DNA of 64,000 nucleotides from Verrucomicrobiota bacterium (lineage in GTDB: Bacteria; Verrucomicrobiota; Kiritimatiellia; JAKQHR01), in contig JAKQHR010000092.1 in assembly GCA_029557905.1 (NCBI GenBank), forward strand, positions 11,228 through 75,227, in the 5' to 3' direction. The translations under genes were made by a program, and so were the position numbers. This document shows positions 1 to 64,000 of the stretch, piece by piece. How positions within the stretch are numbered: the stretch's first letter is position 1; each line of letters opens with the position of its first letter. The notes under the pieces were generated by a model, which saw only the letters and a list, made by a program, of their open reading frames with translations, was not told the DNA's origin and searched no databases.

Positions 1-65
1 CCGCCGTCCTGAGCCGCGTGTTACGCATTTTACAAACGGTCCCGAATCTGGTTTTCTATTCCTCC

Positions 66-2264
66 ATGAGGTTTCGCCGTGCCATCCTGATCCTGCCGGT
101 CGCCGTTCTGGGCGTCCTGATGGTTTCGTCGCGCGCAGAGCCGGAAGGGGCCCGTCCGAAAGTCGGCCTGGTGCTGAGCGGCGGCGGCGCCAAGGGGTTC
201 GCGCACATCGGTGTGCTGAAACAGCTTGAGGAGATGCATATTCCGATCGACTGCATTGCCGGAACCAGCATGGGCGCCATCATGGGCGGCCTGTATGCCT
301 CCGGCATGTCTCCGCGCGAAATGGAGCAGATTTTTACGGGCCTTGACTGGTGGGACATCCTGAAGGACCAGACACAGCGCAAGGATCTCGCGTTCCGCCG
401 GAAGAAGGACGACCAGCGCTATCTCGGGAATATCGAACTGGGCTTCAAGCACGGGAGGTTTCGTCTTCCGCGCGCGATGGCCGCCGGGCAGAAGCTGAAC
501 AATCTGCTGGTCACGCTGACGCGGGATGCGCGCAGGAATTTTGATGACCTGAACATTCCGTTCCGCGCGGTGGCCACGGATCTTTCCAGCGGCGACCGGA
601 TTGTGATGGGAGATGGAAGCCTTGCCCGCGCGATGCGGGCCAGCATGGCCATTCCGGGCGTGTTTTCGCCGGTCGAGATTGACGGCATGACCCTTGTGGA
701 CGGAGGCATTGCCGACAATATTCCCGTTGATCTCGCGCGTGAAATGGGCGCCGACATCATCATTGCGGTGGATCTGGGCGCCATGGACATCGCCTCCACC
801 CGCCGGTCGCAGGGCGACATTGCAGAGCTGCTCGCGCACACCTATCAGCTCATTCGCCGGCCGCAGCAGGAGGAGCAGATGCGCGACGCCGATATCGCGG
901 TGACGCCGGACACCTCCATGTTTTCCTCTTCCGATTTTCACAAGGCCCGCACGATCATCGGGACAGGCCGCCGCGCCGCGCGCGCGGTCGAGGAGCAGCT
1001 CCGGCCGCTGAGCATCAGCGAGGAGGAGTACGCGGAGTGGCTGCGCCGTCATCGCCGGGCGGCAGACGATACGCCCGTGATCCGCTCCATTGCCATCACC
1101 GGAGAAAAGCATGTGGACGAGCGGATCATTGCCCGCCAGATCAAGACGCGCCTGAACCGCCCCCTGGATTATGAACTGCTTGAAGACGACCTTTCCCGCA
1201 TTCACGGGCTCGGATATTTCGAATCGGCCATGTACGGGATTTCGGGCGAAGGCGGGCAGAGAGACATGACCATCGAAGTGTCGGAGAAGCCGTGGGGGCC
1301 CGGGTATGTCCGTTTCGGCCTGAAACTGGATGCGGACTCCGAGGAAAACAGCTCCTGGTCGGTGCTGGCGAATTACACGCGCCGGCCGCTGAACCGTCTG
1401 GGCGGCGAATTCCTGCTGGACCTGCAGGCGGGCGAGAAGCGCCGCATCATGGCGGAGCTTTACCAGCCGCTCGATTTCCGCGGAGCCTTTTTTCTTTCTC
1501 CGTCGGCGGAGTATTCCTCCTCGATGATGGATGTCTATGACGGGGATAGGAAGGCGGCGGAATATGACGTGGAGGAATTCTACGGCGCGCTGAATGCCGG
1601 CGTTCAGATCGGGAAATACGGTCAGATCCAGCTCGGCATGGTGGCCGGCCGCGCCCGCGCCACGGTGGATGTGGGCGACCCCGATTTGGAAAACATTGAT
1701 CAGGATGCCGGCGGCTGGACGGGACACATCGTGCTGGACCGCCGCGACAGCGATGTCTTTGCGCGAGAGGGCTTCCTGGTTGTGCTGCAGGGTTTTTCGG
1801 GCGACGAGATGCTGGGCCATGAGGATTCGTACGAGAAGGTGAGCTGGCTTTCGCAGCACTACATGACGCTCGGCCGGCACACGATGTTTGCGCATCTCGA
1901 ACTGGGCACCAGTCTGGAAAGCGAGCTGCCGCTGTATGACGAGTTTGCGCTCGGCGGCCTGTATTCGATGTCCGGCTATGCGGACGGCCAGCTGCGGGGA
2001 CAGTATCTGGGCGTCGGGCGGCTGGGATACATGTTCCGCATCAGCCAGCTTCCGCCAGACTTGGGACGGGGCGTTTATATCGGCGCCTGGGGCGAGGCCG
2101 GCAATGTCTGGCAGGACGAAGGCGACATTGACAGCGACAGCCTGCTGTACGGGGCGACGGTCGGCCTGGGCGCGGACACGTTTCTGGGACCCCTCTACTT
2201 TGCCTATGGCCGGTCTGAACACGGCCGCGACCGGTTTTACTTTTCACTGGGAAACAACTTTTGA
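66..2264 (+). CDS. Patatin-like phospholipase fused to a POTRA/Omp85-like C-terminal beta-barrel (PlpD-type, type Vd secretion architecture)
   Basis: Signal peptide MRFRRAILILPVAVLGVLMVSSRA; patatin motifs GGGAKG, GTSMG, DGG; C-terminal ~300 aa BamA-like surface-antigen domain ending with an aromatic-rich beta-strand tail (YFAYGRSEHGRDRFYFSLGNNF). Start taken at the internal ATG at 66 rather than the ORF-track start at 18. Confidence 0.75.
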   Translation: MRFRRAILILPVAVLGVLMVSSRAEPEGARPKVGLVLSGGGAKGFAHIGVLKQLEEMHIPIDCIAGTSMGAIMGGLYASGMSPREMEQIFTGLDWWDILKDQTQRKDLAFRRKKDDQRYLGNIELGFKHGRFRLPRAMAAGQKLNNLLVTLTRDARRNFDDLNIPFRAVATDLSSGDRIVMGDGSLARAMRASMAIPGVFSPVEIDGMTLVDGGIADNIPVDLAREMGADIIIAVDLGAMDIASTRRSQGDIAELLAHTYQLIRRPQQEEQMRDADIAVTPDTSMFSSSDFHKARTIIGTGRRAARAVEEQLRPLSISEEEYAEWLRRHRRAADDTPVIRSIAITGEKHVDERIIARQIKTRLNRPLDYELLEDDLSRIHGLGYFESAMYGISGEGGQRDMTIEVSEKPWGPGYVRFGLKLDADSEENSSWSVLANYTRRPLNRLGGEFLLDLQAGEKRRIMAELYQPLDFRGAFFLSPSAEYSSSMMDVYDGDRKAAEYDVEEFYGALNAGVQIGKYGQIQLGMVAGRARATVDVGDPDLENIDQDAGGWTGHIVLDRRDSDVFAREGFLVVLQGFSGDEMLGHEDSYEKVSWLSQHYMTLGRHTMFAHLELGTSLESELPLYDEFALGGLYSMSGYADGQLRGQYLGVGRLGYMFRISQLPPDLGRGVYIGAWGEAGNVWQDEGDIDSDSLLYGATVGLGADTFLGPLYFAYGRSEHGRDRFYFSLGNNF

Positions 2265-2323
2265 CCGGGCTTGAGTTTCCCCGTCTGCCGGTTTAGCATG
2301 TGCCCCTGTTATTCGGAGTAAAT

Positions 2324-2905
2324 ATGAAAGCATGGACACTTGCAGGATTAATGGCGCTGGTTCTGGCGGTCGGAGCGATCGCGCAGGAGCAGCCGGACAA
2401 CCCCGAACCGGAGGAGAACATCATGGTCGTGATCAAGACAAGCAAGGGCGACATCAAGGTCGAGCTGAACGAGAAGAAGGCGCCTGGGACGGTGAAGAAT
2501 TTCCTGGCCTATGTGGATGCCGGTCACTATGACGGGACCATCTTCCACCGCGTGATTGACGGCTTCATGATTCAGGGCGGGGGGTTCACAAAGGACATGC
2601 GCCAGAAACCGACGCGCGCGCCCATTGAAAACGAGGCCGCCAACGGGCTCGGCAACGAGCGCGGCACCATCGCCATGGCCCGCACATCCGATATCCACAG
2701 CGCAACCAGCCAGTTTTTCATCAATGTCGTGAACAACGCATTCCTGAATCACCGCGACAAATCCGCGCAGGGGTACGGCTACTGCGTATTCGGCCGGGTT
2801 GCCGAGGGCATGGATGTGGTGGATGCGATCAAGTCCGTCAGGACGGCCGCGCAGGACGTACCCGTGGAAACGGTTGAGATCATCAGCATCACGCGGGCCG
2901 AATAG
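2324..2905 (+). CDS. Peptidyl-prolyl cis-trans isomerase, cyclophilin type, secreted
   Basis: Signal peptide [21 protein letters not shown]; cyclophilin core [14 protein letters not shown]...GTIAMAR...QFFIN. Confidence 0.85.
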
Positions 2906-2917
2906 CGGCTTGCCTGA

Positions 2918-3796
2918 TTATTTCACGGTGCTGCGGGTGGTCGCGGCCAGCGCCTTCCAGAGTTTCTCGGGCGTGTCGGCATCCAGCAGCTTGTCGCGGT
3001 TTTCCTTTTTCTGGAAGCTTTCCGTGAGGCCGGCCAGCAGCTTCAGGTAAAAAGCGCTCGCGCCGGTTGGGATCAGCAGGAAAAAGATGATGCGGGTCAG
3101 GTTTTTCCCTCCCTGCTCGCACCGGATGCCTTTTTTGGAAGTCGCGAGGGCAAGGGTCAGTCCGCCGCCCTCGATGCCGCGGACGTGCGGGAAGGCGATG
3201 CCGTGCTCGACCGCCGTGCTGATGATGGACTCGCGGGCGATAGCGGCGTCGCGGAGTTTGCGGCCGTTGTCCACAAACTGTTCGGCCTCCAGCTTCATGC
3301 TCATTTCCTCGATCGCTTCATCCCGGGTGGCGGCCTCGATATGGGGCATCATCAGATTCAGCGCGGAGAACCGCGCGATGCCTATTTTGGGCGCCTCAAA
3401 GCGCTGGGTTCTCCGGGAGATGCGCTGGGGAAGGGTCTCGGGCGGCATGTACAGGATGCGCGCGCAGGTCGGGCAGGTGGACACCTGCGTTCCGGCGGCC
3501 ACCAGCTGGATCAGGCTGCTGGGCAGCTGCATGGCGCAGGCGGAACAGCGTCCTCCGGCGATCGGAACAATGGCCACGTGGCCTTTCTGCTGCAGCTTGG
3601 TGAATTTGCTGCTCAGGTCGGGCGGGAGTTTTTTGCGGAGCGCCTCAATGGACGCGTCGAGTTCAGTGAGCTGAGGATTGGAGACAACCGCCTCCTGCTG
3701 GGCGCGGGCCTCCGCCAGTTCCTGGAGTTGAACCAGAAGATTAATAACGGGTTTCATTTTACCTTTCTGCCGTGAATGCGATTTGCTGATCGTCAT
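2918..3796 (-). CDS. Fusion protein: N-terminal C4 zinc-ribbon coiled-coil domain (PF02591-like) + C-terminal PTS EIIA type-2 (PtsN/EIIA-Ntr-like) domain
   Basis: N-terminal coiled coil then GGRCSACAMQLP...CPTCARILY (two CxxC pairs). C-terminal part has the EIIA-2 signature around the phosphorylatable His (HGIAFPHVRG) and matches the adjacent PtsN paralog. True start may be the internal MKPV (3757). Confidence 0.6.
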   Translation of the reverse strand: MTISKSHSRQKGKMKPVINLLVQLQELAEARAQQEAVVSNPQLTELDASIEALRKKLPPDLSSKFTKLQQKGHVAIVPIAGGRCSACAMQLPSSLIQLVAAGTQVSTCPTCARILYMPPETLPQRISRRTQRFEAPKIGIARFSALNLMMPHIEAATRDEAIEEMSMKLEAEQFVDNGRKLRDAAIARESIISTAVEHGIAFPHVRGIEGGGLTLALATSKKGIRCEQGGKNLTRIIFFLLIPTGASAFYLKLLAGLTESFQKKENRDKLLDADTPEKLWKALAATTRSTVK

Positions 3797-3969
3797 GCAA
3801 GCGGCTTCATACCGGGACTTTTTCTACCAGCCCCTGCCCCGGGATGCAATGGATATCGAAAAAAAAATGAAGGCGGGTTTCAGTTTCTGCGGCAAACCGC
3901 GAATGCGGTATTGACCGCTCCGCCCGTTTGGAACATGATGTACGGTCTTTTTGATTGAGAGGCCCATTT

Positions 3970-4416
3970 ATGGATGTGAAAAAAGCCATTTCCACCGATA
4001 CGGTTTTTCAGGATCTGAAAAGCACGACAAAGACCGGTGTGATTGAAGAAATTCTTGATCTGCTGATTGCCGCGGGCAAGATCCGGAAAGAAAACCGTGC
4101 CGAGGTGCTGAATGCCCTTCTTGTGCGCGAGAACAAGATGTCCACCGGCATGCAGCACGGCATCGCCATTCCTCATGCCAAGACCGATGCAGTCGAGGAT
4201 CTGGTGGCCGCTCTGGCCATCAAGAAAGAGGGTATTGATTTTGACGCCCTCGACGGGAAGCCCAGCCATATTTTCATCATGACCATATCGCCCGTGAAGC
4301 GCACCGGGCCCCATATTCAGTTCCTCGCCGAGATCAGCCGCAAGCTGAACCAGCCGTCGATCCGGGAAAAACTGCTCCTGACCCAGACGAAGGACGAAAT
4401 CCTTCAGCTTCTGTGA
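3970..4416 (+). CDS. ptsN: PTS EIIA type-2 domain protein (nitrogen-regulatory EIIA-Ntr, PtsN-like)
   Basis: ~150 aa; MQHGIAIPHAKTDAVED active-site His context typical of PtsN/FruB IIA domains. Divergent from the ZnR-EIIA fusion. Confidence 0.75.
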   Translation: MDVKKAISTDTVFQDLKSTTKTGVIEEILDLLIAAGKIRKENRAEVLNALLVRENKMSTGMQHGIAIPHAKTDAVEDLVAALAIKKEGIDFDALDGKPSHIFIMTISPVKRTGPHIQFLAEISRKLNQPSIREKLLLTQTKDEILQLL

Positions 4417-4490
4417 GGCGCATGGAAACGATCCTTGCCATTCCCGGTCTGCTTCTCGCCTCGGTGGCCGAGCATGCCGTTGAACGCGAC

Positions 4491-6086
4491 ATGACCCATC
4501 TCATGACGCAGTACATTCTGCAGCTCGCTGTCATCATGCTGGCCGCCCGCATGGGCGGTTTTCTGGTGAAGCGCTACCTGAACGGGCCAGCGGCCCTTGG
4601 GGAACTGGCCGCGGGCATGGCGATCGGGCCCTGTGCGCTCGGCGCATGGCACATTCCGGGATGGGGGGCGCTGTTTCCTCCCGTGGCGGGCATATTCCCG
4701 GTGTCCACGGAGCTTTATGCCCTGGCCACCCTGGCTTCGATTGTCCTCCTGTTTCTTTCCGGACTGGAAACGGACCTGCGTGTGTTTCTGCACTATTCGG
4801 TTGCGGGAATCGTGGTCGGAACGGGCGGGCTGCTGGCTTCGTTCTTCCTTGGCGCCTGGTGCGCGCTGCTGTTCAACGTGGCCGATTCCCTGATGGATCC
4901 GTCCGCGCTTTTCATGGGAGCAATGGCCACCGCCACCTCGGTGAGTCTTCCCGCGCGAATCCTTTCCGAGAAAAGAAAAATGGCTTCCCCCGAAGGGGTC
5001 ACCATACTGGCGGCCGCCGTGTTTGACGATGTGCTCGGCATCATTGCGCTGGCGATCATTGTCGGCATGAGCAAGACCATGGCCAGCGGCGCCGTCATGG
5101 ACTGGGGAAAGATTTCCGTCGTGGCGGTCAAGAGCATCGGCTTCTGGCTTATTCTCATGGCGGCGGGGCTCCTGCTGGCCAAGCATATTGCGCGCGTTTT
5201 GAAACTGCTGCGCTCCCCGAACACCATCGCGGCCATCTGCTTTGGCCTCGCTCTGCTGCTGGCCGGTATTTCGGAAATGGCCGGTCTGGCAATGATCATT
5301 GGCGCCTATATCATGGGTCTTTCGCTTTCCGGAACGGACCTGGTCTATGAACTGCAGGAGCAGCTTCAAGGCGTCTATGACTTCATCATTCCCGTCTTTT
5401 TCTGCGTCATGGGCATGCTGGTGAATTTCGCCGCGATGAAGGGGCTGATATTCTTCGGGCTGGTCTACACGGTGATGTGCATTATCTCAAAGGTGGCCGG
5501 CTGCGGAATTCCCGCGCTGTTCATGAAGTTCACCCCCCGGGGCGCCTTCCGCGTCGGCGCGGGCATGGTGCCCCGCGCCGAGGTCACCCTGATTGTCGCC
5601 GGTATCGGCCTTTCCGCCGGCTATATCGGGCCGAACCTTTTCGGCGTGGCCGTCATGATGGCCATGCTCACCACCGTTGCGGCGCCGCCCATGATCCTCA
5701 GCGCATTCCGCGGCGGCTCCGGCGTGCGCGGTGAAGAAACCGCGCAGGAGCAGGAGCTTTCCACCGCCGTGCTCACGTTTCCCTCCGCCGACATGGCCGA
5801 GTTCATCTGCGCCCGCATCACGAGGGCTTTCCGCAACGAGGAATTTTTTGTCCACATGCTCGACAGCGATGTGCCGACCTATCAGATCCGCAAAGAGGAC
5901 ATGGCTTTTTCGATTGTGCAGGATGATGTCCACATCACCATCAGCATGCCGCTTCAGTATGAGCATGTCGGCCGGCTTATCGTGCTGGAGGAGGTGCTGG
6001 CCCTGAAGGATCTTCTGGATTCGGCCAAAGACATGCAGAGTCCGGATCAGATGGGAACCGATCTGGTTTCAAATCTTTTCGTATAA
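4491..6086 (+). CDS. Monovalent cation:proton antiporter (CPA2/Kef-type Na+/H+ or K+/H+ exchanger) with ~150 aa soluble C-terminal domain
   Basis: N-terminus QYILQLAVIMLAARMGGFLVKRYLNGPAALGELAAGMAIGP typical of the Kef/NhaP/CPA2 family; ~12 TM segments. Start uncertain (4413-4503). Confidence 0.75.
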   Translation: MTHLMTQYILQLAVIMLAARMGGFLVKRYLNGPAALGELAAGMAIGPCALGAWHIPGWGALFPPVAGIFPVSTELYALATLASIVLLFLSGLETDLRVFLHYSVAGIVVGTGGLLASFFLGAWCALLFNVADSLMDPSALFMGAMATATSVSLPARILSEKRKMASPEGVTILAAAVFDDVLGIIALAIIVGMSKTMASGAVMDWGKISVVAVKSIGFWLILMAAGLLLAKHIARVLKLLRSPNTIAAICFGLALLLAGISEMAGLAMIIGAYIMGLSLSGTDLVYELQEQLQGVYDFIIPVFFCVMGMLVNFAAMKGLIFFGLVYTVMCIISKVAGCGIPALFMKFTPRGAFRVGAGMVPRAEVTLIVAGIGLSAGYIGPNLFGVAVMMAMLTTVAAPPMILSAFRGGSGVRGEETAQEQELSTAVLTFPSADMAEFICARITRAFRNEEFFVHMLDSDVPTYQIRKEDMAFSIVQDDVHITISMPLQYEHVGRLIVLEEVLALKDLLDSAKDMQSPDQMGTDLVSNLFV

Positions 6087-6119
6087 ATACCAGCGGCTGG
6101 CCGCGCGGAGGAAACAGCC

Positions 6120-6704
6120 ATGAGCAAAGGAAGAAAGCACATATCCATACCCGTGGACATGACCACCCCGGTCCCGGTCTGGTGTGTCGGAACCTATGAC
6201 GAGCAGGACCGTCCCAATGTGATGACCGCCAGCTGGGCGGGCATTGTCTGCAGCCGTCCGCCGTGCGTGGCCGTGGCGCTGCGTGATGCCACGCATTCCT
6301 GCCGCGGACTTCAGGCCCGGAAGGCCTTCACCGTCAGCGTCCCGTCTGAAACCCAGTATGTGCAGGCCGACTACTTCGGGATGGCGGGCGGGAAAACCAA
6401 GGACAAGTTTGCCGCCAGCCGAACCACCGCGGTCCGGTCCGACAAGGTGGATGCGCCCTATGTCGCCGAATTTCCGCTCATACTGGAATGCGAACTGAAG
6501 GAATCCGTGGTGCTGGGCCTTCACACGCTGTACGTTGGCGAGATCATGGGCGTGAAGGCGCATCCGGACATCCTGAACGGCGACACAGTGGATGCCTCGA
6601 AGCTGGCGCCCTTCTTTTTTTCGCCGTCCGAGCGGGCCTATTACAGAATAGGCGAACGCCTGTCGCCCGCCTTTGCGCCGGGCCGCGCGCTCATGGACCG
6701 GTGA
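6120..6704 (+). CDS. Flavin reductase-like (flavoredoxin) FMN-binding split-barrel protein
   Basis: VWCVGTYDEQDRPNVMTASWAGIVCSRPPCVAVALRDATHSCRGLQARKAFTVSVPS matches the flavin reductase-like domain. Confidence 0.7.
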   Translation: MSKGRKHISIPVDMTTPVPVWCVGTYDEQDRPNVMTASWAGIVCSRPPCVAVALRDATHSCRGLQARKAFTVSVPSETQYVQADYFGMAGGKTKDKFAASRTTAVRSDKVDAPYVAEFPLILECELKESVVLGLHTLYVGEIMGVKAHPDILNGDTVDASKLAPFFFSPSERAYYRIGERLSPAFAPGRALMDR

Positions 6705-6710
6705 GTCCGA

Positions 6711-6800
6711 AAAAGTTCCAATGACTGGAAAATCCCGCCGAAAAAGTTCCAATCATTGGAACTTTTTTCCCGAAAACTTCCAGTCATTGGAACTTTTCAG
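6711..6800. repeat. Array of three tandem AT-rich palindromic elements (AAAAGTTCCAATSATTGGAACTTTT) in a convergent intergenic spacer
   Basis: Copies at 6711-6731 (ttccaatgactggaa), 6741-6768 (gttccaatcattggaac) and 6773-6800 (ttccagtcattggaa, the reverse complement of copy 1). Each is an A-tract/hairpin/T-tract unit. The same motif triplet recurs at 39024-39113. Confidence 0.85.
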
Positions 6801-7978
6801 GCACTGCGCACGCGGGGCTTTGTGGTGATTTCAAGCGCGATCACGCACAGGTCGTCTTCCAGGGGCGTGCCGTCCGCGAAGAGCATGACCTCCTCCAGCA
6901 GGCCGTCCACCAGCTCCTTGACGTTTTTGTACATCAGCCGGCGGAGCACGGACTCCATGCGCTCGATGCCGAATTCCTCGCGCTGGCGGTTGAAGGCCTC
7001 GTAGACGCCGTCGGTGAAGAAGATGAACACATCATCCGGCACCAGCCGGCAGTGTCCGCCGGAGAACGCCTCGTCCGGAATGACGCCGAGCGCGGCGCCG
7101 CGCGGCGGCGGCACTTCAAGCCGCGAGATGCGGCCCACGCTCCGGTGCAGGTGGAAGGGACTGGGATGTCCGGCGGAAGAATAGGTGGCGATGCGGGAAG
7201 TGGTGTCGGCCACAAAATAGAAGGCCGAGGCAAACAGCGGATTGGGGATGCTTTTGAGCAGATCGCAGAACTGGCGGTTGATTTCAGAAAGGAAATGCGG
7301 GGCATGCCGCGCATAGGACAGCAGGTCCACCAGCAGGGTGCGCAGGATGGATGTGATCAGCGCGCTGCGCGTTCCATGGCCCATCACGTCGGCAATGAAC
7401 ACGCCGCCGGCATCGCGGCCGGCCTGGAGCAGATTGTAGAAGTCGCCGCCGAGCGCCGACGCCGGGCGGTAGCAGTGATGGAACTCCAGCCGCAGGCGTC
7501 CGGGAATGTGCACGTCGGGAATGGCGGGATAGGGCCGCTCCAGCATGGCCTCCTGAAAATCCTTGGCCAGTTCCAGGTCGCGCCGCATGTCGGAGGTGCG
7601 GGCGGCCACTTCGTCGGCATATTCCTTCTTGAAATCATCCAGCCAGGCATCCAGCTTATTCTGAACGGGCGAAGGCGGCAGGGGTGCGGCGCCCGGCGGG
7701 TCGGGTTCCGCCGCGCGGCCCAGCGCGTTGCGCATGATCCACTCGCCGGCGTCCAGCATTTCGCCGTAGGGGTTCAGCAGCCGGTGTTTCACGCGGGTGA
7801 ACACCGCCATGAAAATTCCCGCGGCAGCGGCCAGCGCCACGGCTCCGGCAAACAGGACCTGCCAAAGGTTCAGGGAGGCGATGCAGGCCGTTATGGCGGT
7901 TGCGCAAACGGCCAGCAGGAAAAGCAGTCCTCCCAGCAGAATGGCCATCCATTTGTGCAATCTTGTCTGCGGCTTCAT
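6797..7978 (-). CDS. PP2C-family (SpoIIE/RsbU-type) protein serine/threonine phosphatase with N-terminal double-TM anchor
   Basis: Two N-terminal TM helices, then GGDFYNLLQAGRDAGGVFIADVMGHGTRSALITSIL...ATYSSAGHPSPF, characteristic of the PP2C SpoIIE/RsbU catalytic domain. Confidence 0.8.
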   Translation of the reverse strand: MKPQTRLHKWMAILLGGLLFLLAVCATAITACIASLNLWQVLFAGAVALAAAAGIFMAVFTRVKHRLLNPYGEMLDAGEWIMRNALGRAAEPDPPGAAPLPPSPVQNKLDAWLDDFKKEYADEVAARTSDMRRDLELAKDFQEAMLERPYPAIPDVHIPGRLRLEFHHCYRPASALGGDFYNLLQAGRDAGGVFIADVMGHGTRSALITSILRTLLVDLLSYARHAPHFLSEINRQFCDLLKSIPNPLFASAFYFVADTTSRIATYSSAGHPSPFHLHRSVGRISRLEVPPPRGAALGVIPDEAFSGGHCRLVPDDVFIFFTDGVYEAFNRQREEFGIERMESVLRRLMYKNVKELVDGLLEEVMLFADGTPLEDDLCVIALEITTKPRVRSA

Positions 7979-8066
7979 CTTGGCGCGTCAGCAATCCGTC
8001 CCTGTTAACAATAGCACTGTAAACTATTGGTTTGTGGAATCAAAGGCAAGGCTTCTTTAAACCGAA

Positions 8067-9080
8067 TCAGAGAAGCTCTCCCTGCCCGGCAGGTTTCATC
8101 CCAAAAAGTTCACGGGCGCGGGCGGTGGCCACGCGGCCCTGCGGGGTCCGCTTGAGATAGCCCTCCTGAATGAGATACGGTTCGTACACCTCTTCGATGG
8201 TGTCCGATTCTTCGCCGACGGAAACCGCCAGCGACCGGATTCCGACCGGGCCGCCGGAGAATTTATTCAGGATGGTTCCGAGAATCCGCTTGTCCATGTC
8301 GTCCAGCCCGTGCGCATCCACGTCCAGCATCAGGAGGGCCTGGTCAGCCACTTCCGGCGTGATGCGGTTGTTGGCCCTGACCTGCGCGAAGTCGCGCACC
8401 CACCGCAGCAGGTTGTTGGCAATGCGCGGCGTGCCGCGCGCCCGGCGGGCGATTTCCATGGCTCCGTCCTCCCGGATGTCCGCGTTGAGAATTCGCGCCG
8501 AGCGCAGGATAATGGTCTGGAGGTCTTCGAAGCTGTAGTAGTCCAGCCGGTTGGTGAGCCCGAAACGGGAGCGGAGCGGGGCCGTGAGCAGCCCGCTGCG
8601 GGTGGTGGCCCCGATCAGCGTGAAGCGCGGAATGTTCAGCCGGACCGAACGGGCGTTCGGGCCCTGGTCAATCACGATATCAATGACATAGTCTTCCATG
8701 GCCGAATAGAGGTACTCCTCGACCGTCCGCTGGATGCGATGGATTTCATCAATGAAGAGAATGTCGCCGCGCTCAAGATTGGTGAGAAGCCCGGCCAGGT
8801 CGCCCGGCTTGTCAATCACCGGCCCGGACGTGCTTTTGATGTTCACGCCCATCGCATCGGCCAGGATGTAGGCCAGCGTCGTTTTGCCCAGCCCCGGCGG
8901 TCCGCAGAGCAGCACATGGTCCATGACATCGTTGCGGCCCTTTGCGGCCGCCACAAACAGCTCCAGCCGCTCGCGGATTTTCTGCTGGCCGATGAAATCA
9001 GAAAAGCGCTGCGGGCGCAGCGAAATGTCGAACTCCGTATCCGCCTGCTCGAGGGTTTGCGATATGAAATGTTCAGTCAT
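8067..9080 (-). CDS. ruvB: Holliday junction branch migration ATPase RuvB
   Basis: [22 protein letters not shown] Walker A, AAA+ core, C-terminal winged helix; full length 337 aa. Confidence 0.95.
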
Positions 9081-9123
9081 TGCGAAGCAGTATAGGAAAT
9101 GCGCCGCAGGGAGTAAAGCCGCA

Positions 9124-9711
9124 TCAGCCGGTCAGCGCCCGGCGCACAATCTCCTCGACGGTGGTCGCCTCTTCGGCCGGCACGCGGCCAACCATTTTGG
9201 CCGCGTCCATTTGTTTGTAGCCGAGCGCGATCAGCGCCATCATCGCGTCGCGCGCGTTCCGGCTGACGGGTTTTCCCGTTTCTCCGGCAAGCGCCTCGGC
9301 GGCTTCGCCCTCGCCGAATTTGTCGGAGAGTTCCACCACCAGCCGCTCGGCGGTCTTTTTCCCGACCCCCGAGATGGAGCTGAGCCGTTTCACGTCGCGC
9401 TCCAGCACCGCGCGCTTGAAGTCGCGCACGCTCAGGCTGCTGAGTGCGCTCAGGGCCAGCTTGGGCCCGACTCCGTTGACGGCCAGCAGCCGCACAAACA
9501 GTTCGCGTTCGGCCTCCGTCACGAAGCCGAAAAGTATGTGGGCGTCTTCGCGAACGTGATGATAGGTCAGGATTCTGCAGGTCTGGCCGGGCGCGGGCAG
9601 GGGGTCACAGCTGCTGAGGGGAATCAGCACCTCGTAGCCGACGCCGTGCACATCCAGCACAATGCGGGTGGGATTTTTAACGACCAGTTTTCCTTCCAGA
9701 AAGGCAATCAT
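9124..9711 (-). CDS. ruvA: Holliday junction DNA helicase RuvA
   Basis: [31 protein letters not shown] classic RuvA N-terminus; HhH motifs; 195 aa. Confidence 0.95.
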
Positions 9712-10622
9712 TTTTTCTCCCTCCGCACGGGTTCAAGAACCTGTCCGCGCCGGACAAAACCTTCCAGAATCCGCGCGTGAGCAGAGGCCCTGTTCACCTG
9801 TGTCACGCGGATGCGCCCCGTTTGGCGTCCCGCGATGGTCTCGATGACGCGTCCGCTGACCGGATCAGTGATCTCGCGGCTTTCCTCGCGGACGATGAAC
9901 TCATCATATTTCCTGACCCGCGCGTTTTCGCCTCCGTTGATGATGACGGTGTCTGTTCCGGCCTCGGCGATGCGCGGCTGCCAGTATTCCGCCGGGATGC
10001 CCCGGAGAATTCCCCTCACGCCCCGGCGGAGGGCCTGTTCCGCAGCCCTGCCCAGCGGGGAATCTGAAAAGGCCTTCCCGCCGAAAGTCATGTTCTTGTA
10101 GCTGATGTCTGCCTGGCGCCGGGGGGTCGAGGCGGCGCCTTTGGCCCGGAAAGACGACAGGACCGAGCCGGACTTTGAATCCGACACAACCAGTTCAATT
10201 TCCACTTGTGCCCGGCCTGGCCGTGCCCGCGAGACGGCAAACCAGCCGCTTGAGTCTCCGGCAACGGAAAATTCAGTCACGGAGCCGGAAATGACATACT
10301 GTGCGTAGCTGTCCGAGGCTCCGTCGTTCAGCAGCAGATTTTTCCCCTGATCGAGGATTTTTTCAACGCCGGCCCGGACCTCCGGAACATGCACTTCCAC
10401 GCGGTCTGTTTTGCGCAGCGCATCCGCCGCGAGTCGCGCCATATCCTCGCCCGGTTTCCATTTCCCGCGGAATCCCGAATGATCTTCGAAGGTCTCTATG
10501 GAAACGGCCGGACGGCTGTCCAGTTTGACCGGCCATCGCGCGCGCGAAGTGGCGCAGCCGGACGGGAGAAGAAATGCCGTTGAAGCGCAAATCAGGAAAA
10601 AGTTCTGGAGGCCGCGCGGCAT
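9708..10622 (-). CDS. CsgG/HfaB-family outer-membrane lipoprotein with C-terminal extra domain
   Basis: Lipobox LLPSGC; segments VSIETFEDHSGF...VISGSVTEFSV...VEIELVVSDSKSGSVLSS align by eye to the CsgG fold (COG1462). Stop overlaps the ruvA start, implying co-transcription. Start chosen at MPRGLQ (10622); the ORF could extend to 10664. Confidence 0.55.
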   Translation of the reverse strand: MPRGLQNFFLICASTAFLLPSGCATSRARWPVKLDSRPAVSIETFEDHSGFRGKWKPGEDMARLAADALRKTDRVEVHVPEVRAGVEKILDQGKNLLLNDGASDSYAQYVISGSVTEFSVAGDSSGWFAVSRARPGRAQVEIELVVSDSKSGSVLSSFRAKGAASTPRRQADISYKNMTFGGKAFSDSPLGRAAEQALRRGVRGILRGIPAEYWQPRIAEAGTDTVIINGGENARVRKYDEFIVREESREITDPVSGRVIETIAGRQTGRIRVTQVNRASAHARILEGFVRRGQVLEPVRREKK

Positions 10623-10623
10623 G

Positions 10624-10977
10624 TCATTTGAGGGCATACTGCTCAACCGCCTCAAGGACATCATCAGGGTTCAGGGGTTTTTGCAGGAACTTCTTCACGT
10701 TCGGAAACTGTTTGAGCTCCTCTTCGTTATAGTCCGGGAATCCCGCCATCACGATCACCGGGACGGCGATATGTTCGGCGGCCAGCAGCATGAGAAGCTC
10801 GGCGCCGTTGATGTTGGGCATTCGCATGTCCAGCAGCATGCCCCTGCACTTCGGCTCCCTGGCGAGGTGATAGGCGGACTGTCCGTCGTGTGCGACACAG
10901 ACCTCATATCCGGCATCCTTGAGGAGGCGGGTCAGCAGATGCGTCAGCACCTTGTCATCATCGCATACCACGATCAT
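10624..10977 (-). CDS. Stand-alone response-regulator receiver (CheY-like) protein
   Basis: MIVVCDDDKVLTHLLTRLLKDAGYEVCVAHDGQSAYHLAREPKCRGMLLDMRMPNINGAELL: acidic pocket DDD, phospho-acceptor D in LLDMRMP, conserved K near the C-terminus; no output domain. Confidence 0.85.
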   Translation of the reverse strand: MIVVCDDDKVLTHLLTRLLKDAGYEVCVAHDGQSAYHLAREPKCRGMLLDMRMPNINGAELLMLLAAEHIAVPVIVMAGFPDYNEEELKQFPNVKKFLQKPLNPDDVLEAVEQYALK

Positions 10978-11238
10978 ATTGAATCTCCAGCTTTCATTCG
11001 GATTCAGGGTAAATCACCGGCCGGCGTTTGTCACGCTCAGAATGGACTGGAAACACTTCAAGGCAGCGTTTGCGCGCTGCCTTTTCTGACAAGAAAGGAA
11101 AGTGAGGCGCCTATTTTTTCGCGGTGTTCGCCCGCTGTTTCAGGCGTTTCACGCGACGGTCACGCGCTTTTCGTTTTACTCTGACTCTGAGTTGCTGTCC
11201 CATAATGCGCGCGGGTGTATCAGAAACGGAGGGCTTCG

Positions 11239-12390
11239 TCAACAGGGATTGTTGCAGAATCCGAGACCCTTTGCCTTTTCGGTCAGTATCCGGTCGGCGT
11301 GAAGGAGGCGGATGCGGGCGTCGGCGAATTCGTGCCGAACAGGATAGCCGCTGCGGAGAAGGGTGAAATTGCGTCCCCGGGTTTCATCATCGGCCGCGGC
11401 GGCCCTGCGCAGGAGGGTGTCGTCCGCCCGAATGTCATAGACGCTTCTCGACATCTGGTGCAGCACCTCTTCATGGCTGAGTCCGCGCGTATCCATTTCA
11501 ACCGGCGGCAGCGGTGCGGCGGCCGGCTCCGGCTTCCACGCCGGCGGTTCTTCCAGAAAATGACACAGCTCCTGATACACGGCCATGGTGCCGTTGAGAA
11601 GGCCCTGTGCCGAGTAGCCGGCGATATGGGGGCTGCCGATGTCCACCAGATCAAGCAGTGTGCGGCTGAAGACGGGTTCGTTCCGCCACACATCCAGCAC
11701 GGCGGCGGAAACCGCATCATTCTGCAGGCTGAGCGTCAGCGCCGATTCATCCACGACCTCTCCGCGCGAGGTGTTGATGAAAACGGCGCCCGGTTTGATC
11801 TGGGAGAAAAAGGGGCAGGCGGCAAGCCCCGCGGTTGGCCAGGGGCCTCCTGTTGTCAGCGGAACGTGAAGGGTGACAATGTCGGATTCTTTCAGCAGAT
11901 GCTCCAGAGGAATGAAATCAGGGTTCCCGGTCTCCGCGGCCAGGGGCGGGTCATTTTTCAGCACCCGTATTCCGATGACTTCGGCCCTGCGCGCAACCCG
12001 GCTGCCAATGTTTCCGCAACCGACAACCCCGAGCGTCATTTCATCCAGATCCAGCCGCTTTTCCGCGGCAATGCAGAGCAGGGCGGCCATGACATATTCG
12101 GCAACGCTGTTCGCGTTGCATCCGGGGGCGGATGCGCTGACAATGCCCGCGTGATCCAGCCACGCCCTGTCGAAGTGATCAAACCCCGCCGTGGCGGTGC
12201 CGACAAAACGGACCCGGCTGCCTTTCAGCAGGTCCGGACCGACCTTTGTTTTGGATCTCACCACAAGAGCGGTGGCGCTGGAAACGGCCTGGGGCGTTAT
12301 TTCGCTGTCCGGGATGATCTCCACCGGCCCGAACTGGGCAAATGCCGCGGCGCCCTGCGCCACGCTGGATGCACAAACAGTTTTAATCAT
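11239..12390 (-). CDS. pdxB: Erythronate-4-phosphate dehydrogenase (D-2-hydroxyacid dehydrogenase family)
   Basis: Near colinear with E. coli PdxB from memory: SKTKVGPDLLKGSRVRFVGTATAGFDH, GVVGCGNIGSRV NAD-binding motif, C-terminal dimerisation segment VYDIRADDTLLR. Confidence 0.8.
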   Translation of the reverse strand: MIKTVCASSVAQGAAAFAQFGPVEIIPDSEITPQAVSSATALVVRSKTKVGPDLLKGSRVRFVGTATAGFDHFDRAWLDHAGIVSASAPGCNANSVAEYVMAALLCIAAEKRLDLDEMTLGVVGCGNIGSRVARRAEVIGIRVLKNDPPLAAETGNPDFIPLEHLLKESDIVTLHVPLTTGGPWPTAGLAACPFFSQIKPGAVFINTSRGEVVDESALTLSLQNDAVSAAVLDVWRNEPVFSRTLLDLVDIGSPHIAGYSAQGLLNGTMAVYQELCHFLEEPPAWKPEPAAAPLPPVEMDTRGLSHEEVLHQMSRSVYDIRADDTLLRRAAAADDETRGRNFTLLRSGYPVRHEFADARIRLLHADRILTEKAKGLGFCNNPC

Positions 12391-12468
12391 TACAGTCTCT
12401 CTTCTGCGCTTTCCCGGTAAATGACAGCCGTATCACGGCATGGGTTTCAAGTATCCGCCTGCTCGCAG

Positions 12469-13539
12469 TCAGATCCACTTTTTCCGCCGGAACAGCAGCA
12501 GCATAAACAGCGCAATGCCGCTCATAATGGCCCAGCTCATGGCATAACCCCAGCGCCAGTCCAGCTCGGGCATATGCCGGAAATTCATGCCGTAGACCCC
12601 GGCCACGAAAGTCAGGGGAATGAAAATCGTGGCCGTGATGGTCAGGGTCTTCATGATTTCATTCATGTGAAAACTGATCTGCGAGATGTAGATGTCCAGC
12701 AGTCCGCCGGTGGTGTCCCGGAAGGTTTCCACCGCGTCCATGATCTGCAGCATGTGGTCCCGAAGGTTTCCAATGAAGCGGGATGTTTCCCGGCGGATGA
12801 GCGGCGAATCGCACCGCTGCAGATCGGAGGTCAGTTCCCGCAGCGGCCAGATGGCCTTGCGAATGTGAATCAGGTCGGAACGGACGCCGTGAATATTCTT
12901 GAGCGTTTCGGGGTCGGGCCGGCCGGAAACTTCTTCCTCCAGCCGCTCTATCCGGTCGCCAATGTCCTCCAGAATGAGATAATAATTGTCAATGATCATG
13001 TCGATCAGCGAATAGGCCAGATAGTCCGCGCCGTGCTCGGCCAGGTGCGAGTTCTTCTCGCGCAGGCGCTTGCGGACAGGATCAAAAACGTCGCCCTGCG
13101 CCTCCTGAAAGGTGAAAACCGCGTCCTGGGTCAGGAGCAGGCTGACCTGTTCCGATTCGATGTGATCGTCGTGGTCCTTGTTGTAGAGCATTCGAAGCAC
13201 ACAATAGATATAGCTGCCGTGATCCTCCATTTTGGGCCGCTGGCCGGTGTGCACGATGTCTTCGAGAACCAGTTCGTGGAAGCCGAACTGCGCCCCGATA
13301 CGGCGGATGAGATTCACGTCGCTGACCCCGTCCACATTCACCCAGGTGACATGCCCCCGGGGAAGCGGCCCGGAAGGAAACTGATCGGCGTGCACTTGCG
13401 TCTCCTCAAAATGGCCTTTGTTGTACGAGAAGACATCGATCATCTCGTTGGCATTCGGGTTGCTCCCGATGTACACCAGCGCTTCCGGGGGGCTTTGCAG
13501 CGCCCGCCGCCGGCTTTTCATGTGTCGCGACATGGACAT
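12469..13539 (-). CDS. corA: Magnesium/cobalt transporter CorA
   Basis: C-terminal two TM helices with the GMNF signature (YGMNFRHMPELDWRWGY) and a basic C-tail; 356 aa. Confidence 0.9.
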   Translation of the reverse strand: MSMSRHMKSRRRALQSPPEALVYIGSNPNANEMIDVFSYNKGHFEETQVHADQFPSGPLPRGHVTWVNVDGVSDVNLIRRIGAQFGFHELVLEDIVHTGQRPKMEDHGSYIYCVLRMLYNKDHDDHIESEQVSLLLTQDAVFTFQEAQGDVFDPVRKRLREKNSHLAEHGADYLAYSLIDMIIDNYYLILEDIGDRIERLEEEVSGRPDPETLKNIHGVRSDLIHIRKAIWPLRELTSDLQRCDSPLIRRETSRFIGNLRDHMLQIMDAVETFRDTTGGLLDIYISQISFHMNEIMKTLTITATIFIPLTFVAGVYGMNFRHMPELDWRWGYAMSWAIMSGIALFMLLLFRRKKWI

Positions 13540-13637
13540 CTCCTTAATATCGTCCGCTCATTATATTCTTCAGACGGCAGGCATGTCGAACAGAATCCGC
13601 GCGGTCGATTTTTGTGCGCGGTTTTCAATGATGCCTA

Positions 13638-13667
13638 TTGACGAGCGGCATCCGTTTCGGGTAGTTT
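13638..13667 (+). promoter_or_regulatory. Candidate sigma70-type promoter for the pilin-like gene (TTGACG-18 bp-TAGTTT)
   Basis: -35-like TTGACG at 13638-13643, 18-nt spacer, -10-like TAGTTT at 13662-13667, ~85 nt upstream of the ATG at 13752. Sequence-only guess. Confidence 0.3.
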
Positions 13668-13751
13668 ATCCGCAGAGTTGCAGTGAATTGGACGGGCATT
13701 GTGTGCGCTTGGACGGACGGAATGCCGCGGGTGATTAATCAGGAGACAGAA

Positions 13752-14432
13752 ATGACATACATCAGAAAATTGATGAAACGAAAAGGGTTCACGCTGATCG
13801 AACTGCTCGTGGTGATTGCGATTATCGCCGTGCTGGCCGGTTTGCTGCTGCCCGCGATTTCCAACGCCCGCGAGCGCGCCAACCGCATTTCGTGCGTGAA
13901 CAACCTCAAGCAGTTCGGCACCGGTCTGTACCTGTATGAGGACAGCTACGGTGAAAACAACTGGCCGGCGGGCCCCGGGCCCACAAACGACATTCGCGCG
14001 CTGGGCAAGTACGCCAATGCTCCCAAGATGTACATCTGCAAGAGCGACAAGTATCGTTCTGCCGCGGCGCGAATTGAGGACATAACGGGGGCCAACTGCA
14101 GCTATATCTACCTCGCCGGTTATCAGGCTTCCGACAATGGCAATTTTGTTGTCATGTTTGACAAGAACGGCCGTGAGGAGCCCTCCGGCATCCTTGCTGA
14201 AGACGCCAAACTTCTCGGAGCTACAACTCCGCCCAGCCAGGCCAACAGCTGGGGTGGAAATCATGGCACCGAGGGCGGCAATGCGCTGCATGTGGATGGA
14301 CATGCCGAGTGGATTCCCGTGGTCAGCGATGATTTCAACATCTCGGACCTTTTGAATGAAATGCGCTTCCCGTCGAACGCCGTCTATGAACTGACAGTGA
14401 CGACCTGCGCGGAGGTCATTCCGGCCAAGTAA
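13752..14432 (+). CDS. Prepilin-type N-terminal cleavage/methylation domain protein (type IV pilin-like, DUF1559/H-X9-DG family)
   Basis: [49 protein letters not shown] is the canonical PVC-superphylum pseudopilin N-terminus; SD aggaga precedes the ATG. Confidence 0.9.
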
Positions 14433-14455
14433 CCGGAATTCAGGAATATAGTGAA

Positions 14456-14486
14456 GAAAGCGGGAACATGTGTTCCCGCTTTTTTC
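14456..14486 (+). terminator. Rho-independent terminator after the pilin-like gene
   Basis: aaagcgggaacatgtgttcccgc followed by a T6 tract. Confidence 0.8.
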
Positions 14487-14494
14487 TTTGTTTT

Positions 14495-14550
14495 GGAGGG
14501 TCGAGCTCTGCGAGATCGAATTTCCGCGGCGTCGCAGAGCTCCGCCCTCC
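14495..14550. repeat. REP-like imperfect palindrome (GGAGGGTCGAGCTCTGCGA...TCGCAGAGCTCCGCCCTCC) flanking the RAYT gene
   Basis: ~56-nt inverted repeat. A further half-copy lies at 14583-14609 (GGAGGGTCGAGCTCCGCGAGACCGAAT). Its inverted partner TTTCCGCGGCGTCGCGGAGCTCCGCCCTCC is on the other side of the gene at 15125-15154. Confidence 0.8.
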
Positions 14551-14608
14551 AATCCTGAAATAGAGCGTCTATATGAACATCTGGAGGGTCGAGCTCCGCG
14601 AGACCGAA

Positions 14609-15082
14609 TCACCACCGCAACACATTGATTTCGCCGCAAAAGGGCCAGTCATCGGGTGATTCAACCAAACCTGCCCGGACGGGATTTTGGCGCACATATT
14701 CCCATTTATTGCCGTAACTCTCTTCGCGCCGTAATTGAGTATCCCAAAACTCCCGCTGCCATATTGGTTTTTCATTTTTGCGCGGCCATTGGCGGGTCAC
14801 CTCATTCTTCCAATAAGTGATCCATGCCTTCAGCCGGCAATTCAAATCTCTCGGCGCGCAGAAAAGGTGAATATGGTCGGGCATAATCACATAGCGACCG
14901 ACCAGCCAGCGATCGGCTTTTGTCCAGCCATCCAATAGCAGGTGTTGTGCTTCTGTATTGGCAAGCAAAGGTCGTTTGTCCTTCACGCAGAGTGTCAGAA
15001 ACAAAATGGTCGGATGATTGACCCTGATGTGAGGCGGATGATGCGCGGGGTGACATCTTTGCGGCAATTGGCTTTCGTTCAT
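14609..15082 (-). mobile_element. REP-associated tyrosine transposase (RAYT / TnpA_REP, IS200-like Y1 HuH transposase)
   Basis: HuH motif YVIMPDHIHLF; IWQREFWDTQLR and WEYVRQNPVRAGLVESPDDWPF closely parallel E. coli YafM (IWQPRFWEHAIR...DYIYINPVKHGWV...DWPF), including the catalytic Tyr context. Flanked by inverted REP elements. Confidence 0.85.
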
Positions 15083-15116
15083 ATCCGTTTATGTACCTCT
15101 GCACATGAAAAAGTGC

Positions 15117-15154
15117 GAGTTCAATTTCCGCGGCGTCGCGGAGCTCCGCCCTCC
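15117..15154. repeat. REP-like element, inverted partner of the 14583-14609 copy
   Basis: gagttcaatttccgcggcgtcgcggagctccgccctcc; a degenerate further copy may lie at 15190-15240. Confidence 0.75.
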
Positions 15155-15306
15155 AAAAATACCTTCCAGCCTCCGGTATGAACACATAGGGGGTCGATCT
15201 CCCACCTTCGCCAGGGGGCTTCGGAGGACAAGCCGCGAGACCGTACTTGTTTTCCATACTCCTCTGATTTAGAGTCATTGCCGGAAATTCACAGGGATAC
15301 TGATTT

Positions 15307-17148
15307 ATGTGCGGGATCATCGGATATGTTGGCAATGAGGATGCGCAGCCCGTTATTCTGGACGGCCTGAAGCGGCTGGAATACCGGGGTTATGACTCCG
15401 CCGGCCTGGCCGTGCTTTCCGGAGGAACGCTCACCATCCGCAAACGCGTCGGCCGGTTGTCCAGCCTGGAACAGACCTGCGCGGAAAACCCGGTGCAGGG
15501 GAGTCCCGGCATTGGCCACACGCGATGGGCCACCCATGGAGAACCGTCCGAAGTCAATTCCCATCCCCACACCGACACGGCCGGGGAGATCGCCGTGGTC
15601 CACAACGGCATCATTGAGAACTATCTTGAGCTGCGGGAGATGCTTGAGAAAGAAGGCTTTGTTTTCAGGTCGCAGACAGATACGGAAGTGATTCCAAACC
15701 TGATTGCGCTTGAACTGCGCCGGGACCAAAAGGATTTCATGGGCGCTCTATCGCGTGCGCTGCAGCGTGCGCGCGGGGCCTATGCGCTGGGCATCCTCTG
15801 GACCCGTGAACCCGGCCGCATTTATGCGGCGCGGCAGGGAAGCCCGCTGATCATTGGTGTGGGAGAGGGCGAAAATTTCATTGCGAGCGACGTGCCCGCC
15901 ATCATCAACCGCGTGACACGCGTGATTTATCTCAACGACGGCGAGATGGCCTGCCTTGAGGCCGATGGGATCAGGCTGTTCAATCTCAAGGGCGAAGAAC
16001 TCAAACCGGACATCCAGAAGGTTACGATTCATGCCGAAGCGGCCAGCAAGGCGGGCTTCGAGACCTTCATGCTCAAGGAAATCCACGAGCAGCCCCGGGT
16101 ACTTCACGGCCTGCTGTCGAAGCACACATCCGACCGTCAGGACATCGCCGTGGACCTGTCCGGACTGGGCCGGGACTACTGCCGCGCCATCAACCGGGTG
16201 ATGATTGTGAGCTGCGGCACGGCCTATTATGCCGGATGCTACGGCCGTCTTCTGCTGGAGCTTCTGCTTGATATCAATGTGGAAGTTGAACTGGGAAGTG
16301 AATTGCGCTACCGCAGGGCAAAACTGGATCCCGGCACGCTGATCATAGCCGTTTCGCAGTCTGGCGAAACCGCCGACACCATTGCCGCCGTGAAAAAGGC
16401 CAAGGCGTCCGGCTGCAGGGTTCTGTCCATCTGCAATGTGCCCGGCAGCTCGCTTGTGCGCGAAAGTCATGCGGTGCTGTTCACCGATGCGGGCCCCGAA
16501 ATCGGCGTGGCTTCGACGAAGGCCTTCACGGCGCAGCTGATGGCCTTCGCCCTGTTTTCGCTGGGTCTGGCCCGGCTTCGGGGAGAGCTTTCGGACGAGA
16601 AACTGTCGCGCTGCCTGGCCGAGCTGCAGAAGGTGCCGACACACATTCATTATGTGCTCAGCCGCAAAGATGCGATCCGCCAGATAGCCGACAAGCATCA
16701 TGACGGGCCCAGCGCGCTGTATCTCGGCCGCCGCTTCAACTATCCTATCGCGCTGGAGGGGGCGCTGAAAAACAAGGAAATATCCTATCAGCATGCGGAG
16801 GGATATGCCGCCGGGGAAATGAAGCACGGGCCGATTGCGCTGATCAGTGAGTATCTGCCGGTGGTGTGCATCTGCACGAAAACCGATGACGAGCTCTACG
16901 AGAAGATGATGTCCAATGTCCGCGAGGTGGACGCGCGTCACGGGCGCATTATCGCCGTGGCCACGGATGGCGATGAAGCTGTCCGCGGCCTCGCCGGGGA
17001 TATCATCTATGTTCCGGAAATCGCCGAAGAGTTTTCTCCCATGGTAAACGTCGTGGCGCTTCAGCTTCTGGCATATTATTCCGCTCAGGCCCGCGGGACG
17101 GACATAGACAAGCCCCGCAACCTGGCCAAAAGTGTAACCGTGGAGTGA
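15307..17148 (+). CDS. glmS: Glutamine--fructose-6-phosphate aminotransferase (isomerizing)
   Basis: MCGIIGYVG N-terminal nucleophile Cys; two SIS domains; C-terminal KSVTVE. Confidence 0.95.
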   Translation: MCGIIGYVGNEDAQPVILDGLKRLEYRGYDSAGLAVLSGGTLTIRKRVGRLSSLEQTCAENPVQGSPGIGHTRWATHGEPSEVNSHPHTDTAGEIAVVHNGIIENYLELREMLEKEGFVFRSQTDTEVIPNLIALELRRDQKDFMGALSRALQRARGAYALGILWTREPGRIYAARQGSPLIIGVGEGENFIASDVPAIINRVTRVIYLNDGEMACLEADGIRLFNLKGEELKPDIQKVTIHAEAASKAGFETFMLKEIHEQPRVLHGLLSKHTSDRQDIAVDLSGLGRDYCRAINRVMIVSCGTAYYAGCYGRLLLELLLDINVEVELGSELRYRRAKLDPGTLIIAVSQSGETADTIAAVKKAKASGCRVLSICNVPGSSLVRESHAVLFTDAGPEIGVASTKAFTAQLMAFALFSLGLARLRGELSDEKLSRCLAELQKVPTHIHYVLSRKDAIRQIADKHHDGPSALYLGRRFNYPIALEGALKNKEISYQHAEGYAAGEMKHGPIALISEYLPVVCICTKTDDELYEKMMSNVREVDARHGRIIAVATDGDEAVRGLAGDIIYVPEIAEEFSPMVNVVALQLLAYYSAQARGTDIDKPRNLAKSVTVE

Positions 17149-17153
17149 CCGGG

Positions 17154-18434
17154 ATGGCGCGTTTCATAATCAGGGGCGGCAATGCGGTCGGAGGGACCAT
17201 GCGGCCCGTCGGCAACAAGAATGCCGCGCTTCCGATGATCGCGGCGTCGCTGCTGACGGATGAACCCGTCAGGCTGTCCAATGTCCCGCGAATTGAGGAC
17301 GTGCGCGTGATGCTCGATCTGCTGCGGGGCACTGGCGCGGAAGTTTCGCAGCGCGGCGGCACCGTGACCATCGTTTCGGGAGGCGGGAGTTCCGGTCCGC
17401 TGAATCGCGTCCTTTGCACAAAAGTGCGCAGTTCAATACTGCTGGCGGGGCCGCTGGCGGCCCGCCGGGGCCGGGTGGTGCTGGCGCCGCCCGGCGGCGA
17501 CGTGATCGGCCGCCGCCGACTGGACACTCATTTTTATGCCTTGCGCGCCCTTGGAATTGATGTCCGGATCGGATCCTCCGTGACATTCCAGAGGAAAAAA
17601 CTGGCCGGCGCGGAAATCCTGCTGGACGAAGCCAGCGTTACGGCCACGGAGAACGCGATGATGGCCGCCGTGCTGGCGCCGGGCAGAACGGTGATTTACA
17701 ATGCCGCCTGCGAACCGCACGTTCAGGACCTGGGCGTGATGCTGGTCAAAATGGGGGCCCGCATCGAGGGACTCGGCACCAACCGGATTGAAATCCGGGG
17801 CGTCAGGCGCCTGCATGGGGCCGCGCATCGCGTGGGTGCGGACTATATCGAAATCGGCAGCTTCATCGCCGCGGCCGCCGCAACGGGCGGCGCGCTGGAC
17901 ATCCCGCTTGATGGAGACAGCCGGGTGTGGCTTCCTGTCGTCGAGAAGATGTTTCAGACCATGGGCATTTCGTGGTCGGTGCGGAATGGAAAGCTGCATA
18001 TGCCCGCGCGGCAGGAGAAGGCCGTTCAGTCGGCGGCGGCGTCTGATATTCCGACGATCAGCGACGGCATCTGGCCCGCCTTCCCGTCCGACCTGATGAG
18101 CGTGGCGATCGTGCTGGCCACGCAGTCTTCCGGCACGGCGCTCTTTTTTGAAAAGCTTTTTGAGAGCCGGATGTATTTTGTGGACCATCTCATCAGCATG
18201 GGCGCGCGCATTGTCCAGTGCGATCCGCACCGCGTGGTGGTGGTCGGTCCTTCCCGGCTGCGTCCGGCCCACATGAGTTCTCCGGACATTCGCGCAGGCA
18301 TGGCTCTGCTGATCGCGGCGCTGTGCGCCCGCGGCGAGAGTGTCATTGAAAATGCGCAGATCATAGATCGCGGCTATGAGCGCATCGAGGAAAAGCTTCG
18401 CGCCCTTGGCGCGGACATTCGGCGCGTGGAATAG
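17154..18434 (+). CDS. murA: UDP-N-acetylglucosamine 1-carboxyvinyltransferase
   Basis: MARFIIRGGNAVGGTMRPVGNKNAALPMIAASLLTDEPVRLSNVPRIEDV parallels the MurA N-terminus; ~427 aa. Confidence 0.9.
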   Translation: MARFIIRGGNAVGGTMRPVGNKNAALPMIAASLLTDEPVRLSNVPRIEDVRVMLDLLRGTGAEVSQRGGTVTIVSGGGSSGPLNRVLCTKVRSSILLAGPLAARRGRVVLAPPGGDVIGRRRLDTHFYALRALGIDVRIGSSVTFQRKKLAGAEILLDEASVTATENAMMAAVLAPGRTVIYNAACEPHVQDLGVMLVKMGARIEGLGTNRIEIRGVRRLHGAAHRVGADYIEIGSFIAAAAATGGALDIPLDGDSRVWLPVVEKMFQTMGISWSVRNGKLHMPARQEKAVQSAAASDIPTISDGIWPAFPSDLMSVAIVLATQSSGTALFFEKLFESRMYFVDHLISMGARIVQCDPHRVVVVGPSRLRPAHMSSPDIRAGMALLIAALCARGESVIENAQIIDRGYERIEEKLRALGADIRRVE

Positions 18435-18500
18435 CGGCGCGCCGCCGGATTGACGCCGCAGAATCTGAACGGTAGATTTCCCTCCGAAGCATTTCATTTG

Positions 18501-21500
18501 ATGAAGGCTTTCCACAGTTCGGATCGCAACAGCCTGGCCGAATTTTTCAGCCGGGCAGGGGGACTGTTTGTGCCCGGGCTGGACGGCGCGGCGGCCGCAT
18601 ATTTCGCCGGCGCGCTTTTTCATGACTTCCCGTGCTCGTGGCTGTGCATCACGGATGGTCCCCGCACGCAGGAGACTTGTCACCGCGACCTGCAGTCGCT
18701 TTTTCCCGGGCATGCGAAGCGCATCCTGAACTATCCCGCGTGGGAGGCGTATCCGAACCTCGCCCCCGAAATCACCGGCGAACGCCTCCGCGCCCAGCAG
18801 GCCCTTGTTGAAAATTCCGATTCATGCCTTGTCGTGAGCTGCATCCAGGCGCTGATGCAGCCGACTCTTTCCCCGCAGGAACTTGAAAGGACGGTGATCC
18901 CCTTGAGAAAGGGCGATCAGGCAGACCCTGCGGATTTGGCGTCGAAGCTGCTGGCGGCCGGCTATCGCTTCTCGCACGAGGTTTTTGAGCGCGGGCAGGC
19001 ATCGCTTCGCGGCGGCATTCTCGATGTCTGGCCGCCCGACAGCGAATATCCCGTGAGGCTGGATTTCTTTGGCGACACGCTGGATTCCATTCGCCATTTC
19101 AACGCCGAGGAACAGACCTCCATCGCAAAAATCGAATCCGTGCGGCTGTCGCCGGCCATGGAAAATATGGCGGTTCAGTTTCCGGACCCGACCGCGAGCC
19201 TGCTTTCGTATTTTCCTGAAAAATACGGTGTGGTATTTTTCAGCCAGAACCGGATTCGCGAGCACGGGCGGCTGCTTGAAGATTCCATGAAGGCGGAGAT
19301 TGGGGGCCCCGGTCTGGATGCCGTTCTGCAGCGGGTTGAAAAAAAGGCGGCCCATGCCGTTTATCTGGGACAGGGCCGCCCGCCGCGGACGCCGCAATGG
19401 GAGTCGCCGTTCCATCCCGTGGAGAGCCTGCCGCGACCGGCCGGGACCGATTACCTGCCGGACATCATGGAAAAGGCCCGGCGCGAATATGTCGAAGGCC
19501 TCCTTCAGAAAACGGAACAGGGCTCGGAAGTCCGTGTTTTCTTCGATACCGCGGGAACGCGCGAACGCTTTCTCACGATGGATCCCCGGCACGCGCGCTT
19601 CAAGAGCTGCGTCGCGCCGCTCTCGGCGGGGTTCAGTTATCCGGCGCAGAGTCTGATGGCCATCACCGAGAGCGACATTCTCGGCTACCAGAAGGTTGAA
19701 CGGCGCGGAATCGCAAAAACCGGGCGCAAAAAACCTCCGGCCATCAGCCGCCCGATCCTATCTCAGACCGAAATCCAGCCGGGCGAATATGTGGTGCACG
19801 TCGGCTGCGGAATCGGAAAGTATCTGGGGCTCTACGAAATCAGGACAAGCGGCCAGCTTCAGGAGGTTCTGGCCGTGGAGTATGCCGACGGCGCGAAACT
19901 CTATGTGCCGGTGGCCCAGAGCCACCTGCTGAGCCGCTACATGGGCGTGGGGCGCAGGCGCCCGCAGCTTCACAGGCTGGGCGGCGGCCGGTGGGACCGG
20001 CAGAAGGAGGCCGCCGAGCAGGCCATCATGGATATGTCCGCTTCGCTGCTCGAAACGCAGGCCGCCCGCGAGATGCTCAGGGGGCACGCGTTCCCGCCTG
20101 ACGACAAGTGGATGCATGAGTTCGAAGCCTCATTCCCGTTCGAGGAAACGCCCGACCAGGCGAGGGCGATCACCGAGGTGAAACAGGACATGGAAAGCCA
20201 CAAGCCGATGGACCGGCTGGTCTGCGGCGATGTGGGATACGGAAAAACCGAGGTCGCCATGCGCGCGGCGTTCAAAGCGGTCGCCAGCGGCAAGCAGGTG
20301 GCCATCCTTGTGCCCACCACAATTCTTGCGCAGCAGCACTACGACACTTTTTCGCAGCGAATGGCGGCCTATCCGTTCAAGATTGAAATGCTGAGCCGCT
20401 TCCGCACGAAAGCCGAGCAGGACCGCGTCATTGAGATGCTGGGCGAGGGGCAGATTGACATAGTGATCGGCACGCACCGGCTGGTGCAGAGGGACGTGGG
20501 GTTCAAGGATCTGGGGCTCGTGATCATAGACGAGGAGCAGCGCTTCGGCGTGGGGCACAAAGAGCATTTGAAGCATCTCCGCCGGCTGGTGGACGTCATG
20601 ACGCTGACCGCCACCCCGATCCCGCGCACGCTTTACATGAGTCTGACCGGGGCGAAGGACATGAGCACCATCCAGTCGCCGCCGCAGGAGCGGCTGCCCA
20701 TCGAAACCATCGTGACCGAGACGGAAGACCACACCATCCGCCAGGCCATCCTGCGCGAACTGAACCGCGAGGGACAGGTGTTCTTCCTCCACAACCGCGT
20801 GAAGAGCATCGGCATCATCGCGGAGAAGCTCATGAAACTTGTTCCGGAGGCGCGCATCGCGGTGGCGCACGGGCAGATGGCCGAGCGCGAGCTCGCGGCC
20901 GTGATGAGGAAATTCGCCGCCCGCGAAATGGACGTGCTGCTGTGCACCACGATCATCGAAAGCGGGCTGGACATGCCGAACGTCAACACGATCCTCATTG
21001 ACCGGGCCGATCGCTTCGGGCTGGCGGACCTCTACCAGCTGCGCGGCCGCGTCGGCCGCTACAAGCACCGCGCCTTCGCCTATTTTCTGCTTCCGAAGGA
21101 CCGGCTGCTTTATAACACCGCGCAGGAGCGCATCCGCGCGATCCAGCGCTATTCCAGCCTCGGCGCCGGGTTCAAGGTCGCGCTGCGGGATCTTGAAATC
21201 CGCGGGTCGGGCAACATTCTGGGCCGCCAGCAGAGCGGACACATTGCGGCCATCGGCTTCGATCTGTACTGCCAGCTTCTCCGGCAGACCATTGCGAAAA
21301 GCAGGGGGGAGCGGCTTTCGCCTGCGGTCCGCTGTGAACTCAAGCTTGATTTCATCACGCTGTCCGCCCAGCAGGCGGAGGCCGCCGGCTGCGCGGCCAT
21401 TCCCTATGACTATATGGAGGATGAGAATCTGCGCGTGAACACCTATCGCCGCATCGCCGGCATGGCCCTGGAGGATGAACTCGATGCCGTCGAAGCGGAA

Positions 21501-21776
21501 CTGGCGGACCGGTTCGGGCCGCTGCCGCCGCCGTTTGTGCGCCTGTTGAAGACCGCCCGCATCCGGGTCCGCGCCACCGCCTGCGCCATTGACCGCGTCG
21601 AAACCCGCGAAGATAAAATCATGCTCATGCGCGGCGGAGACTATCTGCAGCGGTCCGGCCGGTTTCCGAGAATGAACTCTGACGACGCGACGATCCGCCT
21701 GGATGAAATACTCGATGAATTGTGCCGCTGGCGGGTGAGTCCCGAAAACAGCCTCAAAATGCCAAAAAAACGCTGA
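18501..21776 (+). CDS. mfd: Transcription-repair coupling factor
   Basis: UvrB-homology N-terminal region, RNAP-interacting domain, DEAD/DEAH helicase core ([26 protein letters not shown]), TRCF C-terminal domain. Start may be the upstream TTG at 18450. Confidence 0.93.
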
Positions 21777-21871
21777 AAAAGGTCCAAAAACGGCAAAAAA
21801 TCGCTCAAAAACGGCAAAAAACGGCCCAAAAACCCAAAAAAATGCAAAAACAGAGAAAAATGAAGCAAAAA
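21764..21871. promoter_or_regulatory. Eleven helically phased A5-7 tracts (predicted intrinsically curved DNA)
   Basis: A-tract starts at 21764, 21776, 21786, 21795, 21807, 21816, 21828, 21836, 21846, 21856, 21867 (mean spacing ~10.3 bp), in a genome that is otherwise ~65% GC. Confidence 0.7.
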
Positions 21872-22005
21872 TATCCCGTCAGCGTTTGCGATTCCAAAAC
21901 GGGCCGAAACTGTCCTGGGCCTGGGGCACCGCGGTCGGCGGCCGATGGATGCTGACTGGGGGCACATAATTTCCCGCTGTTCAGCCCGGGATTTCCCGCG
22001 CCGGC

Positions 22006-22035
22006 TTGAAATAGTACTAAAATAGTACTATTTCC
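22006..22035. promoter_or_regulatory. Duplicated palindromic operator-like site (TAGTACTA x2, 11-bp register; AAATAGTACTATTT perfect 14-bp palindrome) upstream of uspA
   Basis: ttgaaatagtactaaaatagtactatttc; TAGTACTA at 22012-22019 and 22023-22030, ~200 bp upstream of the uspA ATG. Confidence 0.6.
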
Positions 22036-22228
22036 GTGAAAAACGCGATTTTCAGGGCATTTTCCCCGTTTTTATCGAAAAAATTGCCCTTTGGGGGTCG
22101 TTTTCGCTGTTTTTCTTCATTTTTACGCGTTTCTGCGTCTCCTGCGCGGCTGGAAACGCGCGCTGGACTTTTGGCGCGCCGGGGTTCAATATGATTACAA
22201 AGAGGCAGACAACAGAAGGGAGACGGCC

Positions 22229-23071
22229 ATGATTAAAAGTATTCTGGTTTGCACGGATGGATCGGCCTACGGCGACACGGCCTGCGAGTATGCCGTGGAT
22301 TTCGCCTCGCGTCTGAAGGCGAGGCTCATGGGCCTGCATATTCTCGATTCCCGGATGCTGGAAGGACCCCTGATGGCCGATATTTCGGGCTGGGTGGGCG
22401 CCCAGCCGTTCGGCACCCAGCTTCAGCAGTTCCGCGAACTGATGGAGAAGAAAGGCGAGTCCATCATTGAGGCGTTCAATGCCCGGTGCGAAAAGGCCGG
22501 CATCCAGACCGAGTCATGGATGAAAATGGGCCATCCGGCCCGCATTATCCTCGAAGAGGAGGCTCGCGCGGAACTGCTCGTGATGGGGCAGAAGGGTGAG
22601 CATGCCGACTGGATCGGAGATATGATGGGCTCCAACGTGGAGCGCATCGTCCGCCGGTCGGTGCAGCCGTGCCTGATCACCCCGATGGAGTTCAGGCCGG
22701 TGACAAAAATGCTGGCGGCCTATGACGGCAGCGCGCATTCCAGCAAGGCGCTGCGCGAGGCGCTTGAACTGTCGAACGCGCTTTCGCTGCCCCTGACCGT
22801 GCTGACGGTGCGCGACGGACTGAGCGGGGAAAAGGCCACCGCTGCCGCGGTCGATGCGCAGCGTCTTGCGAAGGATCACGGCTGCGAAATCGAAAGCATG
22901 GTTGAAGAGGGCGAGTCCGAGGATGTGATCCTGGGCACCGCCCGCTCAAAAGAGTGCGACCTGATTGTGGTGGGAGCCTATGGCCACACCCGGATCCGTG
23001 AAATGATTCTCGGCAGCACCACGGCTCATCTGGTGGCCTATTCGGAAGTGCCGGTGCTGCTGGTGCGGTAG
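22229..23071 (+). CDS. Universal stress protein, tandem UspA domains
   Basis: MIKSILVCTDGSAYGDTACEYAVDFA... and a second KMLAAYDGSAHSSKALREALEL...GAYGHTRIREMILGSTTAHLV Usp domain with the ATP-binding G-x2-G-x9-G(S/T) motif. SD gaaggga precedes the ATG at 22229. Confidence 0.85.
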   Translation: MIKSILVCTDGSAYGDTACEYAVDFASRLKARLMGLHILDSRMLEGPLMADISGWVGAQPFGTQLQQFRELMEKKGESIIEAFNARCEKAGIQTESWMKMGHPARIILEEEARAELLVMGQKGEHADWIGDMMGSNVERIVRRSVQPCLITPMEFRPVTKMLAAYDGSAHSSKALREALELSNALSLPLTVLTVRDGLSGEKATAAAVDAQRLAKDHGCEIESMVEEGESEDVILGTARSKECDLIVVGAYGHTRIREMILGSTTAHLVAYSEVPVLLVR

Positions 23072-23087
23072 GCTGCCGGGCCTTAAT

Positions 23088-24179
23088 TTGGACGACGTTA
23101 TGCCTGTGGAAATATTGTATCTGTGGACGGCAATCCTGACCATCCTTGTGGTGGTCATGTCTGTCCTTCTTCTGAAACGGGCCTCCCGCCGCAGCGAGAG
23201 CGTCCTGCTTCAGAATCAGATCAATGCCCTCAGCCAGCAGACCTCGGAGAGGATGGATCAGCTTCGGGGCGCGGTCGAGAAAACCAGTGCGGAGGTGGCG
23301 CGGGCCCTGAGCGGCACGCAGCAGGCGATGGGCGCGCGGCTGGACACCGCCGCCGAGGTCATTCGCGGCGTCAGCACGCGGCTGGCCGCGCTGGATGAAT
23401 CCAACAAGCGCATTTTCGACGTGGGCAGAAGCATCTCCGAGCTGGAGAAGGTGCTGCGGGCGCCCAAGCTGCGCGGCAACCTCGGCGAGCTTTTCCTGAA
23501 CGAGCTGCTGGCGCAGATCCTTCCGCCGAACTACTGCCAGATGCAGTATTCGTTTTCCGGCGGCGACACCGTGGATGCGGTCATCCGCCTGGAAAACGGG
23601 CTGATTCCCGTGGATGCCAAGTTCCCGCTGGAAAATTTCCGCAAATATTCCGATTCGGAAAATGACCAGCAGCGCAGTGAGTTCCGAAAAACCTTTGTTC
23701 GGGATGTCAAAAAGCACATTGATGCAATCGCCTCGAAGTATATTCGGACCGATGAGGGCACGCTGGATTTTGCTCTGATGTACATCCCGGCGGAAAGCGT
23801 TTATTACGAGGCCATCATCAAGGAGGAGGCCGGATCGCAGGCTTCCCTGTTTGAATATGCCCTTCAGAAACGCTGCATCCCCGTTTCGCCGAACAGTTTC
23901 TATGCCTATCTCCAGACCATCATGCTGGGACTCAAGGGCCTGCGGGTCGAAGAAAGCGCGCGGGAAATCATGGACAGTCTCGCCCGCCTGCGCAAGGAGA
24001 TGGAGCGCTTCGAAGAGGATTTTCAGCTGGTCGGGAAGCACATCGAAAATGCCGCAAAGAAATTCCAGGACGCCGGCAGGCGCTTCATCACCGTGAACGG
24101 CAAGCTGGAGCAGATGGAGGGCATTTCGGGAACCGCTCCCGCGGCGCTTCCCGAAGAAACGCTTTCCGCGCGCCCTTAA
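23088..24179 (+). CDS. rmuC: DNA recombination protein RmuC
   Basis: N-terminal TM helix, long coiled coil, then the RmuC core LFLNELLAQILPPNYCQMQYSF...VDAKFPLENF...DFALMYIPAESVYYEAI. Confidence 0.85.
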   Translation: MDDVMPVEILYLWTAILTILVVVMSVLLLKRASRRSESVLLQNQINALSQQTSERMDQLRGAVEKTSAEVARALSGTQQAMGARLDTAAEVIRGVSTRLAALDESNKRIFDVGRSISELEKVLRAPKLRGNLGELFLNELLAQILPPNYCQMQYSFSGGDTVDAVIRLENGLIPVDAKFPLENFRKYSDSENDQQRSEFRKTFVRDVKKHIDAIASKYIRTDEGTLDFALMYIPAESVYYEAIIKEEAGSQASLFEYALQKRCIPVSPNSFYAYLQTIMLGLKGLRVEESAREIMDSLARLRKEMERFEEDFQLVGKHIENAAKKFQDAGRRFITVNGKLEQMEGISGTAPAALPEETLSARP

Positions 24180-24248
24180 CGCTCACGGCTTCCGGCGCGG
24201 CTGCACCAAGCCTTGACCTCGGACCCGCTTGAGGACATTCTAGGAGGC

Positions 24249-24995
24249 ATGAATCTGGAACAGGTGCTCAAAAAAGTGGCCGCCGGCGAAATCGCCGTCG
24301 CCGAAGCCCGCAGGCAGATTGAGGGGTCGCTTGAACAGTCGCTCGGCTTTGCCCGGATAGACATGGACCGCCCCCGCCGGTGCGGGCACCCGGAAACCAT
24401 CTACTGTCCCGGGAAAACCGTTGAGCAGATTGTGGAAATCGCCGGAACGCTTCACGGCGCCGGCCAGCATGTGATGGCCACGCGGGCCACGGAAGATGTG
24501 TACAGGGCCGTTGCGGCGGCGCACCCGGCTGCCCGGTGGCATGCGGACGCGCGGGCCGTCACGCTGGATGCCGGGCCGCTTCCCGAACCCCGGGGACTGA
24601 TTGCCGTGGTCACGGCCGGAACGGCTGACCTGCCCGTCGCCGAAGAGGCCTGCCTGACCGCCGAGCGCATGGGCGCGCGCATTGACCGCATTTATGATGT
24701 CGGCGTGGCCGGCCTTCACCGTCTCGGCGCCCGGCTTGAGCGTCTGCGGAAGGCGAATGTTGTGGTTGTCGTGGCCGGAATGGAGGGAGCCCTGCCGTCG
24801 GTGGTGGGCGGGCTGATTGACCGGCCGGTGATCGCCGTGCCCACGAGTGTCGGCTACAGCCTGAACCTGCACGGACTCTCCGCGCTGCTGGCCATGCTCA
24901 ACTCGTGCGTGCCGGGCATCACGGTGGTGAATGTGGATAACGGTTTCGGCGCCGGTGTTGCGGCGGCCATGATCAACCGCGCGGGAGCTTTATGA
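24249..24995 (+). CDS. larB: Nickel-pincer cofactor biosynthesis protein LarB (PurE-like; pyridinium-3,5-biscarboxylic acid mononucleotide synthase)
   Basis: PurE/AIR-carboxylase-like fold: IAVVTAGTADLPVAEEA...VVVVVAGMEGALPSVVGGLIDRPVIAVPTSVGY...GITVVNVDNGFGAG; N-terminal extension typical of LarB. Immediately followed by larC. Confidence 0.75.
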   Translation: MNLEQVLKKVAAGEIAVAEARRQIEGSLEQSLGFARIDMDRPRRCGHPETIYCPGKTVEQIVEIAGTLHGAGQHVMATRATEDVYRAVAAAHPAARWHADARAVTLDAGPLPEPRGLIAVVTAGTADLPVAEEACLTAERMGARIDRIYDVGVAGLHRLGARLERLRKANVVVVVAGMEGALPSVVGGLIDRPVIAVPTSVGYSLNLHGLSALLAMLNSCVPGITVVNVDNGFGAGVAAAMINRAGAL

Positions 24996-26179
24996 AAATT
25001 CTGCGTTTTGACAGCATTGGCGGCGCGAGCGGCGACATGATTCTTGGAGCGCTGCTGGGGCTCGGAGTGGATGCCGCATGGGTGGAGAAGCAGCTGGCGG
25101 ATTTTCTGCCGGACCCGTTTCATATTGAAACAAAGCCGCACGAAAGCTGCGGGCTCAACGGGGTCCAGACGCGCGTGCACATCGGCGGCCATCATGCGCA
25201 CGAGCATCACCGCCATGAGCACGATCACGAGCACCGTTCATTTCGTGTCATCCGCGATATGATATCAAACAGCCGCCTCGACCCGAAGGTGAAGGAGCTT
25301 TCCATCCGGGTTTTCCAGCGCCTGGCCGAGGCCGAGGGCGCGGTGCACCGGAAGCCGGCGGAAGATGTTCATTTTCATGAAGTCGGGGCGACTGATTCCA
25401 TTGTGGATATCGTGGGCTCCTGTCTCGCCTGTGTGAAACTCGGGATCGATGCGGTCTCTGTGGATCGCCTCCCCCTGAGTTCGGGCTCCGTGACCTGCCA
25501 GCACGGGGTCTATCCGCTGCCAGCGCCCGCAACCCTTGAGCTGCTCAAGGGTTTTTCCGTGGAGCAGACGGAAGAGTCCGTTGAGATGGTCACGCCCACC
25601 GGCGCGGCGCTTCTCATGAGCTGGCGAAGCGAACAGGCGCCTGCGCGGGGACGCATTCTTCAGTCGGTCAACAGTTTCGGGCACCATCATCTGCATCACC
25701 GGCCCAACGTGCTGCGCGCCACGATGATGGAATCAGAGGCCCCGGCCGCCTCCGGTCCGGAATGCCTCGTGATGGAAACCAATCTGGATGACATGACTCC
25801 GGAGCTGATCGGCACACTGATGGACGCCCTGCTGCACGCCGGCGCACTGGACGTGTTCACAACACCGGTGCAGATGAAGAAGAACAGGCCGGGCATGCTG
25901 CTGACCGTCCTGTGCGAGGCGTCGCGCGCGGATGTGCTGAAGAACATCATTTTCACCGAGTCCACGACCTTCGGCATCCGTCAGTATGCGGTGGAACGCA
26001 CCGTGCTCGCGCGCAGGACCGTGGAGGTCGAAACGGAATACGGCCGTATTCGCGTTAAGATCGGCACATGGAAGGGGAGCGACGTTACCCGGTCGCCGGA
26101 GATGGATGACTGCGCCGCCGCCGCCCGCGCGCACAATGTGCCCGTGCGCAAGGTGTATGAGGCTGCGTCCAGGCTATGA
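24992..26179 (+). CDS. larC: Nickel insertion protein LarC (DUF111/UPF0272)
   Basis: MKILRFDSIGGASGDMILGALLGLGVD N-terminus; His-rich tract GGHHAHEHHRHEHDHEHRS; FHEVGATDSIVDIVG motif; 395 aa. Confidence 0.85.
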   Translation: MKILRFDSIGGASGDMILGALLGLGVDAAWVEKQLADFLPDPFHIETKPHESCGLNGVQTRVHIGGHHAHEHHRHEHDHEHRSFRVIRDMISNSRLDPKVKELSIRVFQRLAEAEGAVHRKPAEDVHFHEVGATDSIVDIVGSCLACVKLGIDAVSVDRLPLSSGSVTCQHGVYPLPAPATLELLKGFSVEQTEESVEMVTPTGAALLMSWRSEQAPARGRILQSVNSFGHHHLHHRPNVLRATMMESEAPAASGPECLVMETNLDDMTPELIGTLMDALLHAGALDVFTTPVQMKKNRPGMLLTVLCEASRADVLKNIIFTESTTFGIRQYAVERTVLARRTVEVETEYGRIRVKIGTWKGSDVTRSPEMDDCAAAARAHNVPVRKVYEAASRL

Positions 26180-27825
26180 ACCGGCTCTTCCATTTCATGC
26201 TGACGGCCCTGCTGTGCGCCCCGGGAGCGCAGGCGGCAAAAGATGCGCTTTCTTTTCCCGCCGGCCGTTACCGGGACGGCGACGTTCTCAGTGTGCAGGA
26301 ACACGATGTGGTGCTGCGCGAGCAGGGCTGGGTTTCCTATGCTCTGCGCTTCGAATGGCCGGAGGATTATCAGTTCGTGATTCTCGCCCGTCGCGATGGC
26401 GCCTCAAAGCAGGTCCCTTCGCTGAAAGTTTCCGTGGACGACGAGGAGGTGCGTCTTCAGCCCGTGATTTCCGAGGCCTGGGCCACCTACAGTTTCCGCT
26501 GCCCGGTGAACAAGGGAGAGCGACGTGTTAAGCTTTCCTCTCCGGTGTCGGGCGCCGACGATATTCATCTGGCCTCCGTTGTGGTGGTCGCGCCGCGCAA
26601 GGCTGCGGGGGTGACGCTGCTGGAAAGCAGCCGCTCGGCCGATCCGCTCAAGGATGCGAATCTGCTGTTCCATGAAAAACTGATCGCCCGCATCAGGGAA
26701 ACGCGCACAGGCCAGCTTCGCGTTCAGGTTCTGGACAAGGCGGGCGAGCCGGTGAAGGGGGTGAGCGTTCGCGTCTCGCAGCAGAGGCACAGTTTCCTTT
26801 TCGGCGCATCCCAGCTGACTGCCGCTTATGACGGAACTCTCTCGATGCGGCTGCGGAACGAGTACAAGGAGCAGTTCCTCCGGCGCTTCAACTGCGTCGG
26901 CACCGGAGAAGCCCTTACGTGGCGCTATATGGAACCGCAGCCCGGAAGATACTATTACACGGTGGGAGACAAGATGATTGACTGGGCCCGGGCCCGCGGG
27001 CTTGCGGTGTGGGGCGAAGATGTGTATTCGGAGTGTGCGGAGGAACTTCCCGCATGGGCCTCGGCGGTTTCGGATGCCCGCATGCGGTCGGTGGCCGGCC
27101 TGCGCGCGCGGGTCATGGCCAACCGTTACCGGGGGCGGGTGGATGCGCTTGCGGTCAACGGCAATATGATCTCCTGCGGCCATCCCGGCGAGCGGTTTGG
27201 CGCCGGAATGAGGAAGCAGCTTTTTCACGAAATCCGCGCATCCGATCCGTCTGCCAAACTGTTCTTGAACGAGGATATTGATCTGGACACCGGCCGTCCG
27301 GAGACCTTCATGCAGCCGCTGCGTGCGCTTCTGGAGAGCGGCATCCCGGCCGACGGCATTGGCATACGCGCCCGCTTTGACGGGCAGCCCAACGCCTTCA
27401 GGGTGGAGCGCTCCCTCGACGCGCTGGCGCAACTGGGCCTGCCGGTCCGGATCACCGGCTATGCCTGCGACGACCCCGACGAACAGGCCCGGCTGCGCGC
27501 GATGGAATCATTTTTCCGTGTGGCCTTTTCACATCCCGCGGTGGAGGGCATCTCTGTCCGCGATTTCTGGTTCAGTGAGTCCGCCGGGTTCCCGCTGCTG
27601 AATGCGGACTTCAGTCCATCTCCGCTGGGTCATCTGTACGAGCGCCTGGTATTTTCAGAATGGTGGACCGAAACGGAGGGCCTGACGGACAAGAACGGCA
27701 TCTTCGAAACCCGGGCATTTCTCGGCGAATACGAAGTGGGCGTTGCTCTGTCTCCCACGCGCGAAATCAGGCAGAAGGCTGTTGTGACCTCCGGCGATAA
27801 TCCTCCAGTGGTTTTCAGCTACTAG
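26176..27825 (+). CDS. Secreted two-domain protein: N-terminal beta-sandwich (CBM-like) + GH10-like TIM-barrel, catalytic residues possibly substituted
   Basis: Signal peptide MNRLFHFMLTALLCAPGAQA. By eye against GH10 xylanases, RASDPSAKLFLNEDIDLD matches AADPTAKLCINDYN, but the WDVVNE acid/base region reads LAVNGNM and the ITELD nucleophile region reads ITGYA. Confidence 0.45.
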   Translation: MNRLFHFMLTALLCAPGAQAAKDALSFPAGRYRDGDVLSVQEHDVVLREQGWVSYALRFEWPEDYQFVILARRDGASKQVPSLKVSVDDEEVRLQPVISEAWATYSFRCPVNKGERRVKLSSPVSGADDIHLASVVVVAPRKAAGVTLLESSRSADPLKDANLLFHEKLIARIRETRTGQLRVQVLDKAGEPVKGVSVRVSQQRHSFLFGASQLTAAYDGTLSMRLRNEYKEQFLRRFNCVGTGEALTWRYMEPQPGRYYYTVGDKMIDWARARGLAVWGEDVYSECAEELPAWASAVSDARMRSVAGLRARVMANRYRGRVDALAVNGNMISCGHPGERFGAGMRKQLFHEIRASDPSAKLFLNEDIDLDTGRPETFMQPLRALLESGIPADGIGIRARFDGQPNAFRVERSLDALAQLGLPVRITGYACDDPDEQARLRAMESFFRVAFSHPAVEGISVRDFWFSESAGFPLLNADFSPSPLGHLYERLVFSEWWTETEGLTDKNGIFETRAFLGEYEVGVALSPTREIRQKAVVTSGDNPPVVFSY

Positions 27826-27921
27826 ACGCTTTCCCTTCTCTGACAGGTTAGCAAGATTGGAGAAGCGCGCCTGCGCGGAATCCGATATATATCCGGTCAA
27901 CAATATATTCAGGGAAGAAGC

Positions 27922-28788
27922 ATGACCACCAGAGAAGACACAATGCAGGACTATCAGCGGCGGATAGAGCGTGTGCTGCGGTTCATCCGCGAGCATCAGT
28001 CGGAGCCGATGCGCCTGAAGGAACTGGCGGAAGTGGCCTGCTTTTCGCCGTTTCATTTCCACAGGATATTCAGCGCGCATGCCGGCGAGACCCTCAGCGA
28101 ATACATCCGGAGGCTCCGGCTGGAAAGCTCGGCCGAGCGCCTGTGCCGCACGACGGATGCCGTTACGGAAATTGCGCTGGATGCGGGATATGCCACGCAT
28201 GGAGCTTTCACGAAGGCGTTCACGCAGCACTTCGGGCGGAATCCCTCCTCTTTCAGAAAAACCGGGAAGATGGATTTCGTTCCCGGACGTTTACTGATGA
28301 TGAGCAAACAAAAGGAGACAGAAATGAAAGTTCAAATCAGGGAAATTCAGGAGCAGGCGGCGCTGGCCGTGCGCAGGACGGGTGCTTACGACAAGGCGGC
28401 CGAAGAGGCATGGAAGATCCTGTGCACTTATGCGGGACCCAGGGGCCTGATCGGGCCGAAGACGAAGTTTATCGGCATCAGCCACGATGATCCGGATCAG
28501 GTGGCCGCCGAGAACCTGCGCTATGACGCCTGCATTACGCTGTCGAGCGATGACAAGGGGTCCGGCGAGGTGAAGAGATTGACCATCGGCGGCGGCCGCT
28601 ACGCGGTGACGGTGCATGCCGGCCCTTTTGAATATCTGAAGAAAACTTATGACGGGATCTACCGCGACTGGCTCCCGTCCAGCGGGGAGACCCTGCGCGA
28701 CGCGGCTTGTCTTGAAATCTATCTGAATGATCCGGACACCACACCGCCGGCGGACCTGCGGACCGAAGTCTGCATCCCTCTGGAGTAA
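27922..28788 (+). CDS. AraC-family transcriptional regulator with GyrI-like effector-binding domain
   Basis: HTH_AraC: LKELAEVACFSPFHFHRIFSAHAGETLSEYIRRLRLESSAERL...ALDAGYATHGAFTKAF; C-terminal ~150 aa GyrI-like domain. Confidence 0.8.
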   Translation: MTTREDTMQDYQRRIERVLRFIREHQSEPMRLKELAEVACFSPFHFHRIFSAHAGETLSEYIRRLRLESSAERLCRTTDAVTEIALDAGYATHGAFTKAFTQHFGRNPSSFRKTGKMDFVPGRLLMMSKQKETEMKVQIREIQEQAALAVRRTGAYDKAAEEAWKILCTYAGPRGLIGPKTKFIGISHDDPDQVAAENLRYDACITLSSDDKGSGEVKRLTIGGGRYAVTVHAGPFEYLKKTYDGIYRDWLPSSGETLRDAACLEIYLNDPDTTPPADLRTEVCIPLE

Positions 28789-28796
28789 GCGAAGGT

Positions 28797-29663
28797 TTAA
28801 ACCGTGGAGCCGCGCCAGTGCAGCTTGTGGCGCAGCAGGGAATAATAGTTGTAATCCGGCAGCCGGACCAGCTTGGCGCTGTGAGGGCTCCGGGCTATCT
28901 GAATAACATCTCCCTTGCTGACCTCCAGCTGCTCCTGGCCGTCCATGGTCAGCAGCAGCGTTTTGGAGGCGGCCAGGACCTCCACTTCGATCACGCAGGT
29001 GTCCGGAATGACCAGGGGCCGGTTGCTCAGCGTGTGAGGGCAGATTGGAGAGAGCACGAAGGCGCGCACCTCCGGATGAATGATGGGGCCGCCGGAAGAA
29101 AGCGAATGCCCGGTGCTCCCGGTCGGCGTGGAGACAACAATCCCGTCGCAAACATAGGATGAGACTTCTTCCCCATCGGCCCGCACATTCAGCGTCACGA
29201 CCCGTGAAGACCGGCCCCATCCGATGGCCACATCGTTCAGGGCAATGTATTCCTTTTTGCTCCCCGAAAGCGAACAGACGGCAAGCGTGCGTTCAGATAT
29301 GCCGCATTTTCCCTCCTGCACACAGCGCAAGGCATGTTCCAGCTTGTCTTCGGTGACGGTGGTCATGAACCCGAGACTTCCGAGATTGACGCCGAGAATC
29401 GGGACATCGCATCCGTTCAGAATGCTGATGGCGCGCAGCACGGTCCCGTCCCCGCCCAGCGCCATGAAAAGCTCAATCTCCGCGACCATCCGGTGGCGGC
29501 TGATTTTCCTGATGGAGGGCAGGCTTTGGGCGGTGTCGTCGCAGCAGACAAGTTCTGCCCCCATTTCCCCGGCGGCGGCCGCCAGCCGTTCAAGAACAGC
29601 GGGAGTATGAGGTTTTCTGATGTTTGCTGTTACGCCGATTTTTTTCATTTCTTTTTCCACCAT
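28797..29663 (-). CDS. nadK: NAD(+) kinase
   Basis: GGDGTVLRA, NLGSLGFMT and DGIVVSTPTGSTGHSLSSGGPIIHP motifs. Start uncertain (29645-29723). Confidence 0.9.
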   Translation of the reverse strand: MVEKEMKKIGVTANIRKPHTPAVLERLAAAAGEMGAELVCCDDTAQSLPSIRKISRHRMVAEIELFMALGGDGTVLRAISILNGCDVPILGVNLGSLGFMTTVTEDKLEHALRCVQEGKCGISERTLAVCSLSGSKKEYIALNDVAIGWGRSSRVVTLNVRADGEEVSSYVCDGIVVSTPTGSTGHSLSSGGPIIHPEVRAFVLSPICPHTLSNRPLVIPDTCVIEVEVLAASKTLLLTMDGQEQLEVSKGDVIQIARSPHSAKLVRLPDYNYYSLLRHKLHWRGSTV

Positions 29664-30379
29664 GCAAGGAATTCGACATTTCCCGCCGGCCCCCTGATGG
29701 GAGATGCGCAGACGCCCATCCATTCCAGGTCCAGCGTGCCGGTTCCAAACTGTTTCACCGCCGCCACCACCTCCGCGCGGACCGCTTCGTCGCGCACCAC
29801 CCCGCCGCGCTGAACCTTTTCCCTGCCGGCCTCAAACTGCGGCTTGATCAGTGTCACGAGCTCGGCGCACGGCTGCAATAATGCTGTAACAGCGGGCAGT
29901 ATCTTAGTCAAGGAAATGAAGGAGACGTCCACGACGGCGAAATCGGCCCGCTCGGCCAGATCCTCGGGCTTAAGATAACGCGCGTTGACCTTTTCCATTA
30001 CAATCACGCGGGGATCATTGCGAAGCTGCCAGTGAAGCTGGCCTGCGCCCACATCAATGGCGTAGACCCTCTGCGCGCCGTGCTGCAGGAGGCAGTCTGT
30101 GAAGCCTCCGGTGGAGGCCCCGATGTCAAGGCAGACCCATCCCCTGACGTCAATCCCGAACGCGGAAAAGGCCGCTTCCAGCTTCTGTCCGCCCCGACCG
30201 ACAAACGGCATGGATGCCTTGACGGTGATTTCGATTTCCGGGTCGAATTCGTGGCCCGGCTTTGTCTGCGGATGACCGTTCACCAGCACCTCTCCGGCGC
30301 GGATGAGGCGCTGGGCTTTTTCCCGGCTTTCGGCGAGCTTCCGTTCCACCAGAAGCTGATCCAGACGCATGCGGCTCAT
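29645..30379 (-). CDS. tlyA: TlyA-family rRNA (cytidine-2'-O)-methyltransferase (hemolysin A-like)
   Basis: N-terminal S4 domain MSRMRLDQLLVERKLAESREKAQRLIRAGEVLVNG; FtsJ-like SAM methyltransferase core (LDIGASTGGFTDCLLQHGA). Confidence 0.88.
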   Translation of the reverse strand: MSRMRLDQLLVERKLAESREKAQRLIRAGEVLVNGHPQTKPGHEFDPEIEITVKASMPFVGRGGQKLEAAFSAFGIDVRGWVCLDIGASTGGFTDCLLQHGAQRVYAIDVGAGQLHWQLRNDPRVIVMEKVNARYLKPEDLAERADFAVVDVSFISLTKILPAVTALLQPCAELVTLIKPQFEAGREKVQRGGVVRDEAVRAEVVAAVKQFGTGTLDLEWMGVCASPIRGPAGNVEFLAWWKKK

Positions 30380-31167
30380 TTCCCCTGCGATTTCTTCCTG
30401 TGATCAGGAACCGGTTTTCCCAGATGCATGAGCACCGCTTTCATGTCTTCCCAGACCGGGGCCTTGCCGGATGCATTGCGCAGGAGATAGGCCGGATGAA
30501 ACGTGGGCATGACATCAATGCCTTCAAAACTGCGCCAGTGCCCGCGCAGCTTTGTGATGCCGGTCTGCTCGCCCAGCAGCCCCTTCACGGCCGTCGCGCC
30601 GAGACACACAATGACCTTCGGCTTCAGTATCGCAAGCTGCCGCTTCAGGAAGGGCATGCAGGCCTCCATTTCGTCGGGGAAGGGGGTGCGGTTCCCGGGC
30701 GGGCGGCATTTCACGATGTTGCCGATCCAGACTTCGTCTCGGGTCAGACCCATGGCCCCGATGATACTGGTCAGGAGCTGTCCCGCGCGGCCGACGAATG
30801 CGCGGCCCTGCTTGTCTTCATCTGCGCCGGGGCCTTCGCCAATAAAGACGATTTCCGGCCGCGGATGGCCCTGTCCGGCCACCGTGTTTGTTCGGGTGGG
30901 CGCCAGCGGGCATTTCGTGCAGGCCGCAATTTCCTTTTCGATGGCCGCGAGACCGGGATCCAGAACCTGCGGGGCTGAAGCCGCCGCAGGCCTCCGGTCC
31001 GGCGGCGGTTCGGGACGACGGGAAGAAGGCGCGGCAAAAGGCGCAGTCCCAAGAGACTTCCGCGTTTCATTCGACACTTCAACACGTTTTCTTCCCTCGG
31101 CTTTTTCCTGAAGAAGCCAGGTTTCAGTGCTGTCCAGTACTTCAATGAATTTCTGTCTACGGCTCAT
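30376..31167 (-). CDS. Uracil-DNA glycosylase, family 4
   Basis: CTKCPL 4Fe-4S cysteine cluster start; GEGPGADED motif; HPAYLLR C-terminal motif. Confidence 0.88.
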   Translation of the reverse strand: MSRRQKFIEVLDSTETWLLQEKAEGRKRVEVSNETRKSLGTAPFAAPSSRRPEPPPDRRPAAASAPQVLDPGLAAIEKEIAACTKCPLAPTRTNTVAGQGHPRPEIVFIGEGPGADEDKQGRAFVGRAGQLLTSIIGAMGLTRDEVWIGNIVKCRPPGNRTPFPDEMEACMPFLKRQLAILKPKVIVCLGATAVKGLLGEQTGITKLRGHWRSFEGIDVMPTFHPAYLLRNASGKAPVWEDMKAVLMHLGKPVPDHRKKSQGK

Positions 31168-31223
31168 GGCGGCATTTCCTTTGATCCGGTGAGACTATCC
31201 CCGCTATGCGGGGGTTGCAAGGT

Positions 31224-32096
31224 TTAACCCCGAAGCCTGTTCAGGAGCGACTGCATGTCTTCCGGAACGGGCGCGTGAAACTTCATCGGCTCCCTGGTGA
31301 CCGGATGGGGGAGCGTCAGTGTTTCCGCATGGAGCATCTGCCTCCGGGCATCCAGCAGATTTCCGGCCCGGCCGTATTTCCGGTCTCCGATGACGGGATG
31401 TCCGATATGCGCCACATGCACGCGAATCTGGTGCGTGCGCCCGGTCTCCAGCGTGATGCGGAGCAGCGCCGCCCCGGCGAACTGTTCCTCCACCCGGTAG
31501 TGCGAGACCGCCTCCCGCCCTCCGGAGGCAGGGCGCACGGACATCTTCTTGCGATCACCCCGGCTGCGTCCGATCAGGGTTGAAATGGTTCCTGAAATCC
31601 TCTCCATCCGGCCGGCCACCAGTGCGAGGTACTCCTTATGCACCTGCCGGTTCTTGAAGGCGTTCACCAGAAACTGCATGGCCCGCTCGTTCTTGGCCGC
31701 CACCATGACCCCGCTGGTGTCCTTGTCCAGCCGGTGAACAATCCCGGGCCGGAGTTCCCCCCCGATGCCCTCAAGGTCGCGGCAGTGATGCAGCAGGGCG
31801 TTCACCAGAGTGCCGGTGTAATTGCCCGGGGCCGGATGAACCACCAGGCCGGCGGGTTTATTGATGACGATGATGTCGCGATCTTCAAAAAGAACATCGA
31901 GCGCGATGTCTTCGGCTTCCACGGTGACCGGTTTCGCTGCCGGAATTTCATATTCGATTTCTTCGCCGGCGGCCAGCGCATGCTGGGGCTTGCACGGTGA
32001 CCCGCCGATTTTCACATGGCCGTCCCGGATGAGCTGCTGCCAGCGCGAACGCGAGCAGCCGGGAAGGGTGCGTGCGAGCCATGCGTCGAGGCGCAT
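31224..32096 (-). CDS. rluD: RluA-family 23S rRNA pseudouridine synthase (RluD-like)
   Basis: S4 domain followed by the catalytic HRLDKDTSGVMVAAKN motif. Start uncertain (32096 or 32153). Confidence 0.85.
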   Translation of the reverse strand: MRLDAWLARTLPGCSRSRWQQLIRDGHVKIGGSPCKPQHALAAGEEIEYEIPAAKPVTVEAEDIALDVLFEDRDIIVINKPAGLVVHPAPGNYTGTLVNALLHHCRDLEGIGGELRPGIVHRLDKDTSGVMVAAKNERAMQFLVNAFKNRQVHKEYLALVAGRMERISGTISTLIGRSRGDRKKMSVRPASGGREAVSHYRVEEQFAGAALLRITLETGRTHQIRVHVAHIGHPVIGDRKYGRAGNLLDARRQMLHAETLTLPHPVTREPMKFHAPVPEDMQSLLNRLRG

Positions 32097-32103
32097 GCCG
32101 GCA

Positions 32104-32898
32104 TCAGACGGGCTTGCTGTGAGTCTGCTCAAGGGACGGCTCCGGTTTGTCATAACGCAGGATCATGATGATAAGCCCGGCCACCAGCAGGATGGCGCTG
32201 ACCAGCTGCGCAAAGGTCAGCCCCATGCCGTGCAGGCGTTCATCTCCGCGGAAAAACTCCATGCTGAAGCGGAGCAGGGGATAAAGGATGAAATACAGCG
32301 CGACGGTGGCGCCGGACCGCCGTCCGCGCAGATAAAACCAGAGCAGCAGGCCGTACAGCGCAAGGTTGCCGGCGGTTTCATAGAGCTGCACGGGATGAAG
32401 GGTCGTTCCCGGATGCATCAGGTCCGGCGGGGAGCCGGCCGGGAAGCGAACTCCCAGCGGGCAGTCTGTCGGGAGCCCGAAACAGCAGCCGTTCAGGAAG
32501 CATCCGATTCGCCCGGCGGCGTGACCGAGCGGCACTCCGGTTATGGCCAGGTCCCCCAGTGTCCATACCGGAATCTTCTGAACGCGCGCCATGACAATCA
32601 CCGCGGCCAGCGCGCCGAAGAAACCGCCGTAAAATATCAGGCCGCCCTCGTCCACGCGGAAAACATGCAGCGGGTGCTGCGCAAAATAAGACAAGTTGGC
32701 CAGAACATATGCCACCCGCGCGCCAAGAATTCCGGAGAGCATGATGAAGAAAGCAAGATTGGATCCAAAGCCCGGGGGGAGCCCCCGGCGCCGGGCGAGC
32801 CATGACCAGTGCGCCGTTGCCAGCAGAAACCCCAGCGCCACCATCACCCCGTACCAGTAAATGGGCCGGCTCCCGATATGAAAACATATTTGGTGCAT
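32104..32898 (-). CDS. lgt: Prolipoprotein diacylglyceryl transferase
   Basis: IYWYGVMVALGFLLA N-terminus; Lgt signature region DLAITGVPLGHAAGRIGCFLNGCCFG; 264 aa. Confidence 0.9.
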   Translation of the reverse strand: MHQICFHIGSRPIYWYGVMVALGFLLATAHWSWLARRRGLPPGFGSNLAFFIMLSGILGARVAYVLANLSYFAQHPLHVFRVDEGGLIFYGGFFGALAAVIVMARVQKIPVWTLGDLAITGVPLGHAAGRIGCFLNGCCFGLPTDCPLGVRFPAGSPPDLMHPGTTLHPVQLYETAGNLALYGLLLWFYLRGRRSGATVALYFILYPLLRFSMEFFRGDERLHGMGLTFAQLVSAILLVAGLIIMILRYDKPEPSLEQTHSKPV

Positions 32899-32974
32899 AT
32901 TGCTTTCCTTTGATGCAGAGTCTGTCTAATATATCAGCGGTGACAGACTTTCAAGCAACTATGCGGTCCGTGAA

Positions 32975-35362
32975 ATGGCCCTGAAAGCAGATAAAGTCAG
33001 TTCGATGCTGTGCAGTCACTGCGGAGCCGCCATGGATGTGTCTTCACAGGACCCGTTTTCCACGGCGCTGTGCCCGGCTTGCGGCCGTTCGCAGATAGTG
33101 CCGATGCAGTTCGGCTCGATCCTTCTTCTTGAACCGCTTGGGGCCGGAGGCATGGGGGCCATCTACCGCGCGCTGGATCCCATGCTGGACCGCTATCTGG
33201 CCATCAAGGTGATGCAGACCGCCGGCGCGGCAGATGATCAGTTCGTGGAGAATTTCTTCCGTGAAGCCCGCGCCGCCGCCGCGCTCAACCATCCCCACAT
33301 CGTTCAGATTTATTCCTGCGGCCGCGAGTACGGCCAGCCCTACATCGCCATGGAACTGCTGGAGGGAGGGACCCTCGATGAGATGATCCATTCTTCCGGC
33401 ACCGTGGACGAGCTGGATGTTCTGCAAATCGGCATATCTGTTTCCGAGGGTCTTCGGGCTGCAGGCGAAATCGGGCTGACGCATGGAGACATCAAGCCCG
33501 CCAATATTCTTTTCGACAGCCATCACAAGGCCAAGATCGCCGATTTCGGACTGGCCCGCTTCATGCAGCAGGGCTCCTCCGCTGAAATATGGGGAACTCC
33601 TTTCTACATTGCTCCCGAGAAACTGCGGAAGCAGAAGGAGGATCAGCGTTCCGATATCTACAGCCTCGGCGCCACGCTTTTTCACGCACTGACCGGGCAG
33701 CCCCCGTTTGACGGCAAGACGGCCACGGATGTGGCGGTCGCCCGTCTGGACCAGCCGCCGCCGGATGTCCGCGACAGAAATCCGGGAATATCTCCCGAAG
33801 TGGCGGCGGTCATTGCGCGCATGCTCAAGGAGAATCCGCACGAGCGATATCCCACCTATGCTTCGCTGATTGCCGACATGAAGAGTGTGCTGGCGGTGCT
33901 TCGGCAGAAACGCGGCAGCCGGCCGATGCGTCCTAAAATGAGGAAATCGCACGCGGGCGCTTTTGTGGCCGCGGCCCTTTTTGCGCTTATTGCCGCGGGG
34001 ATATGGATGAGCCAGCGCGAAGGTTCGGGGCCTCCCGAGGGTCCGCTGTCCGGCCCGTCTCGTCCGGAGGAACCCGCCGTGCCGGAGATGCGGGGAAGTA
34101 AGCCTTTTGAGGGCGTTCGCGGAACCGCCATGGAACGGATACTGAACCTGTTCGCCGCCGGGAATGTCATGGCGGCATCAGAAAGTCTGCAGGCGCTGTA
34201 TGAAAAAATTCCCCCGGACAGTCCGGATCGCTCGTGGATATGCCTGTTTCAGGCGCTGATGCTCTGGTATGACGGAAACGGCGGGAGCGGGGATGAACTG
34301 CTTGACCGGGCTCTGGCCGGGTTCGCCGGGAGCGATGCCTCGGCCGGCGCCCTGATCGCCGCATACATGAAGGGGAATATGGATGAGGCGGCGGTTGAAG
34401 CCTCTGCCGGCGAGCAACCGCAGTGGGTGGGCGATTTCACCGGATTTGTCGCGGGTATGAATCATGCCCGGCAGGGACGAAAGGATGAAGCGGACGTGCG
34501 CTGGCGCACTTATCTTCAGACCACGAATGACAAGCCGGCCTGGGTTTATGTCCTGAAGCCTCTGGCGCAGAAATTCACGGAAAGTCACGCCCGCTGGGAA
34601 CGTCTGAATGCGGAAGTGACCGCTCTGCTCGAAGCCCGCAAACCCGGAGAGGCCCGGGTTCTTCTGCGCGATTTCAAGCTGACCGCCGGTCCGGTCTTTG
34701 CCGCTGAAACGGATCAGCTCTTCGAGAAGGTTCAGGCGCTGGAAGCCTCGCTGACCGAGGCCGAGGCGGCCCGCCTCGCGGAACAGCAGGCTGCGGCCGC
34801 CGCCAGAAAAAAAGCAAAAGCCGAGTCCGAGGTCGCAAAGGTTCGGAAAGCGGTGGAATCCGGCCGGAGACACTATCCCTCCAGGGATTTCGATAGGGCT
34901 CTAGCCGCAATTGAAAAGCTTCGGCCCGCGATGACTACGGAAGAGGGATGGGTGGAATATCAGCTGGCGCGCGAAAAAGTGTCCCGTCTTGACGCAATGC
35001 ACCGCTATCTCCAGAACGCATTGCGCACGCGTCCCTGCAGAATCAGTGTGTTCGGGAAAAACACGCGCGTGGCGGGAGCAACCTCGCGTGGTGTGCGCGT
35101 GGCGATTGGCACTCAGGCCGATATGGTGCGGGAGTGGCAGGAGATCACGGCGGCCCAGTATGTCGGCCTGATTCGCCAGTATCTTGATGCTGAACAGAAA
35201 ACCGTGCGCGAGAAAGCGGATGATCATCTCAGCCTGGCCGTGTTCGCTTCGGAAACAGACGGCGGACAGCTGGCCGCGCAGCTTGCGCGAAAAGCCGTGG
35301 CGCTGGATCCGGCCGTCAGGGATCTCGGCCTGCGCCTTCTGCCTGATCTGGACTGGGAATAG
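32975..35362 (+). CDS. Hanks-type Ser/Thr protein kinase with N-terminal zinc ribbon, single TM helix and ~450 aa helical extracytoplasmic C-terminal region
   Basis: CSHCGAAMDV...CPACGRSQIVP zinc ribbon; kinase subdomains LGAGGMGAIYRA, AIKV, HGDIKPANILF, DFG, GTPFYIAPE; TM AGAFVAAALFALIAAGIWM; C-terminal alpha-helical region with a coiled coil. Confidence 0.88.
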   Translation: MALKADKVSSMLCSHCGAAMDVSSQDPFSTALCPACGRSQIVPMQFGSILLLEPLGAGGMGAIYRALDPMLDRYLAIKVMQTAGAADDQFVENFFREARAAAALNHPHIVQIYSCGREYGQPYIAMELLEGGTLDEMIHSSGTVDELDVLQIGISVSEGLRAAGEIGLTHGDIKPANILFDSHHKAKIADFGLARFMQQGSSAEIWGTPFYIAPEKLRKQKEDQRSDIYSLGATLFHALTGQPPFDGKTATDVAVARLDQPPPDVRDRNPGISPEVAAVIARMLKENPHERYPTYASLIADMKSVLAVLRQKRGSRPMRPKMRKSHAGAFVAAALFALIAAGIWMSQREGSGPPEGPLSGPSRPEEPAVPEMRGSKPFEGVRGTAMERILNLFAAGNVMAASESLQALYEKIPPDSPDRSWICLFQALMLWYDGNGGSGDELLDRALAGFAGSDASAGALIAAYMKGNMDEAAVEASAGEQPQWVGDFTGFVAGMNHARQGRKDEADVRWRTYLQTTNDKPAWVYVLKPLAQKFTESHARWERLNAEVTALLEARKPGEARVLLRDFKLTAGPVFAAETDQLFEKVQALEASLTEAEAARLAEQQAAAAARKKAKAESEVAKVRKAVESGRRHYPSRDFDRALAAIEKLRPAMTTEEGWVEYQLAREKVSRLDAMHRYLQNALRTRPCRISVFGKNTRVAGATSRGVRVAIGTQADMVREWQEITAAQYVGLIRQYLDAEQKTVREKADDHLSLAVFASETDGGQLAAQLARKAVALDPAVRDLGLRLLPDLDWE

Positions 35363-35393
35363 CGAGGCTGAACTGGAGGCGGGGGTAAAAACA

Positions 35394-35470
35394 TGGCGGG
35401 GACGACGGGACTCGAACCCGCAACACCCAGATCGACAGTCTGGTACTCTAACCGATTGAGCTACGTCCCC
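35394..35470 (-). tRNA. tRNA-Asp (anticodon GTC), CCA encoded
   Basis: Manual fold of the reverse complement: acceptor GGGGACG/CGTCCCC, anticodon stem CCAGA/TCTGG with loop CTGTCGA, T-loop TTCGAGT, 3' GCCA. Confidence 0.85.
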
Positions 35471-35578
35471 GCCCTGTGACGGAAATTTCCAGAAGAATAT
35501 TCATGGAGTTCATCTTTTCAAGCACAATTCTCTGGAAATCTCTGTTTAAGTTTCCTCCCGCCGGATTATATTGTCGGC

Positions 35579-37054
35579 ATGAAGGTTCCCTCGAGAATCC
35601 TTGAGAAGCTCAAGAAGCTTCCGGACAGCCCGGGTGTGTACATTATGCGCGACCGGACGCGCCGTGTCATTTATGTGGGGAAGGCCGTGTCCCTGCGCAG
35701 CCGGGTGCGGTCCTATTTCCAGCCCGGCACCTATCGCAAGGCCCCGGTCAAGGTCCGCGGCATGATTAACAGCGTGGCCGATTTCGATTTTCTTGAACTG
35801 CGCACCGAAGAGGAGGCCGCCCTGACCGAAGGCCGCCTGATCAAGGATTACAAGCCGCGCTACAATATTCTGCTGAAGGACGACAAGCGCTTCCCGCTGA
35901 TCCGCGTTGACCTGCGCGAGCGGTTCCCCCGCTTTGAGCGCTGCCGCCTGCACAAGGAGGATGGCGCGCATTACTTTGGTCCCTATGCAAATTCGGGCGC
36001 CGCCCGCGCGGCCCGCGAGTTTGTGGAACGCCGCTTTGGCCTGCGCAACTGTCCGCCGGCGAGCCCCGACGCGGAGACATACAGGCACTGCCACAATGAT
36101 GTTATCCGCTACTGCTCCGCGCCGTGCATCGGAAAGGTCTCCCGGGATGAATACCTGCAGCGCGTGGAAGAGGCCTGCGCGTTCCTGCGCGGCGAGCGGG
36201 TGGAATATCTCCATGAAGTGCGGGCCGCCATGCAGGCGGCCTCCGAGAAGCTGGATTTCGAGAAGGCTTCGGCTCTGCGCGACACGCTGTTTCTGCTGCA
36301 GGAGGCCGTGAAGCGCCGCAGCCTTGCCCGGAAGACCCCGCTGATGAAACAGGAATCCGCTCGGGCCGGAGTGCTTGAGCTGCAGGCGGCGCTGAACCTG
36401 CCGCGCCCGCCCGCCGTGATCGAAGCGTACGACATTTCCAATATCTCCGGCACCTTTGCGGTGGCCAGCATGGTGAGTTCGGTGAACGGGATTCCGCAGC
36501 CCGGCCGCTATCGTTTGTACCGGATCCGGACGGTGCAGGGCTCGGACGACCCGGCAATGATGGCTGAGGTGGTGAAGCGCCGGTACAGCCGCCTGCAGCG
36601 CGAGGGCCGGGACATGCCGGATCTGGTTCTGGTGGACGGCGGCATCACGCAGGTGCGGGCCGCCGCGCGCTCGCTCCGGGAACTGGGCCTTTCGGACATC
36701 CCCGTAGCAGGCCTGGCCAAGCGTTTTGAGGAGCTCGTGCAGGACCGGGCGGGCGGGGCCGCCCGTGTGCTTCTGCCGCTGGATTCATGCGCGCTGACTA
36801 TGGTGCAGCAGCTCCGCGATGAGGCCCATCGCTTCGCCCTGACTTTTCATCGCAGAATCCGCGGCCGGCGGATCCGTGAATCCATCCTCGATGACATTCC
36901 GGGGATCGGCCCCGCCCGCAAGGCGCTGCTGCTGCGTCATTTTGGATCTGTTCGCCGGATGCAGAAGGCCACTGTGGAAGAAATGGCCCGTGTGCCCGGC
37001 CTGGGCCGGGCCATGGCGGAACTGGTCTGCGGCCGGCTGGCGAAAGACGGATGA
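35579..37054 (+). CDS. uvrC: Excinuclease ABC subunit C (compact 491-aa form)
   Basis: GIY-YIG GVYIMRDRTRRVIYVGKAVSLRSRVRSYF; Cys-rich region; UVR domain EKASALRDTLFLLQ; C-terminal RNase H-like domain and (HhH)2 IPGIGPARKALLLRHFGSVRRMQKATVEEMARVPGLG. Confidence 0.88.
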   Translation: MKVPSRILEKLKKLPDSPGVYIMRDRTRRVIYVGKAVSLRSRVRSYFQPGTYRKAPVKVRGMINSVADFDFLELRTEEEAALTEGRLIKDYKPRYNILLKDDKRFPLIRVDLRERFPRFERCRLHKEDGAHYFGPYANSGAARAAREFVERRFGLRNCPPASPDAETYRHCHNDVIRYCSAPCIGKVSRDEYLQRVEEACAFLRGERVEYLHEVRAAMQAASEKLDFEKASALRDTLFLLQEAVKRRSLARKTPLMKQESARAGVLELQAALNLPRPPAVIEAYDISNISGTFAVASMVSSVNGIPQPGRYRLYRIRTVQGSDDPAMMAEVVKRRYSRLQREGRDMPDLVLVDGGITQVRAAARSLRELGLSDIPVAGLAKRFEELVQDRAGGAARVLLPLDSCALTMVQQLRDEAHRFALTFHRRIRGRRIRESILDDIPGIGPARKALLLRHFGSVRRMQKATVEEMARVPGLGRAMAELVCGRLAKDG

Positions 37055-37111
37055 AACGCTTGAACCCGCCGTCCCCGCTGTGCTAGCTTGACACTGTTCA
37101 GGAGTAATCCC

Positions 37112-44494: not shown

Positions 44495-46306
44495 TTATTC
44501 CGGCTTGTCGTTGAGGTCATCAAGGACTTTCAGCGACTTCATGATTTCGTCCCACTCGGGATCAGTTTCTTCGCCGTCGCCCGGCGTCGAGTCTGTTTTC
44601 CCGTCTTTCTCCTCGAGCAAACCCTCCAGCAGAGTTTTGGCTGCGTCTTCAGCCGGTTCCTGAACAGTTTCACCTTCGTCGCCGGATTCACTCGCGGGGG
44701 CCTCGACGGATGTGTCGGCGGGCGCAGCGGCGGCGGGCGCGGCGGCAATCAGGAAGTTGACGGTCGGATTGTGAATGGTGTGCTGTTCAATAATAACCGG
44801 CAGATGTGTATAGGTGAACACTTCGCACGGCATGCACAGGATCTCCAGCACCGCCTCGTCATCCACCTTGTTGCCTACAAACGCATGTACAATCTCGCCG
44901 TTGGAGAAAAACATTTCAGCGGAAACCATCCCCTTGCGCTGCTCCAGCTCAAGGCCGCCCGTTTCTTTTTCGGTGTGCAGGTAATAGACAAGGTCATAGG
45001 TTGAGAATTCTCCGAACGGCCCGCTGTTTTGCCCGGTTGAAGTGCGCAGGCTCTGGAAATATTTCCGGAACCGGCTCGTGTCCAGCTGCGGCAGCAGCAC
45101 CACGGCGTCTTCCCCGCCTGCGGCCGCCGGCACAGTCCGCCTCTGTCTGCGCAGCCGAACAATGAACAGGCCTTCGATGATCACGATGACCAGAAGAATG
45201 TAGCTGGAAATCATATACTTATCGAGGAACCGCACCACTGTGCCGGCCGGTGCGGCGGCGGGCGGTGGTTCTGCCGGAGCGCTTTCTGTTGTTTCTATCT
45301 CCCCGGCTGCAGTCGCGACATCGGCGCTCACCTCGGTTTCGGCTGCAGGTCCCGCCGCCTCGGACTCTTCCGGCGGCGCGGGCTGTTCAGCGAGCAGGGG
45401 TTCTGGTTCCGAAATGCCGGACGGAATTTCCGGCGTGGCGGCCGGCAGATCAGGATCAGCCGAAGGTGCAGCCTCCCGGGCCGCAATCTCCGGCGGCTCG
45501 GTCGCGGCCGCGGGTGCAGGCGCTGGTTGAACCGTCGGCGGCGCGGCAGGCGCGGGTTCGGGAATTACCGGCGCTTCAGGCTCGGGCGCAACCAGCACGG
45601 GCTGTGGCGGGGCTGCCGGGGTTTTAACTTCCTTAACCGGAACTTCTATGGGCGTGGAATCCGCCGGCCGCGCACGAGCGACGGATACTGGCGCGGGCAC
45701 GGGTCTGGGCCTGGGAACCGGTCGAACAACAGGCGGTTCCGGGAGCTTTGCCTCGACGGCACGGACCGGTTCCGGTTGCGGTTCTTCGGCGGCAGGCTCG
45801 GGTTCAGGCGGGTTATAGGCCAGCCCGGCCGGGAGGGCTTTCGGAATGCTCAATTCTGCCCGGTTCTGGAAGAATGTGTATTCAATAATCCGCGCATCCG
45901 GGGTTTCCTGCAGAATGCGGAACTCGTCGCCGGGGCGAAGGCGCAGGAAGCCGCTGACGGCGCGCGCCCGATCCCCGAAAATGAGCTGCTTCTGCTGGGT
46001 GACCCATGCAATCGGATTTCCCTTGCGGTCCAATTTGCCGACGGCTGCGGTTATGCCGTCGGGGAGTGCGACAATATAGAATTCGGGATTTTCCTGCAGC
46101 AGCGGGACGCTGTTCCCGGGGCCGAACATCCGGCTGGCATCAGCCACCGGAAGACGGACATCGCTGCCGGTTACTTCGATGAAGCCGTAATCCTTATTCC
46201 TGCTGTCGGAACAGAACCCGGGCATTGCGGCCAGGCACAGCAGCAACAGTGTCAAACATGTCGGATTGGTCTTCATCCTGCCTGAAAAACTGAAAAGAAG
46301 AGTCAT
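44495..46306 (-). CDS. Pro/Ala/Glu-rich single-pass membrane protein with periplasmic N-domain and cytoplasmic DUF4388 domain
   Basis: Signal/lipobox-like LLLLCLAAMPGFCSD; ~170-aa PAPE low-complexity linker; TM YILLVIVIIEGLFIV; then GEFSTYDLVYYLHTEKETGGLELEQRKGMVSAEMFFSNGEIVHAFVGNKVDDEAVLEILCMPCEVF, which fits the DUF4388 pattern; acidic C-tail. Confidence 0.6.
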   Translation of the reverse strand: MTLLFSFSGRMKTNPTCLTLLLLCLAAMPGFCSDSRNKDYGFIEVTGSDVRLPVADASRMFGPGNSVPLLQENPEFYIVALPDGITAAVGKLDRKGNPIAWVTQQKQLIFGDRARAVSGFLRLRPGDEFRILQETPDARIIEYTFFQNRAELSIPKALPAGLAYNPPEPEPAAEEPQPEPVRAVEAKLPEPPVVRPVPRPRPVPAPVSVARARPADSTPIEVPVKEVKTPAAPPQPVLVAPEPEAPVIPEPAPAAPPTVQPAPAPAAATEPPEIAAREAAPSADPDLPAATPEIPSGISEPEPLLAEQPAPPEESEAAGPAAETEVSADVATAAGEIETTESAPAEPPPAAAPAGTVVRFLDKYMISSYILLVIVIIEGLFIVRLRRQRRTVPAAAGGEDAVVLLPQLDTSRFRKYFQSLRTSTGQNSGPFGEFSTYDLVYYLHTEKETGGLELEQRKGMVSAEMFFSNGEIVHAFVGNKVDDEAVLEILCMPCEVFTYTHLPVIIEQHTIHNPTVNFLIAAAPAAAAPADTSVEAPASESGDEGETVQEPAEDAAKTLLEGLLEEKDGKTDSTPGDGEETDPEWDEIMKSLKVLDDLNDKPE

Positions 46307-46421
46307 TCAAAGAGCCCATTGTGTCAATCCATTATTCAGCGGTTCTCATGGTGTGCAGGAGTGGATCATGACTGCGACTTTGCCTTGATATGATTCGGTC
46401 CAAACTGCTAGGGTACAGCGC

Positions 46422-48767
46422 ATGTCCAATTCGGTCGAAACAGAAAGCGTGGTTTGGCGCGGCGCATGGGGTTTTATATTCCTCGGGCTCGGGATCATTC
46501 TGATGCTGAGCCTGATATCATGGCGGCCGGGCGACCTTTCGCTGATTCAGGACCCCCCGAATGAGCAGGGCACCAATCTGATTGGTCCAGCCGGCGCCTG
46601 GATGGCTTTTGCGGGTTTCGGGCTGCTGGGTGTGACGGGCTATCTGCTTCCTGTTGTCCTGTGGGTGCAGGCCCTGTTCCTTTTTTTAAACAAGAGCGGA
46701 AGCTTCAGGGCCAAGGCGCTTTATCAGCTTGTGGTGCTGCTTTCCCTGGCCTGCATTGTTGAACTTCAGCCGGATCTGTGGGAAGGCCTGCGGACTCATC
46801 TCAATATTTTCTACGCCGGCGGACTCTTCGGACATCTCCTTGCCACCGCCTTCCTGGTGCGGCTTCTGGGCGTGGCGGGATGCGCAATTGTCGCGGTTTG
46901 CGCGCTTCTGACTGCACTGGTGCTGCTTTTTGAAATTGAGCCCGTACAGACCCTCGGAGGAGTCGGAGTCGCTCTGGCGGCTGTGCCCCGCAAAATCGGG
47001 TCCATGTGGCGCGGCGCGCGGGACCGGCGCGCCGCCATTGAGGAAGAGGAGCGCGAACTCGAGCGCCAGCGCCGGCAGCTGGAGAAGGTGGTGCGAAGGC
47101 AGGAACGCCGCCGGCCGGCGCCCGTGGTGGAATCCGAACCCGAGCCCGAACCTGTTCAACCGCCTTCTCCTCCGCGCGAGCCCCGGCCCCCGCGCCGGGA
47201 AAAACCCCGACCGGCTCCGGTTGAGCCGCCCGGGCCATCCGCGGCCGATTCACTTCCATCTCCAACCCCTCAGTACACGCTGCCGGCGATGACTCTTCTG
47301 GATCGTCCGCCGCCCGCGCGTGATCGGCAAATCAAAGAAAATTTTTCCGAGAGCGCGCGTATTTTGCAGGAGACCCTGGCTGATTTCGGAATCGAGGCAG
47401 AAGTGACGAACGTTGAGCGCGGCCCGGTGGTGACGCGTTTTGAAGTTCTGCCGGCCGCAGGTGTTCGCGTCGAAAGAATCAGCGCATTGAGCAACAATAT
47501 TGCGCTGGCCATGAAGGCGGTGAGTATCCGTGTCCAGGCGCCGATTCCCGGCAAGGGGGTGGTCGGCATCGAGGTGCCGAACTCGAGCACAACGCTGGTA
47601 TATCTGCGCGAGCTGCTGGAGGGCGAGGCGTGGCAGAAGTCGCGTGCCGGACTTCCGCTGGCCATGGGCAAGGATGTCGGCGGCAATGATATTGTGGCCG
47701 ATCTGTCGGACATGCCGCACATGCTCATCGCGGGCGCGACCGGCTCAGGAAAGACCGTTTGCATGAATTCGCTGCTCGCGGGGCTGCTGATGTCGCGCAC
47801 CCCGGATCAGCTGCGCCTGATGCTGGTGGATCCGAAGATCGTGGAGTTTTCATTTTACAATGAGCTCCCGCATCTTGTTGTTCCGGTGATCACCGACCCC
47901 AAGAAGGTCGGCCTTGGCCTGCGCTGGGCGATCATGGAGATGGAGAAGCGCTACAAGCTGTTTGCCAAGGCGGGAGTACGCAACATCGCCTCCTACAACT
48001 CGCGCCCGAAAGTGACGCAGGAGGAGCTTTTTGAAGAAGCGGCAGAGCCTGCGGACAATGCCTCGAAAATGCCCGATCGTCTGCCGTATATTGTGATTGT
48101 GGTGGACGAACTGGCCGACCTGATGATGGTGGCGCAGGCGGAAGTGGAAAACTATATTGCCCGGCTGGCGCAGCTTTCTCGCGCGACCGGCATCCATATG
48201 ATTCTTGCCACGCAGCGGCCCTCGGTGAATGTCATCACGGGATCCATCAAGGCGAATATCCCTGCCCGCATAGCCTTTCAGGTTGCGCAGCGCAACGACA
48301 GCCGGACCATTCTGGATGCGAATGGAGCAGACAAGCTTCTGGGAAAGGGCGATATGCTTTTCTTGTCACCGAAGACAGGGAAACTGGTCCGCGCTCAGGG
48401 CACCATGACGAGTGACAGCGAGATCCGCAGGATCGTTGACTGCTGGAAGGAGCAGGGCCGTCCGCAGTACGAGACCGCCATCAAGGAGCAGATCGAAAAC
48501 AAGAAAACAGAGCTGCCGGAGATGAATGATGACGATGAGCTGCTGGATCCGGCGATTGAAATCATCAGGCAGACCCGCCGCGCCTCCACGTCCTCGCTGC
48601 AGCGCCGCCTGCGCATTGGTTATACCCGCGCGGCCCGTCTGATGGATGTCCTGGAGGAAAAGGGGATCATCGGGCCTCCGAACGGATCTGATCCGCGCGA
48701 GATTCTGATTGATCTGGACGGAGAAATCCCGCAGAACCCAGATGAAGACGAGGAGATGGACGACTGA
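46422..48767 (+). CDS. ftsK: DNA translocase FtsK
   Basis: Four N-terminal TM helices, Pro-rich linker, motor domain (MLIAGATGSGKTVCMNSLL, VVDELADLMM), gamma domain winged helix (LQRRLRIGYTRAARLMDVLEEKGIIGP). Confidence 0.93.
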   Translation: MSNSVETESVVWRGAWGFIFLGLGIILMLSLISWRPGDLSLIQDPPNEQGTNLIGPAGAWMAFAGFGLLGVTGYLLPVVLWVQALFLFLNKSGSFRAKALYQLVVLLSLACIVELQPDLWEGLRTHLNIFYAGGLFGHLLATAFLVRLLGVAGCAIVAVCALLTALVLLFEIEPVQTLGGVGVALAAVPRKIGSMWRGARDRRAAIEEEERELERQRRQLEKVVRRQERRRPAPVVESEPEPEPVQPPSPPREPRPPRREKPRPAPVEPPGPSAADSLPSPTPQYTLPAMTLLDRPPPARDRQIKENFSESARILQETLADFGIEAEVTNVERGPVVTRFEVLPAAGVRVERISALSNNIALAMKAVSIRVQAPIPGKGVVGIEVPNSSTTLVYLRELLEGEAWQKSRAGLPLAMGKDVGGNDIVADLSDMPHMLIAGATGSGKTVCMNSLLAGLLMSRTPDQLRLMLVDPKIVEFSFYNELPHLVVPVITDPKKVGLGLRWAIMEMEKRYKLFAKAGVRNIASYNSRPKVTQEELFEEAAEPADNASKMPDRLPYIVIVVDELADLMMVAQAEVENYIARLAQLSRATGIHMILATQRPSVNVITGSIKANIPARIAFQVAQRNDSRTILDANGADKLLGKGDMLFLSPKTGKLVRAQGTMTSDSEIRRIVDCWKEQGRPQYETAIKEQIENKKTELPEMNDDDELLDPAIEIIRQTRRASTSSLQRRLRIGYTRAARLMDVLEEKGIIGPPNGSDPREILIDLDGEIPQNPDEDEEMDD

Positions 48768-49330
48768 TGCCCCGCATAGGACAGATATTCAGGGAAAGCC
48801 GCGAGAAGAAAGGCGTGACGGCCTCGCAGGCCGCCCAGGCCACGCGGATGAAGGTCCAGACCGTTCAGCATCTGGAAAACAATGATTTCGGCAAGATTGC
48901 CGCGCCTGCTTATGTTAAGGGCTTCATCCGCCTCTACGCGGAATATCTGGGGCTGGATCCGGCCCCGCTGATTCGCGAATACCTGAATGGGCTGGGTGAA
49001 ACCCGGTCGCCGATCGCACCCCCGGTGAAGACTTCCCCGTGGCGCGACGTTCTGAAAAAAGCAGCAGGCCGATTGTCAGCCAGCCTGAAAAAAATATCTC
49101 CCGCGGTCTGGATTAAGCTGGCCGGCGCGGCTGTTCTCCTGCTTCTGGCATGGTCGCTGTTGCTGGGCATTTCGGCGGCCGTGCGCCGGAAGGCCGCAGG
49201 CGAACCGCCGTCCGAGGAATTCACTGCCCGCCCCGAAGCCGCTTCCGGATTTCTCGAGGATATTCCCGAACCCTACTGGGATGTGCTCGATCCTTCTTCC
49301 CGGCCCGTTCAAGATGGAGCTGCTCTATGA
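48767..49330 (+). CDS. RodZ-like HTH (XRE-type) membrane protein
   Basis: HTH: REKKGVTASQAAQATRMKVQTVQHLENNDFGKIAAPAYVKGFIRLYAEYLGLDP, then a TM helix (VWIKLAGAAVLLLLAWSLLLGI); start overlaps the ftsK stop. Confidence 0.65.
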   Translation: MPRIGQIFRESREKKGVTASQAAQATRMKVQTVQHLENNDFGKIAAPAYVKGFIRLYAEYLGLDPAPLIREYLNGLGETRSPIAPPVKTSPWRDVLKKAAGRLSASLKKISPAVWIKLAGAAVLLLLAWSLLLGISAAVRRKAAGEPPSEEFTARPEAASGFLEDIPEPYWDVLDPSSRPVQDGAAL

Positions 49331-49944
49331 AATGGAACATTCCGAATATTCTCACGGTCAGCCGCCTCTTTCTGGCGCTTATTTTGCTCATGCTGATCGG
49401 CATGCCTTATCCGCTGACAAAGACGCTGGCCCTGCTGGTGTTCGTCGCCGCCGGGATCACCGATTTTCTGGACGGACATCTTGCCCGCAATGTGTACGGC
49501 GTAACGGCGTTTGGACGTCTCATGGACCCGCTCACCGACAAGGTGCTGGTCTGTTCAGCGCTGGTAAGTTTTGTTGGCATTCGCCTGCCGGGATGGGACC
49601 GTCCGCTGCTTCCCGTGTGGATCGTGGTGGTTGTTATTTCTCGTGAATTCCTTGTGACGGGCCTGCGCCTGCTGGCGTCCAGCATGGGGCACATCATCGC
49701 TGCGGGCCGATGGGGCAAGCATAAGACCGTGTGGCAGATTATCGCCATCTCGGTCATTCTTCTGGGTCTGGCGGTGCGCTATGACGTCCTCGGCCATTTG
49801 TCGCCGGCGGCTCTAGAAAAGTATGACTTTGCCTTTGGTTTGATCGCGTATGCCGTCGGTCTGGCGGTCACCATGATCACTGTGGCTTCGGGAGCCATGT
49901 ATTTTGCCGAGCACACCGAACTGCTTCGGCACAAGATCCAATAA
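49327..49944 (+). CDS. pgsA: CDP-diacylglycerol--glycerol-3-phosphate 3-phosphatidyltransferase
   Basis: CDP-alcohol phosphatidyltransferase motif DFLDGHLARN...GRLMDPLTDKVLV. Confidence 0.85.
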   Translation: MKWNIPNILTVSRLFLALILLMLIGMPYPLTKTLALLVFVAAGITDFLDGHLARNVYGVTAFGRLMDPLTDKVLVCSALVSFVGIRLPGWDRPLLPVWIVVVVISREFLVTGLRLLASSMGHIIAAGRWGKHKTVWQIIAISVILLGLAVRYDVLGHLSPAALEKYDFAFGLIAYAVGLAVTMITVASGAMYFAEHTELLRHKIQ

Positions 49945-49966
49945 ACAGTTTGTGGAGAAAATCATC

Positions 49967-50701
49967 ATGAAAAAATGCTTCGCCCTTTTTGCTGTGACGG
50001 CGGCCACCGCTTTCGCGCAGGCCCCGGAGGCTGTCGCGCAGCGCATGTCGCTTGGCGAAATCATTGAAACCGGCGGCTGGCTGATGTATGTGCTCGGGGC
50101 CATGTCCGTGGCCGGTCTGGCCATGATTATATATTTTTTCATGGTTCTCCGCCCGGAACGGGTTGCGCCCCGGAGTTTTCTGAAGGAACTCAGCACGGAG
50201 CTGAAGCAGCGCCGGTTTGACCGCGCCCGGGAACTCTGCCGCTGCGAAGACCACGCGGCGGCCTGTGTGGCCCTTTCGGGTCTCAATCACCTGGGCAGCA
50301 GCCGGGAAACCGAACCCATGCTCCTGAAGGAGATTATGGAGGGCGAGGGCAGCCGTCAGGCCTCGATGCTTCAGGGGCAGATCCAGTATCTCATGGACCT
50401 GGGCGTTCTTTCTCCGATGGTGGGACTGCTCGGCACCGTCATGGGCATGCTGCGCGCCTTCAATGCGGTCGCGCTTGACATTGCCAAGGCCAAACCGATG
50501 ATTCTTGCGGCCGGCGTGTCGCAGGCCCTTATTACAACGGCCGCCGGTCTGCTGGTGGGCATTCCCGCCATGATCTTCTATTCCTATTTCCGAGGCCGCA
50601 GTTCACGGCTGATCGCCTCCCTGGAAGCCGTTTCGGCCGATCTTCTCGGCGAGCTTCTGGAAGCGGAGAACCTCCCATCTGACCAATCCGGATCCAAATG
50701 A
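49967..50701 (+). CDS. exbB: MotA/TolQ/ExbB proton-channel family protein
   Basis: Signal peptide, then three TMs with LGTVMGMLRAFNAVA and GIPAMIFY motifs. Could be TolQ rather than ExbB. Confidence 0.8.
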   Translation: MKKCFALFAVTAATAFAQAPEAVAQRMSLGEIIETGGWLMYVLGAMSVAGLAMIIYFFMVLRPERVAPRSFLKELSTELKQRRFDRARELCRCEDHAAACVALSGLNHLGSSRETEPMLLKEIMEGEGSRQASMLQGQIQYLMDLGVLSPMVGLLGTVMGMLRAFNAVALDIAKAKPMILAAGVSQALITTAAGLLVGIPAMIFYSYFRGRSSRLIASLEAVSADLLGELLEAENLPSDQSGSK

Positions 50702-51114
50702 ATTTCCGCAGACAGAACCGGCCTGAGGCCCTGAGCTTCCAGATTGCGCCGATGATCGACGTGGTTTTCCTGCTGCTTTGTTTTTTTATCACTTCGCAGG
50801 TGTTTTCGCAGTGGGAAACGGAGATAGACATCGCACTGCCGACCGCAAAGACGGGAGAAGTCCCGCAGCGCCTGCCCGGTGAGCTGATCATTAATATCCT
50901 CGCCGACGGCCGGACCGTGATCAGCGGACAGGAGCAGCCGGAGGACCGTCTGGGCCCGCTTCTCAAGCGTCTTTCAGGATTCTTCCCGGGTCAGCCCATC
51001 ATCATTCGCGCGGACCAGAAGACGCCCTATCAGCACGTGATCCGGGTGCTTGATCTCTGCCGGCAGGCTGATATCTGGAATATCTCGTTTGCGACCAGTG
51101 TGCCGGAGGAATAG
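50698..51114 (+). CDS. exbD: ExbD/TolR biopolymer transport protein
   Basis: FQIAPMIDVVFLLLCFFI N-terminal TM with the conserved Asp; 138 aa. Confidence 0.85.
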   Translation: MNFRRQNRPEALSFQIAPMIDVVFLLLCFFITSQVFSQWETEIDIALPTAKTGEVPQRLPGELIINILADGRTVISGQEQPEDRLGPLLKRLSGFFPGQPIIIRADQKTPYQHVIRVLDLCRQADIWNISFATSVPEE

Positions 51115-51115
51115 C

Positions 51116-53395
51116 ATGAGGACTGCGATTCTTCTATCTGCCTTCTGCATGCTTGCGGCGTCGGTCTGCGCGCAGGCGGACCGTGACCGGCAGTTCGCCG
51201 ACGGACTCTTCGCCCGCGGCTATCACGAAATGGCCGCCCAAGAATATCAGGAACTTCTTGCGCAAGATGCCGCTCGCGGAGACGCTGATGTCATCCTGTA
51301 CCGTCTGGCCGAATGCCTGCGCAAAAGTGGAAATCTGACGGGGGCCGCTGAAACCTGCGGTAAGCTCGCGGCTGAGCATCCGCGGAGTTCCTATGCGGCC
51401 CGCGCCCGCCTGCGCCGGGCTGAAATACTGGTGGAGCAGGGGGGCAGCGACGAAGCCCTTGTCCTGTTGAACGCACTGATTGATTCCTCTCCCGAAGCGG
51501 AGATTTCCGCCGGCGCGCTGTATCATCAGGGAATGATCCTGAAGGAAACGGGGCAGGATGCAAAGGCAGAGCAGGCCTTCTCCAGAATTGTGGCTCAGCA
51601 CAGGAAGTCCCCGTACGCATCCTATGCCGCGCTGGAACTGGCGGGCATTCGCAGGGCAGACAAGCCGTCCGCCGCCGAGGAGCTTTATAAGCAGGTGGCG
51701 GCTGAAAACTCTTCTCCCCGTCTGGCCGCTGAAGCGGTCTTCCAGCAGGGAGTGATGGCGTTTGACCGCAAGAAGTATCGCGAGAGTGCCGCCGCGTTCA
51801 ACCGCCTCCTGAAGGATTGGCCGGATGATCTGCGTGCCGCGGAAACACCGCTGCGTGCAGCATGGGCTTTATTCTACGCGGAGGATTATTCCGGGTGCTC
51901 GGCGCTGGCCGGCAGGCACGGAGAGGAATCTTCCGATGCGTGGCTCTATCTGAAAGCCGCCTGCGCCCGCAAACTGGGCCGCGAGGATGAGGCCGAACGT
52001 CTTTATGAAATCCTGATTGCCAGTCATCCGGGAAGCCCCTGGCATGCCGCCGCCGTGTATGAACAGGCCCGGATTGCCGTTGGCCGGAAGAAATATAAAC
52101 AGGCGGCTGACATGCTTAAGCCCGTGATGGAAGACTCGTCCGTTGGCGAGGCCGCCCATCTGCTGATGATCGAAGCGCTTCTTTCCGACGGAGATGCCGA
52201 CCAGGCTTTAAAAACATGCCGGGCCTTTGCTGAACGGTTTCCCGCAAGCAGGGAGCTTCCGGCTGTGCTGCTTCGTCAGGCCGAAATTCTGATTCAGAGC
52301 GAAATCTTTCCAGAGGCGTCAGAAGTGCTGACCCGTATCGTGCAGAATTATCCGAAGTCGGATGCGGCCTGCGCAGCGCAGTACAATCTGGCGTTTTGCG
52401 CGGAGAAGGAGAATCGATGGGAGGATGCTCTTGCGGGCTGGCGGGCTGCGCGTGAACGCTGTGGAGACTCCGCCCTTGTCGAACAGGCATCTTACCGCGA
52501 GGCTCTTGTGGCCATGCAGCTCGGCCGGGCCTCCGCAGCCTCCGCGTTTGAAAAATTCATCCGTGATTATCCAAAATCAGAAAATGTGCACGAGGCCGCC
52601 TGGCGGCTCGGTCTTCTGCTCACCCGTGCGGGAAAGACGGAGGAGGCTGAAAAAGTCTATAGGACTTCACTGTCCCGCAATCCGCCTGAAGAATGGCGGG
52701 ACCGGTTGAGAATCCCGCTGGCCGCGCTTCTGCAGCAGCGCGGACAGGAGGACGAGCCTGTGGCGCTTCTTCAGCCTTTGCCTGCAAAGGCCGCAATGGA
52801 TGACATGCCGCCCGCCCTCATGCACTGGCTTGCGGGCCGCTTGCTGGCGAAGAATGCTTTTGCCGAAGCGGAAACCATTGCGCTGGCGCTTGCAAAACGC
52901 AAGGATGCGGCCGGCTGGACGCAGGATGGATGGCATCTCGCCGGCCGCGCCGCCGTTGCCCTGAAAAAAACTGCCCGGGCGCGCGAAGCCTTTAAAACTG
53001 CCGCTGAAATGACGGGCGGCGACACCCGCACTTCCGCCGATGCCGCCCTCCAGTGGGGCCTGCTGGCCATTGAAGACAGCGCGACCGATGAGGCGTTCGG
53101 CGCTTTCACGCTTGCCGCAGAGCGCTCCCCCGGCGACGACCTTCTGGAAATCCGCGCACGCAGCTATTATGGTCTTGGCCGCGTTGCCGAGGTGAAGGAT
53201 GACTGCGATGCGGCCTCGCGCTACTATTTGAGCGTCGGACTTCTCTTTGACGAACCTTCGCTGGTGCCTGAATGTTTGTGGCGCGCCGCGGAATGCCTCG
53301 GAAAACTTCAGCGAAACGACGAAAAGAACCTGACCCTCAAGGAACTGCGGGAACGCTATCCTGACAGCGAATGGGCAAAGAAGGAACTGCCGTAA
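51116..53395 (+). CDS. Secreted TPR-repeat protein (~760 aa)
   Basis: Signal peptide MRTAILLSAFCMLAASVCAQA, then tandem TPR-like repeats with recurring YxxA...HPxS segments. Position after ExbB/ExbD suggests a Tol/Ton-associated role. Confidence 0.7.
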   Translation: MRTAILLSAFCMLAASVCAQADRDRQFADGLFARGYHEMAAQEYQELLAQDAARGDADVILYRLAECLRKSGNLTGAAETCGKLAAEHPRSSYAARARLRRAEILVEQGGSDEALVLLNALIDSSPEAEISAGALYHQGMILKETGQDAKAEQAFSRIVAQHRKSPYASYAALELAGIRRADKPSAAEELYKQVAAENSSPRLAAEAVFQQGVMAFDRKKYRESAAAFNRLLKDWPDDLRAAETPLRAAWALFYAEDYSGCSALAGRHGEESSDAWLYLKAACARKLGREDEAERLYEILIASHPGSPWHAAAVYEQARIAVGRKKYKQAADMLKPVMEDSSVGEAAHLLMIEALLSDGDADQALKTCRAFAERFPASRELPAVLLRQAEILIQSEIFPEASEVLTRIVQNYPKSDAACAAQYNLAFCAEKENRWEDALAGWRAARERCGDSALVEQASYREALVAMQLGRASAASAFEKFIRDYPKSENVHEAAWRLGLLLTRAGKTEEAEKVYRTSLSRNPPEEWRDRLRIPLAALLQQRGQEDEPVALLQPLPAKAAMDDMPPALMHWLAGRLLAKNAFAEAETIALALAKRKDAAGWTQDGWHLAGRAAVALKKTARAREAFKTAAEMTGGDTRTSADAALQWGLLAIEDSATDEAFGAFTLAAERSPGDDLLEIRARSYYGLGRVAEVKDDCDAASRYYLSVGLLFDEPSLVPECLWRAAECLGKLQRNDEKNLTLKELRERYPDSEWAKKELP

Positions 53396-53992
53396 ATGAA
53401 AGAACAGGACTGGGACATCAAGGCAAGGTCAGAGGCGTGCTCAAAATGCGAGCATGAGTATGAAGATCAGGAGCCCTTCTATTCGAAACTGACCTTTGAA
53501 GAGGACGGTTATCACCGCTCTGATTTCTGCGAGAAATGCTGGACGGATGAAGTGCAGGCCAGCGCCCTCAGCCGCTGGCGCACGATCTATCGCTCCCCCG
53601 CGCCGCCGCCGGAACCGGCGGTGAAAAAGGAAACCGCCGAATCTCTGCTGCGTGAACTGATCGAGACTGACCGCATGGAGCAGGCCAATACGATATATAT
53701 TCTGGCGGTGATGCTTGAGCGCAAGCGCATTCTGGTCGAGCGCGATGTGCAGGAGCGCGAGGACGGCACGCTCATACGCGTTTACGAGCACAAGAAGACC
53801 AACGAAGTCTTCATGATTCCTGATCCGCGTCTCAAACTGGCCGAACTTGAAACGGTGCAGGCGGAAGTGATTGCCATGCTCGATGGAACCGCCCGTGCCG
53901 CCCAGCAGGAGCTTTCAGCGCCGGTTGGCGGCGAACCCGCGCCGGAAGCTGCACCTGAGAACTCCCCGCCGGAAGCTCCGCCGGCTTCCTGA
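53396..53992 (+). CDS. Hypothetical protein with N-terminal Cys4 zinc-ribbon and acidic/Pro-rich C-terminus
   Basis: CSKCEH...x22...CEKCW; no recognised catalytic motif; start adjacent to the TPR gene stop. Confidence 0.5.
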   Translation: MKEQDWDIKARSEACSKCEHEYEDQEPFYSKLTFEEDGYHRSDFCEKCWTDEVQASALSRWRTIYRSPAPPPEPAVKKETAESLLRELIETDRMEQANTIYILAVMLERKRILVERDVQEREDGTLIRVYEHKKTNEVFMIPDPRLKLAELETVQAEVIAMLDGTARAAQQELSAPVGGEPAPEAAPENSPPEAPPAS

Positions 53993-53995
53993 TTT

Positions 53996-55561
53996 ATGCT
54001 TGATGTCAAAATAACCGGAGGTCTTGTTTTCGACGGAACCGGCGCGTCCGGCCGTTCCGCGGATATTGGTATCACGGGTGATGCCATTACTGAAATCGGC
54101 GACCTGTCCTCCGCTCCTGCCGGAAAGATCATTGATGCCCGTGGGAAATGCGTTTGTCCCGGATTCATTGATGTCCACTCGCATTCCGATGCGTATCTCC
54201 TGATCCAGCCGGATGCAATGAGCAAGATTTTTCAGGGGGTCACCACTGAAATCGTCGGTCAGTGCGGCGCATCGGCGTCGCCGCTGCAGGGGGAATATAA
54301 AATGCCCTCCGACTGGCGCGACAAGAAATATCCGAAGGAATGGCATACCGCCTCCGAATACCGCGCCGCGCTGCAGTCAGTTGTGCCCGCCGTGAATGTC
54401 GGATTCCTTACCGGACACAGCGCCGTCCGCGCCGGTGTGATGGGTTATGAGCCGCGTCAGGCCTCGGCCGCAGAACTTGCGGCGATGAGGCAGCTTTTGG
54501 AGAAGAGTTTGAATGAAGGTTCACGCGGTTTCAGCACCGGCCTGGTCTATCCCCCCGGAAGCTGCGCCGATCCGTCTGAAATCTGGGCGCTGGCCGGCAT
54601 AGTCGCAAAGCATAACGGCATTTATGCCTCGCATATGCGTAGCGAGAGCGCCGGACTTATCGGGGCGGTTGCGGAAACCATCGAAGTATGCCGCAGAACG
54701 GGTGTGAGTACGCAAATATCGCATCTGAAAACTGCCGGTCCGGCAAACTGGCCGAAGATTGACCGCGTTCTTGAAATTATACGGTCGGCCCGCGCTGAAG
54801 GGCTTCCGGTCATGTCCGACCGCTATCCGTACACGGCCTCTTGCACTGATCTGGACATCGTTCTGCCTGCCTGGGCTTCAACCGGCGGCCCCGATGCGGT
54901 GCTTGGTCGCATCCGCGATTCGGCGACCCGCGCAAAAATCCTGGCTGAACTGAAAAAAAGCCGCGCGGATGCCGACTGGGAACGCATCATGATTGGTTCG
55001 GTCAGCCATCCGGACCACGCGAACTTCCCCGGCCTGCGGCTGCCGGAAATTTCGGAACAGATGAAAGTTCATCCTGCGGAAGCCCTGCTGAAAATTATCG
55101 AAAAGGATGAACTCAAAACCGGCGGCATATTCTTCGGGATGAGCGAAGACAACATGTGGCGGATTCTTTCTGAGCCTTATGTCATGATCGGAAGCGATGC
55201 CTCCATCCGCGCTCCGGCGGGTCCGCTTAGCAAAGATCATCCGCATCCGCGCGCCTACGGGGCTTTCCCGCGCTTCATTCGCAAGGTAATTGATGAAAAG
55301 CGCATGCCGCTTGAAGAAGCTGTCCGCAAAATGACCAGTCTGCCCGCAGAGCATTTCAAACTGAAGGGCAGGGGCCGGCTGGCCAAGGGCTTCAATGCCG
55401 ATATTACGGTGTTTGATCCGGAGAAAATCGCCGACAAGGCCACCTTTGCCAAACCCCATCAGCTTGCGGCGGGGATGAGTGCGGTTCTTGTTGGCGGATG
55501 CGTGACACTTCTTGACGGAAAACTAAGCGGTCAGCGTTCAGGTTCTGTATTGGCCGGATAG
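53996..55561 (+). CDS. N-acyl-D-amino-acid deacylase (D-aminoacylase) family amidohydrolase
   Basis: ITGGLVFDGTG...CPGFIDVHSHSD metal-binding HxH, central TIM barrel, C-terminal beta-sandwich. Confidence 0.8.
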   Translation: MLDVKITGGLVFDGTGASGRSADIGITGDAITEIGDLSSAPAGKIIDARGKCVCPGFIDVHSHSDAYLLIQPDAMSKIFQGVTTEIVGQCGASASPLQGEYKMPSDWRDKKYPKEWHTASEYRAALQSVVPAVNVGFLTGHSAVRAGVMGYEPRQASAAELAAMRQLLEKSLNEGSRGFSTGLVYPPGSCADPSEIWALAGIVAKHNGIYASHMRSESAGLIGAVAETIEVCRRTGVSTQISHLKTAGPANWPKIDRVLEIIRSARAEGLPVMSDRYPYTASCTDLDIVLPAWASTGGPDAVLGRIRDSATRAKILAELKKSRADADWERIMIGSVSHPDHANFPGLRLPEISEQMKVHPAEALLKIIEKDELKTGGIFFGMSEDNMWRILSEPYVMIGSDASIRAPAGPLSKDHPHPRAYGAFPRFIRKVIDEKRMPLEEAVRKMTSLPAEHFKLKGRGRLAKGFNADITVFDPEKIADKATFAKPHQLAAGMSAVLVGGCVTLLDGKLSGQRSGSVLAG

Positions 55562-55935
55562 CATCCTTTGCATGGGATCACATGCCGCACGCCGCCGCGC
55601 GGATTTTCAACATCGTTTTTGCGTCGCGGGATCAGGTGCACATGCGCATGGAAAATGGTCTGGCCCGCCGCTTTGCCGTCGTTGATGCCCAAATTGAATC
55701 CGTCAATGGTCTTGTCTTGTTCCAGCAGTCGGGCGGAAAGTTTCTTTGCCAGCTTATGAACCGAGAGCCACTCATCTTCCGTCAGTTCGCGAAATGAGGC
55801 GATATGCCGTTCGGGGATAATGAGAATGTGGCCCTCGGAAACGGGGAATCCGTCGTAAACCGCATAGCAGCTTCCTTCGCGCGCAATTACGCGCGCGGAA
55901 TCCATCTCACAAAAAATGCAGGAACGGTTCTTCAT
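55531..55935 (-). CDS. HIT-family (histidine triad) nucleotide hydrolase
   Basis: HILIIPERH...FHAHVHLIPR histidine triad; its 3' end overlaps the convergent aminoacylase gene by 31 bp. Confidence 0.85.
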   Translation of the reverse strand: MKNRSCIFCEMDSARVIAREGSCYAVYDGFPVSEGHILIIPERHIASFRELTEDEWLSVHKLAKKLSARLLEQDKTIDGFNLGINDGKAAGQTIFHAHVHLIPRRKNDVENPRGGVRHVIPCKGCYPANTEPER

Positions 55936-55949
55936 ATCAGAAAGAAAAA

Positions 55950-56025
<76 letters not shown>

Positions 56026-56263
56026 ACCAGATTCTTGGTTTCCAGCAGTCTCGGCATAGTACGTATTCAGGCCGCTTTGTCAATACCATGCGCATTTCCT
56101 GTTGGGTTTTTCTGTTGTGCCGCGGGCGGCGTTCACCCGCGTCTTGACGCGTTCGGTTCTGCTCCCGCGAAAAAGTGAAGAGTTGACATTATTTCTGCAT
56201 GTTTCCGGCCCGGGATGCTATGGTGGAGAGATTAACAGCAAAAAAACGAAAGGAAACACCAGA

Positions 56264-56403
56264 ATGGCCAAGCCGAATTATCAGTTTGAAAAGCGCAGCA
56301 GGGAGCTGGCAAAAAAGAAAAAGAAGGAAGAAAAGAGACTGCGCAAACAGGCAGAAAAGGATGCCCGGAGCACAGCGGATGCGCCGGTGTCGTCCAGCCA
56401 ATG
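56264..56403 (+). CDS. Possible small Lys/Glu-rich protein (46 aa)
   Basis: MAKPNYQFEKRSRELAKKKKKEEKRLRKQAEKDARSTADAPVSSSQ preceded by aaaggaaa. No homology recognisable; could be non-coding. Confidence 0.3.
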
Positions 56404-56614
56404 AAACGCCCCCTGGACCAACCTGAATATTCCGGCGAAAAACACTTGTGTTTTGCCTGATTTCGCGTAGGGTTTGTTCGCCCGTTAAGAGAGACAGGTC
56501 GTGAGTGGTAGGTTGGCTCTGACCCCGCAAGTTGCAGGTTGGTGTCTGATCCGAAATCCGAACAACTCGGAAACAGTCACCCAATTCTGGCTCGCGGGCA
56601 AAAGGAATAAGAAA

Positions 56615-56947
56615 ATGGGTACGAAACTGTATGTAGGAAACCTGTCATTTGAAACGACTGAAGATGACATCAGGGATCTTTTTTCGAGCTGCGGCACGGT
56701 CACGAGCTGCAACCTCATCATTGACAAGTTCACGAGCAAATCCCGCGGTTTTGCTTTTGTGGAAATGGCTTCTCAGGCCGAAGCCACAAAGGCAATTTCT
56801 GAAATGAACGGGAAGGAAGTGTCCGGCCGTGCGCTGACGGTGAATGAGGCCAGGCCGCGCGAAGAGCGTTCCGGCGGCGGTGGCGGCGGATACCGCGGCG
56901 GCAATGACCGGCGTGGCGGCGGCGGCGGACGCCGCGAGCGCTACTAA
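56615..56947 (+). CDS. RRM-type RNA-binding protein with Gly/Arg-rich C-terminus
   Basis: RNP1 RGFAFVEM and RNP2 LYVGNL; C-terminal GGGGGGYRGGNDRRGGGGGRRERY. Confidence 0.88.
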   Translation: MGTKLYVGNLSFETTEDDIRDLFSSCGTVTSCNLIIDKFTSKSRGFAFVEMASQAEATKAISEMNGKEVSGRALTVNEARPREERSGGGGGGYRGGNDRRGGGGGRRERY

Positions 56948-56997
56948 AAACTCTCCAGCGCATCGGATCATTTACTGAGCCGGGCGCGCTGACTTTG

Positions 56998-57030
56998 GGC
57001 GGCCCCCGTGAAAACGGGGGCCGCTTTTTT
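56998..57030 (+). terminator. Rho-independent terminator after the RRM gene
   Basis: ggcggcccccgtgaaaacgggggccgc followed by T6. Confidence 0.8.
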
Positions 57031-57133
57031 ATGCCGGGGTCCCGGAAGAAGGATTGCTTCTGCCGCCGGGTTGATTTAATGTGCTGACAATGCGCTGTGT
57101 GAGCGCTGAACGGCCCAACAAGGATCATAGTGT

Positions 57134-57847
57134 ATGGCGGATATTTCGGTCAGTTGTCCCTCCTGCAATCATGTCTGCAAGATATCGGAATATGTCTCTG
57201 CGGAGACCATTCCCTGCCCGGCCTGCGGAGCGCCTGTGCAGATTCCAACCACCTCTCTGCCAAGCGAGGCGTCCATCCAGAGCACGCTCCGCCTGAAGAA
57301 GAACTTCAAGGAGGGGCTGGGGGAGAAAAAGGCGGCGCCTCCTCCTCCCCGGAAAGAAATCAAACGTTCTTCCTCGATGGAGAAGATTCATCAGGTGAAG
57401 GAGAAGCCATCGGGGCCCCGCGCCATCTGGGGCGTACTGACGCTTCTGGTGCTGGGCGGGGGGATGTTCTATCTGCTCTATTCGCTGGGCGGGAATCCGG
57501 ATTATCTGAAGTATTACCTGTGGATCCGAAACGGGACCGGTTTGCTGGCGCTGGGCCTGGTTTATCTTTCCGCTTTCAGGGAAAGTCACATTCAGGGCCT
57601 GCTGACGCTGCTGATCCCGCCCTATGCCCTGTACTATGTCTATGCGCGGGCCGACTCCTATGTGCTGCGCGCGATGTTCACGGCCCTTATCATCGCGCTG
57701 GGGGCTGAATTCAAGTATATGCGCAGCGATTCGCTTCTGATCCGCTTCAACGATTCCGTGGCGGCCTTCATCCAAAGCGGTGAAGACCTGATTGATGCGG
57801 CAAACAAGGAAGTGGAAACCACAGACGCCAGCAAGAAGTTCCGCTAA
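57134..57847 (+). CDS. Membrane protein with N-terminal zinc ribbon (same CxxC...CPACG module as the two Ser/Thr kinases)
   Basis: CPSCNHVCKISEYVSAETIPCPACGAPVQIP, then a Pro-rich linker and 3-4 TM helices; no kinase domain. Confidence 0.6.
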   Translation: MADISVSCPSCNHVCKISEYVSAETIPCPACGAPVQIPTTSLPSEASIQSTLRLKKNFKEGLGEKKAAPPPPRKEIKRSSSMEKIHQVKEKPSGPRAIWGVLTLLVLGGGMFYLLYSLGGNPDYLKYYLWIRNGTGLLALGLVYLSAFRESHIQGLLTLLIPPYALYYVYARADSYVLRAMFTALIIALGAEFKYMRSDSLLIRFNDSVAAFIQSGEDLIDAANKEVETTDASKKFR

Positions 57848-57882
57848 TACGTCTTCCCGCCCCGCGGGAACCGGTCTCGAGT

Positions 57883-58485
57883 TCAGACCAGATCGATCAG
57901 GTCGCTGATGCCGCCGTCGTCGGGTTTCTTTTCCGGGGCTTTTTCGGCGGGCTTCTGTTCCGGCTCTGCTGCCGGCGCCTGCTGTCGTTCGCGCCTTGGG
58001 CGGTTCCGGTTTCGGCGGTGCCGGTCCTGTGAGGGGTTCCGGCTGTCGGAATCTCCCTGTCCGCCGTTGCCGGAAAGCGCCTTTTTGAAGGTGCTGGCCC
58101 GCAGCAGGGCTGCTCCTGCCTGGCGGACATCATCCTCCACCGACCGGTTGGATGTTACCGCAACGACCCCTTTGCGGCCATAGCGTTTCGCCAGTTTCGC
58201 TGCGAGGGCCGGCAGTTCCTGAACAGATGCCGCATAGCTCACTTGCACATTCCTGAAGGACTCGTTCTCCGGAACGGACCGCAGCGGCTCGCCAGTCAGC
58301 ATGGCGTGAACAGTGATCTTCTCTTTCTCCGCATAGCGCGAGAGCGAATGAAGAATGTCGATCTGCACCTTGGGAGGCAGGCGGTTGCTGCCGCCGCCAA
58401 TGGACATCACATCGGCCAAAAGTATTTTGGCTGCGGGAGCTGCGTTTCCGCTCCGCTTGCCGAACAACCTGTCAAAAAAGCTCAT
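57883..58485 (-). CDS. NYN/YacP-like (PIN-fold) domain protein with disordered basic Pro/Glu-rich C-tail
   Basis: KILLADVMSIGGGS...ITVHAML...VVAVTSNRSVEDD parallels the YacP/Rae1 NYN domain; C-terminal DRHRRNRNRPRRERQQAPAAEPEQKPAEKAPEKK. Confidence 0.4.
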   Translation of the reverse strand: MSFFDRLFGKRSGNAAPAAKILLADVMSIGGGSNRLPPKVQIDILHSLSRYAEKEKITVHAMLTGEPLRSVPENESFRNVQVSYAASVQELPALAAKLAKRYGRKGVVAVTSNRSVEDDVRQAGAALLRASTFKKALSGNGGQGDSDSRNPSQDRHRRNRNRPRRERQQAPAAEPEQKPAEKAPEKKPDDGGISDLIDLV

Positions 58486-58710
58486 CTGTACTCCACTTCG
58501 TTTATTCCTCTGATCTTCAGCAGGATAAGGTGCACACGTTATATCATTTCCCTTGTGTAATCAAGCGGCGGATGCCGCGTCCCCCCGATTTTTTGCCGCC
58601 CCGGATGATTATGCGTTGTATGGGCCGGGGCAAAAGGCTAAACTCTCCGGGTAAATGACACGCTCCGGCGTCTCGGCGGGGCGGTCATGAGGAGAAACAG
58701 AGGTTTTGTG

Positions 58711-60909
58711 ATGAGTGCAACAGTTACCAGTGGCGTTGTGCAGTCCGTAGTCCGGGGGCGGTGCGCACATCCGGCGGGCGTTTTGGGCATGCATCCTTTC
58801 GGTGGTCCGCCGCCAGGCGTCGTGGTGCGCTCCTTTCAGCCCTATGCGCGGGCGGTATCCGTGATTCCGGGTACCGGCGGCGATCCTCGCCCGATGACCC
58901 GGGTGCACAACGATGGTTTCTTTGAGCTGACTCTGCCCGGAGCACAGATGTTTGATTACCGGCTGCGGATGACCGGTTTTGACGGCCATACATGGGAACT
59001 GGATGATCCGTACCGCTTTCCGCCTCAAATCACCGACTTCGACCTCTATTTGTTCGGCGAGGGCACGCATTTCCGCACCTACAAGAAAATGGGCGCTCAT
59101 CCGCTGACCATTAATGGCGTGGAGGGAGTTCATTTTGCCGTTTGGGCCCCCAATGCGCGCCGTGTCAGTGTGATCGGGGTGTTCAATCGGTGGGATGGCC
59201 GGCATACCCCGATGCAGAACCGCGGGTCCAGCGGCCTCTGGGAGGTTTTTGTTCCCGCGCTCAAGCCGGGGGACATCTATAAATACGAGATTCTCGGGCC
59301 GAATGATTATCTGACCGAGCGCGCAGACCCCTATGCTTTTGCCTGCGAGCTCCGTCCCAAGACCGCGTCGGTCATCTGGGACATTGAGAAGTACCCGTGG
59401 GGGGACGGAGACTGGATGTCGCGCCGTCGCGACACCCGCTGGCATGACAAACCGATCAGCGTGTATGAGGTGCATCTGGGGTCGTGGCGCCGCAACGGCG
59501 CTCACGGTGAATACTGGCTGAGCTATCGCCAGCTGGCAGACACGCTCATTCCGTATATCAAGGACAGCGGCTACACTCACATCGAACTGCTGCCCGTTTC
59601 GGAACATCCGTTCGACGGATCATGGGGCTACCAGACCATCGGCTATTACGCCCCCACATCGCGCTTCGGGACCCCCGACGATCTCAAGCATTTCATTGAT
59701 CGCTGCCATCAGGAGGGCATTGGTGTCATTCTGGACTGGGTCCCCGCCCATTTCCCGAAAGACGGCCATGGCCTCGGATACTTTGACGGCACCCATCTCT
59801 ATGAACACTCCGACCCGCGCAAGGGCGAGCACATGGACTGGGGCACGCTCATTTTCAATTACGGACGCAACGAGGTCCGGACTTTCCTGCTGGCCAACGC
59901 CATGTTCTGGGCCGATGTCTATCATATCGACGGCATTCGCGTGGATGCCGTGGCCAGCATGCTTTATCTCGACTACTCCCGCAAGGCCGGTGAATGGATT
60001 CCCAACCAGTTTGGCGGCCGCGAAAACCTCGAGGCGGTCAGCTTCCTTAAGAAATTCAATGAACTCATCCATGGCGAATATCCGGGTTTTATCACATTTG
60101 CCGAAGAGTCCACGGCCTGGCCGATGGTCTCGCGCCCGACCTATCTGGGCGGACTGGGCTTTGACTTCAAGTGGAATATGGGCTGGATGAACGACACCCT
60201 GGAATACATTCAGAAGGAGCCGGTCCACCGTAAGTATCACCACGGGAGCCTCACATTCTCGCTTATCTATGCCTTCACGGAGAATTTTATTCTCCCGTTC
60301 TCGCACGATGAGGTGGTACACGGCAAGCGGTCCATGCTCGACAAGATGCCGGGCGATTTCTGGCAGAAATTCGCCAACCTGCGCGTGCTGTATGCCTATA
60401 TGTACGCGCACCCCGGGAAGAAACTTCTGTTCATGGGCTGCGAATTCGGTCAGTGGCTGGAATGGAACTGCAACCAGAGTCTGGACTGGCATCTGCTGCA
60501 GTTCGAGCCGCATCAGAAGCTCTTAGACTGCGTGAGGGATCTCAACCGCATTTACAGGGAAGAAAAATCCATGCACGAGGTGGATTTCACCTGGGAGGGC
60601 TTTCAGTGGATTGATCTGCATGACAGCGAGCAGAGCATCATCTCCTTCCTGCGCCGCGCCAGGGACGGCAGCGATTTTGTGGTCTGTCTGTTCAATCTGA
60701 CGCCTGTTCCCCGCTGGGGCTATCGCGTGGGCGTGCCGAAGCCGGGACTGTACCGGGAAATCTTCAACAGTGATTCTGATCTCTACGGGGGAAGCAATCT
60801 TGGCAATGCGGGGGAAGTGCCGTCCGACCCGATCCCCTGGCAGGGCCAGCCGCATTCACTGCTGCTGACGCTTCCGCCTCTCGGTGCGCTTTATCTCAAG
60901 CCTTCCTGA
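58711..60909 (+). CDS. glgB: 1,4-alpha-glucan branching enzyme
   Basis: CBM48 N-domain, GH13 catalytic core (DWVPAHF, GIRVDAV, EESTAWP, FSHDEV); ~733 aa. Confidence 0.93.
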
Positions 60910-60936
60910 AAAAACCGGGCCCGCGCGCATCCGGCA

Positions 60937-61722
60937 TCAGAACTGATAAGCCACGCCGGCGCCAAAGGCCAGATGGGAGAGGGGAATTGAGCTGTTCCCG
61001 TGATCATTGATCCGCTGTCCGTCCCGGGAATAGTGGTGGCTTACCGCATTCACGTCCAGATAGCGCATGTTCAAATCCACGGCCCAGTGCTCCCGGCATT
61101 TCCAGAGCAGGCCCAGGCCCGCCGCAAGGCAGACTGCGTCTTCCTCTTCCGTGTCCATGTAGCGCGTATGGCCGTGATAGGGCTGTTTGTTGCCCCGGGC
61201 GTAGGTGCCCGATGTCGGATAGCCCATATGCCACCAGTCTTCCATTTCGAAATCCACGGTCGGGAAATGCGCGCCTGCCTCCGCATAAGGCACGAGACCC
61301 CGGCTCAAAGGCATCCGGCCCACGAGAAGCAGCGACGGGCCGCTGGACGTGAACACCCCGTCCACATCCCCCTGGTCATGCGTGACCGCCTCGGCCTCCA
61401 TCTGCTCCCACTGGCAGGCAACGCCCCAGTGTTCATTCAGGAAATATCGGACCGAAAGGTTGTATGGCAGAAGGGTCTGCACTTCGTCAAAATGGTCAAT
61501 TGTGCCCACAAAGCCTTCCCCGGCGGCGTCGTCCCACTTGTCTGAATCCAGCAGCCTCACGGCGGAGAAATGCAGCCCCAGTTCCAGATGTCCCTGGATT
61601 TTGTCCGCATAGAAACCTTTTGCGTCTTCAAGCGGAATACTCAGATCCGCCTCGCCGCCCTCTGCCGCTGATCCCGTCAGTGCCGCTGCAACCAGAACCA
61701 CTCCAGCAAAACGAATATTCAT
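60937..61722 (-). CDS. Outer-membrane beta-barrel protein (OmpA/OmpW-like small porin)
   Basis: Signal peptide MNIRFAGVVLVAAALTGSAA, alternating amphipathic strands, C-terminal AFGAGVAYQF with terminal Phe. Confidence 0.6.
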   Translation of the reverse strand: MNIRFAGVVLVAAALTGSAAEGGEADLSIPLEDAKGFYADKIQGHLELGLHFSAVRLLDSDKWDDAAGEGFVGTIDHFDEVQTLLPYNLSVRYFLNEHWGVACQWEQMEAEAVTHDQGDVDGVFTSSGPSLLLVGRMPLSRGLVPYAEAGAHFPTVDFEMEDWWHMGYPTSGTYARGNKQPYHGHTRYMDTEEEDAVCLAAGLGLLWKCREHWAVDLNMRYLDVNAVSHHYSRDGQRINDHGNSSIPLSHLAFGAGVAYQF

Positions 61723-61810
61723 CGAAAACCTCCTCACGTTTTGAAGATATGCTTTAATATTGAATTCGGGTCTGCAAATCAAGTCGAGAATGGTTGTCGC
61801 GAGGGGGAAG

Positions 61811-61896
61811 TGGTGGTGGGGGATGGATTCGAACCATCGAACTCATGAGAGAACAGATTTACAGTCTGCCGCGTTTAGCCACTTCGCTACCCCACC
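61811..61896 (-). tRNA. tRNA-Tyr (anticodon GTA), long variable arm, CCA encoded
   Basis: Reverse complement GGTGGGGTAGCGAAGTGGCTAAACGCGGCAGACTGTAAATCTGTTCTCTCATGAGTTCGATGGTTCGAATCCATCCCCCACCACCA aligns with E. coli tRNA-Tyr. Confidence 0.85.
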
Positions 61897-62006
61897 GCAA
61901 CGGTTGAAAGAATCTACTGATTTTCTCCGGTTTGTCCACCCCCTATTTCTCGCGATCTGCTCAACCTGCTCTTTACTTCGGGGCGGGACATCTTCATCAT
62001 GCCGGC

Positions 62007-62867
62007 ATGAGAATTATTCACTTCAGCGATCTGCATGTCTGGAGGCCCGGGCTGGAGACGGGTGATCTCTGGTATCCGAAGCGGATGCTGGGCTATGTGA
62101 ATCTCGCGCTGCGCCGGAAGTTCAAATATCCCCCCGGACTGGGACGTGCCGTTGTGGATGAAATCGCCCGCTCCGATGCCGATGCCGTCGTTTTCACCGG
62201 GGACATGACCACCGCTTCACTGCTCGGCGAGTTTGAGGATGCCGCGGATCTCTTTTCTCCGCTGCTTGAAAAATGGGAAGATCGCTTTGTGGTTCTGCCC
62301 GGCAATCATGACCGCTATACCCCATACACGATCTCGCGGAAATTCTATGAATGCCTTTTTGCGGACCGGGGGCCCGTGACCCGAACGGATGTCGGCGGCC
62401 ACTGGAGCATTGTGTCGTTCGATGCGTCCCGCCCGTACATGGTCCGTTCGAACGGTATGATATCCCTCGCGCTGGCCGCGCATCTGGCGCAGATTCTTCG
62501 CGAAGTCGCCGATGCCGGACGGACATGCGTGCTGGCCGGACACTTCCCGTATGACCATCCCCGCGGATGCCGCGAGGGACTGCAGCACCGCCTGCTCGGC
62601 GCCCGGCGGCTGATCGAGGTGATCAATGAGTTCAAGCCCCCTGTTTATCTTCACGGCCACAAGCATGTCCGCTGGGTTTTCCAGTCGCCGAAAACGCCGG
62701 ACACCGTCTGTATCAACAGCGGATCGGCGGGTCTGAAATCGGAAGATCCCCTGAAGCGCGCAGGATTCGTGACGATTGATCTCGATGACAAAGGCGCCCT
62801 GCAGGGGGTTCTTGCCTGCTCGGCCCGCCGGGACGAAGAGAAATTCGAAACCGTCGCTCTCTGTTAA
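62007..62867 (+). CDS. Calcineurin-like metallophosphoesterase
   Basis: MRIIHFSDLHV (DxH), VFTGDMT (GD), LPGNHD (GNH) and YLHGHKH motifs. Confidence 0.8.
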   Translation: MRIIHFSDLHVWRPGLETGDLWYPKRMLGYVNLALRRKFKYPPGLGRAVVDEIARSDADAVVFTGDMTTASLLGEFEDAADLFSPLLEKWEDRFVVLPGNHDRYTPYTISRKFYECLFADRGPVTRTDVGGHWSIVSFDASRPYMVRSNGMISLALAAHLAQILREVADAGRTCVLAGHFPYDHPRGCREGLQHRLLGARRLIEVINEFKPPVYLHGHKHVRWVFQSPKTPDTVCINSGSAGLKSEDPLKRAGFVTIDLDDKGALQGVLACSARRDEEKFETVALC

Positions 62868-64000
62868 GCAAGCGCCGCCATGACGGTCCGGACAGAGGGG
62901 GGCCTTTTCAGCAGTTCTGAAAAGTCGCGTTCCGATTCCACAGCGTTCTTGAGGCCCGCGGCGCAGCTCGTGCTGCCCAGCAGAATGCCTCCGGCCATTT
63001 TCCCGTCACGGAAAAGGAAGTACGCATAGTCGTCGCCTGACGTTCCTTCAACCCCGGTATAGCTTCCGTCCTCCGGCTGGACTTTGCCGACGCTGGCGAG
63101 ATGGATGCCCAGCACCTTGAGGGTGTTGGAGCGCGGCAGCCCTCCGAACAGCGTGTCCATGCCCGCCGCATTCATGCCGGCCATGCGGCCCTGATACTGC
63201 GAGGGGCCCCAGATGCCGTACAGAACTCCATGGTGTTCGGCGACATCGCCCGCCGCGTAAATGTCCGGATCGCTGGTCTGCAGATGATTGTTCACAACAA
63301 TGCCGCGGTTCACCTCCAGTCCGGCCCGGCGGGCAAGATACGTGTCCGGCCGCACTCCGGTGGCCAGCAGAACAAGTTCCGCGGGAACAGAACGACCGTC
63401 CTGCAGTTCGACGGCTTCCGCTTTTCCCCGGCCGGTGACCGCGCGGGTCTGCGCATTCTTTTCGAGTGCGATGCCGAGTTTCCGCAAATGATTTTCCAGC
63501 ATTTCGCCGGCGCGCCGGTTGAGCTGGCGCGGCATCAGCCATTCGTGGTTTTCCAGCACGGCAACCTGAAGTCCCCGCTGGGCCAGCGCCCCCGCGCACT
63601 CGAGCCCGAGAATGCCGCCGCCGATGACCACGCATCGCGGTTTGCCGGCCGTGCGCGCGATGATGTCCTCCGCGTCCCTCACCGTCCGCAGCGCAAATAC
63701 CCCGTCCATGTCTGTGCCTTCAACCGGCGGAATAAAGGGATGTGATCCCATGGCAAGAATGAGCTTGTCATAGAAAATCTGCCGCCCATTGGCCAGCGTG
63801 AAGAAATGCTCCCGCGGCGTGATATGATCCACCCGCTCCCCGCTGAGCAGTTCCACGCGGTTTTCTTCGTACCAGGATTTTGGGTGAATGGGCAGCGTGG
63901 CGCGGTCAATTTCTCCGGCCAGGTAGCGCGTGAGATTGAGGCGGTAATAGGGAAGTGCATTTTCCCCGCAGATCAGCGTGATGCTTGATTTGGGCGATGC
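62864..64000 (-). CDS. FAD-dependent pyridine nucleotide-disulfide oxidoreductase (rubredoxin reductase / NirB N-terminal-like), 5' end beyond the window
   Basis: Second Rossmann motif VVIGGGILGLECAGAL and AAGDVAEHHG. The reading frame continues without a stop to the window edge (…ITLICGENALPYYRLNLTRYLAGEIDRATLPIHPKSWYEENRVELLSGERV…), so the ORF-track start at 63856 is an artefact. Confidence 0.8.
   Translation of the reverse strand, partial: ASPKSSITLICGENALPYYRLNLTRYLAGEIDRATLPIHPKSWYEENRVELLSGERVDHITPREHFFTLANGRQIFYDKLILAMGSHPFIPPVEGTDMDGVFALRTVRDAEDIIARTAGKPRCVVIGGGILGLECAGALAQRGLQVAVLENHEWLMPRQLNRRAGEMLENHLRKLGIALEKNAQTRAVTGRGKAEAVELQDGRSVPAELVLLATGVRPDTYLARRAGLEVNRGIVVNNHLQTSDPDIYAAGDVAEHHGVLYGIWGPSQYQGRMAGMNAAGMDTLFGGLPRSNTLKVLGIHLASVGKVQPEDGSYTGVEGTSGDDYAYFLFRDGKMAGGILLGSTSCAAGLKNAVESERDFSELLKRPPSVRTVMAALA

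Follow-up and report, generated by a model that had tools for sequence, protein, structure and literature searches.

The minus-strand gene of the divergent pair analysed here encodes a zinc-ribbon head fused to an EIIA domain, and this fusion is real and conserved: relatives with the same domain order occur in at least 594 species genomes, mostly of Kiritimatiellia, Lentisphaerota and MAGs labelled "Verrucomicrobiota", and both domains are present in all 120 best homologues listed. With roughly even chances of being right, we read the fusion protein as the phospho-acceptor at which a transporter-less regulatory PTS ends and which has its output via the zinc-ribbon docking module, and the stand-alone EIIA protein encoded by the divergent neighbour as a factor that gates a CPA2 antiporter. 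Nutrient-state signalling may in this way be wired to transcription and to ion balance in the Kiritimatiellia lineage. The database label of the homologues is "PTS sugar transporter subunit IIA", and what appears to be the main recognisable PTS-type regulator of the large, mostly uncultured Kiritimatiellia/Lentisphaerota lineage is thereby mislabelled as a sugar-transport subunit.

The pair had been proposed by a first-pass annotation of the window, i.e. of the whole 64-kb stretch of DNA that was analysed. Both ORFs are real and as described there, and the peptides GGRCSACAMQLP...CPTCARILY, GIAFPHVRG and GIAIPHAKT were all found. The architecture had been taken to be undescribed, which holds for the literature, where our search found no paper describing a zinc-ribbon/EIIA fusion, and does not hold for the sequence databases, where the fusion is common.

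Extent and architecture of the fusion protein

The gene and its parts are the following:

2918..3757, minus strand: CDS of the zinc-ribbon/EIIA fusion, 279 aa plus stop (ORF, Pfam PF02591 + PF00359)
3449..3757, minus strand: N-terminal module (residues 1-103) with three short helices ahead of a C4 zinc ribbon
3452..3550, minus strand: Zn_ribbon_9 (PF02591) match, residues 70-102 (Pfam; Cys conservation)
3386..3448, minus strand: inter-domain linker, residues 104-124 (pLDDT dips to 72-83; more variable alignment columns)
2921..3385, minus strand: EIIA (mannitol/fructose/Ntr-type) domain, residues 125-279 (PF00359; structural matches)
3185..3187, minus strand: codon of His191, the predicted phospho-acceptor in AFPHVR (read from the sequence; alignment)

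The ORF can also be read from 3796 (2918..3796, 292 aa), and the ATG at 3757 is most likely the actual start. The resulting 279-aa form is favoured by the lengths of the homologues, many of which have 277-280 aa, by the gene callers on public contigs, which give 279 aa, and by the position of a GAAAGG ribosome-binding site 5 nt upstream of this ATG. It is also preferred because the conserved 'KKG' that precedes the Met in homologues coincides with the AAGAAAGGA ribosome-binding site. An AF2 model of the fusion protein has a pLDDT of 88 and a pTM of 0.84, indicating a compact two-domain protein.

The N-terminal module is homologous to the last ~100 residues of HP0958, CT398 and MSMEG_4306, and the PDB sequence matches 5y05, 3na7 and 4ilo span residues 17-130 of the 292-aa form. 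In the model, its secondary structure is H2-24, H31-42, H46-59, E63-67, H80-88 and E101-103, and Foldseek superimposes the module on CT398 (4ilo_A) with an rmsd of 1.6 A over 76 columns. The score with PF02591 (Zn_ribbon_9, formerly DUF164 or zf-RING_7) is 40.1 bits (E 3.9e-10; gathering cut-off 29.1). The motif C71-x2-C74-x20-C95-x2-C98, with all four Cys invariant in 121/121 homologues, fits the family definition CxxC-x(18-26)-CxxC (PMC5947703). Of the zinc-ribbon/coiled-coil N-terminus that had been claimed initially, the ribbon stands, and the coiled coil is short, with ~60 helical residues ahead of the ribbon. In the Pfam scan, PF24481 (CT398_CC) had no match in the fusion protein at an E of 0.01 or better, whereas canonical proteins of the same lineage do carry it. 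Within the FlgZ/CdsZ (PF02591) family, the N-terminal part corresponds to the zinc-ribbon head alone; the long coiled-coil hairpin is missing.

The relation to FlgZ (HP0958), CdsZ (CT398) and MSMEG_4306, which combine PF24481 with PF02591, is one of homologous zinc-ribbon heads and connecting helices, and there are several differences. The ~130-A antiparallel coiled-coil hairpin, which in CT398 has been reported to bind RpoN and is predicted to reach the sigma-54 core-binding domain, is absent from the fusion protein, the ribbon is N-terminal instead of C-terminal, and an EIIA domain is added. The score with the CdsZ equivalog NF047363 is 21.1 bits (cut-off 275), and the head of the fusion protein is 38% identical over 45 residues to a canonical protein of the same lineage. 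Since some genomes encode canonical members alongside the fusion, with CT398_CC + Zn_ribbon_9 genes on the same contig in two of them, the fusion is a paralogue of FlgZ/CdsZ and not an orthologue.

Both domain orders

A fusion in the reverse order, with the EIIA domain preceding the zinc ribbon, was found in other lineages. It occurs in 20 of the 159 classified representative and cluster-member sequences and in at least 468 metagenome stretches. Since this reverse-order version exists, the zinc-ribbon and EIIA domains are functionally coupled. Forward and reverse fusions share the His, the Arg at +2 and the replacement of the second His by Tyr or Phe. The zinc modules and EIIA domains of the reverse fusions are no closer to those of the forward fusions than to stand-alone or canonical ones, which suggests that the two orders arose independently; a single origin by permutation was considered and is argued against by this lack of specific closeness.

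The EIIA domain and its active site

With PF00359 (PTS_EIIA_2), the fusion protein scores 81.9 bits (E 5.7e-23; gathering cut-off 27), and both of its Pfam domains are hence above their cut-offs. PtsN/EIIA-Ntr proteins (E. coli PtsN and N. meningitidis NMB0736; 1a6j and 2a0j) are the nearest solved structures for both EIIA proteins of the pair. The best Foldseek matches, obtained for the fusion model only, are the EIIA-Ntr structures 2a0j, 1a6j, 3urr and 4gqx, which have the same fold (TM 0.78-0.84); 1a3a was also matched, and the EIIA-Mtl/Ntr fold was found with an E of 1.3e-9 and a TM of 0.84 for 2a0j.

The residues H191, R175 and R193 align with H67, R51 and R69 of N. meningitidis IIA-Ntr (numbering as in PMC1201152); the reference residues are H65/R49 in IIA-Mtl and H73/R57 in E. 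coli IIA-Ntr (PMC1201152). His191, its partner Arg175 and Arg193 are invariant in 121/121 fusion homologues, in line with the phosphorylatable His context that had been postulated from the sequence. The second active-site His, which is H111 in IIA-Mtl and H120 in E. coli IIA-Ntr and has been proposed to be necessary for phosphate transfer to EIIB in sugar EIIAs (PMC1201152), is replaced by Tyr237 in the fusion protein, and the position is Tyr in 120/121 homologues and Phe in one. Because this second His is missing, a role as terminal phospho-acceptor is the most likely one.

As in PtsN, the phospho-acceptor His and the Arg are conserved, and a terminal regulatory role would be expected. The differences from PtsN are the extra zinc-ribbon module of ~105 residues and the Tyr in place of the second His, and the fact that neither EIIA protein reaches the PtsN equivalog cut-offs. 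The fusion protein scores 39.2 bits with TIGR01419 (cut-off 138.7) and 19.1 bits with NF008145 (cut-off 221); its best NCBIfam model is the fruA-type IIA domain, with 55 bits versus a cut-off of 103.5.

The stand-alone EIIA protein and the CPA2 antiporter

The following features lie on the opposite strand:

3970..4416, plus strand: CDS of the stand-alone PtsN-like EIIA protein, 148 aa (PF00359; PtsN structures by sequence)
4174..4176, plus strand: codon of His69, the predicted phospho-acceptor in AIPHAK (PtsN structure alignment)
4413..6086, plus strand: CDS of a CPA2-family cation:proton antiporter, 557 aa (PF00999; GTG start)

The stand-alone EIIA gene starts with the ATG at 3970 and not with the TTG at 3955. 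Its product scores 113.6 bits with PF00359 (E 9.9e-33; cut-off 27), and its best PDB sequence matches are PtsN proteins (2a0j, E 1.1e-17). R53, E54, H69, K71 and H115 are invariant in 17 orthologues, i.e. the second active-site His (His115) is retained in 17/17. It had been called a canonical PtsN, which is correct insofar as it is a stand-alone, PtsN-like EIIA protein, but "canonical" is an overstatement, as it scores 79 bits with TIGR01419 (cut-off 138.7); it scores 52.2 bits with NF008145 (cut-off 221), and higher, 94.6 bits, with the fruA-type IIA model.

The stop codon of the EIIA gene (4414..4416) overlaps with the GTG start of the antiporter gene (4413) in a GTGA that was absent from the first-pass annotation, and to judge from the sequence the EIIA gene is translationally coupled to the antiporter gene. 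The antiporter scores 162.9 bits with PF00999 (Na_H_Exchanger) and 119.3 bits with TIGR00932 (CPA2; cut-off 238.3), matches KefB/KefC models weakly, and ends in an unrecognised cytoplasmic domain of ~120 aa. The EIIA-CPA2 pair recurs in seven other loci (L008, L011, L024, L029, L048, L078, L083). Moreover, there is a natural CPA2-EIIA-EIIA fusion, P0188, the CPA2 part of which is 29% identical over residues 31-547 and the EIIA domains of which share 42% and 38% identity with the stand-alone EIIA protein. This natural fusion supports the view that EIIA protein and antiporter form a regulator-transporter pair, and because the two genes share an operon, the stand-alone EIIA protein is better read as an ion-transporter regulator.

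In PtsN, this has a counterpart in the gating of YcgO and TrkA; YcgO differs in being a CPA1 antiporter with RCK and CorC domains, whereas the antiporter of the window is a CPA2 protein with the unrecognised C-terminal domain. An EIIA-fold module that is joined to or encoded with an ion exchanger is seen in the P0188 family as well as in the cytoplasmic domain of eukaryotic Band 3/SLC4 proteins; the stand-alone EIIA protein weakly matches PF07565 (Band_3_cyto), and Foldseek also recovers SLC4 cytoplasmic domains. The difference is that the EIIA protein of the window is a separate polypeptide, translationally coupled and not fused. The EIIA-CPA2 operon and the CPA2-EIIA-EIIA fusions would extend the PtsN-YcgO principle beyond proteobacteria and beyond CPA1.

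PTS components

Pfam scans of the ~55 larger ORFs across the 64 kb detected no EIIB, EIIC, EI, HPr, HprK or RpoN, and when every ORF of 50 aa or more in the window was scanned for motifs, no RpoN box and no EI or HPr active-site motif turned up. The absence of an EIIB/EIIC sugar permease, which had been claimed for the vicinity, thus extends to these ~55 ORFs of the window, and none was seen in the annotated related loci; this fits a regulatory PTS. That the two EIIA proteins belong to one phosphorelay finds no support; the divergent pairing of the fusion gene with a stand-alone EIIA gene occurs in 16 of 75 related loci. Among 83 forward loci, a phmmer search with approximate HPr/NPr query sequences, combined with active-site regexes, found no EI-like ORF and a single HPr-family gene, which in L079 lies at a distance of 1.4 kb from the fusion gene; no PTS general components were found in 80 reverse-order loci.

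Proposed mechanism and alternatives

In the FlgZ/CdsZ family, proteins or nucleic acids dock on the zinc-ribbon head. The minus-strand gene would encode a soluble two-domain regulator. Its EIIA domain is equipped to take up a phosphoryl group at His191, which is flanked by Arg175 and Arg193 and would receive it from EI via HPr, and would be a terminal acceptor like PtsN, with no onward transfer of the phosphate. The zinc-ribbon head would anchor the EIIA domain on some macromolecular partner. What the fusion protein does there would then depend on the phospho-state of His191, which would report the PEP/nutrient state. The leading candidate for the partner is RNA polymerase or the sigma-54 machinery, where the fusion protein may compete with the canonical CdsZ-like protein that the genome also encodes. 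The stand-alone EIIA protein most likely gates the CPA2 antiporter by its own phosphorylation state, as PtsN gates YcgO. What the analysis shows is which domains are present, which residues are conserved, how widespread the family is, that both domain orders exist, and how the genes are coupled and placed; that phosphate is transferred, which partner is bound and in which direction regulation works are inferences.

Transporter-less regulatory PTSs have been reported for Chlamydiales and Planctomycetes (PMC2405797; PMC13104625), and in E. coli it is the unphosphorylated form of PtsN that gates YcgO, a K+/H+ antiporter (PMC11808508). HP0958 and CT398 bind or stabilise RpoN (PMC3372290; PMC5947703), and an AlphaFold3 preprint places the zinc ribbon of other family members, by structure prediction, on the beta-prime shelf/jaw of RNA polymerase (bioRxiv 10.64898/2026.07.15.738315). 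Against the terminal-acceptor reading with a docked head stands the fact that the fusion protein lacks precisely the coiled coil by which CT398 is reported to bind RpoN; the scans of the window found neither an EI nor an HPr gene, and no sigma-54 promoter precedes the fusion gene. Given the high pTM, the N-terminal module could also simply pack against the EIIA domain and act there as a regulatory or structural element within the molecule.

A specific form of the mechanism, which we consider unlikely, would be that the fusion protein is a phosphorylation-switched RNA polymerase accessory factor that occupies the canonical CdsZ/FlgZ docking site, predicted in relatives to be the beta-prime shelf/jaw, with the EIIA domain replacing the sigma-54-contacting coiled coil, so that the PTS state tunes the sigma-54 (or general) holoenzyme by competition or allostery. 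If true, this would be a physical bridge for the long-noted and unexplained rpoN-ptsN association.

The linkage of the ptsN and rpoN genes and the link of EIIA-Ntr to transcription have been an open question for decades, and the fusions in both orders give a testable hypothesis of a direct link. The main reading is supported by one subclade in which 16 of 26 loci carry rpoN on the strand of the fusion gene, 2.7-9.5 kb upstream of it, as do 13 of the 14 loci with a full 10-kb flank. This echoes the rpoN-ptsN linkage; the two genes are separated by unrelated genes and do not form one operon. The window differs from a PtsN-type rpoN cluster (rpoN-hpf-ptsN-rapZ-npr), as no rpoN is present in its 64 kb and neither EIIA gene lies in such an operon, and in reverse-order loci rpoN is nearby in only 3 of ~29 with enough flank.

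What alternatives exist for an output via the zinc-ribbon head? The fusion protein could in principle be the PtsN-type regulator of potassium and ion homeostasis of its lineage, with an EIIA domain that binds TrkA, CPA2 or similar proteins and a ribbon that only provides oligomerisation, stability or intramolecular control. This is a serious but rather less probable reading. PtsN controls TrkA, KdpD and YcgO in proteobacteria (PMC11808508; PMC13104625), 12 of 16 loci of one clade have trkA-trkH at a distance of 0.2-1.3 kb from the fusion gene, and in other clades the divergent EIIA gene precedes a CPA2 gene (the window plus the seven other loci) or a SulP/STAS transporter gene (L068), or abuts a convergent ClC channel gene (L064); the pTM of 0.84 also suggests that the N-terminal module packs on the EIIA domain. 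However, trkAH are convergent with the fusion gene and not co-transcribed, and this arrangement is restricted to the one clade, and the gene that is coupled to a transporter is that of the stand-alone EIIA protein and not the fusion gene. This reading would also leave unexplained why a ribbon head associated with RNA polymerase and sigma-54 was recruited, apparently in both orders.

[quoted passage not shown] We regard such a phosphorylation-controlled RNA-binding regulator as improbable: RNA binding is documented for one distant family member only, and the surroundings of the fusion gene show neither an RNA target nor a conserved leader or Rfam element. The reading as an ordinary EIIA subunit of a sugar PTS, serving an EIIBC permease encoded elsewhere, would agree with the PF00359 membership and with the fruA-type IIA domain as the best NCBIfam match, though one far below its cut-off, and is hardly credible for several reasons: no EIIB or EIIC was seen in the window or the annotated related loci, the second active-site His is a Tyr in nearly all homologues, the nearest structures are EIIA-Ntr proteins, and the fused zinc-ribbon module would have no role in sugar transport.

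Promoters and gene neighbourhoods

The region between the two EIIA genes contains the following features:

3758..3969, no strand: divergent intergenic region of 212 bp between the fusion and stand-alone EIIA genes
3821..3849, minus strand: tentatively assigned sigma-70-type promoter of the fusion gene, TTGCAT-17-TAGAAA
3911..3939, plus strand: predicted sigma-70-type promoter of the stand-alone EIIA gene, TTGACC-17-CATGAT (scan match)

The 85%-identical orthologue L008 has identical spacing with the boxes TTGCAT-17-TAAAAA, and in another clade a TTTACA-N17-TAAAAC-like pattern is found upstream of the fusion gene. For the orthologous EIIA genes, TTGACC followed at N17-18 by a cAtaAT-like box lies 36-60 nt upstream in 16 of 17 loci. 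A sigma-54 promoter (TGGCAC-N5-TTGC) was considered for both genes and rejected, as 3758..3969 contains none and matches are rarer in the window than in shuffled sequence; in 82 related loci, the region upstream of the fusion gene had none either. Likewise, a structured RNA or leader in 2500..6500 was rejected: the sole Rfam match is a chance snoRNA (E 0.85), and there is no match inside 3758..3969.

The rpoN, trkAH and divergent-EIIA neighbourhoods are each limited to particular clades and may be inherited synteny. In reverse-order loci, the commonest co-directional neighbour is a cNMP-binding protein. In the window and in L008, the fusion gene borders directly on a cyclophilin gene, and one precedes the reverse-order gene in a Schekmanbacteria locus; as the cyclophilin gene is 2.3-8.5 kb away in 10 other loci, its adjacency was treated as synteny or coincidence and not as a functional clue. 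A link to polyphosphate, considered because of a PPK-CHAD-PPX-kinase cluster in L005 and L006, was set aside, as this cluster is convergent and clade-limited.

Domain organization and distribution of the fusion protein

Both reading frames of the divergent pair lie where the first-pass annotation had placed them, and every motif it had quoted was found in ORFs of the window.

Genes at the divergent locus
2918..3757, minus strand: fusion gene, N-terminal zinc ribbon and C-terminal EIIA
3970..4416, plus strand: stand-alone EIIA
4413..6086, plus strand: Na+/H+-exchanger-family (CPA2-like) antiporter, 557 aa

The proposed zinc ribbon and EIIA of the minus-strand product were recovered in a domain scan, with PF02591 at 40.1 bits and PF00359 at 81.9 bits, both above the Pfam gathering thresholds. 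The most likely translation start is the ATG at 3757 (279 aa), because many homologues have 277-280 aa, public gene calls give 279 aa, and a GAAAGG ribosome binding site lies 5' of this ATG.

Regions of the 279-aa fusion protein
Residues 1-103: N-terminal module, three short helices followed by C71-x2-C74-x20-C95-x2-C98
Residues 104-124: linker
Residues 125-279: EIIA domain

The four ribbon cysteines are invariant in 121 fusion sequences, and an AlphaFold2 model from a 121-sequence alignment (pLDDT 88, pTM 0.84) predicts that both domains form a single compact body. In Foldseek searches of the PDB, the best matches to this model were the EIIA-Ntr structures 2a0j, 1a6j, 3urr and 4gqx (TM 0.78-0.84), with EIIA-Mtl ranking lower, and the N-terminal module matched CT398 over 76 columns (rmsd 1.6 A, 28% identity). 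This module also aligns by sequence to the C-terminal ~100 residues of HP0958, CT398 and MSMEG_4306, and its ribbon is 38% identical to that of a canonical protein of the same lineage. The N-terminus had been described as zinc ribbon plus coiled coil; the PF02591 ribbon head stands, but the long coiled-coil hairpin of the family (PF24481) was absent from the fusion protein in the Pfam scan.

The fusion is widely conserved, as a scan with one genome per GTDB species found relatives in at least 594 genomes. Among the best 80 of these, almost all are metagenome-assembled genomes (MAGs) that go by the name Kiritimatiellia, "Verrucomicrobiota", Lentisphaerota or Victivallales; three labels are out of line (Mollicutes, Gemmatimonadales, "bacterium"). 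In a public contig collection, 34 blocks contain the identical protein, with the same neighbours at the four places displayed, and the closest named relatives are Kiritimatiellia MAGs (85% identity on one Kiritimatiellia contig). The best 120 protein matches listed all carry PF02591 and PF00359 and have 277-313 aa, except two of 252-253 aa. HMMER searches of 50%-identity cluster representatives gave ~35 full-length clusters with the same architecture, down to 28% identity, one of them labelled Thermodesulfobacteriota. On the basis of the species-wide scan, the clusters and the 120 double-domain matches, the forward fusion is a large, old family, which the databases name only "PTS sugar transporter subunit IIA". 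The first-pass annotation had not recognized the architecture as described, and our literature search likewise found no paper on a zinc-ribbon/EIIA fusion; it is missing from a 2011 survey of the zinc-ribbon family, which reported PF02591 as always C-terminal, with any additional domain in only 3 of 349 proteins (PMC3372290). Both domains and both families are already known, and the architecture is in databases under its generic name.

The reverse order, EIIA followed by zinc ribbon, occurs in 20 of 159 classified sequences (representatives and cluster members; 242-295 aa), one of them from Candidatus Schekmanbacteria. In metagenomes, at least 468 stretches were found to encode reverse-order relatives, and 73 of the 80 retained loci truly have this architecture. 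The zinc modules of these proteins score equally on the forward N-module profile and the canonical CT398-like profile, and their EIIA domains score higher on the stand-alone than on the forward-fusion EIIA profile. The simplest reading of these profile scores is that the two orders arose by two independent fusions, and this is strong comparative evidence that ribbon head and EIIA act jointly. A further regulatory EIIA architecture was met in four 307-aa proteins (P0331, P0333-P0335; one labelled Candidatus Hydrogenedentes), which combine PTS_EIIA_2 with CBS (PF00571).

Predicted phosphorylation of the EIIA domains

In N. meningitidis IIA-Ntr, R69 lies near the active site, and a second histidine (H111 in IIA-Mtl, H113/H120 in IIA-Ntr) has been proposed to be necessary for transfer to EIIB in sugar systems (PMC1201152).

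Active-site residues of the three EIIA groups
Forward fusion (n = 121): H191 and R175 invariant; position +2 R193, invariant; second-His position Tyr in 120, Phe in 1
Reverse order (n = 20): His and Arg invariant; position +2 Arg in 16; second-His position Tyr in 14, Phe in 4, His in 1, Leu in 1
Stand-alone EIIA (n = 17 orthologues): H69 and R53 (with E54) invariant; position +2 K71, invariant; second His H115, invariant

The stand-alone EIIA thus shows the same active-site residue pattern as E. coli PtsN. Judged from its residues, the fused EIIA can presumably accept a phosphoryl group and lacks the residue tied to onward transfer, which would fit a terminal regulatory acceptor. It is highly probable that the fusion protein is such a regulatory, phospho-His-accepting EIIA rather than a sugar-transport subunit. 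A plain sugar-PTS EIIA would agree with the generic database name, but not with the aromatic residue at the second-His position, nor with the absence of EIIB and EIIC from the ~55 larger ORFs of the window. Pfam scans of the ~55 larger window ORFs found no EI, HPr, HprK, EIIB, EIIC or RpoN, and motif scans of all window ORFs agree; the suggested search for HprK, which covered the window, thus found none.

The stand-alone EIIA and its antiporter

The plus-strand product, 148 aa from the ATG at 3970, matches PTS_EIIA_2 with 113.6 bits, as anticipated. Its designation as a canonical PtsN holds in part: the nearest solved structures are PtsN proteins (best 2a0j, E 1.1e-17), but the protein falls below the cut-offs of both the PtsN and the fruA models. 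A sigma-70-type promoter (TTGACC-N17/18-cAtaAT; 3911..3939 in the window) is conserved in 16 of 17 loci. The antiporter gene begins with a GTG at 4413 that overlaps the EIIA stop codon (4414..4416), an overlap which the first-pass annotation had missed, and the two genes are translationally coupled. A CPA2 gene follows the stand-alone EIIA in the window and seven other loci.

A natural fusion of a CPA2 antiporter with two EIIA domains exists in P0188 (885 aa). Over residues 31-547, a stretch that takes in the C-terminal cytoplasmic domain, the CPA2 part shares 29% identity with the window antiporter; the two EIIA domains that follow it share 42% and 38% with the stand-alone EIIA. The K+/H+ antiporter YcgO is known to be bound at its cytoplasmic region, and inhibited, by unphosphorylated PtsN (PMC11808508). 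By analogy with this precedent, and given the translational coupling and the P0188 fusion, the stand-alone EIIA and the antiporter would most likely constitute a regulator-transporter pair.

Nine further proteins (P0193, P0200, P0201, P0203, P0205, P0208, P0221, P0225, P0234; 847-906 aa together with P0188) contain two EIIA matches each. These proteins resemble antiporters that contain PTS-type regulatory domains of their own, whereby only P0188 was Pfam-scanned and a like architecture of the others is assumed from length and match positions. Three loci lack a CPA2 gene at this place: in one, a SulP/STAS anion transporter comes after the stand-alone EIIA (L068:7523-9208, minus strand), and in the others the EIIA is abutted by a convergent ClC channel gene with CBS and TrkA_C domains (L064:7205-9301, plus strand) or by an ORF with a TrkA_C domain (L034:8879-9295, plus strand). 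The stand-alone EIIA thus seems to associate with varied ion transporters.

Gene neighbourhoods

Context varies by clade among the 83 forward loci compared, and the following counts are not phylogenetically independent. Of the 75 loci with sufficient flanking sequence, 16 have a divergent stand-alone EIIA immediately upstream of the fusion gene (spacing 131-441 bp), and these belong to several clades, that of the window among them. In one clade, convergent trkA-trkH lies 0.2-1.3 kb downstream (12 of 16 loci), and a tRNA-Met gene precedes the fusion gene. Another subclade has rpoN at a distance of 2.7-9.5 kb upstream of the fusion gene, in the same orientation; this holds for 16 of 26 loci, and for 13 of the 14 whose 10-kb flank is complete. 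The rpoN gene was identified by an RpoN-box regex and Pfam-confirmed (AID, CBD and DBD) at one locus. There, rpoN is followed by a class IV aminotransferase gene, at some loci an RND efflux operon, then an alkD-like gene, the fusion gene and aroK. At many loci a Ser/Thr kinase gene is convergent downstream, followed by a PPK-CHAD-PPX cluster in the annotated loci L005 and L006, and in L079 the fusion gene is 1.4 kb from an HPr-family gene. RpoN, TrkA, a cation/proton antiporter and polyphosphate are all recognized themes of proteobacterial PtsN (PMC11808508, PMC13104625). The neighbours are only suggestive, however, since each arrangement is confined to particular clades and none except the divergent EIIA forms an operon with the fusion gene.

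At reverse-order loci, rpoN is nearby in 3 of ~29 with enough flank, and the most frequent neighbour in the same orientation, at 17 loci, is the gene of a small cNMP-binding protein. It encodes 140-152 aa and immediately follows the reverse-order gene (L089:3497-3919, L090:8854-9279, L123:8850-9308 and 14 other loci), and the two genes probably form an operon that ties the reverse-order protein to cyclic-nucleotide signalling.

Several minor observations were made at these loci. The tRNA-Met (CAT) gene and the fusion gene have the same orientation and are ~70 nt apart, the tRNA gene coming first (L010:9855-9928, L039:252-327, L055:9854-9931, L070:1809-1882), and the two may be transcribed together. 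The HPr-family gene of L079, a "PVC group" MAG, encodes a 229-aa protein (7830-8519, minus strand) in which HPr (PF00381, 73 bits) is combined with a glycogen-binding CBM48/AMPK1_CBM module, and it adjoins kaiC-kaiB-kaiB and a PAS histidine kinase (4041-7722); a glycogen-tethered HPr next to a Kai clock-like cluster is unusual. A cyclophilin-type PPIase gene is convergent with the fusion gene in the window (2300..2905, plus strand; 12 bp gap), immediately precedes the reverse-order gene on the Schekmanbacteria contig (L088:7375-7980), and lies 2.3-8.5 kb from the fusion gene in 10 other forward loci, which is probably synteny or coincidence.

Possible function of the zinc ribbon

What could the ribbon contribute? 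HP0958 (FlgZ) shields RpoN from turnover and needs its CxxC motifs for this, and PF02591 proteins co-occur with RpoN except in Actinobacteria (PMC3372290). CT398 (CdsZ) is reported to bind RpoN via the coiled coil and FliH/CdsL via both domains, and to form a complex with RNAP (summarized in PMC5947703). A 2026 preprint predicts for ML1638 and CT398 that the ribbon anchors on the RNAP beta-prime shelf/jaw and that the coiled-coil tip extends to the sigma region (bioRxiv 10.64898/2026.07.15.738315). Compared with FlgZ/CdsZ, the fusion retains the proposed RNAP anchor and has an EIIA domain in place of the sigma-contacting arm. Canonical CT398_CC plus Zn_ribbon_9 proteins (230-257 aa) also exist in Kiritimatiellae and Verrucomicrobia MAGs, and as canonical and fusion genes share one contig in two genomes (L085; the 597,768-bp contig with L059 and L091), the fusion is a paralogue and not a replacement.

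We lean towards the ribbon head being an output or targeting module. RNA polymerase or the sigma-54 machinery is the leading candidate for its partner, though with fairly low probability. The fusion is of value as a "Rosetta stone" for the unexplained link of EIIA-Ntr to sigma-54/RNAP. Among the rival readings, a phospho-switched RNA-binding protein would accord with the binding of flaA mRNA by the HP0958 ribbon, as summarized in PMC5947703. An ion-homeostasis regulator with a merely structural zinc module would suit the trkA-trkH and antiporter neighbours, but less so the two domain orders, which argue for joint action of ribbon and EIIA. The best explanation, a regulatory-PTS EIIA without transporter, with a zinc-ribbon output and an antiporter-coupled neighbour EIIA, is as a whole a finely balanced call.

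Other features of the window

The window otherwise resembles ordinary chromosome (ruvAB, glmS, murA, mfd, ftsK, glgB, larBC, three tRNAs). CxxC-type zinc-ribbon-like N-termini also occur at 53396..53992, 57134..57847 and 32975..35362 (all plus strand); two of these proteins have no significant Pfam family (one weak Zn_ribbon_Brz match) and the third is a 795-aa Ser/Thr kinase, so that N-terminal zinc ribbons seem to recur in this genome. Within a few kb of the EIIA genes, and conserved alongside them on public contigs, are a membrane-anchored SpoIIE/PP2C phosphatase (6797..7978, minus strand) and a receiver-only response regulator gene overlapping a CsgG/FlgT-like lipoprotein gene (9708..10977, minus strand). 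At 11215..15335, several ORFs lack a Pfam match and third-position GC is 0.47-0.66 versus ~0.75 elsewhere; this segment may be horizontally acquired or fast-evolving. The gene at 18..2264 (plus strand) joins a patatin-like phospholipase to POTRA and Omp85 beta-barrel domains, an arrangement that resembles PlpD-type outer-membrane lipase autotransporters. At 24213..26179 (plus strand), a larB-like gene (AIR carboxylase family) lies beside a larC-like gene (nickel insertion protein, 435 bits), which suggests nickel-pincer cofactor synthesis.

Follow-up and report, generated by a model that had tools for sequence, protein, structure and literature searches.

What is an AT-rich palindrome, repeated at an even interval, doing between the ends of two convergent genes of a Kiritimatiellia bacterium? 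The question arises in a stretch of 64,000 nucleotides (hereafter, the window), for which the original prediction described three tandem copies, about 30-35 bp apart, in a genome of 65% GC. There are indeed three copies, but they stand in exact register with a start-to-start spacing of exactly 31 bp (array 1; Table 1), and the GC content of the window is about 60% (0.55-0.63) rather than 65%. The organism, a Kiritimatiellia MAG, is no Desulfovibrio. Each copy had been described as an A-tract, a palindrome and a T-tract; this holds for the central unit, the only one that is a perfect palindrome with both tracts, whereas unit 1 lacks the T-tract and, like unit 3, carries one internal mismatch. 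The third copy had also been called the reverse complement of the first, which is exact for the two cores and only partly true of their flanks.

The placement between convergent 3' ends was correctly seen: array 1 occupies the entire 92-bp gap between the TGA stop codons of the Flavin_Reduct and SpoIIE/PP2C genes, and the stop codon of the latter is fused with the T-tract of unit 3, so that the minus strand reads TGAAAAG. The same fusion of stop codon and T-tract is found at a metagenome locus, L065, next to an 82%-identical ortholog of the PP2C gene. Array 2, again between two convergent genes, has the same number of units and the same period. For a degenerate form of the 15-mer core the window yields six matches where 0.52 would be expected (six was reached in 0 of 100 shuffles), and all of them lie within one array or the other.

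Table 1. Positions of the arrays, their neighbours and other features referred to in the text (window coordinates; energies in kcal/mol).
Feature	Position	Strand	Remarks
Flavin_Reduct gene	6120-6704	+	TGA stop 6702-6704, 5 nt before the A-tract of unit 1
Array 1	6707-6799		three 31-bp units
Array 1 unit 1	6707-6737	none	
Array 1 unit 1 core, TTCCAATGACTGGAA	6716-6730		A5 tract on the left; right side without T-tract (AAATCC)
Array 1 unit 2	6738-6768	none	
Array 1 unit 2 core, TTCCAATCATTGGAA	6747-6761		perfect 25-bp palindrome including A5G and CT6 flanks
Array 1 unit 3	6769-6799	none	
Array 1 unit 3 core, TTCCAGTCATTGGAA	6778-6792		T-tract overlaps the PP2C stop codon
SpoIIE/PP2C gene	6797-7978	-	TGA stop 6797-6799, overlaps the last T of unit 3
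Canonical terminator	~14460		GC-rich; folds at -15
GC-rich 34-mer	14519-14552		flanks the RAYT-like ORF
RAYT-like ORF	14609-15082		Y1_Tnp E = 3.8e-4, below the Pfam cut-off; sole RAYT-like gene in the window
GC-rich 34-mer	15123-15156		flanks the RAYT-like ORF
Ser/Thr kinase gene	37088-39001	+	left neighbour of array 2
Array 2	39021-39113	none	three units, 31-bp period; TRF: period 31, 2.8 copies
Array 2 cores	39030-39044, 39061-39075, 39092-39106		
DUF805 gene	39135-39587	-	right neighbour of array 2, convergent with the kinase gene
Canonical bidirectional terminator region	42665-42714		GC-rich; folds at -28

The arrays are not peculiar to these two sites. When 185,579 species genomes were scanned for the exact 19-mer AGTTCCAATSATTGGAACT, 55 stretches were returned, so there are more loci than the two in the window, and the dispersed family that had been proposed does exist: we count about 70 arrays of 2-4 units in 14 genome-collection records, the window and the L065 contig. 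Nearly all of the 19-mer matches belong to arrays of this size, and only two of the 55 stretches (L047 and L053) are chance matches inside genes. The remainder come from metagenome-assembled genomes (MAGs) labelled Kiritimatiellia, Kiritimatiellales or Verrucomicrobiota, apart from one "Pseudomonadota" contig (JAKQEE01) and one "Bacteroidia" MAG (RZYD01), these being database labels only. Eighteen stretches lie in JBFXGK01 alone, a close relative with 78-92% protein identity and synteny across window positions 39135-44391. Density varies widely, from the two arrays of the 64-kb window to about one extra array per 6 kb in the CAIVKH01 loci, where up to 3-4 arrays stand within one 8-kb locus. 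The flanking proteins are also encoded on contigs of GCA_035342175.1, GCA_035341175.1 and several metagenome assemblies, which carry the same array at 99.6-99.9% identity, and the MAG is present in digester or sludge samples such as ERZ27257442 and SRR4236649; a metagenome scan with the PP2C protein returned three loci, one of them the ortholog at L065. Neither 15-mer turned up among 8 million papers, nor was anything on Kiritimatiellia repeats found in the literature searched, and the family, which sits at gene boundaries in an uncultured Kiritimatiellia group, is apparently undescribed.

The units share a 15-bp core, TTCCAAT-S-ATTGGAA, within the consensus nnAAAnTTCCAATSATTGGAAnTTTnn. Among 174 distinct units its TTCCA and TGGAA blocks, centred 10 bp apart, are 98-100% invariant, a figure inflated by the collection of units at no more than two mismatches, although a compensatory double change would nonetheless pass this rule. 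In none of 150 distinct units does any of the six core pairs carry a double-sided (compensatory) change, and the CC/GG and inner A/T pairs are invariant; in the flanks, opposite positions are paired in only about 55-60% of the same units. Elsewhere the unit is looser (n = 174): 6-8% of units have transitions at positions ±2 and ±1, C and G share the centre position equally with hardly any A or T, the left flank is A-rich and the right flank T-rich (0.3-0.85 bits), and the linkers have roughly genomic composition. CAIVKH01 units keep the core without T-tracts, in the form GCAAAG-core-CTTTGC or with A/T-poor flanks. The spaced motif TTCCA-N5-TGGAA is confined to arrays, with 6, 46, 22 and 53 occurrences in four genome sets, in which controls one base shorter (TCCA-N4/N6-TGGA) occur 0-3 times. 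The centre bases of neighbouring units are equal or different about equally often, without alternation of C and G. Read on the sense strand of the upstream gene, JBFXGK01 arrays present their unit types in a constant order, a perfect unit being followed by AAAAAC-TTCCAATGGTTGGAA-CTTTTT and then by a degenerate unit.

The spacing of the units is strict and is characteristic of the lineage. All 38 intervals in the window, JBFXGK01, JAQVYB, JACKPT and JAKQEE measure 31 bp, mostly in three-unit arrays; 45 of the 49 intervals in CAIVKH01, CAYYAR01, CALMYG01 and others measure 32 bp, mostly in two-unit arrays; and in RZYD01 the value is 41 bp in four intervals out of five. Rare spacings of 22, 42, 53 and 63 bp are based on few degenerate arrays. 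None of these classes departs from a multiple of 10.5 by more than about 1 bp, and the linkers, only 4-7 bp long, differ in sequence in every array and are unchanged in length. In the window lineage AT-rich stretches recur in each unit at about -10.5, 0 and +10.5 bp, and the AT content of both window arrays has a period peak at 10-10.7 bp that was matched by 0-2 of 500 shuffles.

ORFs were called by codon-usage score with the arrays masked, a procedure that agreed with the database annotation of the window. By these calls every array of two or more units is intergenic: 30 lie in gaps between co-oriented genes, 16 in convergent gaps and 9 in divergent gaps. When every gap of 40 nt or more in the loci concerned is counted, arrays are present in 16 of the 35 convergent gaps, 30 of the 100 tandem ones and 9 of the 47 divergent ones (convergent versus divergent, p = 0.015). 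More than half of the array-facing stop codons (39/67) are no more than 40 nt away from the first unit's centre; many merge with the A-tract (TGAAAAG), and at three JBFXGK01 arrays the ORF terminates at a TGA made by the palindrome centre itself. Some arrays are found on the other side of genes. They stand in true 5'-5' gaps at L055, L042 and L039, where both neighbours have Pfam families, and in a divergent gap at L020, where the left neighbour was checked by Pfam and the adjoining right ORF by eye, with an ExbB gene beyond; others lie 6-40 nt upstream of predicted start codons between co-oriented genes. The neighbouring genes, recorded by class, are ordinary and diverse: 103 array-neighbour proteins gave 167 Pfam families, none with more than three members, and no recurrent neighbouring gene among them, so any partner of the arrays must act in trans.

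Three orthologous pairs of arrays (array 2 and L019, array 1 and L065, L025 and L056) allowed us to see which parts of an array are kept. Aligned flanking DNA of the three pairs is 73-80% identical (73% for L025 and L056, across the array-spanning flank). Pooled differences amount to 10 of 120 positions in the cores (8%), 19 of 80 in the A/T flanks (24%) and 14 of 31 in the linkers (45%; core versus linker, Fisher p = 7e-6); there are no indels, and unit number and total length are kept exactly. In a strain at 99.65% identity the differences are confined to the linker and the A-tract. These comparisons point to purifying selection on the cores at orthologous loci, and the lack of compensatory change in the core pairs indicates a constraint on sequence rather than on structure. 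A more distant PP2C homolog (52% identity), on a contig that appears more AT-rich, has no array downstream.

The reading that we favour, tentatively and at somewhat less than an even chance, is that the arrays, placed at gene boundaries, are helically phased putative sites to which a dimeric, sequence-specific protein would bind, with a role like that of BIMEs, which are regularly spaced REPs that act as protein-binding sites and have proposed roles in chromosome organisation and termination (PMC2817692). Of what is expected of a phased operator array for a dimeric DNA-binding protein, the arrays have two base-specifically conserved blocks one helical turn apart and sites spaced by whole turns; the bound protein is a prediction. 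Base-specific blocks, AT-rich stretches at which the minor groove would face the same side, a core without compensated changes, linkers saturated with differences, a whole-turn period in three lineages whose periods differ, a core that persists where T-tracts are lost and the presence of arrays in promoter-side gaps together favour phased cooperative binding, and these features exceed what an RNA hairpin alone requires. A multimeric protein-binding array was among the possibilities raised at the outset and is the one that the data favour; the binding itself, its cooperativity and any downstream function are what we infer. The candidate protein would read the two TTCCA/TGGAA blocks in the major groove, and successive dimers, three turns apart on the same face of the helix, would bind cooperatively. 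Together they would build a bent nucleoprotein block, some 60-125 bp long, at gene boundaries and in most cases directly behind a stop codon. Such a block could serve as a boundary element by blocking or aiding transcription ending from either direction, by acting as a topological (gyrase-type) site, or in both ways. The 3'-end bias, the fusion with stop codons and the A/T-tract flanks suggest a link to transcription ending or to the handling of supercoils between genes, as proposed for BIMEs, and in the window lineage the hairpin and T-tract of the perfect units may contribute some intrinsic termination. The 7-1-7 form with its AAT-N-ATT centre resembles that of Fur-family boxes (B. subtilis Fur, PerR and Zur), a tentative lead.

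Other observations sit less easily with phased binding. The fixed spacing may partly reflect the rarity of indels in linkers of 4-7 bp; the layout of A-tract, stem and T-tract, the stop codons within 0-40 nt and a weak G:U excess fit a role at the RNA level; the fixed order of unit types in JBFXGK01 is not predicted by a symmetric site; and hundreds of perfect copies require a copy mechanism that the model leaves unexplained.

The arrays could instead be tandem weak bidirectional intrinsic terminators, or protective hairpins at 3' ends, copied from a common ancestor and kept since several weak hairpins in series end or stabilise the transcripts of both convergent genes. We regard this as a serious, if doubtful, explanation. 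In perfect units a stem of 11-12 bp does stand between an A-tract and a T4-6 tail, with a folding energy of -10.8 to -11.2 kcal/mol; array 1 as a whole can form a single long hairpin on each strand (-54.9 and -57.3 kcal/mol; z = -8.5 and -7.7); convergent gaps are preferred, with stop codons close by and some of them made by or fused to the unit; canonical terminators stand at only 13 of 101 array-free 3' ends (by a simple consensus rule, in the fetched loci); and on the sense strand mispairs are G:U in 11 of 15 cases and A:C in 4, a weak excess (p = 0.06). The long hairpin, however, arises because every unit is a self-complementary copy of one sequence: the linkers of one array have no mutual complementarity, and selection for pairing between units is not indicated, the mirrored variant of units 1 and 3 in array 1 being absent from other arrays. 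That each unit is a bidirectional terminator, as the original prediction had it, is not well supported. The hairpins of array 1 fold at -3.8 (unit 1), -11.2 (unit 2) and -8.4 kcal/mol (unit 3), and outer units in general at -3.8 to -8.6, against -15 to -28 for the GC-rich terminators that the window also contains (Table 1); a terminator scan called none at array 1, and a unit passes the canonical rule (a GC-rich stem of at least 5 bp, a loop of 3-8 nt, then a U-rich tail) in only 4 of 43 arrays facing 3' ends. Five stem pairs remain invariant over 150 units, with neither compensatory nor wobble change, beside saturated linkers; structure alone needs no such invariance, and this constancy therefore counts against the terminator explanation. 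A strict period of 31 or 32 bp has no role in termination, CAIVKH01 units do without T-tracts, and arrays also stand in 5'-5' gaps and just upstream of the predicted starts of co-oriented genes. At L046 a canonical terminator adjoins an array, and we found no signal that arrays and canonical terminators exclude one another (3/43 versus 13/101, p = 0.39).

A selfish origin is the other serious rival, and the rivals are mutually compatible. The arrays would then be non-autonomous repeats of the REP/REPIN or MITE type, mobilised in trans and tolerated mainly at gene ends, and core conservation would serve the palindrome-recognising enzyme and not the host. We think this unlikely, even though copy number is high and lineage-dependent, location is exclusively intergenic with 3' ends preferred, a three-unit array reads, as MITEs and REPINs do, as one long inverted repeat with imperfections (the outer units of array 1 are inverted copies of one another), and hundreds of identical 15-mers need a copy-and-paste step in any case. 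Two near-identical arrays, L023 and L024, occur in one MAG, and in two of the three orthologous comparisons synteny breaks exactly at the array because the far-side gene differs (gyrA replaces the flavin reductase, and another gene replaces the kinase). Against this, orthologous cores are kept while linkers decay, which is unexpected for inert insertions, and linkers differ among all arrays of one genome, so whole arrays have not been copied recently. MITEs have terminal inverted repeats, a target-site duplication and copies that are alike over their full length; assignment to them fails in that the flanks inspected show no target-site duplication or direct repeats and the linkers are unrelated in every array; no transposase family is among the 25 Pfam families listed for array neighbours, and none lies near about 60 arrays. 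Nor can the arrays be tied to a RAYT. On both sides of the window's RAYT-like ORF stands a different, GC-rich repeat and not the AT-rich palindrome, which bears out the proposed distinction from GC-rich RAYT-associated REPs, and a tblastn search with this ORF found no copy in about 440 kb around arrays in other loci. The IMG/VR scan gave no copy except one chance match in the coding sequence of an AT-rich contig. As a third rival, the core could be an uptake motif of the DUS/USS kind, like the Neisseria DUS or the Pasteurellaceae USS, kept by biased uptake and recombination and accumulating as inverted pairs in terminators. Its exact sequence is conserved across the clade, 3'-end copies do form inverted pairs, and helically phased AT-rich tracts lie beside the core, as in the extended USS. 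We nevertheless hold this to be very improbable, and rejected it as a class, on the grounds that such a motif should be single, oriented and strongly over-represented, inside genes too, whereas half-sites outside arrays are at chance frequency (GTTCCAAT was counted 0-2 times in each genome set, for 0.4-2.5 expected, and AGTTCCAAT never) and coding sequence holds no copies; the fixed period of the arrays would also be left unexplained.

Several other known classes were tried and set aside. A CRISPR array, in which repeats of 23-47 bp alternate with unique spacers of about the same length and cas genes usually lie close by, is contradicted by spacers of only 4-7 bp, arrays of 2-4 units and the many loci, and Cas families are absent from the 25 Pfam families listed for array neighbours. 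The neighbour at L039 is Cas9-like, the sole such case. A restriction site does not fit: CCA-N5-TGG is present in every unit but is at background frequency outside arrays. Judged by eye, TTGGAA taken as a -35 element places CCAATS at -10, a poor match, and the spacing is wrong for a sigma-54 promoter. No known Rfam family matched at the arrays: with Rfam 15 there was no match at the gathering threshold, and at E no greater than 10 the near-array matches were mostly generic long-hairpin miRNA precursors, far below cut-offs.

How, then, do the arrays compare with elements that have been described? Kingsford et al. (2007, Genome Biol 8:R22) reportedly linked DUS/USS to terminators, and Gardner et al. 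(2011, NAR) are said to have found sequence-conserved terminators in M. tuberculosis (RNIE/TRIT). Like TRIT, DUS-pair and other bidirectional terminators, the Kiritimatiellia arrays place an A-tract, a stem and a T-tract between convergent genes and reuse one stem genome-wide; they differ in that their stems are weak and AT-rich, that 2-4 copies stand at a fixed period, that T-tracts are absent in some lineages, and that arrays also occur in promoter-side gaps. Plasmid centromere and iteron arrays are likewise tandem short palindromes for a dimeric protein, with a fixed period and less conserved spacers; in F sopC, for instance, a 43-bp unit is repeated 12 times and SopB binds the 7-bp inverted repeat that every unit contains. 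Such arrays, however, occupy one locus per replicon beside the gene for the binding protein, whereas the Kiritimatiellia arrays, of 2-4 units each, are spread over tens to hundreds of loci with no linked gene. The Correia elements of Neisseria, intergenic inverted-repeat MITEs of about 100 bp that form long hairpins and can affect transcription, are different again: in Kiritimatiellia the flanks inspected lack a target-site duplication, the internal linkers are unrelated between copies, and one palindrome is repeated in place of two terminal repeats around a core.

The closest likeness is to the REP/BIME elements of E. coli, especially BIME-2, which are also short extragenic palindromes in regular clusters, found mainly within operons and at the 3' ends of genes. 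BIME-2 elements act as strong sites for gyrase, whose motif has flanks with a periodicity of about 10.75 bp (PMC6379681), comparable to the AT periodicity of the window arrays. A REP, on the other hand, is an imperfect palindrome with a conserved GT(A/G)G head at one end, and its cognate RAYT is flanked by two inverted REPs (PMC2817692). The Kiritimatiellia units are AT-rich, near-perfect and symmetric palindromes that lack a GTAG or GTGG head and do not flank any RAYT; they share with REPs the many extragenic copies and with BIMEs the regular spacing (31 or 32 bp), but their orientation does not alternate and their linker sequences are not conserved. The REP/BIME-like family of the original prediction thus stands as regards behaviour, and the family is REP/BIME-like in behaviour only. 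Something similar holds for the REPIN-RAYT systems of Pseudomonas and Enterobacteria, which are reported to be long-lived, vertically inherited short palindromic repeats whose spacing is conserved within a composite that folds as a long hairpin (PMC3116915, PMC3337134). Conserved spacing and the long-hairpin fold are shared by the Kiritimatiellia arrays; their linkers are not complementary, the long hairpin coming only from the self-complementarity of the units, and they lack the RAYT association noted above.

Dispersed intergenic palindromes have been well studied in a few Proteobacteria, and none was found described in the PVC group in the literature searched. The Kiritimatiellia arrays provide another, independent system in which the role of BIME-like elements at gene ends can be studied. 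With a core that does not vary, a helical period held strictly within each lineage and linkers free in sequence, the family lends itself to direct tests for a trans-acting factor. In metagenomes, moreover, the motif can serve as an easy marker of gene boundaries and of the clade, one that flags the "Pseudomonadota" contig and the "Bacteroidia" MAG as either sharing the system or being mislabelled. At its fullest, although we consider it rather doubtful, a subclade of Kiritimatiellia may own a gene-boundary system in which an abundant architectural protein binds TTCCA-N5-TGGAA cooperatively, three turns apart. If so, the bent blocks would insulate transcription units as bidirectional roadblocks, as fixed gyrase or supercoil-barrier sites, or as both, and would be a bacterial counterpart to sequence-defined insulator elements.

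In three arrays of JBFXGK01, a close relative of the window organism, the upstream ORF enters the first unit and stops at the TGA of the palindrome centre (…AAG TTC CAA TGA). At locus L020 (890-1600), an ORF coding for a secreted coiled-coil protein, with an ExbB gene downstream of it, seems to begin within a three-unit array, whose 93 bp correspond to 31 codons; C-centred units are stop-free in every frame of that strand. A TTG in unit 2, used as the start codon, would yield MEVFRKKVPIIGSFAFLALAAAALA..., so that a portion of a signal peptide would be translated from one unit.

A RAYT-like ORF in the window has HUH-type and Y motifs, identified by eye, and matches Pfam Y1_Tnp with E = 3.8e-4, which is below the cut-off. 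It is accompanied by GC-rich repeats, and two other MAGs contain matches to a 29-bp pattern taken from the flanking repeat, each at a distance of about 30 bp from an array of the AT palindrome.

Features of the window and of related loci (window positions unless a locus is named)
Feature	Position	Strand	Context
RAYT-like ORF	14609-15082	-	within region 14494-15156
GC-rich repeat AATTTCCGCGGCGTCGC[A/G]GAGCTCCGCCCTCCAA	14519-14552; 15123-15156		flanks RAYT-like ORF
Second GC-rich repeat pair, GGAGGGTCGAGCTC...	14494; 14582		beside RAYT-like ORF
29-bp GC-rich pattern matches	L024 at 7053; L036 at 3446		near arrays
AAATAGTACTA, two direct copies	22009-22030		after phased A-tracts
Phased T-tracts	22040-22130		after AAATAGTACTA copies
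Ser/Thr protein kinase genes, two paralogs	32975-35362; 37088-39001		
Canonical GC-rich bidirectional terminator, A7-CGCCGCGGTG...CACCGCGGCG-T5	42665-42714		
ORFs ending at palindrome-centre TGA	L008 2680; L010 2908; L014 5462		JBFXGK01

The canonical terminator is enclosed by two convergent genes (41978-42664 and 42715-44391), and its junction region has a folding energy of -28 kcal/mol; classical terminators are therefore in use at some junctions of the window organism. Elsewhere in the window, about 12 phased A5-7 tracts recurring roughly every 10 bp (21756-21870) are textbook curved DNA, and the region as a whole (21756-22130) may be origin-like or a major regulatory region. A related palindrome, GAAAATAGTACTAAATTAGTACTATTTTAA, lies about 60 bp from an array in L039 (3362-3392), adjoining a Cas9-like gene.

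L039 is on a contig binned as Pseudomonadota (JAKQEE01) and carries the same AT-rich palindrome, which is also present, with a 41-bp period, in a 46%-GC MAG labelled Bacteroidia (RZYD01: L037, L041, L043 and L058). Either the family spans phyla, or the bins or labels of these copies are wrong.

Relative to related genomes, synteny breaks exactly at the arrays, both at window 39001-39135 (compared with L019 and L027) and at 6705-6796 (compared with L065). The array of L019 remains beside DUF805/MFS, and in L027 the kinase ortholog is located apart, without an array; the second kinase gene of the window, the left neighbour of array 2, contains a CBM96-like region. In L065 the array remains with PP2C, opposite gyrA in place of the flavin reductase. 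The arrays may be recombination breakpoints.

Follow-up and report, generated by a model that had tools for sequence, protein, structure and literature searches.

A probable REPtron with GGAG-footed REP hairpins around a RAYT gene in a Verrucomicrobiota bacterium

RAYT genes accompanied by REPs are a class known since 2010, and the REP families described so far are mostly specific to a species or a genus and carry a GTAG foot. The closest known system to the locus presented here is the REPtron of E. coli, which comprises a single HUH/Y1 gene (TnpA_REP/YafM/RayT, group 2/subclass 2.2) and inverted REPs of the types y, z1 and z2 organised in BIMEs, with about 600 copies in the genome. In general, a REP consists of a conserved 5' tetranucleotide and a palindrome made imperfect by a fixed irregularity (PMC8266576); in E. 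coli this irregularity is a bulge in the stem, and two REP types are joined there in heterotypic doublets, the y/z heterodimers of the BIMEs (PMC3733652, PMC8266576). The REPIN-RAYT systems of Pseudomonas (group 3/subclass 2.5) have doublets on both sides of a single-copy RAYT gene, which keeps a stable position within a species. Their REPs number in the hundreds to thousands, and each combines a GTAG foot with a short perfect palindrome. TIRtrons (Di Nocera 2013; mostly subclass 2.1) combine a RAYT-like gene, the TIRYT, with moderately abundant inverted repeats without GTAG and occur in phyla outside Proteobacteria. TIRYT proteins are long and carry an HTH extension at the C-terminus, and the TIRs, which share the motif GGGGWSAS, are no hairpin REPs (PMC3733652, PMC6006769). 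The TnpA proteins of IS200/IS605 elements (IS608, ISDra2) have the HUH/Y1 fold in common with the protein studied here, recognise hairpins on single-stranded DNA with a 5' guide or foot, and probably use the same chemistry. The two ends of an IS200/IS605 element do not form an inverted repeat.

The window, which is the whole 64-kb stretch of DNA that was analysed, contains one RAYT gene surrounded by repeat units. We regard this locus as very probably a REPtron, that is a domesticated HUH/Y1 single-stranded DNA endonuclease-transposase (RAYT) among its cognate REP hairpins. Its parts are the following.

14495..14517, plus strand: REP A1, TC type, with a GGAG foot followed by GGTCGAG-CTCTG-CGAGATC; left arm of a doublet and an exact match to the search pattern
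14528..14550, minus strand: REP B1, CG type, GGAGGGCGGAGCTCTGCGACGCC; right arm of the doublet
14583..14605, plus strand: REP A2, TC type, GGAGGGTCGAGCTCCGCGAGACC; 3 nt from the RAYT stop codon
14609..15082, minus strand: RAYT/TnpA_REP gene, 157 aa; HUH motif H70-I71-H72 and Tyr129 in a Y---NP motif
15113..15131, minus strand: linker and putative remnant of a truncated inner REP, on the RAYT strand GCGGAAATT-GAACTCGCA
15132..15154, minus strand: REP B2, CG type, GGAGGGCGGAGCTCCGCGACGCC; 49 nt upstream of the RAYT start codon and inverted with respect to A2
15188..15242, plus strand: degenerate REP-like unit A3*, AGGGGGTCGATCTCC, a 32-nt insert at 15203-15234, and GCGAGACC

The initial annotation had described the ORF at 14609-15082 as a RAYT with an HuH motif and a C-terminal block like that of the E. 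coli protein, and both parts of this description hold: MPDHIHLF and the block IWQREFWDTQLR...WEYVRQNPVRAGLV...DWPF are all present on the minus strand. The curated NCBIfam equivalog profile NF047646 (REP_Tyr_transpos) matches residues 25-149 with 102.7 bits at a cutoff of 80. The match to an IS200/RAYT type of profile, which had been proposed as a check, came out unevenly, as the specific RAYT profile was passed while Pfam Y1_Tnp stayed slightly under its cutoff (21 versus 23) and the NCBIfam profile NF033573 (transpos_IS200) far under it (15.8 versus 55). A sequence search of the PDB gave a sole good match, 4ER8, which is E. coli TnpA_REP with a REP hairpin (E = 8e-10). In this alignment MPDHIHLF stands against LPEHMHCI and WEY129VRQNPV against VDY115IYINPV, so that Y129 pairs as the putative catalytic residue with Y115 of 4ER8. 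An AlphaFold (AF2) model built from 34 homologs (pLDDT 84.8, pTM 0.81) also has 4ER8_A as its top match in a fold search (E = 3.6e-7, TM 0.65, rmsd 2.6 A), with IS200/IS605 transposases as secondary matches scoring below it. E. coli TnpA_REP is therefore the best match both in sequence and in fold, although the identity amounts to only about 24-30%.

The 34 homologs used for the alignment are 52-67% identical to the RAYT, and in all of them H70, H72, W108, Q109, W113, D114, R118, Y129, N133 and P134 are invariant. The motif Y129-VRQ-N133-P134 has the Y---NP form, which is the signature of class 2 TnpA_REP (PMC6006769). By alignment W108, Q109 and R118 correspond to W94, Q95 and R104 of E. coli, which are part of the segment in contact with the GTAG foot (PMC6006769), and this foot-contacting W-Q...R set is thus kept here. 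Two neighbouring residues differ, as H101 of E. coli is Thr and E100 is Asp in our protein. A wider homolog search returned 4752 proteins with E <= 0.001, several of which carry the name RayT or REP-associated tyrosine transposase in their source; the closest named homologs come from MAGs of Kiritimatiellae, Chthoniobacterales and Verrucomicrobiota. The curated profile, the closest structure and the invariant HUH motif and tyrosine identify the ORF as RAYT/TnpA_REP, and profile, motifs and fold agree in this assignment. Judged from its residues, the HUH/Y1 active site is intact. In contrast to the TIRYTs the protein has 157 aa and ends 8 residues past DWPF without an extension, and its flanks are foot-plus-hairpin units, which sets it apart from that group in spite of the inverted repeats without GTAG.

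The core of the repeats, GGAGGGYSGAGCTCYGCGA, has four exact matches in the 64-kb window (14495+, 14532-, 14583+ and 15136-), where 0.27 are expected by chance and none of 100 shuffles gave four; allowing 3 mismatches added no further match in the window. Each unit of the window is 23 nt long and can be written as GGAG-GGNNGAG-CTCYG-CGAN'N'CC. The stem has seven positions, made up of two G:C pairs, two covarying pairs, a tandem G.A/A.G mismatch and a closing G:C, and the variable pairs define two REP types, CG and TC. We read GAG...CGA as a G:C pair next to a tandem G.A mismatch because the loci of distant homologs have 7-bp stems and 6-nt CTCYGT loops; for the same reason an earlier model, in which a 4-bp stem closed a loop of 11 nt, was replaced.

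This hairpin is supported by covariation of positions 7-8 with positions 20-21 in the aligned 23-nt units. A relaxed search gave 221 units, 184 of which are fully Watson-Crick at these positions, and the combinations were CG/CG (105), GC/GC (30), TC/GA (28), CC/GG (15) and AT/AT (3), together with TG/CA, AC/GT and CT/AG (1 each), which makes at least eight distinct Watson-Crick dinucleotide combinations. T:G variants, which are compatible with wobble pairing, are also present at the covarying pairs. Units from exact matches provide a fair test, because their 3' positions lay outside the search pattern, and here CG is found with CGCC in 88, TC with GACC in 25 and CC with GGCC in 11 units. Among 111 distinct units, whose selection ignored the 3' arm, 96.8% of the cells pair versus 83.7 +/- 1.2% after shuffling (0/500 shuffles equal), double changes number 54 versus 17 +/- 3 in shuffles, and controls with slid partners pair at only 30-58%. 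The GGAG foot is invariant in these 111 units, its position being fixed by the search pattern.

Therefore each of the sequences that had been called half-sites is, as supported by the covariation, a full 23-nt REP hairpin with its own 5' foot; they were correctly located and are indeed inverted around the gene, but they are complete units and not halves. The inverted repeat around the gene extends over 25 nt (14582-14606/15131-15155) with 84% complementarity. The window unit follows the canonical REP plan, but with GGAG as foot instead of GT[AG]G; neither GTAG nor GTGG was found at the foot of the four window units. By their tag the repeats thus stand outside the described GTAG super-family, although they have the same architecture. 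As in E. coli a 5' tetranucleotide is combined with an imperfect hairpin with a fixed stem irregularity, which is a tandem G.A mismatch here and a bulge there, and unlike in the E. coli system the loop CTCYG is conserved across phylum-level distances. Two further readings of the unit were discarded. A CGTC tag, which can be read in GGCGTCGC on the reverse strand of the CG type, was rejected since those bases belong to the covarying stem; the known CGTC families have AT-starting stems of 8-9 bp and are without a transposase (PMC3733652). A pseudoknot between GGAG and the loop CTCY was dropped, as all positions involved are invariant and offer no covariation to judge by.

A1 and B1 together (14495-14550) form a heterotypic doublet of the BIME/REPIN kind. 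This is the imperfect palindrome of about 56 nt that had been noticed before, and as single-stranded DNA it folds at -21.8 kcal/mol (z = -5.2, 0/200 shuffles equal). The palindrome was nevertheless rejected as the basic unit, since the covariation inside each 23-nt unit defines a hairpin of its own, and a palindrome with half-sites is also ruled out by the doublet arms, which differ systematically at the covarying pairs. An isolated TC-type unit folds weakly (-2.4 to -3.6 kcal/mol, z near 0), and the minimum free energy of the CG-type unit (-7.3 to -7.6 kcal/mol, z near 0) belongs to a competing tail hairpin and not to the REP stem. On the plus strand the doublet lies directly after a terminator-like hairpin (14453-14486) that ends a convergent prepilin-type gene.

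Read on the RAYT strand, the upstream side consists of the degenerate A3*, B2 of the CG type, and the linker with the truncated inner unit GAACTCGCA, after which RAYT follows; downstream come A2 of the TC type, 3 nt after the stop codon, a 32-nt gap and the B1-A1 doublet. B2 and B1 are 97% identical over a 34-nt stretch that includes the tail. B1 and B2 are each followed by the linker GCGGAAATT, and A1 and A2 each have ATTCG in front of them; because of these common flanks it looks as if the gene sits inside a split doublet. Comparison with the intact doublet, which has GCGGAAATTCGATCTCGCAGAGCTC... at the equivalent site, suggests that 15113..15131 is the remnant of an inner REP. A3* and A2 form a direct repeat with 81% identity, including the 5' flank TATGAACA. 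The 32-nt insert of A3* (15203-15234) falls exactly in the loop and is polymorphic between strains; it was sought in all fetched loci and found only in strains of the same locus.

The REP-RAYT-REP layout which had been proposed is found insofar as inverted REPs bracket the gene, and inverted REPs around RAYT together with doublets occur also in relatives (L102, L057, L073, L129, L133, L135, L136). The usual order in relatives is however doublet-RAYT-doublet (L102, L057, L073, L129, L135), as it is in Pseudomonas, whereas in the window a single REP stands on either side of the gene, one of each type, and the inner unit on the upstream side is truncated. A TC-type unit just after the stop codon is likewise seen beside a 67%-identical homolog (L133). 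In the fetched loci 69 convergent pairs were found with spacers of 0-61 nt and one outlier of 172 nt, and in only four of these 69 do the two arms agree in type. As a rule a doublet joins a CG-type unit to one of the GC-, TC-, AT- or CC-type, and these heterotypic doublets mirror the y/z heterodimers of the E. coli BIMEs (PMC3733652, PMC8266576). Such heterotypic pairing preserves the hairpin of each unit yet mismatches the long palindrome.

RAYT homologs adjoin such REP units in loci L102, L057, L101 and L073. In addition, seven loci were fetched by the protein alone (L129, L131, L133-L137), and all seven have GGAG-footed hairpins beside the gene. These hairpins consist of the GGAG foot, a 7-bp stem starting with GG, a 5-6-nt loop CTCYG(T) or similar, and the complementary arm; in two units the foot is GAAG or GGAA. 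The stems vary (GGACGGG, GGACGAC, GGCCATG, GGACGCG, GGCGCTG, GGACACG, GGTACTG), while foot and CTCYGT-like loop are mostly retained in the distant loci, with CGTCGT in one arm of L137 and CTTCGT in L134 as exceptions to the loop. Of the 26 hairpins in L134-L137, four loci of 20 kb each, 20 are no more than about 500 nt away from RAYT. The homologs occupy different gene neighbourhoods in different genera.

A pattern scan with one genome per species gave at least 120 stretches. Nearly all matches listed come from MAGs of Verrucomicrobiota, Kiritimatiellia, Lentisphaerales, Chthoniobacterales and Udaeobacter; a few among them are obvious chance matches, and a few are from MAGs labelled Terriglobia, Dormiibacterota, Limnocylindria or Acidimicrobiia. 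The MAGs JBBCKI01, CBDCJI01, SLCI01, CAYQJG01 and DAOLCW01 contain the pattern in at least six separate 8-kb stretches each, and at some loci tandem arrays are found (L015, L085, L106). Away from RAYT, the copies whose position was compared with called genes (L129, L135 at 12952, L137) proved to be intergenic. Of the genome-wide family of tens to hundreds of copies that the initial annotation had predicted, dispersal over many sites is thus seen in related genomes, at modest copy number. The copy number appears low compared with about 600 in E. coli, and the seemingly few copies and the imperfect stems both differ from the Pseudomonas group 3 systems.

Within the window the REPs are confined to the RAYT locus. 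No copy was found in the other 63 kb at up to 4 mismatches, nor did a search independent of the subfamily find GGAG-footed hairpins of any stem elsewhere in the 64 kb. This would agree with an orphan or quiescent REPtron, in which the local REPs are real but never spread or were lost in this genome, the gene being kept for another role or by vertical inertia. The same reading would be in line with the metagenome scan, where the extended, organism-specific 29-mer was seen only at the RAYT locus, and with the fact that RAYT groups 1 and 4 have only 12-14 copies of their flanking repeats per replicon (PMC5581495). However, the REP density of relatives is about a handful of sites per Mb among the matches listed, so that 64 kb will often be free of copies and their absence from the other 63 kb is not surprising. 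The 29-mer is a weak test of dispersal, because the dispersed copies in L129 do not share tails with the copies flanking the gene, and dispersed copies in this organism may likewise differ from the 29-mer in the tail. The intact active site speaks against quiescence, and so does the conservation between strains: at 99.1-99.9% identity the gene and the downstream REPs show no differences, whereas the neighbouring genes differ at 1-12 sites. These numbers are small; they are compatible with constraint but no proof of it. The orphan reading is therefore a live alternative, rather unlikely in our judgement, and it differs from the REPtron reading only in the REP count of the genome.

A protein identical to the RAYT is encoded on 22 contigs of several metagenomes and in one NCBI MAG (GCA_035341175.1, contig DAOQUU010000036.1), and on the six of these 22 contigs that are listed it has the same neighbours, glmS and the prepilin-type gene. 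One copy in 64 kb and the same neighbours on the contigs listed would suit a domestication-like behaviour, as shown by the single-copy, positionally stable RAYT genes of Pseudomonas.

Could the hairpins be mainly RNA or transcription elements of the host, such as terminators, mRNA stabilisers or protein-binding sites, with RAYT next to them only incidentally? The units lie in intergenic 3' regions, the doublet stands directly behind the terminator-like hairpin, and the T:G variants at the covarying pairs are wobble-compatible, but the adjacency to RAYT is systematic, both in the seven protein-fetched loci and in the position of most hairpins in L134-L137, and no Rfam family matches the repeats; a scan of 13500-16000 gave only sub-threshold chance matches, none of them on the repeats. 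As an explanation of the locus we consider this very improbable, and an RNA role would moreover be compatible with recognition by RAYT, because E. coli REPs do both (PMC8266576). Least probable of all is an autonomous IS200/IS605-type insertion sequence that transposes as a whole with the flanking repeats as its ends, since the common HUH/Y1 fold, the weak Pfam Y1_Tnp match, the secondary fold matches and the differing neighbourhoods of homologs across genera are outweighed by the low transpos_IS200 score, the Y---NP signature of class 2 TnpA_REP (PMC6006769), the single copy in the window without a tnpB partner, in fixed context on the contigs listed, and flanks that are inverted REPs and also occur without the gene elsewhere.

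Under the REPtron reading, the function can be sketched on the model of E. coli TnpA_REP. The enzyme would bind the folded REP on single-stranded DNA (PMC8266576), presumably recognising foot and loop through their sequence and the stem through its shape, and the foot would be required (PMC8266576). Tyr129 and the HUH-bound metal would then cleave a nearby site through a 5'-phosphotyrosine intermediate, and rejoining of the strand could copy or maintain REP doublets at other intergenic sites. This inference from the E. coli system covers binding, cleavage and mobilisation as well as dispersal in the source genome. It is a speculation that the changes of E. coli H101 to Thr and E100 to Asp in the foot-contacting segment may accompany the change of the foot from GTAG to GGAG.

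A RAYT gene with REPs is by itself an ordinary REPtron and a matter of routine annotation, and the NCBI profile already names the protein. Any novelty is mild and limited to the REP lineage, because neither the supplements of two REP/RAYT surveys, which cover few PVC genomes, contain a GGAGGG-type REP nor did a full-text literature search for the repeat sequence give a match. The only PVC representative in these surveys is Opitutus terrae, with GTAG repeats. The GGAG-footed REP lineage is apparently undescribed, and we see about equal grounds for and against the view that the GGAG-footed REP with its CTCYG(T) loop and the clade of 52-67% identical RAYTs form a REPtron lineage absent from the surveys. 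Such a lineage would span Verrucomicrobiota, Kiritimatiellia and Lentisphaerales and possibly some MAGs of Acidobacteriota, and it may be characterised by a nearly fixed foot and loop, covarying stems and two REP types per REPtron in heterotypic doublets.

The GGAG foot and the CTCYG loop can still be recognised beside RAYTs only 52-67% identical in several PVC classes, with stems that compensate their changes, which suggests at the sequence level that the enzyme may read foot and loop and tolerate changes in the stem. If such a lineage is real, it would mean either a very long co-persistence or a repeated transfer of the REP-enzyme pair, and it would also provide a natural mutagenesis series for how RAYT reads a hairpin. 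The unit can serve as a search pattern for annotating such repeats in PVC genomes, where they overlap the ends of genes and may break assemblies.

Comparing window positions 14433-15082 with the loci L001-L006, L127 and L128 (identity 99.1-99.9%) reveals no differences among these strains in the RAYT gene and its downstream REPs, and 1-12 differing sites in the adjoining prepilin-type gene and glmS, the numbers being small. Two further elements lie next to this block:

15188-15242 (+): degenerate REP-like unit upstream of the RAYT gene; an insert of 32 nt (15203-15234) falls precisely within its hairpin loop
14453-14486: near-perfect palindrome of 15 bp with T-runs, separating the RAYT/REP block from the prepilin-type gene (13683-14432, +)

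The insert was not found elsewhere among the fetched loci, and it varies among the strains at 15209 (C/T) and 15216 (G/A). The prepilin-type gene is convergent with the RAYT/REP block, and the palindrome is probably a bidirectional terminator common to both.

In some PVC MAGs isolated doublets are replaced by tandem REP arrays with a period of ~47-48 nt or ~117 nt:

L015
L085 (VHCO01)
L106 (DAOLCW01)
L129, 1119-1290

The REP core is also present in MAGs labelled as belonging to non-PVC phyla, namely the Terriglobia loci L051, L052, L061, L115 and L131 as well as L067, L118, L038, L080 and L030; L131 also has a RAYT with 60% identity. Horizontal transfer or errors in binning could account for this occurrence, or the distribution could be truly wide. 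At 9927-9996 of the Kiritimatiellae MAG locus L129, a whole REP doublet is read through by the called upstream AMP-binding gene (8209-9996), which then stops; REP insertion may have lengthened the 3' end of this gene.

The window harbours a second palindromic repeat family, unrelated to the GGAG-footed REPs:

6711-6815: AT-rich, three tandem units AAAAGTTCCAATSATTGGAACTTTT, 31-nt spacing
39007-39112: AT-rich, three tandem units AAAAGTTCCAATSATTGGAACTTTT, 31-nt spacing

The GGAG foot is absent from the units at both sites, and each site is flanked by convergent ORFs. Among the fetched loci the repeat is confined to strains of the source organism, apart from one match with four mismatches in L096, which is likely due to chance. 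These sites could be bidirectional terminators or an operator array, or the repeats could represent a more abundant REP-like family of the source genome.

Two other stretches within long ORFs recur at 4155-nt spacing:

33146-33214 and 37301-37369: repeat pair 1
33845-33880 and 38000-38035: repeat pair 2

The copies are 75-83% identical, which suggests a pair of paralogous genes; the translation contains an AIKVM-type kinase-like motif.
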